In this document: in pieces, positions 1 through 64,000 of the stretch
Numbering within the stretch: the first letter of the stretch is position 1
How the letters are laid out: every line of letters starts with the position of its first letter
NCBI GenBank assembly: GCA_030390025.1
Contig: CM059431.1
Span: 123,940,001-124,004,000 of the forward strand
Source of the DNA: Squalus acanthias
Lineage: Eukaryota
Length of the DNA: 64,000 nucleotides
Reading direction: 5' to 3'
Position numbers and translations under genes: made by a program
The notes under the pieces: model-generated
What the model was told of the DNA's origin: nothing
Database searches by the model: none
The model's input: the letters and a program-made list of their open reading frames with translations, nothing else

Positions 1-339
1 TCCTGCTGTCAGAAGTATTAACACGGATACTATGGGTAGCTGCAATTGAGCTTGTTAAGTCACAGTTAAATGCCAATTGAGCTTATCTTCTGTACTTCCA
101 AGTTCCTAAGTTTTGTCCATTCCTAGCCCATATTTGCATTTTGGACAACAAATGTGAAATGAACTGGCAGTGTTCTGCAAGGGATCAGAAGTATGTTAGA
201 GCTTTGGTGCACGCTATGTTATCGTCTCCATGGCAGCATGGTTGCTGCATTTAATGCCTTGTTATTGAATTATTTTGAGGAGGAGGACAGCCTAGAGACG
301 GCAGTGGGCAGAGGAGAGGGTGTATCGAACCTGTCAGTA

Positions 340-870
340 GCCCTGACGCAGCTACCACAATCTCACTGAGGAGCAAGGCTTCAGAAGGCTGGATCACAGC
401 AGGGAGGCAGTCACTGATTTATGCCACCTTTGCAATTTGTACACCGCTCCTGAACACAATTACTTACAGGAAAGGGTTCGAGTCAGTCAACGTTCAGATG
501 GTATGAAACCACTGGCAGATGATCATGCATGTTAATCCATGCATTTTTGAGAATCACAGATAATGGACAATTAGTGTGATGATCCTTACTGCCACAATTA
601 TTGAAAGATGAAATAAGGCTTGAAATTTTATTCATGGGAGACCCTGACTCCCCTCTACCACTCCGGTTAATGACACCTGTGTGGAGCCTTCATATTCCAG
701 TGGAAAATAACTATAACAAGGTACTTGAACAAACATTGACCATGACATTTGAGATACTGAGACAACTTTGTGGTAATTTAGATCATTCAAGGGGAGCATG
801 ACAGTATGGGCCAGAGTCACAGTATCATGAATTGTAATAGTAAGTTCCACGCTACACAATTTAGGCATAG
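340..870 (+). pseudogene. Highly degenerate PIF/Harbinger (HARBI1-like) transposase relic
   Basis: Fragments SYHNLTEEQGFRRLDHSREAVTDLCHL, SVNVQMV, MGDPDSPLPLRLMTPV, LDHSRGA*QYGPE and STLHNLGI are colinear with the transposases at 6652-7830 and 29622-30782. Many indels and stops. Confidence 0.75.
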
Positions 871-1863
871 ATAGAGACCACACCCTGCAAGCAGCTGAGG
901 AGCATCAAGAAGCTGGAGAGGAGCATGAGGATATGATGTGCTGGAGACCCCAGGAGCAAACAAGCCAACATATGATGAGAGATTGGGTCTTGAGGTGCAA
1001 ATTGGCACCACTTTCAGGTGGATAATGCAGACATAACAGTCAACATTCCCCACTAGAAAACAAATTCAATCAAACAGCAAGATTTCCACCAAATCAAGAT
1101 TCTTGACTAGACAGAGTCTCCAGAAAAATCCATATTTCACACAACATGTCAGCAGAACAATTCCTAAAATGAAGGTCCTATTTCCTTCAACCTTTTGTCT
1201 TGTATATGCAACATTATAATTCCCAGTTCTATTGGCTGCTTTCCTGATGAGCACAGGCCAAATCCAACATTACGCTCCCACCACCCTGTTCACATCTTAA
1301 TCCCAACCTCAGAAGATTTTCTACTGCATCAGTGTGTTTTTTAATCTATTTTTCATATGGTGTACACTATTGGCCTCTGAGTGAGATTACTCATTTATTA
1401 TAGTTTGATGAAGCATCATTATTCAGTTCATGGCCATGAGGAACTGGTTGAAACTAATCTAGGGCCCTTACAGTCAGCCGAAGAAATTACCTTTTTATCT
1501 ATCAGTCAAGGCTGAGGTAACCATGCAATGTACTAACATACTTTTTTCACCCAATTTCCTTTTTAATTACTCTGCTATCATTAATGTCAAGTGATACTCC
1601 AAGTGCAAACTAAATATACATACAAACACATCTTGCTGGTGTTGAATCTCACCCAACCACTGCCGCTTGGGAAATTGAGACCTATGTAAATTATTATGTT
1701 CTTAATATTTCCTTAACTTTATTTATCTATCATTAAACTAAGGCAATTGTTCAGAAGCATGTTATATCATAGAATCATACAATCGATATTTGCTAATGAA
1801 ATTGGTTTATAATTGAACACCTTAAAATGTCTTTTTAGCTTTTGTCACACTGTAATACATCGT

Positions 1864-1942
1864 AGTCTCATTATATCTGGTGAATAGCCCTTCTGCCAAG
1901 CTTCATTTGGCAGTGGGACCATTTACCAGATATAATGAGGCT
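1864..1942. repeat. ~79-bp near-perfect inverted repeat (hairpin)
   Basis: CTCATTATATCTGGTGAAT (1867-1885) pairs with ATTTACCAGATATAATGAG (1921-1939) at 18/19. Inner CTGCCAA/TTGGCAG arms close a 7-nt loop. Confidence 0.85.
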
Positions 1943-2589
1943 TGAATAGTGCAGGAGCTGTTTAGGCAGGCATTGATCTTTTCAAGTCAGTTGGGAAGCA
2001 ACGGAAACCTAAAGTTTACCTCTGTTTGTCTGATTAATTGTCCATTTACATTTTAAAATTCTGAAATGTTTTTCTAAGTTTCCCATTGTTCTTGAACAAT
2101 ATTTGAAATATTCAAAATCATCTTTGGCACAACATTATGTTGAGTGATGGGAGATACTACTGCCCCCCATCCCCCCTGAAATTCCTGATCCGTATTTTTA
2201 TGGTTAACTAAGGACAAGTCATCTGAAATGTAAGTAGATAAAATCAAGGATACAGCATCAGCATTCTAGAGTTTACCGGCTGAATTCTTCGCTCATTGGT
2301 TGTTGGCAGCAGAGTGGGAAATCCATTCCCAAAAAGAATCCATTGCCATTGCAGTCCCGGGACTCTCATTTGCTGAGCAGGGTGGGTTTGGAGAGGAAAT
2401 ACCACTCTTGATAGGCTGACCACTGCTGGGCGAGAAGGGGAATTCAGTTCTGGTGGAGATTTTAGAAGGCTGCAGCCAGCTAAATGGGTGCACCACTTCC
2501 TCAGCAGCATAAAAAGGACAATAGCAATGACTAAATCAGCAGCAGCAGCAACAACAACATCCTCAACGGGTCAACAGTTGCAAAGGGCT

Positions 2590-2792
2590 ACCAGAATCTT
2601 TGGAGGTGTTTCTGGCTGAAGAGAGAGCCAGAAGAGACCGCATGCAAGAGCACTGAGGGTAGGTAGCCCCATAAAAGGGTGGTGCAGGCTGTCTCGGGAG
2701 AGGTGGCAGAGGCAGTCAGAGCAACCTGCACCATCTCAAAGGCTACCACAAAGTGCAAAAAGAGGTTCAGTGACTACACAAAGGTGGTCAAG
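2590..2792 (+). pseudogene. Degenerate exon 1 of a Harbinger Myb/SANT partner gene
   Basis: EVAEAVRATCTISKATTKCKKRFSDYTKVVK is followed by GTAAGT (2793), the same phase-0 donor position as in the two intact partner genes. A degenerate exon-3-like tract probably runs on to ~4046. Confidence 0.65.
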
Positions 2793-4353
2793 GTAAGTCA
2801 AGGCACTGTTGCCAATGAACATCCTCTATCACTCATACAATGTTCACACACTTTATTAGCTATCATAATCTTTCTCTCTCAGCATCTGGATATCTGGGAA
2901 CTCAGTTCAGCAAAAAGCAATCTTTGCCCACCTTTTTTATTCAGAGCCACTCTGCCAGCTCAGATTGCCTGAAGGTTAACAAAAGCTGGGAAAAGCTCAT
3001 CATAGGCAGTGAGAGCTTTATGCGGTTTCCCAAAGTACTGTACTGCCCTCACACTCAGCCACTATTTCTTCAAGGGGCAATGTCATTGTGTGTGCAGCTA
3101 AATAAGTTGTTCTATGTTTCACATCATAAGGGATGCTCTGAAGGAAAAGGCTAAGCATGACAATGACCACCCAGGCACCTCCACTGGGGAAGTTGCTGTC
3201 AGATCCACAGCCTCAATGGCTGGTACTTCCTCTCAACTCCATCATGTCATCTTACTTGCACAAGTACCAGCACTGAGACATCCAGTGTGAATCAGTAAGG
3301 GTGTCACTGGATGAGGCACTGAGCACTGATGAGCATGACTGGTGGAAGAGAGGGCGAGTGCTATTCCTCCATGGAGGATGGAGAAATGGCCATCCTCAGC
3401 TGAGGAGCCGAGAGATCCAGGTGTTATGTCTCTATATAAGCTATGATTATGGAGCACTAATCTCATGGGGAGGCAGCAGGGATGGTTGAGATTGGAGGAG
3501 TCCACTACCCATATTGCAAAATATTGCAGGAAACTTCCTGGAGACTGTGGCAACCCAGGAGATTTCTGTAATTGAGACACCACAAGCAGCTTCTAAGGAC
3601 ATTGGTAGTATTGGTAGTGGAGGCTATCAGTCCTGCTATAGATGTTTTGAAAGGAAGACTTTAGCAGGGCTTCCAAGATCTGGTTGGGACGTCCAGTTGC
3701 TTATCTGAGCCTGTGACACCTGTGGTGGACTGCAAGGATTGGGCACCATTATCACTATTTCTCTGCAGAGTGGCATTGAGCTAAGCCTTAAGGCCCTCGT
3801 CAATGCCTACAAGAGGGAGCTTCAGGCAAGGTCACAGCACACCTTAATACTGCAAGAGAAAGGCCTCCAGAAGCTGATCTTCTGAAATAGCTGCTTCCCT
3901 GAGATAAGAGTCACCTCAGGCCTCTAAGACTCCAGGTGGACAATCCCAGCCAAGCACCACACAACATTATCTCACTCAGAGACGACTGCATAGGAGTAGC
4001 AGATTAGTAGCAAGGGTAAATTAGCTGGCACAAAGGGTAGACATAAGGGGAGAAATTCGGTTGATTAGCGCCTCCCGTTAGCGCCTCCGGGGGGCGCTAA
4101 TGGGACGCAAATGACTTACCGCCCGGGCGCGGCGATGCTAGTGCCGCCGGTGAAATGCACCTGGTGGTTTGTGGTGGCGCTAACATTAACGCCACGATCT
4201 CCTGCGCCCAGAGATCGTGACATTATCCAGCCGTGCATCACCCCGGTAGCGCCCCAGAGCGGAAATTCATTGTCACCCCCTGCCTCAGTGCCTGCCATTA
4301 GGAGCAACAGGTAGAGGAGGTGGTTTGCAGTCGGCTGGGAGCAGCAGGAGCTC

Positions 4354-4361
4354 TATTTAAA
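4354..4361 (+). promoter_or_regulatory. Putative TATA-like box of the Harbinger transposase gene
   Basis: TATTTAAA occurs at the same relative position in element A, the derivative (11052-11059) and element B (30977-30984, minus strand). Confidence 0.45.
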
Positions 4362-4450
4362 GGCGTGAACTCATGGTTTTTTTTGTCGGCAAACAATGCT
4401 GCCTTGTCACTTTGACAGAAGCAGACAGGCGTTTTGACCCATTTGAGGTT

Positions 4451-6561
4451 TGTAAGGGTTTTTTGTCTCTCAACCTGTGAGATTCGTGTGGCTCTGTGCA
4501 GCCCGGATGCTAGTGCGGGTTTAGGCCTTGTTGCCTGTTCTGGTCTCCAGCCAGTCTGGGAGCACTAGACACCTGTGAGTGGTTCGACCCACTCGCCCTT
4601 ACGGTTCTGACACTGGACTTAGATGCGAGAGCAGTAATGGAGAGAAAACTCAGGTAGACCCGGTTGAATGGTACGAAATGGAAAATCTTTATTGCATATT
4701 ATTTAAGATTACGAAATACATGTCATAAGCACAGATTAATGACAGTACAATCTTACACGCAGTTATGTCACTAATTTCAGGGAAACGAGGAACGAACGAC
4801 ACATTGTAAAAAGGAGAACACATTATATTTATCCTTAATAAAACCACCCTCCCCTATTAATACCTACACCAATCTAGATTTGTAGGATCAAGGAAGCATG
4901 CTCACCAGTCGTGATACTTCGGAGAATTTTAAAGTAAGGCACTCGGCTCGTTTCGCTGCAGTTCTTTCTTGTATTTTCGGTCACGGTCGGGGTTTACTGA
5001 CCGTGGCGGTACGTGGATTCTTCTCCTCTTCTTCTCGTCTCGTCTCGTAGTCAACAGAGTCCAGAGAAAAACAGAAGGCTGCTCGTCCAGCAGAGCGATA
5101 CCCGAGGATCAGAATAGGAGAATAAAAGTTCAGCAGTCATCAGCGAGATCAATCAGTCAAGAGTCCAGCCCGAGTCAAGAGTCAGCAGAGATATAAGTCG
5201 AATCCAGAGAATAAGCCCTTGATGGACATTTGTTCACTATAGTTATAGTGCTGTGTTCCCTTATCTCCCGCTCAAATCTTAATGTTTGTCCTTTGTGAAA
5301 TGCTGGTGCACAAAACTCCCAGCATGGGGCGATTCTTTCCTTTAATGGGTTTTGGTAGCACCTTAAACTGGCCAAGTAACCGTTAATGTTTTCCCCATTG
5401 TCGAGCCGGCTAGGAGTCTCCCTGACTGGGCTTGGGGCCTTCTCGAATACTGATATGTGTATTGCTGTGTCTGGATGGGCCTTCGATTGCCCAGTACAAT
5501 GGTCCTTACTTGTGCATGGAAAATGATTCCAGCACTTATATCTTTGCTATTGTGTCGAATGTAGACAGGTTGCATCCTGTCTTTATCAGTGTTTGCTGCG
5601 TATTAACCAATCTGATACTGAAATGTTTATTCGAATGCCATCTTGTCTGCCCACTGTATTCTGGAAGCTTCTGCCACGATGCTCGGCGGCCACCTCACAG
5701 GCTGCCCGTGTCCACCCCGAAAACCTGACAGCATTCTGCTGAAACAAAGCCGCTCGAACAAAACTATGGGCCGAAAATTGATCCCAGGACGCGAGAGTAC
5801 GCACTGCATACTCTCGCGTATTCCCACTCCAATTGCCGGTTTTCTGCATGCCCTGCGCATGCGCTGAAAACCGGCAATTGCTCTTCCGAAAAGGGGGCGG
5901 GGCCGGAGTGCATCGCGTGCGAGCTACAGGCTGCGCGCACGCTGTGCACTTCATGCTTTGGACGCGCAGGTAAGTACTGAAGATTTTGGAAATGTAAAAA
6001 GGAGGAGTAAGACCCGCTTTTAAGAAGGTAAGTAGTGAATTAAGTATTTTTTTGAATTTTTTTTTACAGGTATATCTTTTTTATAGACTTTAAAGACAGG
6101 TAAGTTTATTTTTATAACTTTTTAAAAGATTTTAAATTTTTTCAAAAATTTAATTTTTTATTTAAAATGGTTAATTTAATTAACTATACTTATTTTATTA
6201 ATGTGATGGGTTTTTTTTTAAATTTAATTGAGGTTTAGCTGTTATTTTGGGGGGGTGTAAGATTCATAAGTCTCTCAGCCATGCTGTGAGACTTATGAAT
6301 GGAAGATGGTGTGCTGCCATTGGCTCTAACTGAGTCACGTGATCCCACAGCTCGCACGAATTAACTACGCCGCTGGGATACGCAAGCCCAGCACAGCTGA
6401 TGCCTGGAACATCAATTTCGTGCGAGCTGGATCAGAAAAAGCATAAGCGAGGTGAGACATCGCGGGAAAGGCTTACCCCCGCGGGAACAGAGCGAGATCA
6501 ATTTCTGGGCCTATGTGTTTTCTCCTTATTTATAAAATCGCGATATATTGCGAATTCTACA
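4451..6561 (-). mobile_element. Solo LTR (~1.36 kb after removing the nested MITE), antisense in the transposase leader
   Basis: Termini TGTAAG...TTCTACA. Exact 4-bp TSD GGTT (4447-4450 and 6562-6565). Minus-strand AATAAAGATT near 4684-4693. Absent from the homologous leader of element B. Confidence 0.8.
5768..6511. mobile_element. Harbinger-type MITE with AT-rich core, nested in the solo LTR
   Basis: 16-bp imperfect TIRs GGGCCGAAAATTGATC / GATCAATTTCTGGGCC. TSD TAT (5765-5767, 6512-6514). Related to 36713-37432 and 62367-63124. Confidence 0.85.
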
Positions 6562-6651
6562 GGTTTTCCTGCTTGAAGGAATTTTGCTCCTGAGAAAAAT
6601 TTATCAGGTTCATTTGTCTTATTTTTGATACTGCAACATTTCCAACACTTA

Positions 6652-7830
6652 ATGGGGGCTGTACTAGCACGGGACCTCGCCCCCCAGCTTCACCGTCGGA
6701 GGCAGCAGAGGCAGAGAGAAAGATTGGAAAACGTGGCCAGAGTGAGGAGGGCCAACAGAGCTTTCAACAGGAGACCTTACCCTCCCAGCGGATTCCAGGA
6801 GCAGTTTTCCTACATTCATCTCTCAGAGGAGCAGTGCCTTAGAAGACTCCGCTTCAGCAAGGAGGTGGTCACAGAGCTCTGCCACCTCCTGCAGCCAGAG
6901 CTCCAGCCTCAGCTCAGGACCAGGACGTCTCTCTCAGTGGCAGTGAAGGTGACGGTGGCTCTTAATTTCTACGCCAGCGGCTCCTTCCAAGCTTCAACAG
7001 GGGATATTGCAAACATTTCACAGTTCGCCATCCATTGCTGCATCTGGGAAGTGACAGATGTTTTGCACAGAAGGAGAAGGGAGTACATCTCATTCCCCAT
7101 GACCAGAGACAAACAGGATGAACGCTCATGTGGCTTTGCAAGGATAGCGGGCTTCCGCTTGGTTCAGGGCACCATTGACTGCACCCACGTGGCATTGCGG
7201 GCACCTCATCACAATGCAAAGGTGTTCCGCAACCGCAAAGACTACCACTTTCTGAATGTGCAGTTGGTGTGCGACCACAGACAGCACATCCTCACCGTCA
7301 GTGTCTGCTATCGTGGCATCAGCCACGATGCATTCATCCTGCGACAGACTGGTGTCCCAGCATTGTTCCACCCACCACATGAAGCTCGCGGCTGGCTGCT
7401 TGGAGACAAGGGTTATCCACTCGCCACCTGGCTGATGACACCCCTCCGCAACCCCAACACTCCTGCTTAGCATACTTACAATGAGAGACATAGCACAACC
7501 AGGAACCTAATCGAACAGACTATCGGCGTGCTAAAGCAACGGCTCCGCTGCCTTGACCGCTCTGGAGGAGCCCTGCAGTACTCCCCTGATCGCGTCTCCC
7601 TTTTCATTGTTGTGTGCTGCATGCTGCACAACCTGGCCATTCTGAGGGCCCAGCCATTGCCACCAGGGATTGCAGGTCCACCTCAGGAGGAGGAAGAGGG
7701 ACAGGAGAAGGAGGAGGCGGAGGAGGAGGATGAAGAGGAGGAGGAGCAGCAGAAACGTAGGAGGGGGCCACTCAATGTTGCGTCTGCAAGGGCCGTTCAT
7801 GATCGCCTCATTACACAGCGCTTCCAATAA
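6652..7830 (+). pseudogene. Harbinger DDE transposase (HARBI1-like) with one in-frame TAG at 7468-7470
   Basis: ATG GGG GCT start. Motifs GTIDCTHV, SHDAFIL, LGDKGYPL, LIEQTIGVLK, CCMLHN and an acidic tail. ORFs 6625-7470 and 7528-7830 share one frame. Confidence 0.9.
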
Positions 7831-8139
7831 ATGAGATAGCACATGGCATTTGCACAGAACAACCACATCATTACAGCCAGCTCGCAGCCCCTATCACCGG
7901 GCAAAGCTCAAATGAGAAACATCACAAAATGTGCTACGTTGAAATAAACATTTATTATTCTGCACAACTCTCTCTTATCAAACACAACCAATAATAAACA
8001 AACACACAATATATGAACAAACACAATTGGTTCTTAGCAAACGGAACTATTTCTTACCAAACTGAACAATATATTTACAAACACATCAACTGTTGTACAC
8101 ACACTCCCCCAATTTGCTATTTTATTTACTGGGCCTTCC

Positions 8140-9983
8140 TCAATGATTTCCCTCCCCTTTGCAATTCCCCCCTCCCAACCTTACTGCTCCCCCGTAATGT
8201 GGCCCCAGTGGCTGCAGCAAGGCTGGTGGAAGGCTGCTGAGTCTGGGAGCCAGAGACTGCAGATGGCCTTGCAGGACGCCCTCGACCAGCTCTGGGCCAG
8301 CTGCAGACTGCACAAATTCGGTATGTGCGGCAGCAATCTGGGTTGGCTGGGTTACAGGCTGTGGCAAGTGCAATGGTGGAGTGGCAGTGGTGGGAGCAGG
8401 AATGCTGTCATTCTGAGAGAGGGCAGCACCTTCCTGCTCGACCAACACACTGCCACTCCCCCGGAGTAGAACCTCAGCATCTGGAGCAATCTGCTCGAGC
8501 ACAGATTGCTGGCCTGCTGCGGCACCGTGAGATCCCTGGTGGACTGTGGGCGACCCAGCGACAATGACAGCAGTCAGCGCTTGCGTGGCATCAATCGGGG
8601 ACTGCATGAGAGCAGTCTGAGAATGGATAGCACCAACCAATGACTCCATTAGAGGACTAAGCCATTGTGTTGCTTCGGCCTGTGCTGCAATAGCTGCTGC
8701 CACCTCACCGATGACACGCGGCATGAGGTCTGGGTCCCCACGGTCTCTCTGCAAGTCAACTATCCTCTGCAAAGTGCCAAGGATGGGCTCGAAGGTGGAC
8801 TCTTCCACGCTCCTAGCCAGTGCATCCATGCTCTCGGGCACTCTTGCCATTGTACCCATGAGCTCAGTATGCATGCTTATCGCCTGTGTGGTCATCGCCT
8901 CGACATCGAGGTCCTCATCTGAGTCCTGTGCAGCAGAACTCGCGCGCACACTCACCCTCCGGGGAGATGGCCCCCGAGCTTCCCTTTCCCCATGGCATTG
9001 CTGCAGCCCGCTGGGTCCTGAAGCTTCACCTACATCAGAGCCATTTCCTCTGCTCCCCTCCAGTGACCGCATGGCCCCATTATCGGATGTCTCACCCTCG
9101 GGAGACACAGGCAGTGAGGCTCCGGCTTGGTGTTCATCCTCCTCTCCCACGTCGCTGCCACTGGGAGGCTGAGGGACAGGCTGGTCAGATGGTGGCTGAT
9201 TATCTGAAAGCATTAAGGCACAAGAGTGGGTTTAACCTCAGGGGAGGGGGGCAGGAAGGGAGCAAGGAATGGAGACAGTATACTTAGATGGAAAGTGGGA
9301 AGGGCTTGAGTTGTGAGGGGGAAGTGGTATGAGAGAAGAAGGAGTGGTGATGAACATACTGTTGTTGTTCCCAAGGGGGTCGACCTCTCCGACTACCACA
9401 GCGCCCATGACCTGGGCCGCAATGATGTTGTGCACTCGCTCCTCCAGGTCTGTAAGGGGGTGCAGCTCTGCCTGACCTCCTCCTGTGCATTGCTGCTTCC
9501 TCCTGTTATGAGCAAGCTTGGCCTGCAAGAAAAAGGACAGCGTATGAGTGAGTGTGCAGCCATGCGTTTGGCAGATGTGCCTACCATAGTTAATGTATGC
9601 AAGGTGTGAGATGTGGATGTGACTTTTAGCAGATGGGTATAGTTGGTGGGTGAGTGTTGGGGATTTGGCGGTTTATACCGTCTGTGCACAGAGTGAGGTT
9701 GAGATGGTGGGATGTAGAGGTTTTTGAAGCATGTACTCACCCTGACCACCCGAGTGAGGTCGTTGAACTTCTTGCGGCAATGGGTGGGAGTCCTGTGGAT
9801 CACACTTCTGGCCGAGACGTACTGGGCGACCTCCCTCCACATCCTCCTGAAGTCCTGTGGCAATGGCCTCCTGCCAGTGTCCGGGAAGAGCACTGCCCGT
9901 CGAAGTTCCACAGCCACAACCAGAGCCTCCAATGCCTGGTCGCTGAACCGGTGAGCTCTCTCCCTGGGCCTCTGAGCAGCCAT
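8140..9983 (-). CDS. Harbinger Myb/SANT-like DNA-binding partner, 3 exons (9983-9741, 9522-9360, 9203-8140); C-terminus frameshifted relative to element B
   Basis: RAHRFSDQALEAL...WREVAQ...RTPTHCRKKFNDL. Canonical GTGAGT/TTGCAG and GTATGT/TTTCAG sites. Exon 1 is 243 nt and exon 2 is 163 nt, and they splice in frame into ORF 8140-9213. A 10-nt deletion near 8298 changes the tail. Confidence 0.8.
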
Positions 9984-10790
9984 GAGATTTGTGGTTGATG
10001 GATTGCAGCTCCTTGCAGGCCCAGTTCACAAGCAGCAATGATCAGAGTGAGGCTGTGCAGCATGATTAAACCTCCCCTTTAAGAACTGGAAGGCGCCAGT
10101 CTGTCTGAGTGCTTGCAATTGACAGCGCCGGAACTTGAGTAGCGCTCTGCGGAAACGCCCTGCTCACCGACGTTAGCGCCCGAAGAGAAGTGTGTAGCGC
10201 CTGATTTAACGCTCCATTTCCCTCTTGGGGCACTAAAACTCAATTTTGCGGTCGCCAGGCGCTAAAGTTTGCACCCGGGCGATGTTAGCACCCCAAAATG
10301 GTCGATAACTAATTTTTTCCCCAAATAGTGTTCAGAAGTAGTTGTGCATACGGTGATTGAAATATCTGGCACTTTTTGGAGAATATTATATTCTGTAGCA
10401 TAACCATAGCATGTGCACAGAACTCTGAGTTCATTTCTGTGTGTGCTTTCTCTTTTTGGAGGTTTGGATGATGGCAGGGAATTTAGTGGGGTGGGGGGGT
10501 TTGACTCAGAGTAGGCTTCCTGCACGAAGGCACTCCTGCAACTTAATTACCTGCCTGCCAGTGATTTTAACTGCTGGGCCTCATTTAAACTCCATCGGTC
10601 CACTTCCTGACTGGAACAATCCAACAGATCCAAAGAAATTAAAGGTAACTTTAAGTGGCACAGACAGCGCTGTTCTACGTGCGGAAGTGAACAGCGAGCA
10701 GTTGGCATATATCCCCAATAATCCCTGGGTGGAATTGCAGCCTTCTGAGGCAGAGACAGTCAAAAAAGTCCAAAGTATTAAAGAGATCAC

Positions 10791-11637
10791 GGGGGAAAAA
10801 TTCAGTTGGTTGCGCCTCCCATTAGCGCAAAGCAACTAGCGCCCGGGCGCGGCGATGTTTGCGCCGCTCGCGAAATTAACTAGACATTTTGCGGCGGCGC
10901 TGAACACTACTGCCACGATCTCCTGCGCCAGCAGATCATGACGTCAGTCGAGTGCACAACGCCCCGGTAGCGCCCCCTGTCTTACCGCTTGCCGCTAGCA
11001 ACGACAGGTTGAGGGGAGTGTTTTGCAGTCAGGAACGGACTGGGGGAGCGCTATTTAAAGGCGAACGCTTCCTGCCTTTTTTTGTTGGTGACATTTTTGC
11101 ACTACGCATTCTGAGTGAGAGAGAGAGAGAGACATCTGGAGAGATTCAACGCTGTGTGAAGGAGTTTTGGGTACTGAGCAGCAATTTGCAGGTTCATTTT
11201 GATTTGCCCTTCCTTGCATCTATTTAGAAGAGACTGTGGGGGCTGCACTCTGAGCTCTTTACCTGGTTCTCTCCATTGTTCTTTCCAGCAGATTTGATGT
11301 ACAGGTCTCTCCAGGCCGAGATTCCAGGCTGCAATGAGCAGGATGTAGATGGAGAGCAAGATCGACCCTCCCCTTTAAGAACTGGCCCGTGCCATTGCGT
11401 CTCTGTTCCATTGCTGACTGACATCACATGAGCTTCGCCAGCGCTCTGAGGTAGCGCCTCGCTCCTCGGCCTTTGCGCCTTAAGACAGGTGTGAAGCGCC
11501 TGATTTAGCGCTCCAATCACCTCCAGGGGCGATAAAAGCCAAGTTTGCAGTCGGAGGCGATAATTAGCGCTAGGCGCTAATCTTTGCGCCCGGCCGATAA
11601 TTGCGCCCCAAATGGGGCGATACTGAATTTTCCCCCC
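10791..11637 (+). mobile_element. Non-autonomous Harbinger deletion derivative
   Basis: TIRs GGGGGAAAAATTCAGT / ACTGAATTTTCCCCCC (15/16). TSD CAC. The left half matches the transposase leader of A/B and the right half the Myb-gene leader. Confidence 0.9.
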
Positions 11638-12359
11638 CACTATTCAGTCAAAGTAAAAAGTAATACCAACCTTCAGTAGCAGCCTCCTCCATGCGGAATC
11701 CATTTTAATATCATCCTGCAGCTTCGACTGCCATTACATAATGGCGGTAATTATTTGGGGTCAAATTGTGGAAATGGGTCACAGGGATTAGATGAGGGAA
11801 GGGTACTGGTGCTTTTTGGGAAGGATAGTTCAGTTGCAGTTTTTTTGCTCTGTCCCGCCCCCTCCCTCCCCCCCCTCCCAAATCAAATCTTTTCCACCAA
11901 TATTTTTCCAACATCATTCTATTAGTTTCTTTCTTCCTGAAGCAAAACAAGTTTAATGACCATACAGTGCAGTCGTAGCAATGTCCCATAAAGCAGCAGG
12001 ATAAATGGACAGATTAGTATTACCTTCTGTATTCTTTTTCCACTTCGGAAAAGAAAAGAAACTGTGATCCGGCATAAGGCATTGCTTAGCTGCTATTTTG
12101 GTTGGTGAGATTTATAAACAAATTGATCAAAGCTCAATTAGAAATTCTAATTTGTTTTAATTAACTACCCAAAACCATCTGTGTTAGAGGTGAAGGGGGG
12201 AATTTTTCTTTGAATTCCATCTGATATCAGGTGATACACTTAACGTAAAATAAAGGAAAATGGGGCCAGGAGACCTTAGGCCTAAAGTCCGCCCCTAAAA
12301 ATACCCACCAGAGTTTTTCTCTGCCTTCTCTCTGTTGCATGGCAGTCTGCCCACCCATT

Positions 12360-12662
12360 AGGAACATAGGAACAGGAGTAGGCCATTCAGCCCCTTGAGC
12401 CTTTACTGCCAATCAATTAGATCATGGTTGATCTGTACCTTAAGTCCATTTACCCGCCTTAGCTCCATATCCCTGAATACCATTGCCTAACAAAAAACTA
12501 TCAATTGCAGTTTTGAAATTTTCAATTGATCAACCTAAACAACTTTGAGGGAGAAAGCTCCAGATATCCACTACCCTTTCTGTGAAGAAATGCTTCCTGA
12601 CATCACCCCTGAGTGGCCTCGCTCTAATTTTATGGTTATTCCCCCTAGTTCTGGGCTCCCCC
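12360..12662 (-). mobile_element. CR1 LINE 3' fragment
   Basis: Minus-strand GEPRTRGNNHKIRARPLRGDVRKHFFTERVV, plus a CR1 3' tail (GGCCTACTCCTGTTCCTATGTTCCT). Confidence 0.8.
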
Positions 12663-13159
12663 ACATGTAAATGACAATGATTGGGTGTGGCTTCCTTCAC
12701 CGCTCTATTTTCCGTCAGGACCGCCTCTTTCCCACATCCAGGAAATAATGCCACCATGAAAGTTGAGTCTCAAGCTGGGTGAGCCCAGTGTAATGTATAA
12801 GACCAGGAGATTGTGGATCTTAGCCTCAGTGAGAGAGACTGAGACAATAGGTACTGAAATTTTCATGTATTTACTTTATTTTACCTGTTCAATACTAATA
12901 GCTGTTTCAACTTGTTTACTTGGTGCCTTAGCCATAGCTGGTTTGAGCAGGTAATAGGAAATTAATTGATTACAAATCAGATGTGATTAGCTGTTATCTG
13001 GTTGGCTGTTTTTTATCCTATGGCTGTTGGGTTATTATGTAAATTAAGACAGTATAAGGCAGTTCAACTGTAGAAGGAATTCAGCCTTGAGACATAGTGA
13101 GAAACAAGTTTTTTTCTTCTCTCTATAAATTAATAATGTATGAAGTGAATAAGTAGAGT

Positions 13160-14758
13160 TTGATTAAAATTACTAAGGAATTGGTACTCAGTAAAATAAT
13201 GGGACTCAAGGCGGATAAATCCCATGGACCTGATGGCTTACATCCTAGGGTCTTGAGAGAAGTGGCAGTAGGAATTGTGGATGCTTTGGTAATAATTTTC
13301 CAAAACTCCCTGAACTCAGCAAAGGTCCCGGCAGATTGGAAAACTGCTAATGTAACACCCTTATTTAAAAAGGGTTGTAGGCAGAAGGCTGGAAATTATA
13401 GACCAGTTAGCCTAACATCTGTGGTGGGTAAAATTTTGGAGTCTATTATTAAGGAGACAGTAACGGAACATATGGATAAACATAATTTAATAGGACAAAG
13501 TCAGCATGGCTTTATGAAGGGGAAGTCATGTCTGACAAATTTGCTCGAGTTCTTTGAGGACATAACGTACAGGGTGGATAAAGGGGAACCAGTGGATGTA
13601 GTGTATTTAGACTTCCAGAAGGCATTCGACAAGGTGCCACATAAAAGATTATTACTCAAGATAAAAAATCACTGGATTGGGGGTAATATTCTGGCATGGG
13701 TGGAGGATTGGTTATCTAACAGGAAGCAGAGAATTGGGATAAATGGTTCATTCTCGGACTGGCAACCAGTAGCCAGTGGTGTTCCGCAGGGGTCGGTGCT
13801 GGGTCCCCAACTCTTTACAATCTATATTAACAATTTGGAGGAGGGGACCGAGTGTAACATATCAAAGTTTGCAGATGATACAAAGATGGGAGGGAAAGTA
13901 GAGAGTGAAGAGGACATAAAAAACCTACAAGGGGATATAGACAGGCTGGGTGAGTGGGCAGAGATTTGGCAGATGCAATACAATATTGGAAAATGTGAGG
14001 TTATGCACTTTGGCAGGAAAAATCAGAGAGCAAGTTATTATCTTAATGGCGAGAAACTGGAAAGTACTGCAGTTGAAAGGGATCTGGGGGTCTTGGTGCA
14101 AGAAAATCAAAAAGTTAGTATGCAGGTGCAGCAGGTGATCAAGAAAGCCAATGGAATGTTGGCTTTTATTGCTAGGGGGATAGAATATAAAAACAGGGAG
14201 GTATTGCTGCAGTTGTATAGGGTATTGGTGAGACCGCACCTGGAGTACTGCATACAGTTTTGGTGTCCGTACTTAAGAAAAGACATACTTGCTCTAGAGG
14301 CAGTACAAAGAAGGTTCACTCGGTTAATTCCGGGGATGAGGGGGTGGACATACGAGGAGAGGTTGAGTAGATTGGGACTCTACTCATTGGGGTTCAGAAG
14401 AATGAGAGGCGATCTTATTGAAACATATAAGATTGTGAAGGGGCTTGATCGGGTGGACGCGGTGAGGATGTTCCCAATGATGGGTGAAACTAGAACTAGG
14501 GGACATAATCTTAGAATAAGGGGCTCCTCTTTCAAAACTGAGATGAGGAGAAACTTTTTCACTCAGAGGGTAGTGGGTCTGTGGAATTTGATACCCCAGG
14601 AAGCTGTGGAAGCTACTTCATTAAATAAATTTAAAACAGAAATAGACCGTTTCCTAGAAGTAAAGGGTATTAGGGGTTACGGGGAGCGGGCTGGAAATTG
14701 GACATGAGTTTGAGTTCGGATCGGTCAAGGCCCTGTGGGTGGCGGAGCGGGCCCAGGG
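13160..14758 (+). mobile_element. CR1 LINE, truncated at both ends; open RT/C-terminal frame 13160-14707
   Basis: NYRPVSLTS, YLDFQKAFDKV, GVPQGSVLGP, KFADDTK, TRGHNL. Nearly identical to the minus-strand copy at ~24185-25780. Stops inside the 3' UTR. Confidence 0.95.
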
Positions 14759-15360
14759 ACACATTTGCACTGTCGAAGGATTGAGTCTCTTGAGAACAGA
14801 ATCTATTGGCCACACTCCACATTATCAGAGAAGATAAGGATTTCTTTTGATCATTCTCTGTAGAATATGAAAACCCAAGAGCCAGTTCTAGACAGATCAG
14901 GACACATGGATAACATAGAAAGAGTGGTGAGCTTTCACAGAAACACCAAATGCAGATGGCACCCACAGGTGCAGGCATCATAATTGACATAATCTCAAAA
15001 TTTGTCAACGAGACCAAAATAGGAGGTTTGGCAAAATGTGAGGAGGAGTATAAAAGACTTCACTAAGACATAGACAGGTTAGCAGAATAGGCAGACAGGT
15101 TGACAATGCAGTTCAAAGTGAATAAGTGAGGTAATACATTTTGGGAGTAAAAACAAGAAATGGCAATATACACTTAAAGGAAAGATGCTGAACAGTGTGG
15201 GTGAACTGATACACCTAATACAATAATTCCCTCAAAATGCATTTGCAGATAGATAAAGCTTTTAAAATTATGAAGGGTTTTGATGGAGTAAATAGGGAAA
15301 GACTATTACCTCTGGTTCAGGAGCCAGTGATGAGGAGTCATTATAATGTATTATCACATG

Positions 15361-16986
15361 TTTTTTTTTATTCGTTCATGAGATGTGGGCGTCGCTGGCA
15401 AGGCCAGCATTTATTGCCCATCCCTAATTGCCTTTGAGAAGGTGGTGGTGAGCCACCTTCTTGAACCGCTGCAGTCTGTGAAGTGAAGGTACTCCCACAG
15501 TGCTGTAAGGGAGGGAGTTCCAGGATTTTGACCCAGCGACAATGAAGGAACGGCGATATACTTCCAAGTCAGGATGGTGTGTGACTTGGAGGGAACATGG
15601 AGGTGGTGGTGTTCCCATGCGGCTGCTGCCCTTGTCCTTCTAGGTGGTAGAGGTCGCGGGTCGCGGGTATGGGAGGTGCTGCCGAAGAAGTCTTGGCGAG
15701 TTGCTGCAGTGCATCTTGTAGATAGTACACACTGCAGCCACGGTACGCCGGTGGTGGAGGGAGTGAATGTTTAAGGTGGTGGATGGGGTGCTAATCAAGT
15801 GGGCTGCTTTGTCTTGGATGGTGTCGAGCTTTTTGAGTGTTGCTGGAGCTGCACTCATCCAGGCATGTGGAAAGTATTCCATCACACTCCTGACTTGTGC
15901 CTTGTAAATGGTGGAAAGGCTTTGTGGAGCCAGGAGGTGAGACACTCGTCGCAGAATACCCAGCCTCTGACCTGCTCTTGTTGCCACAGTATTTATGTGG
16001 CTGGTCCAGTTAAGTTTTTGGTTAATGGTGACCCCCCAGGATATTGCTAGTGGGGGATTCGGCAATGATAATGCCATTGAATGTTGGCCAGTTTGTTCAG
16101 TAGTGGTGCTACCGAGCCACTCTTGGTGATGGACTTTGAAGTCCCCCACCCATAATACATTCTGTGCCCTTGCTAATCTCAGTGCTTCTTCCAAGTGTTG
16201 TTCAACATGGAGGAGTACTGATTCATCAGCTGAGGGAGGGCAGTAGGTGGTAACCAGCAGGAGGTTTCCTTGCCCATGCTTGACCTGAAGCCATGAGACT
16301 TTAGGGGTCCGGAGTCAATGTTGAGGACTCCCAGGGCCACTCCTTCCTGACTGTATACCACTGTGCCGCCACCCCTGATGGGTCTGTCCTGCCGGTGGGA
16401 CAAGACAAACCCAGGGATGGTGATGGAGGAGTATGGGACATTGGCTGAAAGGTATGATTCTGTGAGTATGACTACACCAGGATGTTGCTTGACTAGTCTG
16501 TGGGACAGCTCTCCCAATTTTGGCACAAATCCCCAGGTGTTGGTGAGGAGGAATTTGCAGGGTCGACTGGGCTGGGTGTGCTGTTGTGTCCGTGGCCGGT
16601 GCCGAGTGGTCCATCTGGTTTTATTCTTATTGTTTTTCGTAGCGTTTTTTTACAACTGAGTGGCTTGCTAGGCCATTCAAAGGGCAATTAAGAGTCAACC
16701 ACACTGCTGTGGGCCTAGAGTCACATACAGGCCAGACCAGGTAAGGACGGCAGATTTCCTCCCCTAAAGGACATTAGTGAACCAGATGGGTTTTTACGAC
16801 AATCCGGTAGTTTCATGGTCACCATTACTGATAATAGTTTTTTTGTTCCATATTTATTTAATTAACTGAATTTAAATTCCCCAGCTGTCATGGTAGGATT
16901 TGAACTCATGTCTCTAGATCATTAGTCCAGGCCTCTGGATTACTAGTCCAGTAACATAACCACTGTGCTACCATTCCCTATTCAAC
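15361..16986 (-). mobile_element. Internally deleted CR1-group LINE derivative with a tRNA-like 5' head, inserted in the Gypsy 5' LTR
   Basis: Poly(A) tail at 15361-15369. 11-bp TSD ATTATCACATG/ATTGTCACATG. Endonuclease (VILTESYL, RQDRPIRGGG, WVGDF) joins near 16085 to the post-RT C-terminus (GVTINQKLNW, YKAQVRSVMEY). A box TAGCACAGTGG and B box GAGTTCAAATCC lie at the 5' end. Confidence 0.85.
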
Positions 16987-17369
16987 ATTGTCACATGGCT
17001 TATCACATGGTTTAGTATGAGCATGCTCAGTTCACTCTGACCTCGTATACAAGCACCTTGACCAGCAACTCATCCTGTCTCTGTCCTTCATTTGTTCTAT
17101 CCACATAGATTGCATTTAGGCGACAAGGATGGGATCTCAAAGCCACTTTTAGGGATCATGGAAGGACACAGTGTTCAACCGTCGAGTAGAAAAGTTTAAG
17201 CTGAATTTGTGACACCTAAATTGAATTTTTGCGATGTTTTACTGTTAATGCTCATGCAGAATTGTCTGTGCTTCGCCTTCGCGTGTATGTACAAACAGCA
17301 ACAGCAGCGTTGATTCTCACATGTACACAGGTAGCGTGCTGAGTCACTGTTCAAAGGGATCGGGACAAT

Positions 17370-19770
17370 CATGGCCGTGCCTACAGGATTCACCGGAAGC
17401 CTTGGCATGTATGACCGAGCTCGCAAACCATTCAGTTCTTACATTGAGCAGATGGAGATTTTTTTAAGGCCAATAACATTATTGAGACCGAAGGTGCAGA
17501 TGAGATTGTTCAAGCTCAAAATAAAGTAATTCATGAACGGAAAAAAGCAATTTTTCTAACGGAGATCGGGCCAGATATCTATGGAACGTTGATAAACCTA
17601 CTCGCGCCAGGGAAAGCAAAGGATGTGTCATTTGAAGACCTTGTCGAGAAACTCAAGGACCATTTCGACCCAAAGCCGTTAGAAATAGCAGAGAGCTCTA
17701 AGTTTGGTACCAGAAACCAAAAACAAAGTGAAACCATCAGAGTGCATTGTAGCTCTTAAGAACCTGTCTTTGCATTGTAACTTCGGCACATTTTTGGATC
17801 GTGTGTTGCGAGATAAGTTTGTGTGTGGACTGGTGGATGAGCACACACAGTCCAAGTTACTGAACACTCCGAACCTAACGTTTGACATAGCATGAAAAAT
17901 TGCCCTATCTATGGAGATGGCATCTAAGAATGCTAGGGAGCTCCGTCCAACTCAAGTGACTAGTGCAGCTGAGGTCTACAGTCATAAAGCCACCGCCAAA
18001 CCTAAAGTTGTGAGACCAAGTCAAAAGCATGTCGGTGAGAGCATTCAGTGAATTGTTATTGCTGCAATGGAAATCACTCACCACAGTCCTGCCAATATAG
18101 AAATGCAAAGTGTTTTCACTGCCAGAAGCAAGGCCATATTTCTACAGCTTGCAGAGCTAGATTGAAAGCAGGAATAAGAACCATTCTAGTGGCAATACAA
18201 AGTAGCGACAACAAAATGGAGGAATTCACAATATTGAAGTGAACACACCTGATGTTGAAGAACTAGACATCTACAGTATCTATGCCACTAGTGGCAACGC
18301 TAGCAGTCGTGCGGTGACTACAAAGTTACTATCAACCAAGCAGTTGATGATGAGCAGTACCCGTTACCTACATTCCAAGATTTGTTTGCAGCACTCTCTG
18401 GGTCAAGGTTTTTCCCTAAGCTTGACCTGTCGGATGCTTACGCTCAGCTGAATGTTGACAAAGAGAGTCAACAGTATCTCACTATCAACACACACAAGGG
18501 ACTGTACTCATAGACCAAGCTGCTGTATGGTGTAAAGTCCTCCCCCAAAATCTTCCAGGCTACGATGGATAAGATTTTGCAAGGAATTCCAAATTGCTTA
18601 TGCAATCAAGACGATGTGCTGATCGCAACAAGCATCGAGGAAGATAATCTAGAAGCGTTAGATTTAGTGCTTCAAAGGTTGAATTCCCACAATGTCAAAT
18701 TGAAAAGGAGCAAATGTGCTTTTGTGCAGCCCTTGGTCTAAAAGTTGATGCAAATGGCTTGCAACCAGTTAAGGAAAAGATTGATGCTGTCATCAATGCT
18801 CAAAAGCCACAGAACGTGTCTGAGTTAAGATCTTTCCTTGGAATGGTCCATTACGACGCACGTTTCTTACCTGAGTTTGTGACCAGGTTAGCTCCATTGC
18901 ATGAGCTCCTCAAGAAGGATGTCCTGTGGAAGTGGACAAAATTGCAACAGGAAGCTTACGACGCTTGTAAGAGAAGTCTCACTAGCGATGCTCTACTTGT
19001 GCACTACGACAGAGCATGAGCTTAAGTTAGCGTGTGATGCTTCCAGTTACGGTGTGGGAGCTGTCATAAGCCATGTAATGGATGATGGTCAAGAGAAACC
19101 AATCGCACTCACATCGCAAACCCTCACAAAAAGCGAAAGAAACTACGCGCAAATTGAAAAGGAAGCACTCACTATAGTATTTGGAATCAATAAATTCCAA
19201 CAGTTCCTGATCGGCAGAAAATTTACCCTGATAACCGATCACAAACCGTTCCTGGCAATATTGGGGCCCAAATCTGCCATCCCTGCAATAGTCGCATCAA
19301 GAATGCAACATTGGGCAGTGTTGTTGTCACAATATGACTACACGATTGAATTTCACGCTTCAAAGCAAAACGCAATCGCAGATGCCTTGTCCAGGTTGCC
19401 ACATGAAGACTCATGTGTTGGGAGTGAAGGTGAGATTTTCATGCTAGGTGCAGTTGACAAAGACTTTCCTGTGAATGCAACTGAGATTGCAGATGAGACT
19501 CAAAAGGACTCAATACTGAAAAGAGTGTATGAAAATGCCTTGAATGGATGGACTGATCAGTATCTGGACACAGAGTTGAAACCATTCCATAACCGTTGTA
19601 CTGAATTGTCCTGTGGGCAAGGTTGTATCAAATGGGGAAACAGAGTGGTGGTACCTACTTTTTTGAGATCGGAACCAAAACAAAACAGCCCAAAAATTGG
19701 TACAGCACCAGAGCCTTTTGTAAGGAGATCAGGAAGGCTCTGCAAACCTGTTATTAAACTGGATTTGTAG
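17370..19770 (+). pseudogene. Gypsy gag-pol remnant: gag with two Zn knuckles, RT, RNase H; protease and integrase core absent
   Basis: CYCCNGNHSPQSC and CFHCQKQGHISTAC; GDYKVTINQ, KLDLSDAYAQL, NQDDVLI, LRSFLGMV, LACDASSYGVGAV, NYAQIEKEAL, ITDHKP, ADALSRLP. Multiple frameshifts. Confidence 0.9.
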
Positions 19771-20579
19771 TTCATTTGTAGCATTTGTAGTTGACTTAAA
19801 AGAAAAATAGCCAGGAGTTTTTGTTATGTGGTACATGTAATGCTGGAAACGGCGGGACCATAGTTTTGTTGTATTTGACAGGGGAATATGTACATTTTTT
19901 TTAAGGGGAAAGCAGTGTAATGTATTATCACATGGTTTGTCACATGGTGTAGTATGAGCATGCTCAGTTCGCTCTGGCCTAGTAAACAAGCATCTTGACT
20001 AGCAGCTCATCGTGTCTCTGTCCTTCATTTGTTCTACCCACATATATTACAGTCATCAATTTAAAATTGTCACTGAGGACGTGAGAAGAGACGTTAGGAG
20101 AAATTGACCCAGTGGGTTGTTGGAGCACGGGATGCCGTGTTACAGGTATTCAAAGATACAACGGTCTCTTCCTCAATATCTTTGAATATATATTGAAGCA
20201 GGGGAAGGTATAGAGCTATGGGGAGAGCACAGGACAGTGGGTTTAATTTTGGATTGCTCTTGCAAAGCAAAGAGTCAGCACAAATGAGCCAAATGTCTTC
20301 CATCTGTGCTGTAAACATTTATGCTACTGTGGTTATTAATTTCAGTACAGTGTCCCAAAGGCAGGAGGCAATTGTGGAAGCCATAACTGTAGGATTTTGA
20401 AGAGCTGCAAGTATATTATGCATTGTATAAGTATTTGTACTATTCCAGTGCCACATTGAAAAATATTGGACTATGGAGTTTCTACTTGGTATTTCCTCAT
20501 TCCTCTGTGACAAGGAAAAGGATGAGGCAGATCATGCGGCGGCCCGGCTAATCTAGCACTATAGACACTCTCTAGCCCT

Positions 20580-21480
20580 TAGCCGCAGATACCCATGCAT
20601 AACCAAGGTAGTCTTTTCCTGATTTTTCTGTAAGGTAGTGTCTGAGAAGGCTGCGCATTCCATCTGAAGCAACATCTGAGTTGTTCCAGCTGGTAGCCCC
20701 TGAATTGCAGCTCATGTCAATGAGGGTACATCATTGTGCTTGCTATAAAAGTTCCAACTGCTTTGAATTTTTATGCCACTGGATCTTTTCAGGCTGCTTC
20801 TCGGGACATAAACTGGAAAGACAATCTGCAGTGCCAATTTGTATCAAGCAGCTGTCAAGTGACCTGCTTAGGTTCGGCATCACAGTTTATTTCTTTTCCT
20901 GTGGGCCCCGCAAAGCAGAGCGAACAGCTACTTTTACAAAGTGGCTAGATTTCCCCAGGCCGAGGGTGCCACTGATAGGACCCATAGAGCAATAAATATT
21001 CCATGTGAGCACCCACTGAGCTATATCAACAAAAAGGGTTTTAACTTACTCGGTGTCCAGTTGGTGTGTGATGCCATCCACATTCCTCTTCTTCATGTGA
21101 AGGCATGTTGTATGGGAAGCTGCCATGATGCTTTTATGTTCTGCCAGTCGACTAAACTGGGATTAATCAGCTCGGGGCATGTGTCTGAATAGTTGCCTGG
21201 TGACTAGAGATACCCTCTGCGACCATGATTGATGATTCTGTCATCTAGGAACAGCAGAAGAGAATAGATACCATGAAGTACTTGGTGCAACAAGAATTGT
21301 AATTGAGCAGACCATTGTGATTCTGAAATCCCATTCTGACGTCTGGGAGGAAACTGCAGTGCAGCCTGCAACACGTTCAAGAATCATAGTGGAATGCTGC
21401 ATGCTGCACAAATTTATTGTTTGCAAAGGATTGATTCTTCCCTCTGCAGAGGAGGAAGGAGGACAAGGCCCTCAGGAAGG
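20580..21480 (+). pseudogene. Degenerate Harbinger transposase
   Basis: LAIKVPTALNFYATGSFQA, GATDRTH, NKKGFNLLGVQLVCD, GSCHDAF, IVIEQTI and CCMLH in order, with stops and frameshifts. Confidence 0.85.
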
Positions 21481-21889
21481 ATGAGGAACCAGTGCTAACT
21501 CCTCCCATAATTGCTGCACAACCTTCCTGATAGACTTCTATGTGTAATGTATACACTACAGCTGCAATGCATTTTATCCTCCCTCTCAGTGGTGGTCACC
21601 CCCATGGGAGCATGGATATTGTTCTCAGCCTGCCTTGAATATTAATTAGTCCTGCTAATGGGACGGGGTTACCATGGGATCAAATTGGCGGCTGGAAGTC
21701 TTGCAACACAGCACTCCTGGTGAGAAAACACAGTCAGAGGAAGATTCAGACTGAAGCAAATACAAAAAGATACCAAACTGAGAATATTAGTTGTATGGTA
21801 ATCAAAAAAATTGTGTAGCTGCGTTCTTGAAGAGCTAAATTATCAATTTGTCTACTTTTTGAATTTCTTCAGCAGATCTCAAAGACTAT

Positions 21890-22920
21890 GGCTGAGGAAT
21901 TCGTAGGCCAGGGCAAATGACCTCTGCACCTGCATACCCGATATTAGGCCTCAGGCCTTATTTAAATAGGACCGGCGAGCTACGGACACCTGATGGACAT
22001 CCCCATGCTGCTCGGCAGTGAAGAAGCTTCGCATTTCAGCGTGGTCGTGAAAGGGGAAGGGGATGGGATCAGGAGGGGCAGTGATCGGAAAAGGGAGGGT
22101 GATCAGGAGGGATGTCGATCGAGAAGAGGGATAGTGAATCGAGCGAGGTTTGATTGAGTGACCAGGAGAGGGTCAATGGGTGATTGGGGCGGGGGGTCAT
22201 GATGGTGATGGGGCAGGGGCCGAGGCTGCAATCGGAACGGGGTGGTCGAGGCACCGATAGGGCAGGGGGGCAGGGGGGCAGGGGCATTGAGACAATGATC
22301 GGGATGGGAGGGTCGAAGGGATGATTAGAAGTGGAGGGATGAGAGGTGTCCGGCTGTGGGCTACAGTTTTAACATTCTCCTGCTCCTTCAGTCTCCACAT
22401 TCAGGTAATTGTTTTTTACAAACTTACCTTTTTGGTAGCGTCCTGCAGCAGTCCCTTTAAATATTTGAATATGTAAATGATAACATTGATTAACTGCAAA
22501 ATGTGTAACACATAAAACAAACTATTAAATACGTGAATGTATAAATTTCCACAGCAAAAAAATATTTTTTTTTCCTTTTGTTTCATTTTTTAATTTACTC
22601 ACCAAATTTCTCCTTTCCTCTGAAGATGTTGACTCCTTGCTGGGGTCCGATTCCACAGGTGGCAGGTAGCATGTAGACATGGTTTTTCTGAAAGCTTGCC
22701 CCGTTCAGGGCAAGCCAATTTTGTACAGGGGGCCTCAAACAAGCGCTGGGACCCCTATTTGAATATGCAAAGAGCTTAATGCCTGTTTCAGGCATGGGCC
22801 CTGGATGCCTTTTCTTTGCTCATACCAATATGGCACACGGCGCAATTTCAGCCATGTTGGAGGCTTAGGTGCCAATTTAGCACCCGAGAAATGGGCACAA
22901 TGCCATCGAATGTCTAGGCC
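21890..22920. mobile_element. Harbinger-type MITE with purine-rich core and a captured 206-bp local segment
   Basis: Imperfect TIRs GGCTGAGGAATTCG / CGAATGTCTAGGCC (10/14). TSD TAT at 21887-21889 and 22921-22923. Confidence 0.65.
22462..22667 (+). repeat. Direct duplicate of 23590-23797
   Basis: TATTTGAATATGTAAATGATAAC...TTCCACAGGTGGCAGGT occurs twice, ~1.13 kb apart, with few differences. Confidence 0.95.
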
Positions 22921-25900
22921 TATTGCTGCTTTGCAACTTACTAGCCATTAATCACTACATAATTAAATCTATGATCAAATTAACATCTTCTCTGTTCATT
23001 CTGGTTCTTTTAGATTCAGATAAAACTGAGGTAAATTTACGTAGAAAGGCTGCCCTTCTATTTGTGGCGTAAATAGTTATGAGTTTTTTAATTAGAGTGC
23101 CACTTTGAACTGTTGTTCACACAATTCTGGATTCTGCGTCACAATAAATAATTGTGAGATGATGACATTTAGCTAATAGTATTCATTCTGCTTGGTCATC
23201 AGCCCCATCACTGAAGCATTTCATACTTTTCTGTGTTTCTCAGAGAAAGTACTTCAGGGCTGTTTCGATGTCCTGAAACTTAAGAACTGCCTTATTTGTA
23301 ATCAGTGCAGAAACATTCTTCTGCAGCCTTTTTAATTGGACCATTAATCCGGAAAATCTTCCATGTAAGGACAGAAAAAGGATTATTAACCTGTTTCAAC
23401 CCTGCTACAAAAATATATTGGATTGGATTAAAACTTTGAATATGGTGCAGTAGATGTTGTTTTCTGAATGTTTAGCCCTAATTCGTGAAAATTAACCCTT
23501 AACAAATTTAGAAATAATTTTCACAATACACAGAGTATAAAATTGGCAGAAAACTATTAATACAAATGAAAGATTCTTAAAAAGTGCTGTATTTGAATAT
23601 GTAAATGATAACATTGATTAACTGCAAAATGTGTAACACATAAAACAAACTATTAAATACGTGAATGCATATACATTTTCACAGCAAAAAAAATCTTTTT
23701 TTCCCTTTTGTTTCATTTTTTAATTTCCTCACCAAATTTCTCCTTTCCTCTGAAGATGTTGACTCCTTGCTGGGGTCCGATTCCACAGGTGGCAGGTGTC
23801 CTCTGGGACTTCTCCCAAGCAGAGAACATCTGTAGAAGTTCAGAAGGATTTGAGAGCGGTTAATCTATATCTCTTAAAAGTAATCCCCATTTCTTTTTCA
23901 AGTTACTTTCAAGACTTCAATTTTATCTTGAGATCTGAGGAATGTTCAGTTGCTGACAACAATTGCAGATGTAATGTGAAAAATAAGATAAATACAATGA
24001 TAGCAAATTTATTGCATGGAACAGCTGATTAACATAAGAACATAAGAACATAAGAAATAGGAGCAGGAGTAGACCAATCGGCCCCTCGAGCCTGCTCCAC
24101 CATTCAATGAGATCATGGCTGATCTGATCCAACCTCAACTCTAAAGAACACAAGAAGCAGGAGCAGGACCAGGCCACTCGGCCCCTGGGCCCGCTCCGCC
24201 ACCCACAGGGCCTTGACCGATCCGAACTCAAACTCATGTCCAATTTCCAGCCCGCTCCCCGTAACCCCTGATTCCCTTTACTTCTAGGAAACGGTCTATT
24301 TCTGTTTTAAATTTATTTAATGAAGTAGCTTCCACAGCTTCCTGGGGCAGCAAATTCCACAGACCCACTACCCTCTGAGTGAAAAAGTTTCTCCTCATCT
24401 CAGTTTTGAAAGAGGAGCTCCTTATTCTAAGATTATGTCCCCTAGTTCTAGTTTCACCCATCATTGGGAACATCCTCACCGCGTCCACCCGATCAAGCCC
24501 CTTCACAATCTTATATGTTTCAATAAGATCGCCTCTCATTCTTCTGAACTCCAATGAGTAGAGTCCCAATCTACTCAACCTCTCCTCGTATGTCCACCCC
24601 CTCATCCCGGAATTAACCGAGTGAACCTTCTTTGTACTGCCTCTAGAGCAAGTATGTATTTTCTTAAGTATGGACACCAAAACTGTATGCAGTACTCCAG
24701 GTGCGGTCTCACCAATACCCTATACAACTGTAGCAATACCTCCCTGTTTTTATATTCTATCCCCCTAGCAATAAAAGCCAACATTCCATTGGCTTTCTTG
24801 ATCACCTGCTGCACCTGCATACTAACTTTTTGATTTTCTTGCACCAAGACCCCCAGATCCCTTTGTACTGCAGTACTTTCCAGTTTCTCGCCATTAAGAT
24901 AATAACTTGCTCTCTGATTTTTCCTGCCAAAGTGCATAACCTCACATTTTCCAATATTGTATTGCATCTGCCAAATCTCTGCCCACTCACCCAGCCTGTC
25001 TATATCCCCTTGTAGGTTTTTTATGTCCTCCTCACTCTCTACTTTCCCTCCCATCTTTGTATCATCTGCAAACTTTGATATGTTACACTCGGTCCCCTCC
25101 TCCAAATCGTTAATATAGATTGTAAAGAGTTGGGGACCCAGCACCGACCCCTGCGGAACACCACTGGCTACTGGTTGCCAGTCCGAGAATGAACCATTTA
25201 TCCCAACTCTCTGCTTCCTGTTAGACAACCAATCCTCCACACATGCCAGAATATTACCCCCAATCCAGTGATTTTTTATCTTGAGTAATAATCTTTTATG
25301 TGGCACCTTGTCGAATGCCTTCTGGAAGTCTAAATACACTACATCCACTGGTTCCCCTTTATCTACCCTGTACGTTATGTCCTCAAAGAACTCGAGCAAA
25401 TTTGTCAGACATGACTTCCTCTTCATAAAGCCATGCTGACTTTGTCCTATTAAATTATGTTTATCTAAATGTTCCGATACTGTCTCCTTAATAATAGACT
25501 CCAAAATTTTACCCACCACAGATGTTAGGCTAACTGGTCTATAATTTCCAGCCTTCTGCCTACAACCCTTTTTAAATAAGGGTGTTACATTAGCAGTTTT
25601 CCAATCTGCCGGGACCTTTGCTGAGTTCAGGGAGTTTTGGAAAATTATTACCAAAGCATCCACAATTCCTACTGCCACTTCCCTCAAGACCCTAGGATGT
25701 AAGCCATCAGGTCCAGGGGATTTATCCGCCTTGAGTCCCATTATTTTACTGAGTACCAATTCCTTAGTGATTTTAATCATATTTAGCTCCTCCCCCCCTA
25801 GAGCCCCCTGTTTGTCCAGTGTTGGGATAGTCTTAGTGTCCTCTACCGTAAAGACTGAAACAAAATATTTGTTCAGCATTTTTGCCATCTCCATGTTTCC

Positions 25901-27449
25901 CACCATTAATTTCCCGGTCTCATCCTCTAAGGGACCTACGTTTGCCTTAGCCACCCTTTTTCTTTTTATATAACTATAGAAACTCTTGCTATCTGTTTTT
26001 ATATTTTTTGCTAATTTATTTTCATAATCTATCTTCCCTTTCTTAATCAATCCTTCAGTTACTTTTTGCTGTCTTTTGAAGACTTTCCAATCTTCTATCC
26101 TCCCACTAAGTTTGGCTACCTTATATGTCCTTGTTTTTAGTTGGATACTATCCTTAATTTCTTTACTTAGCCACGGATGGCTGTCATTTCTTTTACACCC
26201 TTTTTTCATCAGTGGAATATATATTTTTTGAAAGTTGTAAAATAACTCCTTAAATGAACACCACTGCTCATGTACCGTCTTACACTTTAATCTATTTTCC
26301 CAGTCCACTTTAATCAATTCCGCTCTCATACCATCATAGTCTCCTTTATTCAAGCTCAGTACGCTTGTCTGAGAACCAATCTTCTCACCCTCTAATTGGA
26401 TATGGAATTCAACCATGTTATGGTCACTCATTCCAAGGGGATCCTTAACTAGGACATTGTTAATTAATCCTGACTCATTACACAGGACCAGGTCCAAGGT
26501 TGCTTGCCCCCTTGTAGGATCAGTTACATACTGCTCAAGAAATCCATCCCTAATACACTCAATAAACTCTTCCTCAAGGCTGCCCTGCCCAATTTGATTT
26601 GTCCAGTTAATATGATAGTTAAAATCCCCCATAATTATAGCTGTTCCCTTATTACATGCCCCAACTATTTCCTGATTAATACTTCTTCCAGCAGAGTTGC
26701 AACTATTAGGAGGCCTATATACTACTCCCACTAGTGTTTTTTTCCCTTTATTATTCCTTATCTCCACCCAAACTGTTTCATTATCCTGATCCTTTGACCC
26801 AATATCATTTCTCTGGAATACAGTGATTCCTTCCTTTATTAACATAGCTACCCCACCTCCTCTTCCTTCCTGTCTGTCCTTCCTGATTGTTAAATACCCT
26901 GGCATATTTAATTCCCAGTCGTTGTCACTCTGCAGCCATGTTTCTGTAATGGCCACAAGATCATACCCATACGTAGTTATTTGTACCGTCAATTCGTCTA
27001 TTTTGTTACGAATGCTGCGTGCATTCAGATAAAGAACTTTCAAATGTGTTTTGCGACACTTACTTCCTGCTTTTTCCTTATTTAACACTTTGGGGTAGAA
27101 ATTAGGTCGCTCCCCATTTGGGGCGCAAATATCGTCTGGACGCAAAAATTAGCGCCTGGCGCTAATTATCGGCACTGACTGGAAACTTCACTTTTACCGC
27201 CCCGGGAGGTGAGTGGAGCACTAAAGCAGGCACTGCACACCTGTCTTAAGGCGCAAAGGCCAAGGAGTGAGGCGCTAACTCAGCGCGCGAGCGCAGCGCA
27301 GCTGCTGCCAGTTAGCGAGGGAACACAGACACACTGGCGCCGGCCACTTCTTAAAGCGGGGAGGGCCACTTGCTCCCCAGCCACACCCTGCTCATTGCAG
27401 CCTTGAATCTCAGCCTGGAGAGACCTGTGAATCCATTTTGCTGCCAAGC

Positions 27450-29327
27450 ATGGAGAGGGTGAGAGAACGAGCTCATCGCTTCACCGAGCGGGCCTTGGAT
27501 GCTCTGGTTGGCGCAGTGGAGCGCAGACGATGTATGCTCTTCCCTGAGAGTGGCAGGAGGCCTTTGCCACGCAAGTTCAGAAGAGTGTGGAGGGAGGTGG
27601 CTCAGAGCGTCTCCTCCAGGAGCATGGTGCCCAGGACCCATACTCAATGCCGCAAAAAGTTCAACGACCTCACTCGGGTCGTCAAGGTGAGTGGCTTTTT
27701 CTCAATACCTCTCCATCCCTCCATCTCAACCTCACTCTATGGCCAGAGCGTCTTAAAACCGCAATGCACAACACTCATCCAACACCTATGGCCCTTTCAT
27801 CAAACACACACACACATTCCACACTTTGCATACAGTAAGGGCTATTCACCTATGGGAGGCACATCAGGCAATACCATGGCTGTATATTGTAAGGGCTATT
27901 CACCTATGGGAGGCACATCAGGCAAGACCATGGCTGCATATTGTAAGGGCTATTCACCTATGGGAGGCACATCAGGCAAGACCATGGCTGTATATTTACT
28001 CAGATGCTGTCCTTTTTCTTGCAGGCCAAGCTGGCTCATAATAGGAGACAGCAGCAACGGACGGGTGGAGGGCGGCCTCAGCTGCAACCCCTCAGCGATC
28101 TTGAGGAGCGCGTCCACAGGATTGTGGCAAGCCGGGTGATCGGTCCCGTCGCCACTGGAGACGCCGACCCCGTTCTGGACAGCAATGGTAAGGTCATCAC
28201 CTTTTTGTCCTCTGTCCTTCCACTTGTCCCTCATAACACCAGCCTTTGACACTTTCAATCCAACTTGCTAACTCGCTGCACTTATTCCTCCCTTACTGCC
28301 ACCCTGTCCTCACGCTAAAGCCACTCTTGTACCTCCCTGCTTTCAGATGGTGATTCACCAGCTGAGGAGACGGGCCCTGAAGCTGCCACTGGGAGTGATG
28401 CTGCAGCTGAGGAGGAAGAGGAAGCCAGAGCATCAGTGCCACCCTCTCCCGAGGAAGCCCATGCCCACACTGGGAGCACGCCTTCCCCGGAGGGGAGCAG
28501 GGGGGAAGGGGCTGATGAGGGTGAAGCTCCAGGACCCAGCGGGCTGCAGCAACGCCATGGGGGGGGGTAGGGAAGAACGGGGGCCTTCTCCCCAGAGGGA
28601 GAGTATGCCAGACACTCCTACTGCAATGGACGCAGAGGAGGAGCGGCTGATTGCAGAAATGAACACCCAGGCGGTGGGCATGCACACTGAGCTCATGGGT
28701 GCAGTGGGAAGGGTGCCCGAATGCATTGAGTCACTGGCAAGGAGTGTGGAGCACTTCGCTGTAGCACAGGCGGATGCCACACTAATGCTTAGTGCTGCAA
28801 TTCAGTCACTGGCTGCCGTGATCCCATCTCTGACTGCTCTCATACAGACTCAGATTGAGGCCACGCGAGCACAGACTGCTGCCAACCTCGATGGTTCGTG
28901 CACATGTCCCCGGGGCTGTCACCGCGCCGCAGCAGGCCAGCAATCTGTTCTCCGGCAGATTGCTCCGGATGCTGAAGTGCTGCCCCGTGGGAGTGCCAGT
29001 GTGTCGGGCGAGCAGGGAGTTGCTGTCCTCTCTCACGATGACAGCATTCCTGCTGCCAACACTGTCACTTCTCCACTGCACTTGCCACCGCCTGTAGGAC
29101 AGACTGCTGCCGCCCATGCAGAGTTGGTGCAGTTTGCAGCCGGGCCCTCCAGGCCCAGAAGTGGTCGAGGCCGTCCTTCAGGGGCATCTGCAGTGTCAGG
29201 GTCTGACGAGCAGCAGCCTTCCACCAGCCTTGCTGCAGCCACTGAGGTCCCATTACGGAGGAGCAGTAGGGTTAGAAGGGGGGAAGTGCGCAAGGGAATG
29301 AGATCACCCTCGAAGGGCAAAAAGTAG
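27450..29327 (+). pseudogene. Harbinger Myb/SANT partner, 3 exons (27450-27686, 28025-28187, 28347-29327), +1 frameshift in a G9 run at 28559-28567
   Basis: MERVRERAHRFTERAL...CRKKFNDLTRVVK|GTGAGT. Exon 2 is 163 nt, as in A. Exon 3 aligns to A in one frame before the G run and in the next frame after it. Confidence 0.85.
27835..27996 (+). repeat. 54-bp tandem triplication in intron 1 of the Myb gene
   Basis: GTAAGGGCTATTCACCTATGGGAGGCACATCAGGCAA(T/G)ACCATGGCTG(T/C)ATATT three times. Confidence 0.95.
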
Positions 29328-29621
29328 GAGGTGTGACAAAATGCTGGTCATTTTTTTATTAAAGGCCGAGGTTCATGGTCCAACTTTTGTTTAGTGTTTT
29401 GGACATTATCTCCAGGTTGTGAGAACCAGTTATGTTATTGACTGTTTTTTTGTGTTTATTTCTATGAGTTTGTCATGAGGAATTGACACACACAGAGTTT
29501 GTAAAATAAATAAGTTTCTGTATTCAAAATATACATGGCTGGTGGTTGGAATTATTGGTGCCTTGGCCGGCTTAGGGGTTGCCTGCTGGGTTGATTAATG
29601 TTGGTAGCAATGGCAGGGGCC

Positions 29622-30782
29622 CTAGAAGCGGCTTGCTATTGGCCGTTGACGGACGGCTCTTGCAGTTTGACCATTGTGGGCCACCCTCCCGCCTTGGTGC
29701 TGCTGATGATCATCGTCCTCGTCCTCTTCCTCCTCTTCCTCCTCCTCCTCTGGTGGTGCTCCAAGGCCTGGTGGCATTGGCTGGGTCCTGAGGATTGCCA
29801 TGTTATGCAACATGCAGCACATGACTACGAAGTTCGATACTTGCTCAGGCGAGTACTGCAGGGCTCCTCCGGAATGGTCCAGACAGCGGAACCATTGTTT
29901 CAGCACGCCGATTGTGCGCTCAATAATGTTCCTGGTTGCTTGATGGCTTTCATTGTACCGCAGCTCAGCAGGGGTGTTGGGCGTACGGAGCGGTGTCATC
30001 AGCCAGGTGCTCAATGCATACCCCTTGTCCCCGAGAAGCCAACCAACTGGCTGATGCGGTGCCTCGAAAACTTCTGCCACAGTAGTCTGGCGCAGGATAA
30101 AAGCATTGTGGCAGCTGCCAGGATAGTGGGCATTGACAGCGAGTATCAGCTGTCTGTGGTCACAGACCAACTGGACATTCAAGGAATGGAACCCCTTTCT
30201 GTTCCTGAATTCCTCTGCATTCTCTCGCGGAGCACGCAAAGCCACATGCGTGCAGTCAATGGCGCCCTGCACCATGGGGAAGCCCGCTACCCTCGCAAAG
30301 CCCAGAGCGCGGTCACGCTGCTTGTCTGGGGTCATAGGGAAAGAGATGAACTCTCGTCTCCTTCTGAAGAGGGCATTTGTGACCTGCCGGATGCAGCAAT
30401 GCACCGCGAACTGGGAGATATTGGCGAGGTCCCCAACAGCAGCTTGGAATGAGCCAGTGGCGTAAAAGTTCAAAGCCACTGTGACCTTCACTGCCACCGA
30501 CAGAGACATCCTGGACCTCAGTTGAGGCTGCAGATCTGGGTGCAGCAGGTGGCAGAGCTCAGTGACCACCTCCTTGCTGAATCGCAGCCTTCGCAAACAC
30601 AGCTCCTCGGACATATGGATGTAGGAGAGCTGTTCACGATATACCCTGGGAGGGTAAGCTCTCCTGTACATGCGCCTGATGGCCCTCCTCCGTCTGGCCA
30701 TCATTGCCACTCTCTCTCTGCGTCTCTGTATCCTCCGATTCAGCTAGAGCAGGACGACAACCCCAATCAGTGCAGCCCCCAT
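29622..30782 (-). CDS. Harbinger DDE transposase; TAG at codon 13, then an open 362-aa frame (ATG ATG at 30704)
   Basis: ATG GGG GCT at 30782 is in frame with ORF 29622-30710. GAIDCTHV, CHNAFIL (conserved HD is HN here), LGDKGY, IIERTIGVLK, CCMLHN and an acidic tail. Confidence 0.85.
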
Positions 30783-31378
30783 ATTCTCTTTGCAAGCAAA
30801 GTAATGAGGGACAGCAACTAAAGTAGCAACAAAGTTAGGATCAATAGGCAAAACTACCTCACAAAGCGTTGAGTCAATGTAGAAGTCTCTCTCTCTCTCT
30901 CTCCGAAACTCTCTCACTCTCTCAGAACGAGTGGTGCATAAATGTCGACCACAGAAAAAGACAGGAAGAGGCCCCCTTTAAATAGCGCCCCCCCCCCAGC
31001 CCCACAGCGATTGATAGCGTTCCAGTCTTCCGGTCGTTGGAAGCGCCAGGCGGCAAGGCAGGGGGCGCCACTCAATTTCCACTCCGGGGCGCCACAAGGG
31101 CGTTGCACCATGGAATGACGTCACAATCTGCGCGCGCAGGTGGTCGCAGCGGTAAGTTTTAGCGCCGCCGCACAATCTCTAGTTAAGTTCCCGAGCGGCG
31201 CAAACATCGCTGCGCCCGGGCGTTAGCGGCTTTGCGCCCCATTAGCGCCCTCTTAAGGCGATAACGGGAGGCGCAACCAACTGAATTTTTACCCCTTTAC
31301 CTTTTACTCCATACCTTCTGTCCCTTCATGACATGCTTTCCTCTGTCTCCCTGCTCAGGTTCCCAACCCCCTGCCACA

Positions 31379-32326
31379 TTAGTTTAAATCCTCCCCAACA
31401 GCACTAGCAAACACTCCCCCAAGGACAGCGATCCCGGCCCTGCCCAGGTGCAGACCGTTCGGTTTGTACTGGTCCCACCTCCCCCAGAACCGGTTCCAAT
31501 GTCCCAGGAATTTGAATCCCTCCCCCTTGCACCATTCCTCTAGCCACGTATTCATTTGAAATATCCTCCTATTTCTACTCTGACTAGCACGTGGCACTGG
31601 TAGCAATCCTGAGATTACTACCTTTGAGGTCCTATTTTTTAATTTACCTCCTAACTCCCTATATTCTGCTTTTAGGACCTCATCCCCTTTTTTACCTATA
31701 TCGTTGGTGCCTATGTGCACCACGACAGCTGGCTGTTCACCCTCCCCCTCCAAAATGTTCTGTAGCCGCTCCAAGACGTCCTTGACCCTTGCACCAGGGA
31801 GGCAACACACCATCCTGGAGTCTCGGTTGCGGCCGCAGAAACGCCTATCTATTCCCCTTACAATTGAGTCCCCTATCACTATAGCTCTTCCACTCATTTT
31901 CCTCCCAGCCTGTGCAGCAGAGCCGCCCATGGTGCCAGGAAGTTGGCTGCTGCTGCCTTCCCCTAAGTCATCCCCCCCAACAGTATCCAAAGCGGTATAT
32001 CTGTTTGAGAGGGGGATGGCCACAGGGGACCCCTGCACTACCTGCCTGCACCTCCTACTCTGCCTGGTGGTCACCCATTCCCTTCCTGCCTGTACACCCT
32101 TCACCTGCGGTGTGACCAACTCACTAAACGTGCTGTCCACGAGGTTTTCAGCATCGCGAATGCTCCAATATGCATCCAGCCGCAGCTCCAGCACCGCAAT
32201 GCGGGCTGTCAGTAGCTGCAGTTGGATACACTTCCCGCACACATGGTCGTCAGGGACACCGGAAGGGTCCCTGATTTCCCACATAGAGCAGGAGGAGCAC
32301 AACACGGGGCTGGGCTGTCCTGCCAT
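31379..32326 (-). CDS. CR1 ORF1p: Zn finger / leucine zipper + SGNH esterase domain, intact 315 aa
   Basis: CSSC-x14-CGKC, heptad leucines, LSNRY, VIGDSIVR, CLPGA, HIGTND, NGLHL. Confidence 0.92.
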   Translation of the reverse strand: MAGQPSPVLCSSCSMWEIRDPSGVPDDHVCGKCIQLQLLTARIAVLELRLDAYWSIRDAENLVDSTFSELVTPQVKGVQAGREWVTTRQSRRCRQVVQGSPVAIPLSNRYTALDTVGGDDLGEGSSSQLPGTMGGSAAQAGRKMSGRAIVIGDSIVRGIDRRFCGRNRDSRMVCCLPGARVKDVLERLQNILEGEGEQPAVVVHIGTNDIGKKGDEVLKAEYRELGGKLKNRTSKVVISGLLPVPRASQSRNRRIFQMNTWLEEWCKGEGFKFLGHWNRFWGRWDQYKPNGLHLGRAGIAVLGGVFASAVGEDLN

Positions 32327-32610
32327 GACTTACCCTTTAATTAATTGAACTTTAATTAAATCAAATCAATACCACCAATTTCACTCAATTAAATTAATTA
32401 CTCAAGGGCCCTTGGTTACTAGCACTAGAAATTATAATCACAAAATTAAGATCTTCGAAACTTTATAAACTATGAACCTTAACTATCAAACTATAAAGTA
32501 GTATATATACTAACCTGCCGTACTCACCCAATCAGCCGCTCCCTCCTGCTCACGTCACGTTTTGAATCGTAACGTGACTCTGGAACACCGCCGCCGGTCT
32601 GTGATTGGTA

Positions 32611-32911
32611 AACCTCTGCAAACAAAAGCCCGCGAAAATGAGTTTAGATACTCACCGGGCCTCGGCTCTCTCCGCCCCCGACATCAGCCTCTGTAAACAA
32701 AAGCCCGCGAAAGTGAGTTTAGATACTCACCGGGCCTCGGCTCTCTCTGCTCCCGACAGCAGCCTCTGCAAACAAAAGCCCGCGAAAGTGAGTTTAGATA
32801 CTCACCGGGCCTCGGCTCTCTCTGCACCCGACCAGCCTCTGCAAATAAAAGCCCGCGAAAGTGAGTTTAGATACTCACCGGGCCTCGGCTCTCTCCGCTC
32901 CCGACCAGCCT
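32611..32911. repeat. Four 73-75-bp tandem monomers in the CR1 5' UTR
   Basis: Unit CCTCTGCAAACAAAAGCCCGCGAAAGTGAGTTTAGATACTCACCGGGCCTCGGCTCTCT..., starting at 32613, 32688, 32763 and 32836. Confidence 0.9.
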
Positions 32912-33290
32912 CGCTGCTCCACTCACTTCTCGCCCAGGTCCGCCGCTGTAAATGGAATCATCGCCCATGTGTTCTGTATAATATTTCCAACAGTTTCCCT
33001 GTTCATAAGACTTAGATGTCTGTGCACTTTGTTACCAGAGAATAGATTTTTGGGCATAATTTTCACTTTTAACACTGGGTAAAAAACAAGTAATAGCGAA
33101 TCAGCATCCGGTTTACACCTCACCTGAAGTCAGTGAAAAAGAAAATTGGGTGAAATGGAAAACAGGTAGCCTGATGATAAATGTTAAAAGCACCCCCCTT
33201 AAATGGGCATTAATCAGATTGTCATTGACTCCCAAGTATATACCACCTCATGTTCTACCAGTGCTGCAGCTGCCATTCATCCAAAGCTAT

Positions 33291-33737
33291 AGAAGAAGAA
33301 GAAAGACTTGCATTTATATAGCACCTTTCACAATCACCGGACATCCAAAGCGCTTTACAGCCAATGAAGTACTTCTGTAGTGTAGTCACTGTTGTAATGT
33401 AGGAAATGCAGCAGCTAATTTGCACACAGCAAGCTCCCACAAACAGCAATGCGATAATGACCAGATAATCTGTTTCTGTTATGTTGATTGAGGGATAAAT
33501 ATTGGCCAGGCCACCAGGGATAATTCCTCTGCTCTTCTTCAAAATTGCGCCACGGGATCTTTTACATGCACCTGGTTCCATTTAATCATCTGAAATCTGG
33601 CACCTCCGACAGTGCAGCACTCCCTCAGCACTGCACTGGAGTGTCAGCCTAGATTTTTGTGCTCAAGTCTCTAGAGTGGGACTTGAACCCACAACCTTCT
33701 GACTCAGAGACAAGAGTGCTACCAACTGAGCCACAGC
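33291..33737 (-). mobile_element. tRNA-derived SINE (DeuSINE/SacSINE1-like, by recollection)
   Basis: A box TGGCTCAGTTGG, B box GGTTCAAGTCC, conserved central domain and tail GCTATATAAATGCAAGTCTTTC(TTC)n. Confidence 0.85.
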
Positions 33738-34424
33738 TGGCACATTTGTGTCCCTCAATGATGGCAAAGTGATTGATTGCAGCAGGATGCGGGCCATAAT
33801 CATTCTGCATGCTTTGGCTGGTGGTTTTTTGTACCTTCCCCAAGCGGTTAAGTCATAAGAATCATTGTTTCAGAACTATTTGCTCAATCATGACACATAC
33901 TATCCTGCATACCTGACTGTACCTCTGTTCTGTGGTGGGACGGGGGGTGTTGAGCAATATCTTGTGAGGTATGGTTTCAGAATTTAACAAACCCCCCCCC
34001 TCCCCCCCACCAACTTGCTTTGCAGTCCACCATCCTGATCAATGCTACAAACAGAGACAACTGGCTGAGGTTGAAGAAGACGTGCATTAATACTAGAAAT
34101 TGTGCATTCACAGGTAGGTTCCTTTGTGTGCATCATAAATGATGAAATGACAGCCTTTGTGGTTGATTTAACCGTGGGATTAACCTTGGGCATCCTAATC
34201 AGGAAGAGTGTGCAGCCAACGAGTCCCAAACATTGAGGAAGGCAGCAATCGAATGAACTCACTGCTCTATGCGCTACTGCTGCTCTCCATCTCTCTGGAA
34301 ACGAATGAGGCTTCTACCTTTGCAGGTAGTATATTAATCATGCTCTGAATCCAGGATATATTGGAATGATCCAGTGACAAAAAGATTTTAAGGCAACTGA
34401 GACATTCACAGCTAGTACAATTGA

Positions 34425-35070
34425 CCTGGACTTTCCTGTTTCCGGAGTGGGGGGGAGGGTGGTGGGTGCCGCTAGACTGTGGGAAACCCGGGTTACCCCG
34501 TGTGCTGTGCGTGTGATGTCATGGTTGGGTTCCCCGCCCGGAAGCCAGCCTGATTGACAGGTAGGCTTCCAGTCGGGCGGGGAACGCTGGCTGGACAGGA
34601 CGCCGCAGCAATAGGTAGGTGCTGGGTCCATGCCCGGGGGCGGGGTGGCGTGTGTGTTGGTGGGGGTCCAAGCCCGGTGGGGGGGGGGTTCCACCTGCCC
34701 AGGTGCGGGGGCAGGTCCGATCCCGACCCCGGGGACGGTGCGGGGGTGAGCTTGGGAGGTCGGGAGGAAGCACTCCTGCTCCTCCCGGCCCACGAGGATT
34801 GCTCCCTGAGGCTGTTCTTGCCTCGCTGCAGCTACTGGGAATCCCGAAACCCAGGATTCCCGGCCGCCGGCAGTTAAACCTGCTCAGCAGGTTAAAGCGG
34901 AGGCTTCAGGCCTCATTATCATATTTAAAATGCCAACCCGCCTCCTGGCAGCGGGTTGCCGCCCCCTACCCGCCTGAGTAATAGGTGAAAGTTGCCAGGT
35001 TGGAATTTAGATTTTTTAAACTTTAACTTCCGCACCGCCCCCCACCGCCTCCGGGCTTGGACCCGCATTA
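34425..35070. mobile_element. GC-rich non-autonomous DNA-transposon-like relic
   Basis: Abrupt GC-rich block starting GACCTGGACTTTCC, with motifs resembling relics near 10470-10640 and 49660-49780. No TIR pair or TSD resolved. Confidence 0.35.
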
Positions 35071-36073
35071 TCACAGAGGGGATCCTCAAGTCCTCTGTGA
35101 TTATTTGATGCAATTTAGTAATTGGAGTCTCTGCCTCCTCAGAAACGGTCCTGCCATTCGTTCCAGAAGGGATATCATGGCCATGTAGACTCCTTCTCTG
35201 GGAAAGAATCTTTTCCTGAGAGTTTTGTCCCTGACATTTGTCCTATTCATTTGATAGGATTACGGGAGTCACTGAAAGAACATTCCATAGTCCTCATTTT
35301 GCTTACCCTCGACTCCAGGGAATGCCCATTTCTCAGTAAATAAAGGTAAAGAAAAGGGGGCAGAGAACCATTTTGCATTGCCTTGGCACTTCTGAGGATT
35401 TCCTGAGGAGCCAGAGCTAGGCCGACACTTGCAGTCAGCACATGAGCTCTGTAACATATCATTTTGCAGGTTTTATTCTGTTGTCTGAAACAATTGTTGG
35501 TGTTTGATGTTTAGATCAACAGATAATTCCTCATGCACACCATTTGGCAGGCAATTACAATGTAACAGCGGACACACTCAACTACTTGATGGTCCATTTC
35601 CAGACTCTAGGATTTCTGAAGTTTGATCTCTTTGCTTTTCCAGAAACCTACCAGTTCCTTCAATTACATTCAAAAATAAAAGCATCACCTTGGATGAAAC
35701 TTTCTTTACACATTTTCCCCTTTCTTCTAGTTTTATTCAAAAATCTCAAGCAAACAGAGATGCTTTAATTTACTTCAGTATGTTATTGTAGCTTTGAGAC
35801 AATGGAGATCATTTAAAAAAGAGTTTGCATTCATATAGAATCTTTCACAGCCGTAGGATGTCCCAAGCACTTCACAGGCAATGAAGTATTTTTAAGCGTA
35901 GTCATTATTGTAGGCAGGTGCAGCAGAAAATTTGCACATAAGATGGTCCCACAAACAGCAATGAGTTAAATTACCAGAGAATCTGTCTTGGTGGTGTTGG
36001 TTGAAGAATAAATGTTGACTAGCTTACCAGGACAACTCTCTGCTCATTTCCAAATAGCGCCATAGGATCATTT

Positions 36074-37448
36074 GGGGGTGAAATTGGGTGCCTTTGCGCC
36101 TCCCGTTAGTGCCGACCGGGGGGCGCTAACAGGGTGCAAATGGCTTTATGACCAGGCGCAACGCTGACATCGACACCCGCCATATTCGACTCCCGTCATC
36201 GGCGTGCGCATCGCCCCGATAATGCCCCGGACTCGAAATTGACTTCGGCCCCCTGCAGCTGCGCCGGTTGAAAACACTGACAGCTGCAGGATGCGTGCAT
36301 CAGGCCACCGGCCACTTCGGGGGCGATGATTAAAGGCAAGGTGGCCGAGCTAAGTGAAAAAATAAGTACCTTTCCTGTTCTACTTTTTTTTTTGCGGGTT
36401 CCTGCCTGCTTGAGTGCCGGACTGATCGCATGGGATCGCGGCTGCCTTGGTGGCCCAGGTAGGTACTTTTTACATTGCAGAGGCTGCAGCGATGGCCCTT
36501 CCCTTTAAGGGAGGGAAGGAGCCTTTGAACACGGCAGCGCTGCACGGCCCAGTGTGCAGCACTGCTGAAGTCTCCGCCTCGCTCTCCGACATTAGAGCCC
36601 TAAGAAGCGCTTGATTTAGCGCTCCACTTCCCTCTTGGTGCGCTAAATCTCAATTTTGTGGTTGCTAAGGTTAGTGCCCAGGTGATATTCGCGCCCCTAA
36701 ATGGTCGATTATGGCCCGTATATTCCAATGCCTATGGGTGTGTACGCGCTGTGTTCACACTCGTAGGGACATCGGAAATGCCGGTTTCAGGCATGCGAAG
36801 CACATGCACTGAAAACCGGCATTTCCGATCTGTCAAGAATGCCCGAGAGAAGGGCCTCTGTGGGCGGATAGTTCCGCTTTCTGGAGAACCTCCGCCCGCA
36901 GAAAACCCTTAGAAATCTTACACCTGGTAAAAGCAAGTGTAAGGCCTGCTTTACCAGCATAAGAGTTGAAATAAGTAAAAAAAATGTTTCTAAAACACTT
37001 CTAAAAAAGATAAGTTTATTTTTAGTCCCGTAAAAAACTTTAATTATTTTTTTCAAAAAATTAAATTTTTGTTTAAAATATTTAATTTATTGTAATTTCA
37101 ACTCATTTGAAAAACGTGGTGTTTTTTAAAAAATGTATTTAATGTTTTACAGTGTTTTTGGGGTGATCTCCATTCATATATTTGACATGTCTATCTGTCA
37201 AGTGTATGAAGGGAGATTCCCTTCTCCTATTGGCTCCCCATGGCCCAGGTGATCACAGGGATGCTTGCAAACTGCATGCGCCTCTGGGATACGTGGGTCC
37301 TGCGCATTTCGAGTTTGGAGAGGCCCAGGAGCGGAAGTGTACGCACCTCGGGAGCCCTCAGGTAAGTTCACAGATTTTTTTCCGATAGGAGGTATCTGCA
37401 CGCAGGAAGCCTCCGATCGGAAATTACAGGCCACCAAATTTTTCCCCC
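36074..37448 (+). mobile_element. Non-autonomous Harbinger element containing a second MITE in its right subterminal region
   Basis: TIRs GGGGGTGAAATT / AATTTTTCCCCC. TSD TTT. Termini homologous to A/B. Confidence 0.85.
36713..37432. mobile_element. AT-core Harbinger-type MITE
   Basis: TIRs GGCCCGTATATTCC / GGAAATTACAGGCC. Shares the CTGAAAACCGGCA motif and AT-rich core with 5768-6511. TSD not clean. Confidence 0.75.
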
Positions 37449-38009
37449 TTTATGTCTACCTGAGAGGACAGATGAGGCTTCGGTTTAATGTATCATCTAA
37501 AATATGTCAGTGCAGCACTCCCTCAGTATATTAGGTATGATACTAAGCATTTCTCACCAATGTGATAGAATGGTTTTTATTCCATGTGCCTAGCAAGGGG
37601 CTTCAAACTGAACAGTAAGATAAGGACAAGGGGACACTGGTTGAAATTAGTAAAAGGCAAATTTAGGACTGTTATCAGGAGGTTCTTCACACAAAGAATG
37701 ATAAATAGATGAAAAGGACTTGCAAGTAGTGAATTATGCAAATGATCTGACCTCACAAAAAGCCTGCAGTCATTGAAAATATTGTCCGATGCTGTGATGG
37801 GGGAAACTGTGGAGTCCTTCTGCAAATTGTGCTGAATGGCTTTCTGCTTCTGTGGCTGTCTTGTGATACTGCAAACCTTTATATTCTTCCCACTTGCAAG
37901 GACAAAACAATCCATCATGAAATAATCATGCTCTCAACCTTCTTGACAACATATTTAAGTTTCCCATCACAATCACTTCAGTTGTACCATTTATAATGGC
38001 ATTGGTAGG

Positions 38010-38830
38010 CCTATATGCTACAGATTGGATGAATCTCTGGTCTTTCATCACTGGGATCTAGAATAGAATCTAGCCAGGTTTTCCTCTGGCAAGGTTCCCA
38101 CCGGAAATGAATTTGAGCTGGATCTGTGCTCATCTGAGTCCCAACTCTGATCATGGTGGACCTTTCAGGGTCAGGCTAATTTGAATGTTGATGATGGGCT
38201 CCTGGTGGTATTTCTGGGTCTGCCAGGTTGTCCACTTCAGAAAACGGGAGGAAAATGGCAGTGGCAACTGATCCCTTTGTGAAGCAGCCCTTTGAATTTG
38301 ATAATCTTCTCCTCCACCTCTTTAGCAGTGCTGGACGCTCGGAACGCAAATAATTTCGATGCCCGGCATTGCTAAGACATGAATGAGAGGCAATATGTCA
38401 GGTTCCTGTCATTACCCTACAATTTGCATATGCCTGCCCAAGTCTTGATGGAAAATCCCAGTGTGACGGTGGAGGTCGGGAAATAGCAGAACTGCTCCCT
38501 GACACATTTCCCCAGTCCTGTTCATCCAGAAATCATCTGAAAGTGGATGCTATTTCTGAGGGAAGTCCAGCTCAAAGTCTCCTTCACCTTTTTTTGTGAG
38601 GGTGCTACCCGAAAGGAGTTATGTTGGTCTTAATCCAGTTCCTAGTGAGCACGAGCCCACATCACAAAACTGCTCTTAACTCCACATTACAGTAATTAGC
38701 ATTAAATTGACATTCCCACTGGAGAGCTGGCAGGTTGGTTGATGTAGGAAACTGCCACACTGGTGCAGTCAGGGTGTTATTCTGTGATTGGGACTGAGTG
38801 ACATTAGTGAGTGCAAAATTCACACAAGAA
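38010..38830 (+). mobile_element. Degenerate LF-SINE-like element interrupted by a small TIR element (38115-38573)
   Basis: TCCAGTTCCTAGTGAGCACGAGCCCACATCACAAAAC, AATTAGCATTAAATTG and terminal AAATTCACACAA resemble the LF-SINE consensus as recalled. The insert is bounded by GAGCTGGA/TCCAGCTC. Confidence 0.5.
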
Positions 38831-38959
38831 ATGCTAAATTGAAAGACCTCCGAGGAGTTGCTTAATTTGTTACTATAAAAGTTTGCAGTCAGATCCTTTG
38901 ATTGTCTTGGGTAATCGTACAGTATTTTAATTGCTCAGGAGTGTCTGTTAAGGGGGTTA

Positions 38960-39420
38960 CTTGTCTTTATTCTCGCATAAAATTGCCCAGTCAAACTAGA
39001 TCACCATCTATTCAGCAGGTCTTTTTATCATTGTCTAAGGGAACAGCAGTTCTTGCCTGTCATTCTTATGAGACAAAAACTCAACCTTTTAAATTATTAT
39101 TACTAATATTTTGTCACTTTTAGTTCATACCTTTTCCACCCATACATTCCTCCAGGTGATGTCTAGGTTCTCCGAACGAATGTTTAATCTATTGAAGATG
39201 ATGTTTGTAAGCCCTCGTGTTGCTATCTCGTTATTCTCGTGTGCTCTGTTTCCTTTCAAATAAACTGTGCATTTTTCAAAATTAAATTGACTTCTGGTGA
39301 GCAGCCATGACTCCTGAAGGCACAGGATATCCTGACTTTTAATGAAGTACGCCCACTCATTATTTTCCATTTTTTAAAGAATTCCTGCTGTGTTTGAGAA
39401 AATTAATTGTAGATTTCTTA
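38960..39420 (-). pseudogene. Ancient LINE APE-endonuclease relic
   Basis: LIFSNTAG, DILCLQESWL and a GNF..ARI (GDFNARI-like) motif in the expected order. Confidence 0.55.
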
Positions 39421-39893
39421 GCAGATTACTGCATAATTTCACTATTATTTAATATACTTTGCATTGACCTTTGTACTGATCCATTGCAACTTTGTGATTC
39501 CTGGAATAAAATACTTTTTATGACTGAGTAAAGTTCTCGGTAATGCCAAGAATTACTGCGAGTGATGTTATTGCATGAATGCTCACAGAGTAACTTAGGA
39601 GCAGGAGTCGGCCATTCAGCTCCTCAAGCCTGTTCTGCCATTCAATTAGTGCATGGCTGATCTGTACCCACCTTCCTCCATATCCCTTGATATCCATACC
39701 CAAGAAAAATCTATCGATCTTAGTCTACGCTTTGTGTGATAAAGTGCTTCCCGATTTTACTTCTAAATGGCCTAGCTCTAATTTTAAGATTATGCCCTAT
39801 TGTTCTGGATTTCTTCCACAGATGATATAATTTCTCTAGATCTATCCTATCAACTCCCTTTATCATTTTAAAGACCTTGATTAGATCATGTTT

Positions 39894-41553
39894 TGTAAGG
39901 TTTCCAAAATTTTGCAGATGCCCAACCTAAGGAAAAGGGACTTTGGAACTACCTCAGAGTGAAAAAATTGCATTTGGGCCTAACCTAAGGAATATAAGAC
40001 CAAAAACCAAGTTTTGGCATTTTAAAACTATGTCTGGGCCTGTAAAGGAACAAGAAAGTGGGTTCGATCTCTGTAAAAGCAGTTTTGGGAATTGCAGTTA
40101 ATTGCACTGTCTGGGGAACCGGGATGACCTCACTCAAGCCCCAGCAGGCATTAACATTTTGACAATAGACCCTGGGAGAAGACAGTCCCACCCAAAATAA
40201 AAGGCCCCATCAACCCGATTACAGGGCCCATCAGAAAACTTGCATAATCCAAATCACTCAGGATCATTCTTTAGAAAAGACCGAGTCCAGCCTAGAAACC
40301 CAAAACACGAAACCAATCACCAGTGATCAGCCAAGGAGATCGACAGGATGCAAACCATCCCAAAACCCATTTGACACTTACAGAGCAGTTACTGGTAACA
40401 GGCCCGCCAAAAATCAGACAATGAACTGAGTAGATTTGGCGGGTAGATAAGGCCATGTTCAATGGGTGAGATTGAAGGACTGTTAAAAACCCAGTTAACG
40501 CGCTAGTAAGTCGTTACCGATTTACGAGCCCGCCAAAAACCAGACAATGAACTGAGTAGATTTGGCGGGTAGATAAGGACACTTCAATTTAGTATAATTG
40601 AAGGCCCCTCAAGCAGTTCAAAGTCAGCAGTCAGTCGCAACTGGTGGTCATCAGAAGAAGAAGAAACCAGGAAGAAGACAAACCGAGCTGGAAGCGAGTC
40701 GGCATTGCTCACCACTCAGACACACCTGAGTCCAGCCCATGAAGATACCACCTCGACGGACCTCTAAAAATGGTCCCAACACAGTCACCCGGAGCAACAA
40801 CCAGCAAGAAGACATCGACGGCTCCACAAGGCCGACCGACACACTAGACAAGGCCTAAAGCCATCGCGGAAACCAAAGGCCTCACGAAACCAACAACCGC
40901 ACATTACCCCCAACTGACCGGGTAATAGCAGGCCACCACGACCAACAAAGACCAACTCAAGGAAAGAAAACCCAAAGAACCGCAGAGCTTCCACACTACA
41001 AACTACTCCTGACTTACCCCTGGGTAAGATTTCTACCAAAAGACTCTAAACCCTACTGCTGAACTAAAGAAATTGGGTACTCACCTGATAGATCCAAAAC
41101 GTACCCTACCACATCAGTGGACTCGCGAAGACTGACCAGAGACTCAGGTGAAGTCCTCTACCGCGTATGGGGTACGGCAGACACTAACCGCCATAAACAG
41201 CGAACCCCAAAACCGCGATTTAGCCCAACTGTCAAAGGATTGGTGAGCATTATCCCTGGTCCTTCAAAACCTAACTTAGCTAGTAAAGTGGGGTTGGGAG
41301 TGGTGAAGTATTGTTCTACTGTCATTTCCCTCGCTTGTACCGAAGTGTTCCCCACCTTTAGAGTGTTAAGAGTGTTATTATTTGTGTCTTACCTTTTAAT
41401 AAAGATTGAAGTTCTTACATCAAACTCAGTTGTCTGCTGCACCTTTTTATCAAAACCCCCAAATAAGTCCAAGGTCTAGAACCAATGGAGTGGGAACGAT
41501 TCAAACTGCTCAGAAGTCAGAGGTAAAGCTGACACAAACCACCACCCCCTACA
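39894..41553 (+). repeat. 5' LTR (1660 bp)
   Basis: Direct repeat of 45064-46699 with scattered substitutions and a 23-nt indel. CCAAT near 40313, TATAAT near 40593 and AATAAA at 41398. Confidence 0.95.
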
Positions 41554-41555
41554 TA

Positions 41556-43379
41556 ATGGCGACCACCGCACGAGCTTGGCAAAAGGGATGTGATGCAGTG
41601 GACACTGTTTTTGAGGAAGAAATGAAGATGGAGGAAAGGATTTCCTCCTATGTGTTCGAAAAGATGAACATAACTAAGAAGTAGGTACTCAGTCTGCTAC
41701 GTGCTGAAAGTCCAATAGACGCTGCAGCTAAGTGGACTGAGAGCAAAGACCACAGGAAATCTGTGGAAAAGGCCATCTGGTTGATCTGCTCCCAGAAACA
41801 GATACAACTGTTGGACAAACATGTAGAGACACTCAAAGCATAACTGCAGGAGTCTGCTCAGCTGTCTCAAGCAAGGGCCCTAGCAGGGGAAACACTACTG
41901 AACTAGCTAACAGCCCAAGACCAGGAAAGGAGGCAGATAGTGGAAACGCACAGGAACAGTAAAGAGTATTTTCAGTGTCAGGTCACCGAAGCAAAAACCA
42001 GTGAACTAGTGTTGAGGGAAGAGAACACCTGCCTTGCCAGGCAAGTAAAGGAACTAGAGGAGAGGTTAAGAGATGTCCAGGCAGCTTACAAGGTAGCAAG
42101 CTCAAGGCGGTATGAAACGGGAGAGCACGGCTACTGCCAGAAACAAATAGAAAGTTTGAACCTTGCTCTGTCCAGAGCCAAATGCATGGTATGCCTGTTA
42201 AGCCCGGGTACGGCCCGAGTGGACCTGGAAGTGCAGGGGAAAACTGTTTGAACGCCACCTGTGGCACCGGGGATCGACCCGGTTGGGCAGCAGGAAGGAA
42301 GGGCGATTTGTGAGGCTGGCAAGGCAGAGCACACCACCACCTGTGGCGCCGGGTTTTAACTTGGTTTGGCAGCAGGCAGAGGTGGGTGAACCAATGCAGG
42401 AGAGGTCGGAGCCGGGGCCGATGTGCCCGGTCCGGCAGCAAAAGTTTGGCCCACCTGGCTGTGGTGGGGGTTAATGACCCCTTGAAAGCCAATTCGTGGC
42501 TCCCCACGGTACCCAACAGCTTAGTGCTTTGGTAAGCCACCTGGGCAAACTCACCCAAAAAGGGGACCCCTCAGTCCACTTCATGGAAGTGGAACAGGCA
42601 GCGGGCATCAATGACTGCGATGATGCCGAGATGGCCAAAATGCTCCTGTTCTCACTGGACAGCAAAATCTACCATTCCCTTTCCGCAGAGAGTAAAAGAG
42701 GGCAGGGTGGATATGCTGCTATCAGAGAGGGAGTTCTGGAGGCCATGGGTATGAACGATGGTAGTCCTTTCTCCAGGGTGGAGAAGACTACACAGCTAGT
42801 AGGGGAGACCCCACAGGCTTTCGCAGACCGACTGTGGCCTGTGTACAGGAGTGCCTGTAACGGGGCTCTCAACAGGGCTCACCTGAATCAGGATGAGCTG
42901 GCCCACTGGCTCCAAAGTCTGGTGGCGAACAGCTTGCCACGGATCAGAGCCAAGGCCGAGCTGTGGTTTGACCCAAGGGACCCCCGGGGCACCGAAGAGA
43001 CAGTGGTCAGACAACTGACCCTGGCTTACCGAAACGATAGGGGGACAGAGGAGCATCCACCCAAGGGGAAGGTGCATGAGTTAAAACCCAGCCAGGGTAA
43101 GAAACAGTGGCACCAGTAAGGGGGTAACCCTTCCGACATGAAGCGTAACTGCTTCGGGTGCGGGAATAGTGGGCATTGGAGGAAGGACTGTAGGAATCCG
43201 TGGAAGGATAACCTAGGAAAGAATTCTCCAGCTCTGCCCGAAAGGTAGAAACCCCGACCTCTCCCCACACGTTAGACTCGGTCGTAAAAGCGATTCGAGC
43301 CTTGTTAACTGGCCCAGGAAAGGTAGCCACAGCCACTGGGACAGTAACCCCATCTGCCCCCCCTAACGCAGACCTATGA
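41556..43379 (+). pseudogene. gag: coiled-coil N-terminus, capsid with MHR-like motif, CCHC knuckle, C-terminal PSAPP
   Basis: MATTARAW...; QLVGETPQAFADRL; CFGCGNSGHWRKDC (43149-43190); TPSAPPNADL* ending at TGA 43377-43379. Several in-frame stops and frameshifts. Confidence 0.8.
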
Positions 43380-43703
43380 CTAGAACCAGCGCAGCCTGTC
43401 TACCTGTGTTCCCCGGAATACGATGGTAAGATGGGGGTGGAGACGGTGCATGGGAGACATTTAGGGGACACCGGAGCTTCCAGCACGGTGGTCCATTCGG
43501 AAGACCCGACCAATTCACCCATGTCGAACCAGGTCCCATTTAGCCTAATGGGGTTCACAGGGAACGAGCAGGCTGGGGCAATGTCCAAACATTTGGACAT
43601 AGATTCCATGCCACATGGGAGGGTAACCAAAAGGTCGACAAGTTGGCCAAGCAGGGGGCCAGGGAAGGAGAGTTCTGGGATCCCTATAAAGCAGGTTCGG
43701 TAG
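43380..43703 (+). pseudogene. Aspartic protease remnant, in frame with the gag stop
   Basis: LGDTGASSTVV active-site motif and LMGFTG flap-like motif. Confidence 0.75.
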
Positions 43704-45063
43704 CCACAATCCGGGACAAGGGAGGCACACAGGGTAGCTTTGCCCCCGGACTTAAAGCAGGTCCAAGCCCAGGAACCTGTCCTTAAGGCCGTCCTGGTAA
43801 AGAGAGCGAATGGGGAGTCCATAGAAGGTCCGTTCAGGGCAGCGGACGAGATTTTAAAACAGATTCACTGGCAAGCAGCCAGTAACCTGGGGAGCCAGCA
43901 CCAGAAAAATCGGCTGCTGTTAGAACCCCAGAGAACCCACGAGTGGGAGATTAACCAGTGGAAACTGTTTAAACCCGAGAAAAGGGAACAGTCAGCAAAG
44001 GTGGACCACCCCAAAGTTAGAAAGCCCCAGCCAGCAGCTGTGGCAGACTCACAGGCTGCAGCGGCGGGGACAGTGGCTTGTATCACAGGAGGGTACACTC
44101 CACCGATTATGTGGGACTCAGGCAGTGGCCAGAGTCCTGAGAAGGTCTCCTCGCACACCACAGCCTAAACTGCCATGATCACCGGTACATCAGTGGTTCA
44201 GCCCAGCAGGGGCTGCGACCCGAAAGAGAATACCCAAAGTCAGGGGTCATTCTAAGAAGAGGGATCCCCAGCCTGCGGCCTCATGCTGCGAGGTACCCAC
44301 AGGACAGGACAGGGACGCAGCAGCCACACCAAAGGGGGCAGTGTGCTGTAGCACAGGAGGGGACACTCCCGGGATTGTCAGGGATTCAGGGAAAACCTCA
44401 GTTGCTCTAAGAAGGACTCTCAGGGTCCTGCGGTACAGGCCACCTTACGCCCAGGCGTACCGGCTGCTCAGAAGCTGCCCAAGGCAGAGGCCGTACAGGA
44501 TTTAGCTGGGCCATCCAGAGACGGGCGGCGTATGTACAGAGTTTAATGTATTTAGGTGTGTTTTACGGTTTTGATAGTTTTAGTTTTAGTGAATTATTTT
44601 TACTTAAGTAAGTTTAAATTTTTCAAGACTCGATCACCTGTCAAGCCAAAGAACCTTCTCGGGACATGGCTATCTGTTTTGTGTGTCCCTACAGAGAGGA
44701 AATCGGCATGCCGATCCTGACATGAGAAAGCATGGGACCAGCATTACAATAAAGCCTGTGGCCAGGTTTAGGGCGAGCCTTAATTTGTTTTTATTAAAAT
44801 GAAAAAAGTTTTGTGATCGTGTATTAGTTTTACTATGTATGTACTGTGTCTTCCAAGTGGTGCAGGGGTGTTGGACCCCCTCCGTGTTTGGATATGAATG
44901 TAACTGATTCTTACCTGTATGTATTGGAACACTACACCAACAAGGGGAATGTATGTTTTGGGGTTTTAGTCTAGGTAATACAGGGGAAGGTTGGGTTTTG
45001 AGGATCAGGAATTTTATCCACCCAGAACAATACTGTAGCGACTTAAAGTATTGCAGGAGGGAC

Positions 45064-46699
45064 TGTAAGGTTTCCAAAATTTTGCACATCTCCAACCTAA
45101 GGAAAAAGGACTTTGGAACTACCTCAGAGTGATAAAATTGCATTTGGGCCTAACCAGGTTTTGGCATTTTAAAACTATGTCTGGGCCTGTAAAGGAACAA
45201 GAAAGTGGGTTTGACCTCTGTAAAAGCAGTTTTGGTTATTGCAGTTAATTGCACTGTCTGGGGAACCGGGATGACCCTACTCAAGCCCCAGCAGGCATTA
45301 ACATTTTGACAATAGACCCTGGGAGAAGACAGTCCCACCCAAAATAACAGGCCCCATCAAACCGATTACAGGGCCCATCAAAAACCTGCATAATCCAAAT
45401 CACTCAGGACCATTCTTTAGAAAAGACCGAGTCCAGCCTAGAAACCCAAAACACGAAACCAATCACCAGTGATCAGCCAAGGAGATCGACAGGATGCAAA
45501 CCATCCCAAAACCCATTTGACACTTACAGAGCAGTTACTGGTAACAGGCCCGCCAAAAATCAGACAATGAACTGAGTAGATTTGGCGGGTAGATAAGGCC
45601 ATGTTCAATGGGTGAGATTGAAGGCCTGTTAAAAACCCAGTTAACGCGCTAATAAGTCGTTACCGATTTACGAGCCCGCCAAAAACCAGACAATGAACTG
45701 AGTAGATTTGGCGGGTAGATAAGGCCACTTCAATTTAGTATAATTGAAGGCCCCTCAAGCAGTTCAAAGTCAGCAGTCAGTCGCAACCGGTGGTCATCAG
45801 AAGAAGAAGAAACCAGGAAGAAGACAAACCGAGCTGGAAGCGAGTCGGCATCGCTCACCACTCAGACACACCTGAGTCCAGCCCGTGAAGATACCACCTC
45901 GACGGACCTCCAACAACGGTCCCAACACAGTCACCCAGAGCAATAAGCAGCAAGAAGACATCAACGGCTCCACAAGGTCGACCGACACACTAGACAAGGC
46001 CTAAAGCCATCACGGAACCCAAAGGCCTCACGAAACCAACAACCGCACATTACCCCCAACTGATCGGGTAATAGCAGGCCACCGTGACCAACAAAGACCA
46101 ACTCAAGGAAAGAAAACCCGAAGAACCGCAGAGCTTCCACACTACAAACTACTCCTGACTTACCCCTGGGTAAGATTTCTACCAAAAGACACTAAACCCT
46201 ACTCCTAACCAAAGGAAATTGGGTACTCACCTGATAGATCCAAAACGCACCTTACCGCATCAGCAGACTCGCGAAGACTGACCAGAGACGCAGGTGAAGT
46301 CCTCTACCGCATACGGGGTACGGCAGACACTAACCGCCATAAACAGCGAACCCCAAAACCGCGATTTAGCTCAACTGTCAAAGGATTGGTGAGCATTATC
46401 CCTGGTCCTTCAAAACCTAACTTAGCTAGTAAAGTGGGGTTGGGAGGAGTGAAGTATTGTTCTACTGTCATTTCCCTCGCTTGTACTGAAGTGTTCCCCA
46501 CCTTTAGAGTGTTAAGAGTGTTGTTATTTGTATCTTACCTTTTAATAAAGATTGAAGTTCTTTTATCAAACTCAGTTGTCTGCTGCACCTTTGTATCACA
46601 ACCCCCAAATAAGTCCAAGGTCTAGAACCAAGGGAGTGGGAGCGATTCGAACCGCTCAGAAGTCAGAGGTGAAGCTGACACAAACCACCACCCCCTACA
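45064..46699 (+). repeat. 3' LTR (1636 bp)
   Basis: Direct repeat of 39894-41553. Confidence 0.95.
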
Positions 46700-47868
46700 C
46701 TTCAACCTTCTAAACTCAAGGTAATACTAGCCAAGTTTATGCAACCTGCCTGCATAATTTAACACTTTAAGCCCAGGTATTATTCTGGTGAATCTACGTT
46801 GTACCCCTTCCACGGTCAATATATCATTCTGGAGGTTCAGTGCTCAAAACTGATCCAAAGTGGGTGACCTCACATTTCCCCTATTGAACTCCATCCGCCA
46901 TATTTTTGCCCATTCACTTAGTCTGTCTATATCCTTTTGTAACTTCCTGCTCTCATCAACACAACTTACTGCATCTCGTAACTTAGCGTCATCTGCAAAC
47001 ATGGATAAACAACTCTCTATTCCTTCATCAAACCCTTGAGGGGTTCATACCAAATTCCTGTCTGCTCTTTTACCTGCGGCATTTAACTGGGGGTTTGTCT
47101 TAAATGGGTTAACACCTCTGTTAAAATAGCAGTGAAAAATTTGATCCAAATGCATTAAACCATTGTATGATAATGCTGCCTTAGTAATTTGCAGATTTAT
47201 ATCTTCCTGGATTTACAGAGAAATGCCCCCAAAAGACAATGTTATGGATAGGGTCTTCCCTTTTGAAATATATTGTTTATCCACAGGTGAATCAAATTGT
47301 TTTAATTTGATTTTCATCGTTTCCTCTATCTGGTTTTCCTACTCCTTTGTATGACAGGGCCCTTACCATAATTTCCAATGAAATAGTTTTGCTTCTGTGA
47401 AGTTCACTGACCTTATTGAATAATTAACTCGTAGAAGTGAATTGAATTGAATTCTGTGAATTTCATAATTAGCTTTTCTATTGCTGATATTCTCTTCAGC
47501 ATAGCATTTGCTTTTTGTCACTCAAAGACCCTCTTTTTATGTCGGAATTATTCTGAAATCTATAAGGTGGTAAATTGCTGTGCGTTAGTGCTAATATAAT
47601 GTTAATGTGCAAAAATTTGGTGTGCTAGCATCAATGGGGCATTAATGAATTTGTGCCTTGCTCCCAAAACTCCCCCCAGGATTAAATTGGTTAAAACACA
47701 AAGCAGTCATTTATGATTCTTTAGGCTTATTAAGGACTTATTAAGCATCAATTAAAGCCAAAAATACAAATTAACTCAAGCTTCTCTTCCAACCTGTATC
47801 AATTAATGATGCCAACTATAAAGCTGGCATTTAAGCTGCAAAGAGACTCACTACAGCTTCAGCATGGA

Positions 47869-48140
47869 AAGAGCCAAATTCAGAACTATCGGGGTCCTGG
47901 GCACCAAGAACATTTGTAGCCCCTCTCACACAGCACGACCCCCCCCCGATCTATTAAAACACAAACGTGTAATAAAATGCATGAAGAAATAGGCCCGTAG
48001 AATGTTTACATACTGCACAGATAATAAAGCAAAGCAATTAAATGAAACTGCTTATTTGCATGGGGCCTCGAGCGGGATGCCCATATTTGGCTGGGGCCCT
48101 AGGCACAGGTCCAGCAGGCGCGTGAGTTAATTGGCCCCTG
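47869..48140. mobile_element. hAT-type MITE
   Basis: 8-bp TSD AGCATGGA/AGCATCGA (7/8). Degenerate TIRs AAGAGCCAAATT / AATTGGCCCCTG. GGGGCCC subterminal motifs. Confidence 0.65.
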
Positions 48141-48917
48141 AGCATCGAGCAAAGTTGAAGACATTGTAAATAGTTATAAAGAACTACTGCAGTCCTCACA
48201 TTTGCATGATGCATCAGCGTCTAATTCTCCATTTGGGAACATTTTTTATCCATTTTCAGTTCTTCCATCCTGTTTTTAGCACTTCTGATATGCAGGGTCG
48301 ATACAAACATGACTTTTCCTTTACAGCTAAAAGTTTATATAAAGATTTAATTGTGATCACTTCTACCCAGAAATGCAAGAAGATTAGCTCTTTACGTTTA
48401 ATTATGGATTGCCTTTTAACAACCTGAAGCCATCTAGCTCTTTGGACCAAAACTGCGTCCAATCCATTATGTATTATCTCAAGGTTTCAGTAACTACAGC
48501 TCCATGACAGAATATAATATGCTGACTGAATATTGATCCTGCAATTACGATTTTACTAAAAATTTGTGGATAAATTCTGCAAATGATCCCGAATTACACA
48601 TAAACGTACCTCCCAAGAATCAGTACCTGAATCCAATTTTAAAGCAATGCTACGTCTTTTATGCTAGAAGATCAATATGTTTTGTAATTATAACATTTAA
48701 TTTTGTTCAAGCCAATTATACTTTCACATTCTCCACCATGAGGGAAATTCAGCTACAGAGTAACCAGGTTAATTCTAAACGACAGTCATGGTCCAATTGG
48801 ATAAGTTCATATACGCATAGAGCTGCAACTGTATATTAAGCAGAGCCTACTCTCATTAGAACCCAGAGTTCAATGCTGGAGGGCTCATTCTCACAAGCCA
48901 CACAATTCAGAAAATAA

Positions 48918-49656
48918 GGGGGGAGAAATTTGAGGGGCTAAAACTTCGCAAGCGGAAAAATTATCGGCAGGTGCTAATGATGAGAGGCTCCCGTGAAATT
49001 CAGTTGTAGTGCTCCAAGAGGGAAGTGGAGCGCTAAATCAAGCACTACCACTTCCCTTAGAGCGGTAAAGGGAGTGCGAGGGGAGGTATCGGCAGAGCGC
49101 TGATCAATGTTCCATGCAGCGCTGCCGGATTCGCAGGCTCCTTCCCGCCCTTAAAGGGAAGGGCCAATGCTCACAGCAGTTAAAGGTAAGGCTGGGGATG
49201 GGTCAGCGACGGCACCTGCGATCCGCGAGGAGCAGCCCCAAGCTCTCTAAGAGAGGGCAGGGCCGATCAGGCAATAAGAAATTAGAAAAAGCAGCACAAG
49301 GGGTGAGAAAAATTTTTGGCCTACCTGCCACCAATCCCTTTAATTACCGCTCCCCAAGCGGCCGACCGAGGTCACAACGCCTCCTGCAGCTGCCGTTGCT
49401 GACGCCCGGCAAAGCTGCAGGGAGCGGAAACGAGTTTCGGATCCGGGGCGGTAACGGGGCGATGCACACCGGATGACGTCAGGATCTCTGGGGCGCTGGA
49501 GATCGAGGCGGTAAGTTTTACCGCTGGCCCTACCCCCCATTGAATTTTGCGGGAGTCGTTTCTTTCGCCGCGCCCGGTCAGTAAGTCGTTAGTGCCCCGT
49601 TAATGCCCCCCCAGAGGTGCTAACGGGAGGCGCAAAGGAGGCCAATTTCTAGCCCC
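48918..49656 (-). mobile_element. Non-autonomous Harbinger element (same family as 36074-37448)
   Basis: TIRs GGGGGGAGAAATT / AATTTCTAGCCCC. Flanks TAA/TAG. Reverse-complement homology to 36074-36700. Confidence 0.8.
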
Positions 49657-49789
49657 TAGGATTTTAACCCTACTCGCTTAGCAGAAACCTGGTGGGTGGG
49701 CAGTCGGCTCTTCCCTGTCCGAAATCTGCCAGGATCACAACATCTGCAAATTTAACCTGCTCTCCTGAGCAGGCAGCAAGGAGTTTCGC

Positions 49790-50139
49790 GGCGGTGCTAC
49801 GGCGTTGCACCCCAATCTCCTTCGCCCGGAGATCATGACATCATCACCGTGCGCATCGCCCCAGTAGCGCCCTGGACCCGAAATTGACTTCCATCCCCTG
49901 CAGCAGCACCGGCCGAAAACAATGACAGCTGCAGGAGGCGTGCGTCGGGCGGCTGGCTGCTTCGGGGGCGATGATTAAAGGCGAGGTGGCTAAGGTAAGT
50001 AAAAAAAAAAATTACCTTTCTTGTTCCAGTTTTTTTCGAGGGTTCCTGCCCGCGATTGATCTGCCCAGCAGTCTGGCGCTGATTTTCTCAATTTTTAAAA
50101 GTTAACGCCCCAAACGGGGCTATAATGAATTTCTCCCCC
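49790..50139 (+). mobile_element. Partial copy of the same non-autonomous Harbinger family
   Basis: Matches 36200-36420 and ends in the TIR AATTTCTCCCCC followed by TAA. Confidence 0.7.
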
Positions 50140-50597
50140 TAAGTTCGATAGATTTTTCTTGGGTAATGCTATCAAGGGATATGGAACAAAGGTGAATAAA
50201 TGGATCAGGCATGAACTAATTCATTAGCGGAACTGGATCAAGGGGCTGAATGGCTTAATTCTGTTCCTGTGTTCCTATACTGTCATTAGGTAGTGACTGC
50301 TATTTTAGTCAGTGGCCTAAGCGGAGAAGCCATTGTGATTTTCCTGCCAGGGGGCGCTACAGAGAAGAAGAGTCAGGGCGAGAAGAGGCTTAAAGAGGTA
50401 TGTTGTTTTAAGGCATTTTTAATTTTCATTGTGAGACCCAGAAGATTAGGAGTGCACCTTCCAGCCCCATCAGGAACACACTTGGCCTGCTCTCCCACGG
50501 GCTCCCCCTCTCCCCATCGCAGGGCTCTTCTGAAAACCTCTCCTTGAACTTAAGGGAGTGCTAGGGATCGTTTCTTTGGTCCCCGCCAGTGGCCTCC

Positions 50598-51478
50598 TAG
50601 GAACATAGGAACATGGGAATAGGAGTAGGCCATTCAGCCCCTCGAGCCTGTTCTGCCATTCAATGAGATCATGGCTGATCTGTAAACTAACTCCACATAC
50701 CTGCTTTTGGCCCATATCCCTCAATACCGTTGGTTAACAAAAATCTATCAATCTCAGATTTAAAATGACCAATTGATCTGGCATCAATTACTGTTTACGG
50801 AAGAGAGTTCCAAACTTCCACCACCCTTTGTGTGTAGAAGTGTTTCCTAATTTCACTCCAGAAAGGTCTGGCTCTAATTTTTAGACAATGCTCCCTAGCC
50901 CTAGACTCCCCAACCAGCGGAAATAGTTTCTCTCTATCTACTCAATCTGTTCCCCTTAATATATTGAAAACTTCGATCAAATCACCACTTTACCTTCTAA
51001 ATTCGAGGGAATACAATCCTAATTTGTGTAATCTCTCCACGTAATTTAATCCTCGGAGTCTGGGTATCATTCTGGTAAGCCTGCGCTGCACTCCTTCCAA
51101 GGCCAATATATCCTTCCTAAGCTGTGATGCCCAGAACTGTTCACAGTCCGCCAGGTGTGGTTTAACCAGGGCTTTGTATAGCTGTAGCATAACTTCTACC
51201 CCCTTGTACTCTCGTCCTCTAGATATAAAGGCCAGCATTCCATTAGCCTTTTTGATTATTCTCTGTACCTGTTCATGACATTTCTCAAGTCTCTTTGGAT
51301 ATCCACTGATTTTAGCTTTTCATCATTTATAAAATACTCTGTTCTATCCTTTTTAGGTCCAAAGTGGATAACCTCACATTTGCCAACATTGAAGTCCATT
51401 TGCCATAGTGTTGCCCACGCACTTAATCTATCAATATCCCTTTGCAATTTTCTGCTTTCATCTACACTGACTGCAATG
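50598..51478 (-). mobile_element. CR1 3' fragment
   Basis: LQRDIDRLSAWATLWQMDFNVGKC, LQLYKALVKPHL and a 3' tail (TTCCTATG)n. Confidence 0.9.
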
Positions 51479-52378
51479 CTGCCTGACATTCCGCTCCCAG
51501 CTACCGGCCAGCCACCACTTCCCACCGGTTTCGGGTGGGTAACTGACCCGGGGCATACTGATGAGACCCAGGAGTTAAAACTACCTGGGTTTCATGCTGC
51601 CAAAGCCAGAGGCATTTGTTTCTCACTGCAACCCCCACCTGCCTGATTCCCATCTCAACTTAGAATCGGGGTTTATGTGTCTGTTACCGTGAGTCCTGTC
51701 TCCATCCATTATTTTATGCACAATTTACCATTAGTACTCCACAAGTTAGGTGGCCCAAATTGTCATTGCATTATACTTGAGAAGATATAGCCATCTGTTC
51801 ATGACAAATCAAATTAATTACTTACACAGAGTAAATAGGGTTTCTGCCAATCCTCCACCAAAGTTACAGCAGCTGATTGGAGCAACTCCAGGAAATTCCC
51901 AGCACATATTTCTTAGGGAAAGTGTATATCAGCAGATTTCCAAGGAGAAGGTAAGATGGGCTGGGAGTAAGAGAGATTAAAGACGACAGGAGTAAATTCA
52001 GAGGCACATATCTTGAAAATGATGAGGGAGAGTAGATACCATGGCAACCAGAGGATACACTTACATTGTCTGAAGTGTAATTTTATCACATCTTTAGCAG
52101 GTTAGCAATAATGGAGCAATACTGTCTGAGTCTGGGTCGTGATTTTTCAAACCTATGAAGAACCAGAAAAACAAACTAATAGCTCAAACAGTAGTTGAGT
52201 CTGTGATTGTGTATCAACAATGCACTCACTAATACTGTACTAAGAAGCTGAGGACAGGAGGTCAACTGAAGAATTTAATCTGTAACCTCAATTTTTAAAT
52301 TAGCTCTCCAATCCTAAATTCCCCAGTACAATGCAGGCAATTGTCCATTAATACTTCAGCAGCACAATAAAAAGCAAC

Positions 52379-53740
52379 GGCCACGATTTCCCCAACCTCG
52401 GCGGGTCCGTGGCAGGCGACGTCGGTGACGGGTCCCGACCTCGCTGTTGGCTCCATCCCGCACTGTTGAAGCGATTTTCCATCCAACACGTTTCCCGGCC
52501 AATTGAAGGATGCAGGTCTGATGACGTCATTTGATGATGCGTCAGCAGCCGGTTTCCTTAAAGGGACCATGCGTAAATTGATTTTGACAGTTGTGCTGTC
52601 AGTGTTCTACAGCATTGAGGTGCTGCAAACACTGACAAGCACTGCACAGAGGTGCACGGCTGCACCCAGGCTCTCCCATGACTCCCTCCATATGGTTATG
52701 GAGGGAGACACAGCACGCAGGGAGGTTCTCTTCCCTTCCAATGGGTGGAAGAGACCTCCCCCGGAGCCCAACGCAGCCTGGTTGCACATTGCACAGGTGC
52801 AAACCCTTCAATGATCTCAGTAGATCATGAAACATTACTGCAAAGCCACACTCAGCCTCATCTTGCTGTGCCACTCACCACATCCTCTTCGCTCTGCCTT
52901 CCCTACCCTACTCCTGCACATCCTTACTCACACCAACTCACCTTGCACCTCCACCCATCCCTCTCTATCTACATTATTACTTCCCCATCTCACTAGCCAC
53001 CCCTCACACACACACTCTTCCTAGTGCAATCATACCAACTAACAACACACAAGGGTAGCCACTTGGGTGTTTTAGCCACTGTTCATGTAAAGTTTCTGTT
53101 AATGTGGTGTCAAACATTGAAACCTTTATTTTCAACACTTTGCATTCTTGGACAGATCTGAGTGCACTTTTGTAAGTGGCTTAGTGAGTAGCAGTGAATG
53201 GTGAGACATAACGGTAACCCCCGCAATGGTGATGAGTGTTAAAGGAATAGCTTGGGCATTGTAGGGATGCTTTATGCTGTTGGTGTGGGGTGATGCCAAC
53301 CTGGTGCATCATGCGTCAAGCGAAATAAGTCTGGTCATGGTGAGGCCATCCCTTGTATCCCAGGCAGCAACGTGGCCAGGTGCTGATGCCCTCTGTCCTG
53401 TGCAGCATCAGTTGATTGTGGAGAAGGTTGGTGTTGTTGTTGGTGCTGCTGGTGTGTCTGGTGCTGCTGGTGTTGGGGCTGATCATGGTGGAATTCTGAG
53501 GACCATGGTGAGATAGTTTCAAGGGCACCGATGCTGATGTAATAGATGGCAGGTGAGGTTAAGATGACAGAAGCGAACTGTCAGTGGTGAGAGAGGTTGT
53601 TCCAATGAGGTGACACTGGATAGAGAGTTTGCTCCAAACACTTGCAACCTGCATAAAGCTCAATCTGTCTTCCAAATGCAGTAAGCAACAGCTTCTGAGC
53701 TTGGAAAGTGAACAGCTGTGAGATGGGAGCTTTTATAAGC
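52379..53740 (+). mobile_element. Non-autonomous Harbinger element with a degenerate Myb exon; distal end lost at a CR1 junction
   Basis: TIR GGCCACGATTTCC. APRLSHDSLHMVMEGDTARREVLFP...WLHIAQ. Inverted homologue of 56828-62075. Confidence 0.75.
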
Positions 53741-53789
53741 AAGTAGCACAGAGTCCAGTTCGACGGAATACTGCTTCTATAGAGTACTA

Positions 53790-55250
53790 AACTCAGAATT
53801 CGATGAATGAGGGAATTCGGTGCATTGAGGAAAGTGGTGCTGTTCTGATATTTTTAAAAGCAAGGAGCGGTCCAAGCGAGCGAGCGTGAGACAGCGATAC
53901 CTGAGAGCTGAGGTCTAGAGACAGTAATTAAAATTAATAGTTTAAACAAGATACTAATTAGCTTCTGAAAGAGGGAATAGACATTTTTTAGATCGTGAAT
54001 GGGCAGCTGATACCTGTTGCTTGCAATTCCTGCGCCATGTGGGAACTTCAGGACACTTCGTGTGTCTTGGGGGACCATGTGTGTAGGAAGTGTTTCCAGC
54101 TGCTTGAGCTCGAGCTCAGGGTTTCCGAGCTTGAGGAGCAGCTCGAGTCACTGGGAAGCATCAGGGAGGCTGAGAGTTTCCTGGACCGTACGTTCCAGGA
54201 GGTGGCCACCCCACAGGCAGAGAGAGTTCAGGATAGTAAATGGGTGGTCATCAGAAGAGGCAGGAAGTGCAGGAGTCTTCGGGGTGTGTGTTACTCTCAA
54301 ACCGATATGCAGCATTGGAAACTGCTGGGAGTGATGACACCTTGAAGGAGTGCAGTCCAGACCATGGCACCAATGAGCAAGGGACTGCCCAGGGGGGATC
54401 AGCAAAGCATAGAAATGCAGTCGTTATAGGAGATTCCATAGTATGGGGGACAGACAGGCATTTCTGTAACCGTCACTGTGAGTCCCACATGGTGTGTTGC
54501 CTCTCTGGTGCCAGGGTAAAGGACATCATGGAGAGGGTGCAGAATATTCTGCATGGAGAAGGGAGTGAGCCAGAAGTTGTGGTACACACCAGTACCAACG
54601 ACATAGAGAGGGCAGGTACTGAGGTCCTACAGTCAGACTTTGAGGAGCTAGGGAGGAAGTTAAAAAGTAGGACTTCAAAGGTAGTAATCTCTGGATTACT
54701 CCCAGTGCCACGTGCCAGCGAGAGTAGAAATAGGAAGATAGGGAGGATCAATGCGTGGCTTGAGGCATGGTGCAGGAGGAGGGCTTCAGATTCTTGGGGC
54801 ATTGGGACCAGTTCTGGGGCAGGAGGCACCTATTCAAAAGGGACGGGTTGCACCTCAACAGGACTGGGACCAATGTCCTCGCGGGGAGGTTCACTAGTGT
54901 GGTTGGGGAGGGTTTAAACTAAATTGGCAAGGGTGTGGGTACCAGCATATAGAAGTAGAAAAGAGGAATAATGTGCATAAAGGAGGGAGCGTGTTGGATA
55001 GTACTAGAGAAGGAAGGAGTATCATATTAGATAGGAGCAGACTACGAAGGACTACAAGGAATACAAAGACAGGTTTGGAATGCATGTATGTAAACGTACA
55101 AAGTGTGGTGAATAAGGTTGGTGAGCTACAAGCACAATTAGCCATGTGGGAATATGCTGTAGTGGCAATAATGGAAATGTGGTGAGGACTGGGTGCTTAA
55201 TATTCACAGATACAAGGTGTTCAGAAAAGATAGGGAAGGAAAAAAGGGAG
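53790..55250 (+). mobile_element. CR1 5' portion (UTR, frameshifted ORF1, start of ORF2), 3'-truncated
   Basis: CNSC-x14-CRKC, LSNRY, VIGDSIV, HTSTND, ...GEGLN*, then CMYVNVQSVVNK and YKVFRKDR. Confidence 0.9.
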
Positions 55251-57420
55251 GTTTTTTGCTTGAAGATATTTTCCAGCAGTGGGGAGCTGTGGGGGGTGAG
55301 AGTGGGGTGGGGGTGGGGGCGGGGGTTGGCAGTGGGCGGGGAGCTGAATTGATCTTTAACCCAACCCCTCTATGTCACAGAGGCATGCATGGGGACTTCA
55401 CTGGGAAATTCTGCCTCTTATGCTATCCTTGGGCCGATGGCAGGATTCACTCCAGCTAACTGCTGGCCTGAGACCTGAACAAAGGCCCTGAATCTTTACT
55501 CAGGAAAGCTGCTATGGAGAAATCCACTCACCACCTTTATGGAGTGGTGTCTGACCACTTCACACAAGTACTGTCCAACCTGAAGCACATGGCATTTCCA
55601 CAGCCACTTGCAACAGAGTCCCCCTTAACAGAGTCCCTAGTCTAGCTATAGGTTCTCTGGGGAATGGTGTAACTTTTAGAGAGACCTTAGGCTCGAATGT
55701 CCATTGCTTTACCTTGCCACGGTTCACCATGCTGGAGAATCAGTTGCACAGGACCCAGACACAGGGTTTCAACAACCTTAATACCGCTCTGCGATTTGCT
55801 CCAGCACAAATCATAAGACATTCTGAGGTAACACCTAGCAGCATTAGCATGGCATTTACCACTCCATTCAAATGATGTCACACCTTGCCAGAAAGATGTC
55901 ACAGCCAGGCAGCCACTGTAGTGATGCCATCAGTTGTAGAGCCATCTGATTCACATGTATAGAGGTACAGGGCCTCTGCTTTCTAAAAGGATCCTTTCAG
56001 ATTGAGAAACTGCCACCTCACTTCCGTCTCCCACTGGAGTTGCATGACCACGAAAAAAACTCCAGTGGCAGCAACGCAGGTCAGATGCTAAAAGTTGCCC
56101 AATGCAATCTCGTTCTGTGATTTTCAGACCCTTGTGCTAGTCGCACGCATGTCCAATGGATGCATTGCAACGCAATGTTTTCTCTTATATGTTCATAACG
56201 TAGTATGCACAATGCAGAGATTTCCTCCAATTGCTATTTCTAGCAAAATCATAAACACATTCTTTTAGAATGCTTTTGAAATTTCACTAAAAATAGCAAA
56301 TATAGAAAATCGTCTGGTATTATTTACAATGTCACTAACACACAAGCACTAGAAGAAATCATCTCCCATGATTTATTGAAACTAGCATAGGGCGGGAAAC
56401 AAAAGTGCAACAAAGCTTGGATGTGATAAAAAAAACATTAATGTCATCTTTTCCTAGGCACATTGGCCTGGAAATTCCTGGGGCCCCGTTACACCGGTGT
56501 TAAGTGCAACAGAGTGAAACTCCCCATCCGCCTTAGCCCCAGGCTGGAAATCCCATCCCAAATCTTGGGTCCAGGGTCATTTGAATATCTGTGATGGTTC
56601 TCCATTAACTGCAAGGGTGCATCAGCAATGCTTGCCCCAGCTCGACCCGGTCCACCCTTCTAAGGCAGTGTGGCATCTTGCCACTCTGACTGAAGCCCAA
56701 CTGGACTGAAGAATTTTGTTTATGAGCTCTGCTTCCACTGGAGCCACTCTAAAGCTTAAGAAGGTAATTCATTCTCTCCAGCAGGCTGTACTAGATAGAG
56801 AGTAATGTCAAGTTGGGGTGATATACTGGCCGCTATTTTGCCAGTGCTCAGCGGACCTGATTGGTGGCAGGTCAGCTGTGAAATTTAAAATGATTGACAT
56901 CGAGTCAGGAACCCACTGTCAAAACGCACACACCTGCATTTCCCGATGTTGGGTCTGCCAGCGCTGAGCAGACCCGACAGGCAGCGGCGGGGGACCCAAT
57001 TCAAATCATTAGTGGCTTGTTTGCAGCCACTTATCAATGCTTTTTTTCCCAGCTTTTTAACTTTCACATGTCTCCCACTGGTTTCACGCTGTGCCTGGAC
57101 CTCGTCAGTGAAGCTGAGGTGGGAGGTCAGTGGCCATTGAATCAGCTGATGAGTTGACAGCTTCAAATGTCAACTCAAAGCTCCCAGCTAATTCAGATAT
57201 CTTCCCTTAAGCACTAGCATCTCTAAACAGCATTTCCACTACAGATTCAGGATGCTGCAAGTCTTTACACAAGTCTCCATGCAATCTGACCTCGTTACGT
57301 CTCCCACTATTGACAGATCGCTTCTGTCATCTCTACTCCACCTGCCACCTATTCCATCAGCATGGGTGCACTTTATACTCTCTCACCTTGGTCCTCAAAA
57401 TCCCACCACGATCACTCACC

Positions 57421-60400
57421 CGAGACTCCAGGATGGTAATTTGCCTCCCTGGTGCAAGGGTCAAGGATGTCTCGGCGCGGGTGCAGAACATTCTGGAGGG
57501 GGAGGGGGAACAGCCAGTTGTCATGATACATGTTGGTACCAACGACGTAGCTAAAAAAAGGGAAGAGGTCCTACAAGTAGAATTTAGGGAGTTAGGAGCC
57601 AAGCTAAAAAGTAGGACCTCGAAGGTAGTAATCTCTGGATTACTACCAGTGCCACGTGCTAGTAAGAGTACAGAGAACAGGATAGTTAGGCTAAATACGT
57701 GGCTTGAGCAGTGGTGTAAGAGGGAGGGTTTTAAATTTTTGAGGCATTGGGACCAGTTTTGTGGTAGGTGTGACCTATACAAAAGGGACGGTCTACACCT
57801 GTGCAAAGATGGAACTGATGTTCTCGGGGTAAATTTTGATAAAGCAGTTCGGGAGCATTTAAACTAGTATGGCAGGGGGCTAGAAACCCATGTAGTGAAA
57901 TAGAGGAAAGTGAAAGGCAGACAGAAATAAATGGTAAAAAGGAGAGGAACAAAAAACAAAGGGCCAAACTAATTCATAAAAAATGTGAGCATAAAAAAAG
58001 CCTGAGGGTTTTATACCTTAATGCGAGAAGCATCAGGAACAAGGTAGATGAATTAGCTGTGGAAATAGAGGTTAATAATTATGATCTAATTGGGATTACG
58101 GAAACATGGTTGCAGGGTGAGCAGGGCTGGGAGCTTAACATACAGGGGTATTCAGTATTTAGGAAGGATCGACAAAAAAGAAAGGGAGGAGGGGTAGCAT
58201 TGCTGGTAAAAGAGGGGATAAATGCAATTGAAAGGAAGGATATTAACTCAGTTAATACAGAATCTATATGGGTGGAGCTAAGAAATAGCGAGGGGCGAAA
58301 AACATTAATAGGAGTGGTATATAGGCCTCCAAATAGTAAAATAGAGGTTGGGGAGGGCATCACGAGGGAAATTAGAGAAGCGTGCAATAAGAGCACAGCT
58401 GTCATCATAGGTGACTTTAACTTACATATAGATTGGACTAGCCTAATCAGTAAAAATAATGAGGAGGAGGAATTCCTTGAGTGTTTAAGGGATGGTTATC
58501 TGGATCAATATGTCGAGGAACCAACTCGGGAACAGGCTATATTGGACTGGGTACTGTGCAATGAGAAGGGACTAATTAGTAATCTTGTTGTACGGGGACC
58601 CTTGGGTCAGAGCGATCATAACATGATCGATTTCTCACTCGAAATGGAGAGCGAAGAAATTGACTCGGAGACTCAGGTCCTGAATTTAAACAAGGGGAAT
58701 TATGATGCCATTAGACGGGAACTGAGTAGGTCTGATTGGACAACGTTCCTGGGAGGACTGGAGGTAGATAAACAATGGCAAGCATTTAAAGATAGAATGA
58801 CAAAATTGCAAAAATTGTTTATACCAATCTGGCATAAAAGGAAATCTAAAAAGGTGACTCAACCGTGGATAACAGGGGAAATTAGAGACAGCATAAAATC
58901 CAAAGATAGGGCGTATAAAATAGCCAAAAAACGCGCCAGAGCGGAAGATTGGGAACAGTTTAAGATAGAGCAAAGGAGGGCAAAGGGCTTAATCAAGAAG
59001 GGCAAAATAGCTTACGAAAGCAAGCTGGCGGAAAATATAAAAACTAACTCCAAAAGCTTTTATAAGTATATCAAGAGGAAAAGACTGGTGAAAACCAAAG
59101 TTGGTCCATTGCAGTCAGATACGGGGGAATATATAATGGGAAATAAGGAAATGGCAGACCAACTAAATGCATACTTTGGGTCAGTCTTTACGAAGGAAGA
59201 CACAAAAAACCTCCCTGGGATATCGGGAAAAATAGGGACATTGGCAAAGGAGGAACTGACGCAAATCAATATCTCTAAGGATATGGTGTTAAGGAAGCTA
59301 AAGGGATTGAAGGCGGACAAATCCCCAGGGCCTGATAACATGCATCCTAGGGTACTGAAGGAGGTGGCCCTAGAGATAGCGGATGCACTAAGCATGATTT
59401 TTCAGAATTCATTAGACTCGGGAACAGTGCCCATGGATTGGAGGGTAGCTAACGTTACCCCACTATTCAAAAAGGGGGGTAGGGAAAAAGCAGGTAATTA
59501 CAGACCTGTAAGCCTTACATCAGTTGTGGGCAAAATGCTGGAGTCCATCATTAAGGATGAAATAGCCGAGCACTTAGCAAATGGGGACAGGATAGGACAG
59601 AGTCAACATGGATTTACAAAGGGTAAATCGTGCTTGACTAATCTATTGGAATTTTTTGAGGGAGTAACTGGTAAAATAGATGGGGGAGAGCCAGTAGATG
59701 TGGTGTACCTGGACTTCCAAAAGGCCTTCGATAAGGTCCCACATAAAAGATTAGCATGGAAAATTGAAGCTCATGGGATAAAGGGGAAAGTATTGACGTG
59801 GATAGAGAACTGGCTGTCAGATAGAAAACAGAGAGTTGGAATAAACGGCTCATTTTCTGAATGGCAGGCAGTAACAAGTGGGGTACCACAGGGATCTGTC
59901 CTGGGTCCCCAGCTGTTCACAATTTATATTAATGACCTGGATCAGGGAGTCGAATGCAGCATTTCCAAATTTGCAGACGACACTAAACTAGGAGGGGGGG
60001 TGGGCTCAGAGGAGGAGACCAGGAAGCTCCAGAGCGATTTGGACAGACTGGGTGATTGGGCGGATAAATGGCAGATGCACTATAATGTGGACAAGTGCGA
60101 AGTTATCCACCTTGGGTGCAGGAACGGGAGGGCAAATTATTATTTAAATGGCAATAAATTGGGAGAGGGGGAAGTACAGAGAGACCTGGGTGTTCTTGTA
60201 CACCAGTCACTGAAGGCGAGCATGCAGGTGCAACAGGCGGTCAAGAAGGCAAACGGTATGCTGGCCTTCATAGCAAAAGGGTTGGAATACAGGAACAGGG
60301 ATACCTTGCTGCAGCTGTACAGGGCACTGGTGAGACCACACCTCGAGTACTGTGTACAGTTTTGGTCGCCTCATCTGAGGAAAGATGTTCTTGCCATGGA

Positions 60401-60901
60401 GGGGGTGCAGCGGCGATTCACCAGGCTGATACCAGGAATGGCGGGATTGACCTATGAGGAGAGACTATGTAGTTTAGGGATGTACACACTGGAGTTTAGA
60501 AGATTGAGAGGGGACCTCATAGAAGTGTATAAAATTCTGACAGGTCTAGACAGATTAGATGCAGAAGGAATGTTTCCCTTGGCGGGTGAGAACAGAACTA
60601 GAGGACATAATTTAAGGATAAGGGCTAAACCATTTAGGACAGAAATGAGGGGGAATTTCTTCACTCAGAGAGTGGTGAACCTGTGGAACTCATTGCCACA
60701 GAGGGCAGTGTACGCCAGCTCATTAAATATATTTAAGAGGGAATTAGATATATTTCTACAGGCAAAAGGGGTTAAGGGTTACGGAGAGAAGGCGGGGACG
60801 GGATACTGAATTGAAGGATCAGCCATGATCTCATTAAATGGCGGAGCAGGCTCGAAGGGCCGGATGGCCTACTCCTGCTCCTATCTTCTATGTATCTATG
60901 T
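57421..60901 (+). mobile_element. Young 5'-truncated CR1 LINE (3' half of ORF1, intact ORF2, 3' tail)
   Basis: RDSRMVICLPGA...HVGTND...DGLHL...EHLN* (stop 57865-57867). Tail TCTATGTATCTATGT. Confidence 0.95.
57858..60809 (+). CDS. CR1 ORF2 (APE endonuclease + reverse transcriptase), uninterrupted; start defined here by the putative frameshift site
   Basis: The frame is open from 57843 to TGA 60807-60809. LRVLYLNARSIRNK, ITETW, GDFN, SDHN, YLDFQKAFD, GVPQG, FADD. The first in-frame ATG is at 58623. Confidence 0.9.
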   Translation, partial: FKLVWQGARNPCSEIEESERQTEINGKKERNKKQRAKLIHKKCEHKKSLRVLYLNARSIRNKVDELAVEIEVNNYDLIGITETWLQGEQGWELNIQGYSVFRKDRQKRKGGGVALLVKEGINAIERKDINSVNTESIWVELRNSEGRKTLIGVVYRPPNSKIEVGEGITREIREACNKSTAVIIGDFNLHIDWTSLISKNNEEEEFLECLRDGYLDQYVEEPTREQAILDWVLCNEKGLISNLVVRGPLGQSDHNMIDFSLEMESEEIDSETQVLNLNKGNYDAIRRELSRSDWTTFLGGLEVDKQWQAFKDRMTKLQKLFIPIWHKRKSKKVTQPWITGEIRDSIKSKDRAYKIAKKRARAEDWEQFKIEQRRAKGLIKKGKIAYESKLAENIKTNSKSFYKYIKRKRLVKTKVGPLQSDTGEYIMGNKEMADQLNAYFGSVFTKEDTKNLPGISGKIGTLAKEELTQINISKDMVLRKLKGLKADKSPGPDNMHPRVLKEVALEIADALSMIFQNSLDSGTVPMDWRVANVTPLFKKGGREKAGNYRPVSLTSVVGKMLESIIKDEIAEHLANGDRIGQSQHGFTKGKSCLTNLLEFFEGVTGKIDGGEPVDVVYLDFQKAFDKVPHKRLAWKIEAHGIKGKVLTWIENWLSDRKQRVGINGSFSEWQAVTSGVPQGSVLGPQLFTIYINDLDQGVECSISKFADDTKLGGGVGSEEETRKLQSDLDRLGDWADKWQMHYNVDKCEVIHLGCRNGRANYYLNGNKLGEGEVQRDLGVLVHQSLKASMQVQQAVKKANGMLAFIAKGLEYRNRDTLLQLYRALVRPHLEYCVQFWSPHLRKDVLAMEGVQRRFTRLIPGMAGLTYEERLCSLGMYTLEFRRLRGDLIEVYKILTGLDRLDAEGMFPLAGENRTRGHNLRIRAKPFRTEMRGNFFTQRVVNLWNSLPQRAVYASSLNIFKRELDIFLQAKGVKGYGEKAGTGY

Positions 60902-62366
60902 AACACCAGCATCACCAGGCACACCAGCAGCACCAACAACCACACCAACCTTCTCCACAATCACCTAACGCTGCACAGGACAGAGGGCATCAGCACCTGA
61001 CCACATTGCTGCCCGGGACACCAGGGATGGCCTCACCACGGCCACATTTACTTCACTTGACGCTGCACACCCTGGCTGCCACATATTGCGCCAGGTTGGC
61101 ACCACCCCAAACCAACAACATAAAGCATCCCTACAATGCCCAAGCCATTCCTTCCACACTCATGACCATTGTGGGGGGTATCGTTATGCCTCACCATTCA
61201 TTGCAACTCACTAAGTAACTTCCAAAGGTGCACACAAATCTGTCCAAGAAAGCAAAGTGTTGAAAATAAAGTTATCAATGTTTGACAGCACATTAACAGA
61301 AACTTTACATGGACATTGGCTAAAACACCCAAGTGCCTACCATTATGGGTTGTTAGTTGGTATGATTGGACAAGGGTGAGTGTGAGGGGTGGCTAGTGAG
61401 ATGGGGAAGTGATAATGTAGATAGAGAGAGATGGGTGGAGGTGCAAGGTAAGTTGGTGTGAGTAAGGATGTGCAGGAGTAGGGTAGGGAAGGCAGAGTGA
61501 TGGGGAGGTGATGAGTGGCACAGCAGGATGAGGTTGAGTGTGGCTTTGCAGTAACATTTTGTGATTTACTGAGATCATTGAAAGGTTTGCGCCACTGCAG
61601 CCTGGTCCTCCTGACGACATCCCTGCTTGTGTCCTCCTGTGCAATGTGCAACCAGGCTGCATTGGTCTCCTGGGGAGGACTATTCTGCCCATTGGAAGGG
61701 AAGAGAACCTCCCTGCGTGCTGTGACTCCCTCCATAAGCATATGGATGGAGCCATGGGAGAGCCTGGGTGCAGCCGTGCACCTCTGTGTAGTGCTTGCCA
61801 GTGCTTGCAGCACCTCAATGCTGTAGAACACTGACAGCACAAATGTCAAAGTAAATTTGCAGATGGTCCCTTTAAAGAAACCGGCTGATGACGCATCATC
61901 AAATGACATCATCAGACCCGCTTCCTTCCATTGGCCGGGAAATTTGCTGGGTGGACTTAACAAGCCCAATCAGGGGAAAGTCATATCGGAGGCTGGGATG
62001 GAGCCAACAGCAGGGCCGAGACCCGCCACGGACGTCACCCGCCACGGACCCGCCGAGGTAGGGAAAATCGTGGCCACTGTGCAAGATGTACCAACTGCTT
62101 CTGATCTATATAAATGACCTGGGTTAAGAACCTCAGTGTAAGTTGGTCAAATTCGCAGATGATGCTAAACTGAGTAGGGGGCATTGTAATCTGATGAAGT
62201 AATTGAGAAACCATAGTGGGCAGAACTATGGCAGATTAAATTTATTACCGATAAGTGCACACATTGGAAGAAATAATGGAGAAGAGTCTTATGCAATGAA
62301 GCAGCTGGACAAACGAAAGACTTAAAAAGATTCGAGAGTGACAGTATTCTCCACACTGCTCATTTC

Positions 62367-63124
62367 GGCCCAGAAATTCGCCTCTCCGGCTTGCCGCGGG
62401 GGTAAGGATCGTGCGCGCACTTACCTACCGCGTCTGCCGTTCTGCTTCTGGCCCACGGGGACTTCAGCTCCTGGGCCTGCTCCAACTGCCGGTGCGCAGT
62501 GCTTGCGTGTCCCAGGGGCATAGTTAGTGCGATGTGTCCCCTGGGATCACGTGGGCCATGGAGAGCCAATGGCAGCAGACCATCTTTCATTCATAGATTT
62601 GACAGGAACCTGTCAAATCTATGAATTGAAATCGGCCCCAAAAGAACAGCTAAACTTCAAATAAATTTTAAAAAAATTACATTTTTAAAATAACTATAAG
62701 TTAAATAAATTAACTACTTTAAACAAAAATTTAAATTTTGAAAAAATTAAAATACTTTTTAACAGTGCTAAAAATAAACTTACCTTTCTTTAAAGTATCT
62801 AAAAAAGATAATCCTGTTGAAAAATTTTTTAAATTATAATTAATTAAGCACTTACCTTGTTGAAAACGGGTCCTGTGCCTCCTTTTTAAAAGCGCAGGTT
62901 CTTCAATACTTACCCTCCTGGACATACCTGGAAAAAAACCTAAGTTTACTGCATGCGCGCAGCCTCTACCGCACGCACGGTTCACCTCTGAACCGCTCCT
63001 TCACGAGACCGGAAGTTCCGGTTTCCCGCGCATGCGCAGTGCATGCAGGAAACCGGCACTTCAGGAGGCCTTACGGGTGAGTACACAGTGCGTACTCACA
63101 CAGCAAGTGCCGAATATTTGGCCC
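62367..63124. mobile_element. AT-core Harbinger-type MITE (opposite orientation to 5768 and 36713)
   Basis: TIRs GGCCCAGAAATTCG / CGAATATTTGGCCC. Flanks TTC/ATC. GCATGCG and AAACCGGCA motifs. Confidence 0.75.
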
Positions 63125-63551
63125 ATCAAGTCATTGCAGAACAGTAATCAACAAAGCTTATGATAAAATTCTTCTTCACCACACAAACATTTTTTCACTT
63201 GTTAACTGCTTTTTAAATAACAATTAACATGAAACCTCCAAAATTACTCATTATTTAGTTTATTCCCACATGACATTCATTTTTCCTATGTAAATCTGAT
63301 GTTGAAAGCAAGTGTTCATAACAACTTAAAAGCTATCCATCTTTTCCTGTGATCTTGTTTGCATGCCTCTACTGATTGCCATAACTGGATACTGCGTACT
63401 GGTTGCAGCCACTGCTCACCATGTAGTAAGACCATTGCGCTGCTAATGAGGTGTCTTAAGCCCACCTTGATGGCTGTCTGTAATGTGTTTCCAAGAATGT
63501 CAATAATGATCTTCATCATGTTTTGGTCTGTGGACCCCAACAAACCACATA

Positions 63552-63883
63552 CAGGAAACTTTCGTTTATCCGGCACCCAAATATCCGGAATTCTCGCTTA
63601 ACCGGCAAAAATCAGGTAAGTTTTATTATACAGACAAGACCCCGATTCTGACCTGTCGCCCCCACGAAAGGGGGGTCAACGTTCTTCCGACTCGGATCTG
63701 TCGCCGCCACGGAGGAAAAAGCCGGAGTCTCGTTTACCTTCCCTCTCCGGGTCCCAATTGTTAAGCCTGTGGCCGTGTACGGGGCTCTCGTACCTTGGTA
63801 AGTATACCTCTCTGTAATCCGGCACTTTCGATCAACCGGCACCACGCCGGTCCCGTCGGTGCCGGATAAACGAAAGTTTCCTG
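63552..63883. mobile_element. Tc1/mariner (pogo/Tigger-type) MITE, 332 bp
   Basis: Perfect 26-bp TIRs CAGGAAACTTTCGTTTATCCGGCACC (63552-63577 and 63858-63883). TA TSD on both sides. Confidence 0.95.
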
Positions 63884-64000
63884 TAATTAGTAGGAGCATT
63901 CTCGAGAGATGTTCCAACAATGCCCATAGCTGTATGTCTAAGTTTTCCCTTGCAGATGGCACTGATACTATATACTGCCCTATGTCAGAATCTGTAACTC

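Follow-up and report, generated by a model that had tools for sequence, protein, structure and literature searches.

Retroviral gag-pol genes, the coronavirus IBV and arteriviruses shift ribosomes by −1 at slippery heptamers, U_UUA_AAC in IBV and G_UUA_AAC in arteriviruses, according to the available text of PMC5009743, and the CR1 LINE junctions described here share such heptamers and their phase, along with a short overlap between a structural-type ORF upstream and a polymerase downstream. CR1 departs from these viral sites in having a LINE as host, in showing no detectable stem or pseudoknot 5–9 nt downstream, and in a stop codon that usually abuts the heptamer. A non-LTR precedent for a −1 shift into ORF2 is provided by the Dictyostelium elements TRE5-A and TRE3-A, which, according to a figure legend (PMC5911963), require it for ORF2 translation; these elements differ from CR1 in being amoebozoan and in carrying another ORF1, and the legend names neither a heptamer nor an experiment. 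An esterase ORF1 like that of CR1 is described for the zebrafish L2 element ZfL2-1 in the available text of PMC3905857. ZfL2-1 differs from CR1 in relying on frame-0 read-through at a leaky UGA-C rather than on a −1 shift before UAA or UAG. Kajikawa et al. are said to have concluded in 2012 that its ORF2p is probably an ORF1-ORF2 fusion made by stop read-through. Bombyx SART1 and human L1, for both of which termination-reinitiation is argued, have a bicistronic LINE RNA like that of CR1; SART1 makes free ORF2p, is not known to have a slippery heptamer and re-initiates via UAAUG coupling, a motif echoed by the TAATG of a CR1 family that we call family B. Human L1 also differs from CR1 in making free ORF2p and in having no slippery heptamer (PMC5009743, available text).

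In the literature searched, the mode of CR1 ORF2 translation is unsettled. The 1997 papers of Haas and of Kajikawa on chicken and turtle CR1 reportedly describe a short ORF overlap, and they may have proposed a frameshift. Our search, with the primary CR1 papers of the 1990s lying outside its reach, returned no report of a CR1 frameshift; frameshift, overlap and readthrough go unmentioned in the available main text of a 2026 CR1 survey (PMC13343379) and of PMC3905857, and CR1 goes unmentioned in that of PMC5009743. A frameshift is probably new for CR1, the mechanism itself being known. In most vertebrates the dominant retrotransposons belong to the CR1 group, and in Chondrichthyes CR1 carries an ORF1 and L2 lacks one, as stated in the available text of PMC13343379.

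The window, by which we mean the whole 64-kb stretch of DNA that was analysed, carries on its forward strand the 3' part of a CR1 ORF1 with an SGNH/GDSL esterase domain (57420..57867; Pfam Lipase_GDSL_2, E=2e-10). The ORF2 frame, counted from the heptamer (57858..60809, +), encodes a linker, an APE endonuclease (~58020–58619) and a reverse transcriptase (~59478–60110), with Pfam Exo_endo_phos and RVT_1 both above cut-off. CR1 LINEs typically end in short 8-nt repeats without poly(A). The 3' UTR of this copy (60810..60902, +) likewise ends in short TTCTATGT/ATCTATGT repeats of 8 nt, at 60885–60902, poly(A) being absent. An APE endonuclease and reverse transcriptase in ORF2, an esterase-type ORF1 and a short-repeat 3' end are all features of the CR1 clade, and the nearest named ORF1 homologues come from sawshark and rays, which points to a cartilaginous fish as host.

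At the junction, the codons of the window copy read CAT-TTA-AAC-TAG. The heptamer TTTAAAC (57858–57864, +) is phased in the ORF1 frame as T-TTA-AAC, which makes it a candidate −1 shift site (U_UUA_AAC), and the ORF1 stop TAG (57865–57867, +) abuts it. The −1 frame is shut upstream by a TAA (57840..57842, +), is open from 57843 to 60809 (988 aa) and overlaps ORF1 by 22 nt; its first ATG (58623..58625, +) is residue 256 counted from the heptamer, 3' of the Pfam endonuclease domain at residues 55–254. The initial annotation, which had claimed a phased heptamer right before the ORF1 stop, an ORF2 in the −1 frame and a first ORF2 ATG past the endonuclease, is borne out on each of these points. It had also claimed the heptamer in two further copies, and both are present: one at 54913–54919 (+), with a TAA after it (54913..54922), in a decayed copy that belongs to a different CR1 subfamily, the other at 31382–31388 on the minus strand, in a family-B copy with an intact 315-aa ORF1 (31379..32326, −) whose stop overlaps an ORF2-frame AUG as TAATG. 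TTTAAAC as a word occurs 14 times in the 64-kb window, and the window 10-mer count is non-significant (9 matches at one mismatch vs 4.4 expected); position and phase are the signal.

The window copy is 5'-truncated at ~57420, where its likeness to the full-length copy L001 begins, and its full-length sister copies have a 315-aa ORF1. For this family, which we call family A, a search of 3.7 Gb of genome gave at least 40 copies that are 100% identical over 57650–58150 (501 bases; 40 of 40 scored matches). Thirty copies were fetched as the best matches, a choice skewed toward young copies; 12 have a common 5' end, ORF1 is open over its 315 aa in 11, and in 28 the ORF2 frame has no stop before the locus ends; identities are 99.7–99.96%. 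Family A is a very young CR1 family, and because its copies are young, intact and near-identical, the absence of an AUG before the endonuclease is a trait of the source element and not a result of decay.

Conservation of the heptamer extends across the genome. A heptamer-blind pattern running from the esterase DGLHL motif to TGGCARGG has 17,185 genome matches, its control 1. With a fixed anchor, TTTAAAC followed by a stop is found at 14,889 junctions genome-wide, compared with 205 in which the first heptamer base is not T and 181 in which the third base of the Leu codon is not A, variant counts in which CTA-Leu and AAT-Asn are not tallied separately; reversed-pattern controls of the three counts gave 0. 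The first 100 entries of each variant list are scattered across subfamilies; of the 100 from the third-base list, about one-third, counted by eye, are synonymous TTG and about two-thirds Phe codons, a spread and a ratio that look as decay would make them. The initial annotation had held that free synonymous variation of the heptamer, or a variable ORF2 frame, would speak against recoding; no amplified lineage with a synonymous break in the heptamer was seen in the shark genome, and each of the four shark families examined has its ORF2 in the −1 frame.

A subfamily sample, consisting of 20 places hand-picked for diversity from the heptamer-blind matches and four other copies, of which the 23 without an indel were kept, falls into 10 clusters at 90% identity and retains the heptamer in 23 of 23. 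The codon 5' of the heptamer Leu is GGT in 18 copies, GAT in 4 and CAT in 1, the codon after CTA takes 10 forms (ATG once), upstream Leu codons vary, and the ORF1 stop is TAA in 17 and TAG in 6. As a caveat, near-fixation is also seen at further synonymous positions in the shark subfamilies (His CAC, Asp GAC). The linker to the endonuclease varies in length among shark copies and keeps its frame. Family D, reached via a divergent protein and without the downstream pattern, lacks the TGGCAGGG motif and has an ORF1 C-terminus 57–58% identical; all six copies fetched, out of 127 matches, read GCT-TTA-AAC-TAA with an open −1 frame. Its ORF1 is divergent, yet the end of its linker and the start of its endonuclease look very like those of family B by eye, a likeness that suggests a module swap near the junction. 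In one genomic copy, L115 (G000:C4:149720200-149720900), a 2-nt loss inside the heptamer places ORF1 and ORF2 in a single 1,175-aa open frame. Naturally fused single-ORF families were considered and set aside as uninformative; the candidates were five longer proteins, all of them gene models from single genomes, and the L115 copy itself.

The ends of ORF1 proteins from other animals bear on whether the heptamer is conserved beyond its coding needs. Among 159 homologues with a DGLHL-type motif, the tail is at most 32 residues long in 135, of which 85 end in Leu-Asn, 10 in Gly-Asn, 2 in Lys-Asn and 38 otherwise. The residue preceding Leu-Asn is one without a U-ending codon (E, K, Q, M or W) in 1 of 85, compared with 38 and 23 of 85 for the positions one and two places earlier, and Gln precedes Gly-Asn in 9 of 10; after de-duplication at 70%, the figures are 0 of 30 and 8 of 9. 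A U-compatible residue before Leu-Asn and a Gln before Gly-Asn are what X_XXA_AAC with X = U or G predicts, and the conservation beyond Leu-Asn coding that the initial annotation had proposed to look for is in this respect present. X-Leu-Asn ends occur in sharks, rays, a frog, an eel, turtles, lizards, a snake and a bird (swallow), with Hirundo, Macrochelys, Varanus, Zootoca, Erythrolamprus, Ranitomeya and Synaphobranchus among the named hosts. Viral contigs, prokaryote genomes and plasmids held no useful junction DNA for birds, reptiles or amphibians, groups in which the junction is read from protein C-termini and from gene models. Most ORF2 proteins in the databases begin at an internal Met and fall short of the junction. 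In two gene models from the stingray Hypanus, the −1 frame gives F-K-L across the junction, which fixes U_UUA_AAY. Gene models from the frog Ranitomeya read V-K-L, implying G_UUA_AAC, an exception to the perfect XXX of the heptamer; G_UU(A) is the variant of equine arteritis virus (PMC5009743, available text).

More distant relatives were sought by a heptamer-blind scan of metagenome contigs, which gave 26 loci, 14 of them informative (of the other 12, which were excluded, 7 do not reach the ORF1 stop, 4 are broken and 1 is seemingly unrelated). In L083 and L092, a Gly-Asn end is encoded in ORF1 phase as G_GGA_AAC-TAG, and an expectation derived from proteins, that Gly-Asn corresponds to G_GGA_AAC, is in this way borne out in DNA selected blind to the heptamer. 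L084 and L093 carry A_AAA_AAC in the phase of ORF1, within an overlap of 49 nt and 40 nt ahead of the stop. In L084, L092 and L093, ORF2 stays open in the −1 frame as far as the contig reaches, and L083 offers only 29 nt downstream. The ORF1s of these four loci are 29–37% identical to shark ORF1 C-termini. As background, phased heptamers of any kind occupy 5 of 1,635 ORF1-body codons, and X_XXA_AAC 0 of 1,635. On an esterase tree, Leu-Asn ends fall in the vertebrate clade and in two further clades; the Gly-Asn ends group in a single clade, within which a Phe-Leu-Asn member is nested. With ends grouped in this way, the Fisher P of 5e-6 from this analysis overstates independence. Since L084 and L093 are also related (65–66% identical), we count three independent heptamer types and not dozens.

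Fish L2-like loci from the survey (L071, L073–L076, L079, L082, L085, L090 and L091) present TGA-C with ORF2 in frame 0 in 10 of 10, which is the read-through layout; in CR1, ORF2 lies in the −1 frame behind TAA or TAG, and ZfL2-1-type read-through does not fit it. Both layouts would yield an ORF1-ORF2 fusion. One of the fish loci, L090, reads TGA-CTAG, the mammalian read-through motif. Two CR1 ORF1/ORF2 proteins (P0009 and P0298) are filed under Pseudomonas aeruginosa and Carnobacterium maltaromaticum, on contigs of 3–4 kb, and are probably host contamination.

These junctions carry a phased X_XXY_YYZ in the zero frame within the overlap, a −1 ORF open from the heptamer and conservation beyond amino-acid needs, and distant lineages have other X_XXA_AAC heptamers in its place. 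Judged from sequence, a recoding signature in this major vertebrate LINE clade is real and strongly conserved, and we consider it likely that CR1 LINEs with an esterase ORF1 express ORF2 by programmed −1 frameshifting, as an esterase-endonuclease-reverse transcriptase fusion. This is the gag-pol-like recoding that the initial annotation had put forward, and the conservation, the −1 frame and the heptamer exchange all support it. We propose that the majority of ribosomes would decode UUA-AAC, terminate and release ORF1p, and that a minority would slip back one base on U_UUA_AAC, the Leu tRNA moving from UUA to UUU and the Asn tRNA from AAC to AAA, before going on at CUA in the ORF2 frame. For family A, the predicted product is an esterase-linker-endonuclease-reverse transcriptase fusion of ~1,296 aa (315 + 981). 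The slip itself, the fusion protein and the efficiency of the event are what we infer from these features.

What might stimulate such a slip was sought downstream. Folding of 17 sequences was no better than that of shuffles (z from −1.9 to +1.2), and these z-scores, obtained without explicit pseudoknot modelling, reveal no pseudoknot or stem-loop 5–9 nt past the heptamer, in agreement with the earlier remark that no convincing downstream pseudoknot is seen; with the folding signal absent, we set aside a downstream hairpin or pseudoknot as stimulator. All 25 scored copies have a run of at least four G that starts 8–12 nt past the heptamer, and in 18 of them the search pattern itself demanded the first two G; in the window copy, the run lies 10 nt past the heptamer (57875..57879, +). 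Of 13 shark representatives, 11 have a two-tier G-quadruplex motif that starts 6 nt past the heptamer, against 3% of the sequence windows of L001 as background; the motif is absent from family A itself and from L084 and L093. As it is missing from family A and from two of the four distant loci, a G-quadruplex is a candidate only and not a general stimulator. According to the available text of PMC5009743, G-quadruplexes stimulate frameshifting in synthetic constructs, and a natural use is not known. A long-range duplex between the tract after the stop and the 3' UTR was also considered and rejected, as it ranks only second in the element and is weaker than one with a site inside ORF2. The adjacent stop and the G-rich tract 8–12 nt downstream are the candidate stimulators. 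We advance tentatively, and at somewhat short of even chances, the fuller proposal that the shift proceeds without a classical pseudoknot, driven by the stop and the G-rich tract (possibly a natural G-quadruplex), and that this signal, as yet unreported in CR1, outnumbers every other programmed frameshift signal in many vertebrate genomes.

The alternative that survives best, unlikely as we judge it to be, is termination followed by re-initiation at or near the ORF1 stop, on an AUG or else a near-cognate codon, which would give a separate ORF2p and leave Leu-Asn kept for protein reasons. The TAATG of family B lies in the ORF2 frame and would suit this route, but an AUG overlapping the stop occurs in 1 of 23 copies, and the sister family-B copies L058 and L059 read TAAAG. 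TAATG coupling is ruled out as a general mechanism on these grounds, and families A and D have no ORF2-frame AUG overlapping or adjoining the ORF1 stop. The earlier claim that AUG initiation cannot give a complete ORF2p stands for the 57.8-kb family and does not extend to all families, the minus-strand copy having its TAATG. Farther downstream, 18 of the 25 copies whose linker is intact have an in-frame AUG ahead of the endonuclease, which would also favour re-initiation, but its positions are not conserved; this survey excluded five shark copies with a broken frame or an unmatched motif, and its motif missed L084 and L093, whose first Met lies past the endonuclease start, at 150 and 142. Family A offers a CTG just before the endonuclease (58002..58004, +) as a possible non-AUG start, the sole CTG, GTG, TTG or ACG codon in the ORF2 frame from the heptamer to the endonuclease motif, but this Leu is CTG, TTG, CTA or TTA among copies. 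AUG-independent initiation is favoured for mammalian LINE ORF2 in the available text of PMC5009743, and the folding result, with no 3' stimulator, also sits well with re-initiation. Against it stands the out-of-frame AUG that family A carries one base after the ORF1 stop, opening a mini-ORF of four codons (57869..57883, +) that would divert scanning re-initiation away from ORF2. Nor does re-initiation predict a U-ending codon before Leu-Asn, the appearance of Gln where the heptamer becomes G_GGA_AAC, or the placing of A_AAA_AAC as far as 40 nt ahead of the stop. We favour frameshifting over re-initiation because the latter gives no reason for three canonical heptamers that are all phased, including the one set 40 nt back.

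It is also conceivable, at a clearly lower probability, that the two routes coexist, the frameshift being functional while, in families with a linker AUG, re-initiation or leaky scanning is the main route and yields free ORF2p. Family D, in which 6 of 6 copies combine the heptamer with an in-frame AUG at codon 16, and family B with its TAATG would fit such an arrangement, but families that have an AUG and families that lack one retain the heptamer to the same degree, which suggests that the linker AUGs are incidental methionines.

RNA was examined by mapping two raw runs and two contig sets on L001:686-3501, all 30 bins of which were covered. No splice joint across the junction was found, and in the two raw runs no indel at the heptamer reached 3% of reads at depths of ~88 and ~103 in its bin. 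A spliced ORF2 mRNA, which the initial annotation had listed as contrary evidence, does not appear here, a weak result because the reads are mostly 88–95% alike, map to both strands and come largely from diverged copies, possibly of related species, and one that says nothing on translation. Expression of ORF2 from spliced, edited or polymerase-slipped RNA, with the heptamer as a by-product or a transcriptional slippage site, is the least probable reading, given the missing joint and indel and three different X_XXA_AAC heptamers that would fit tRNA re-pairing and not homopolymer slippage.

If −1 frameshifting is indeed how CR1 makes its ORF2 product, the active enzyme would bear a membrane-binding esterase at its N-terminus, ORF1p and fusion would be made at a fixed ratio, and a LINE would follow retrovirus-like logic. 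The annotation of CR1 ORF2 and its expression in assays would change accordingly. A single genome would contain ~15,000 copies of a coronavirus-type shift site, and CR1 would offer a natural series of shift sites that apparently work without a pseudoknot.

Several further features were observed in and around these elements. The base before the conserved TGG that follows the ORF1 stop (window 57868–57872 and equivalents) is A, G or T and never C in 23 of 23 copies, and ATG, GTG or TTG thus arises in the third frame, one base past the stop, in all 23. On the minus strand, the bulk of ORF2 of the family-B copy (24602..27091) is cut off from its junction by a 4,204-bp Harbinger/PIF-like DNA transposon at 27092–31295, which splits the CR1 ~85 nt past the junction. 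This transposon encodes a DDE_Tnp_4 transposase and a Myb/SANT gene, has terminal inverted repeats starting GGGGTA and is flanked by a duplicated AAA. Another Harbinger-like element, in which part of a transposase and a Myb/SANT frame are recognisable, lies at 6577–10025, and translations of 18648–19770 and 41063–46625 reveal fragments resembling LTR-retroelement pol and gag.
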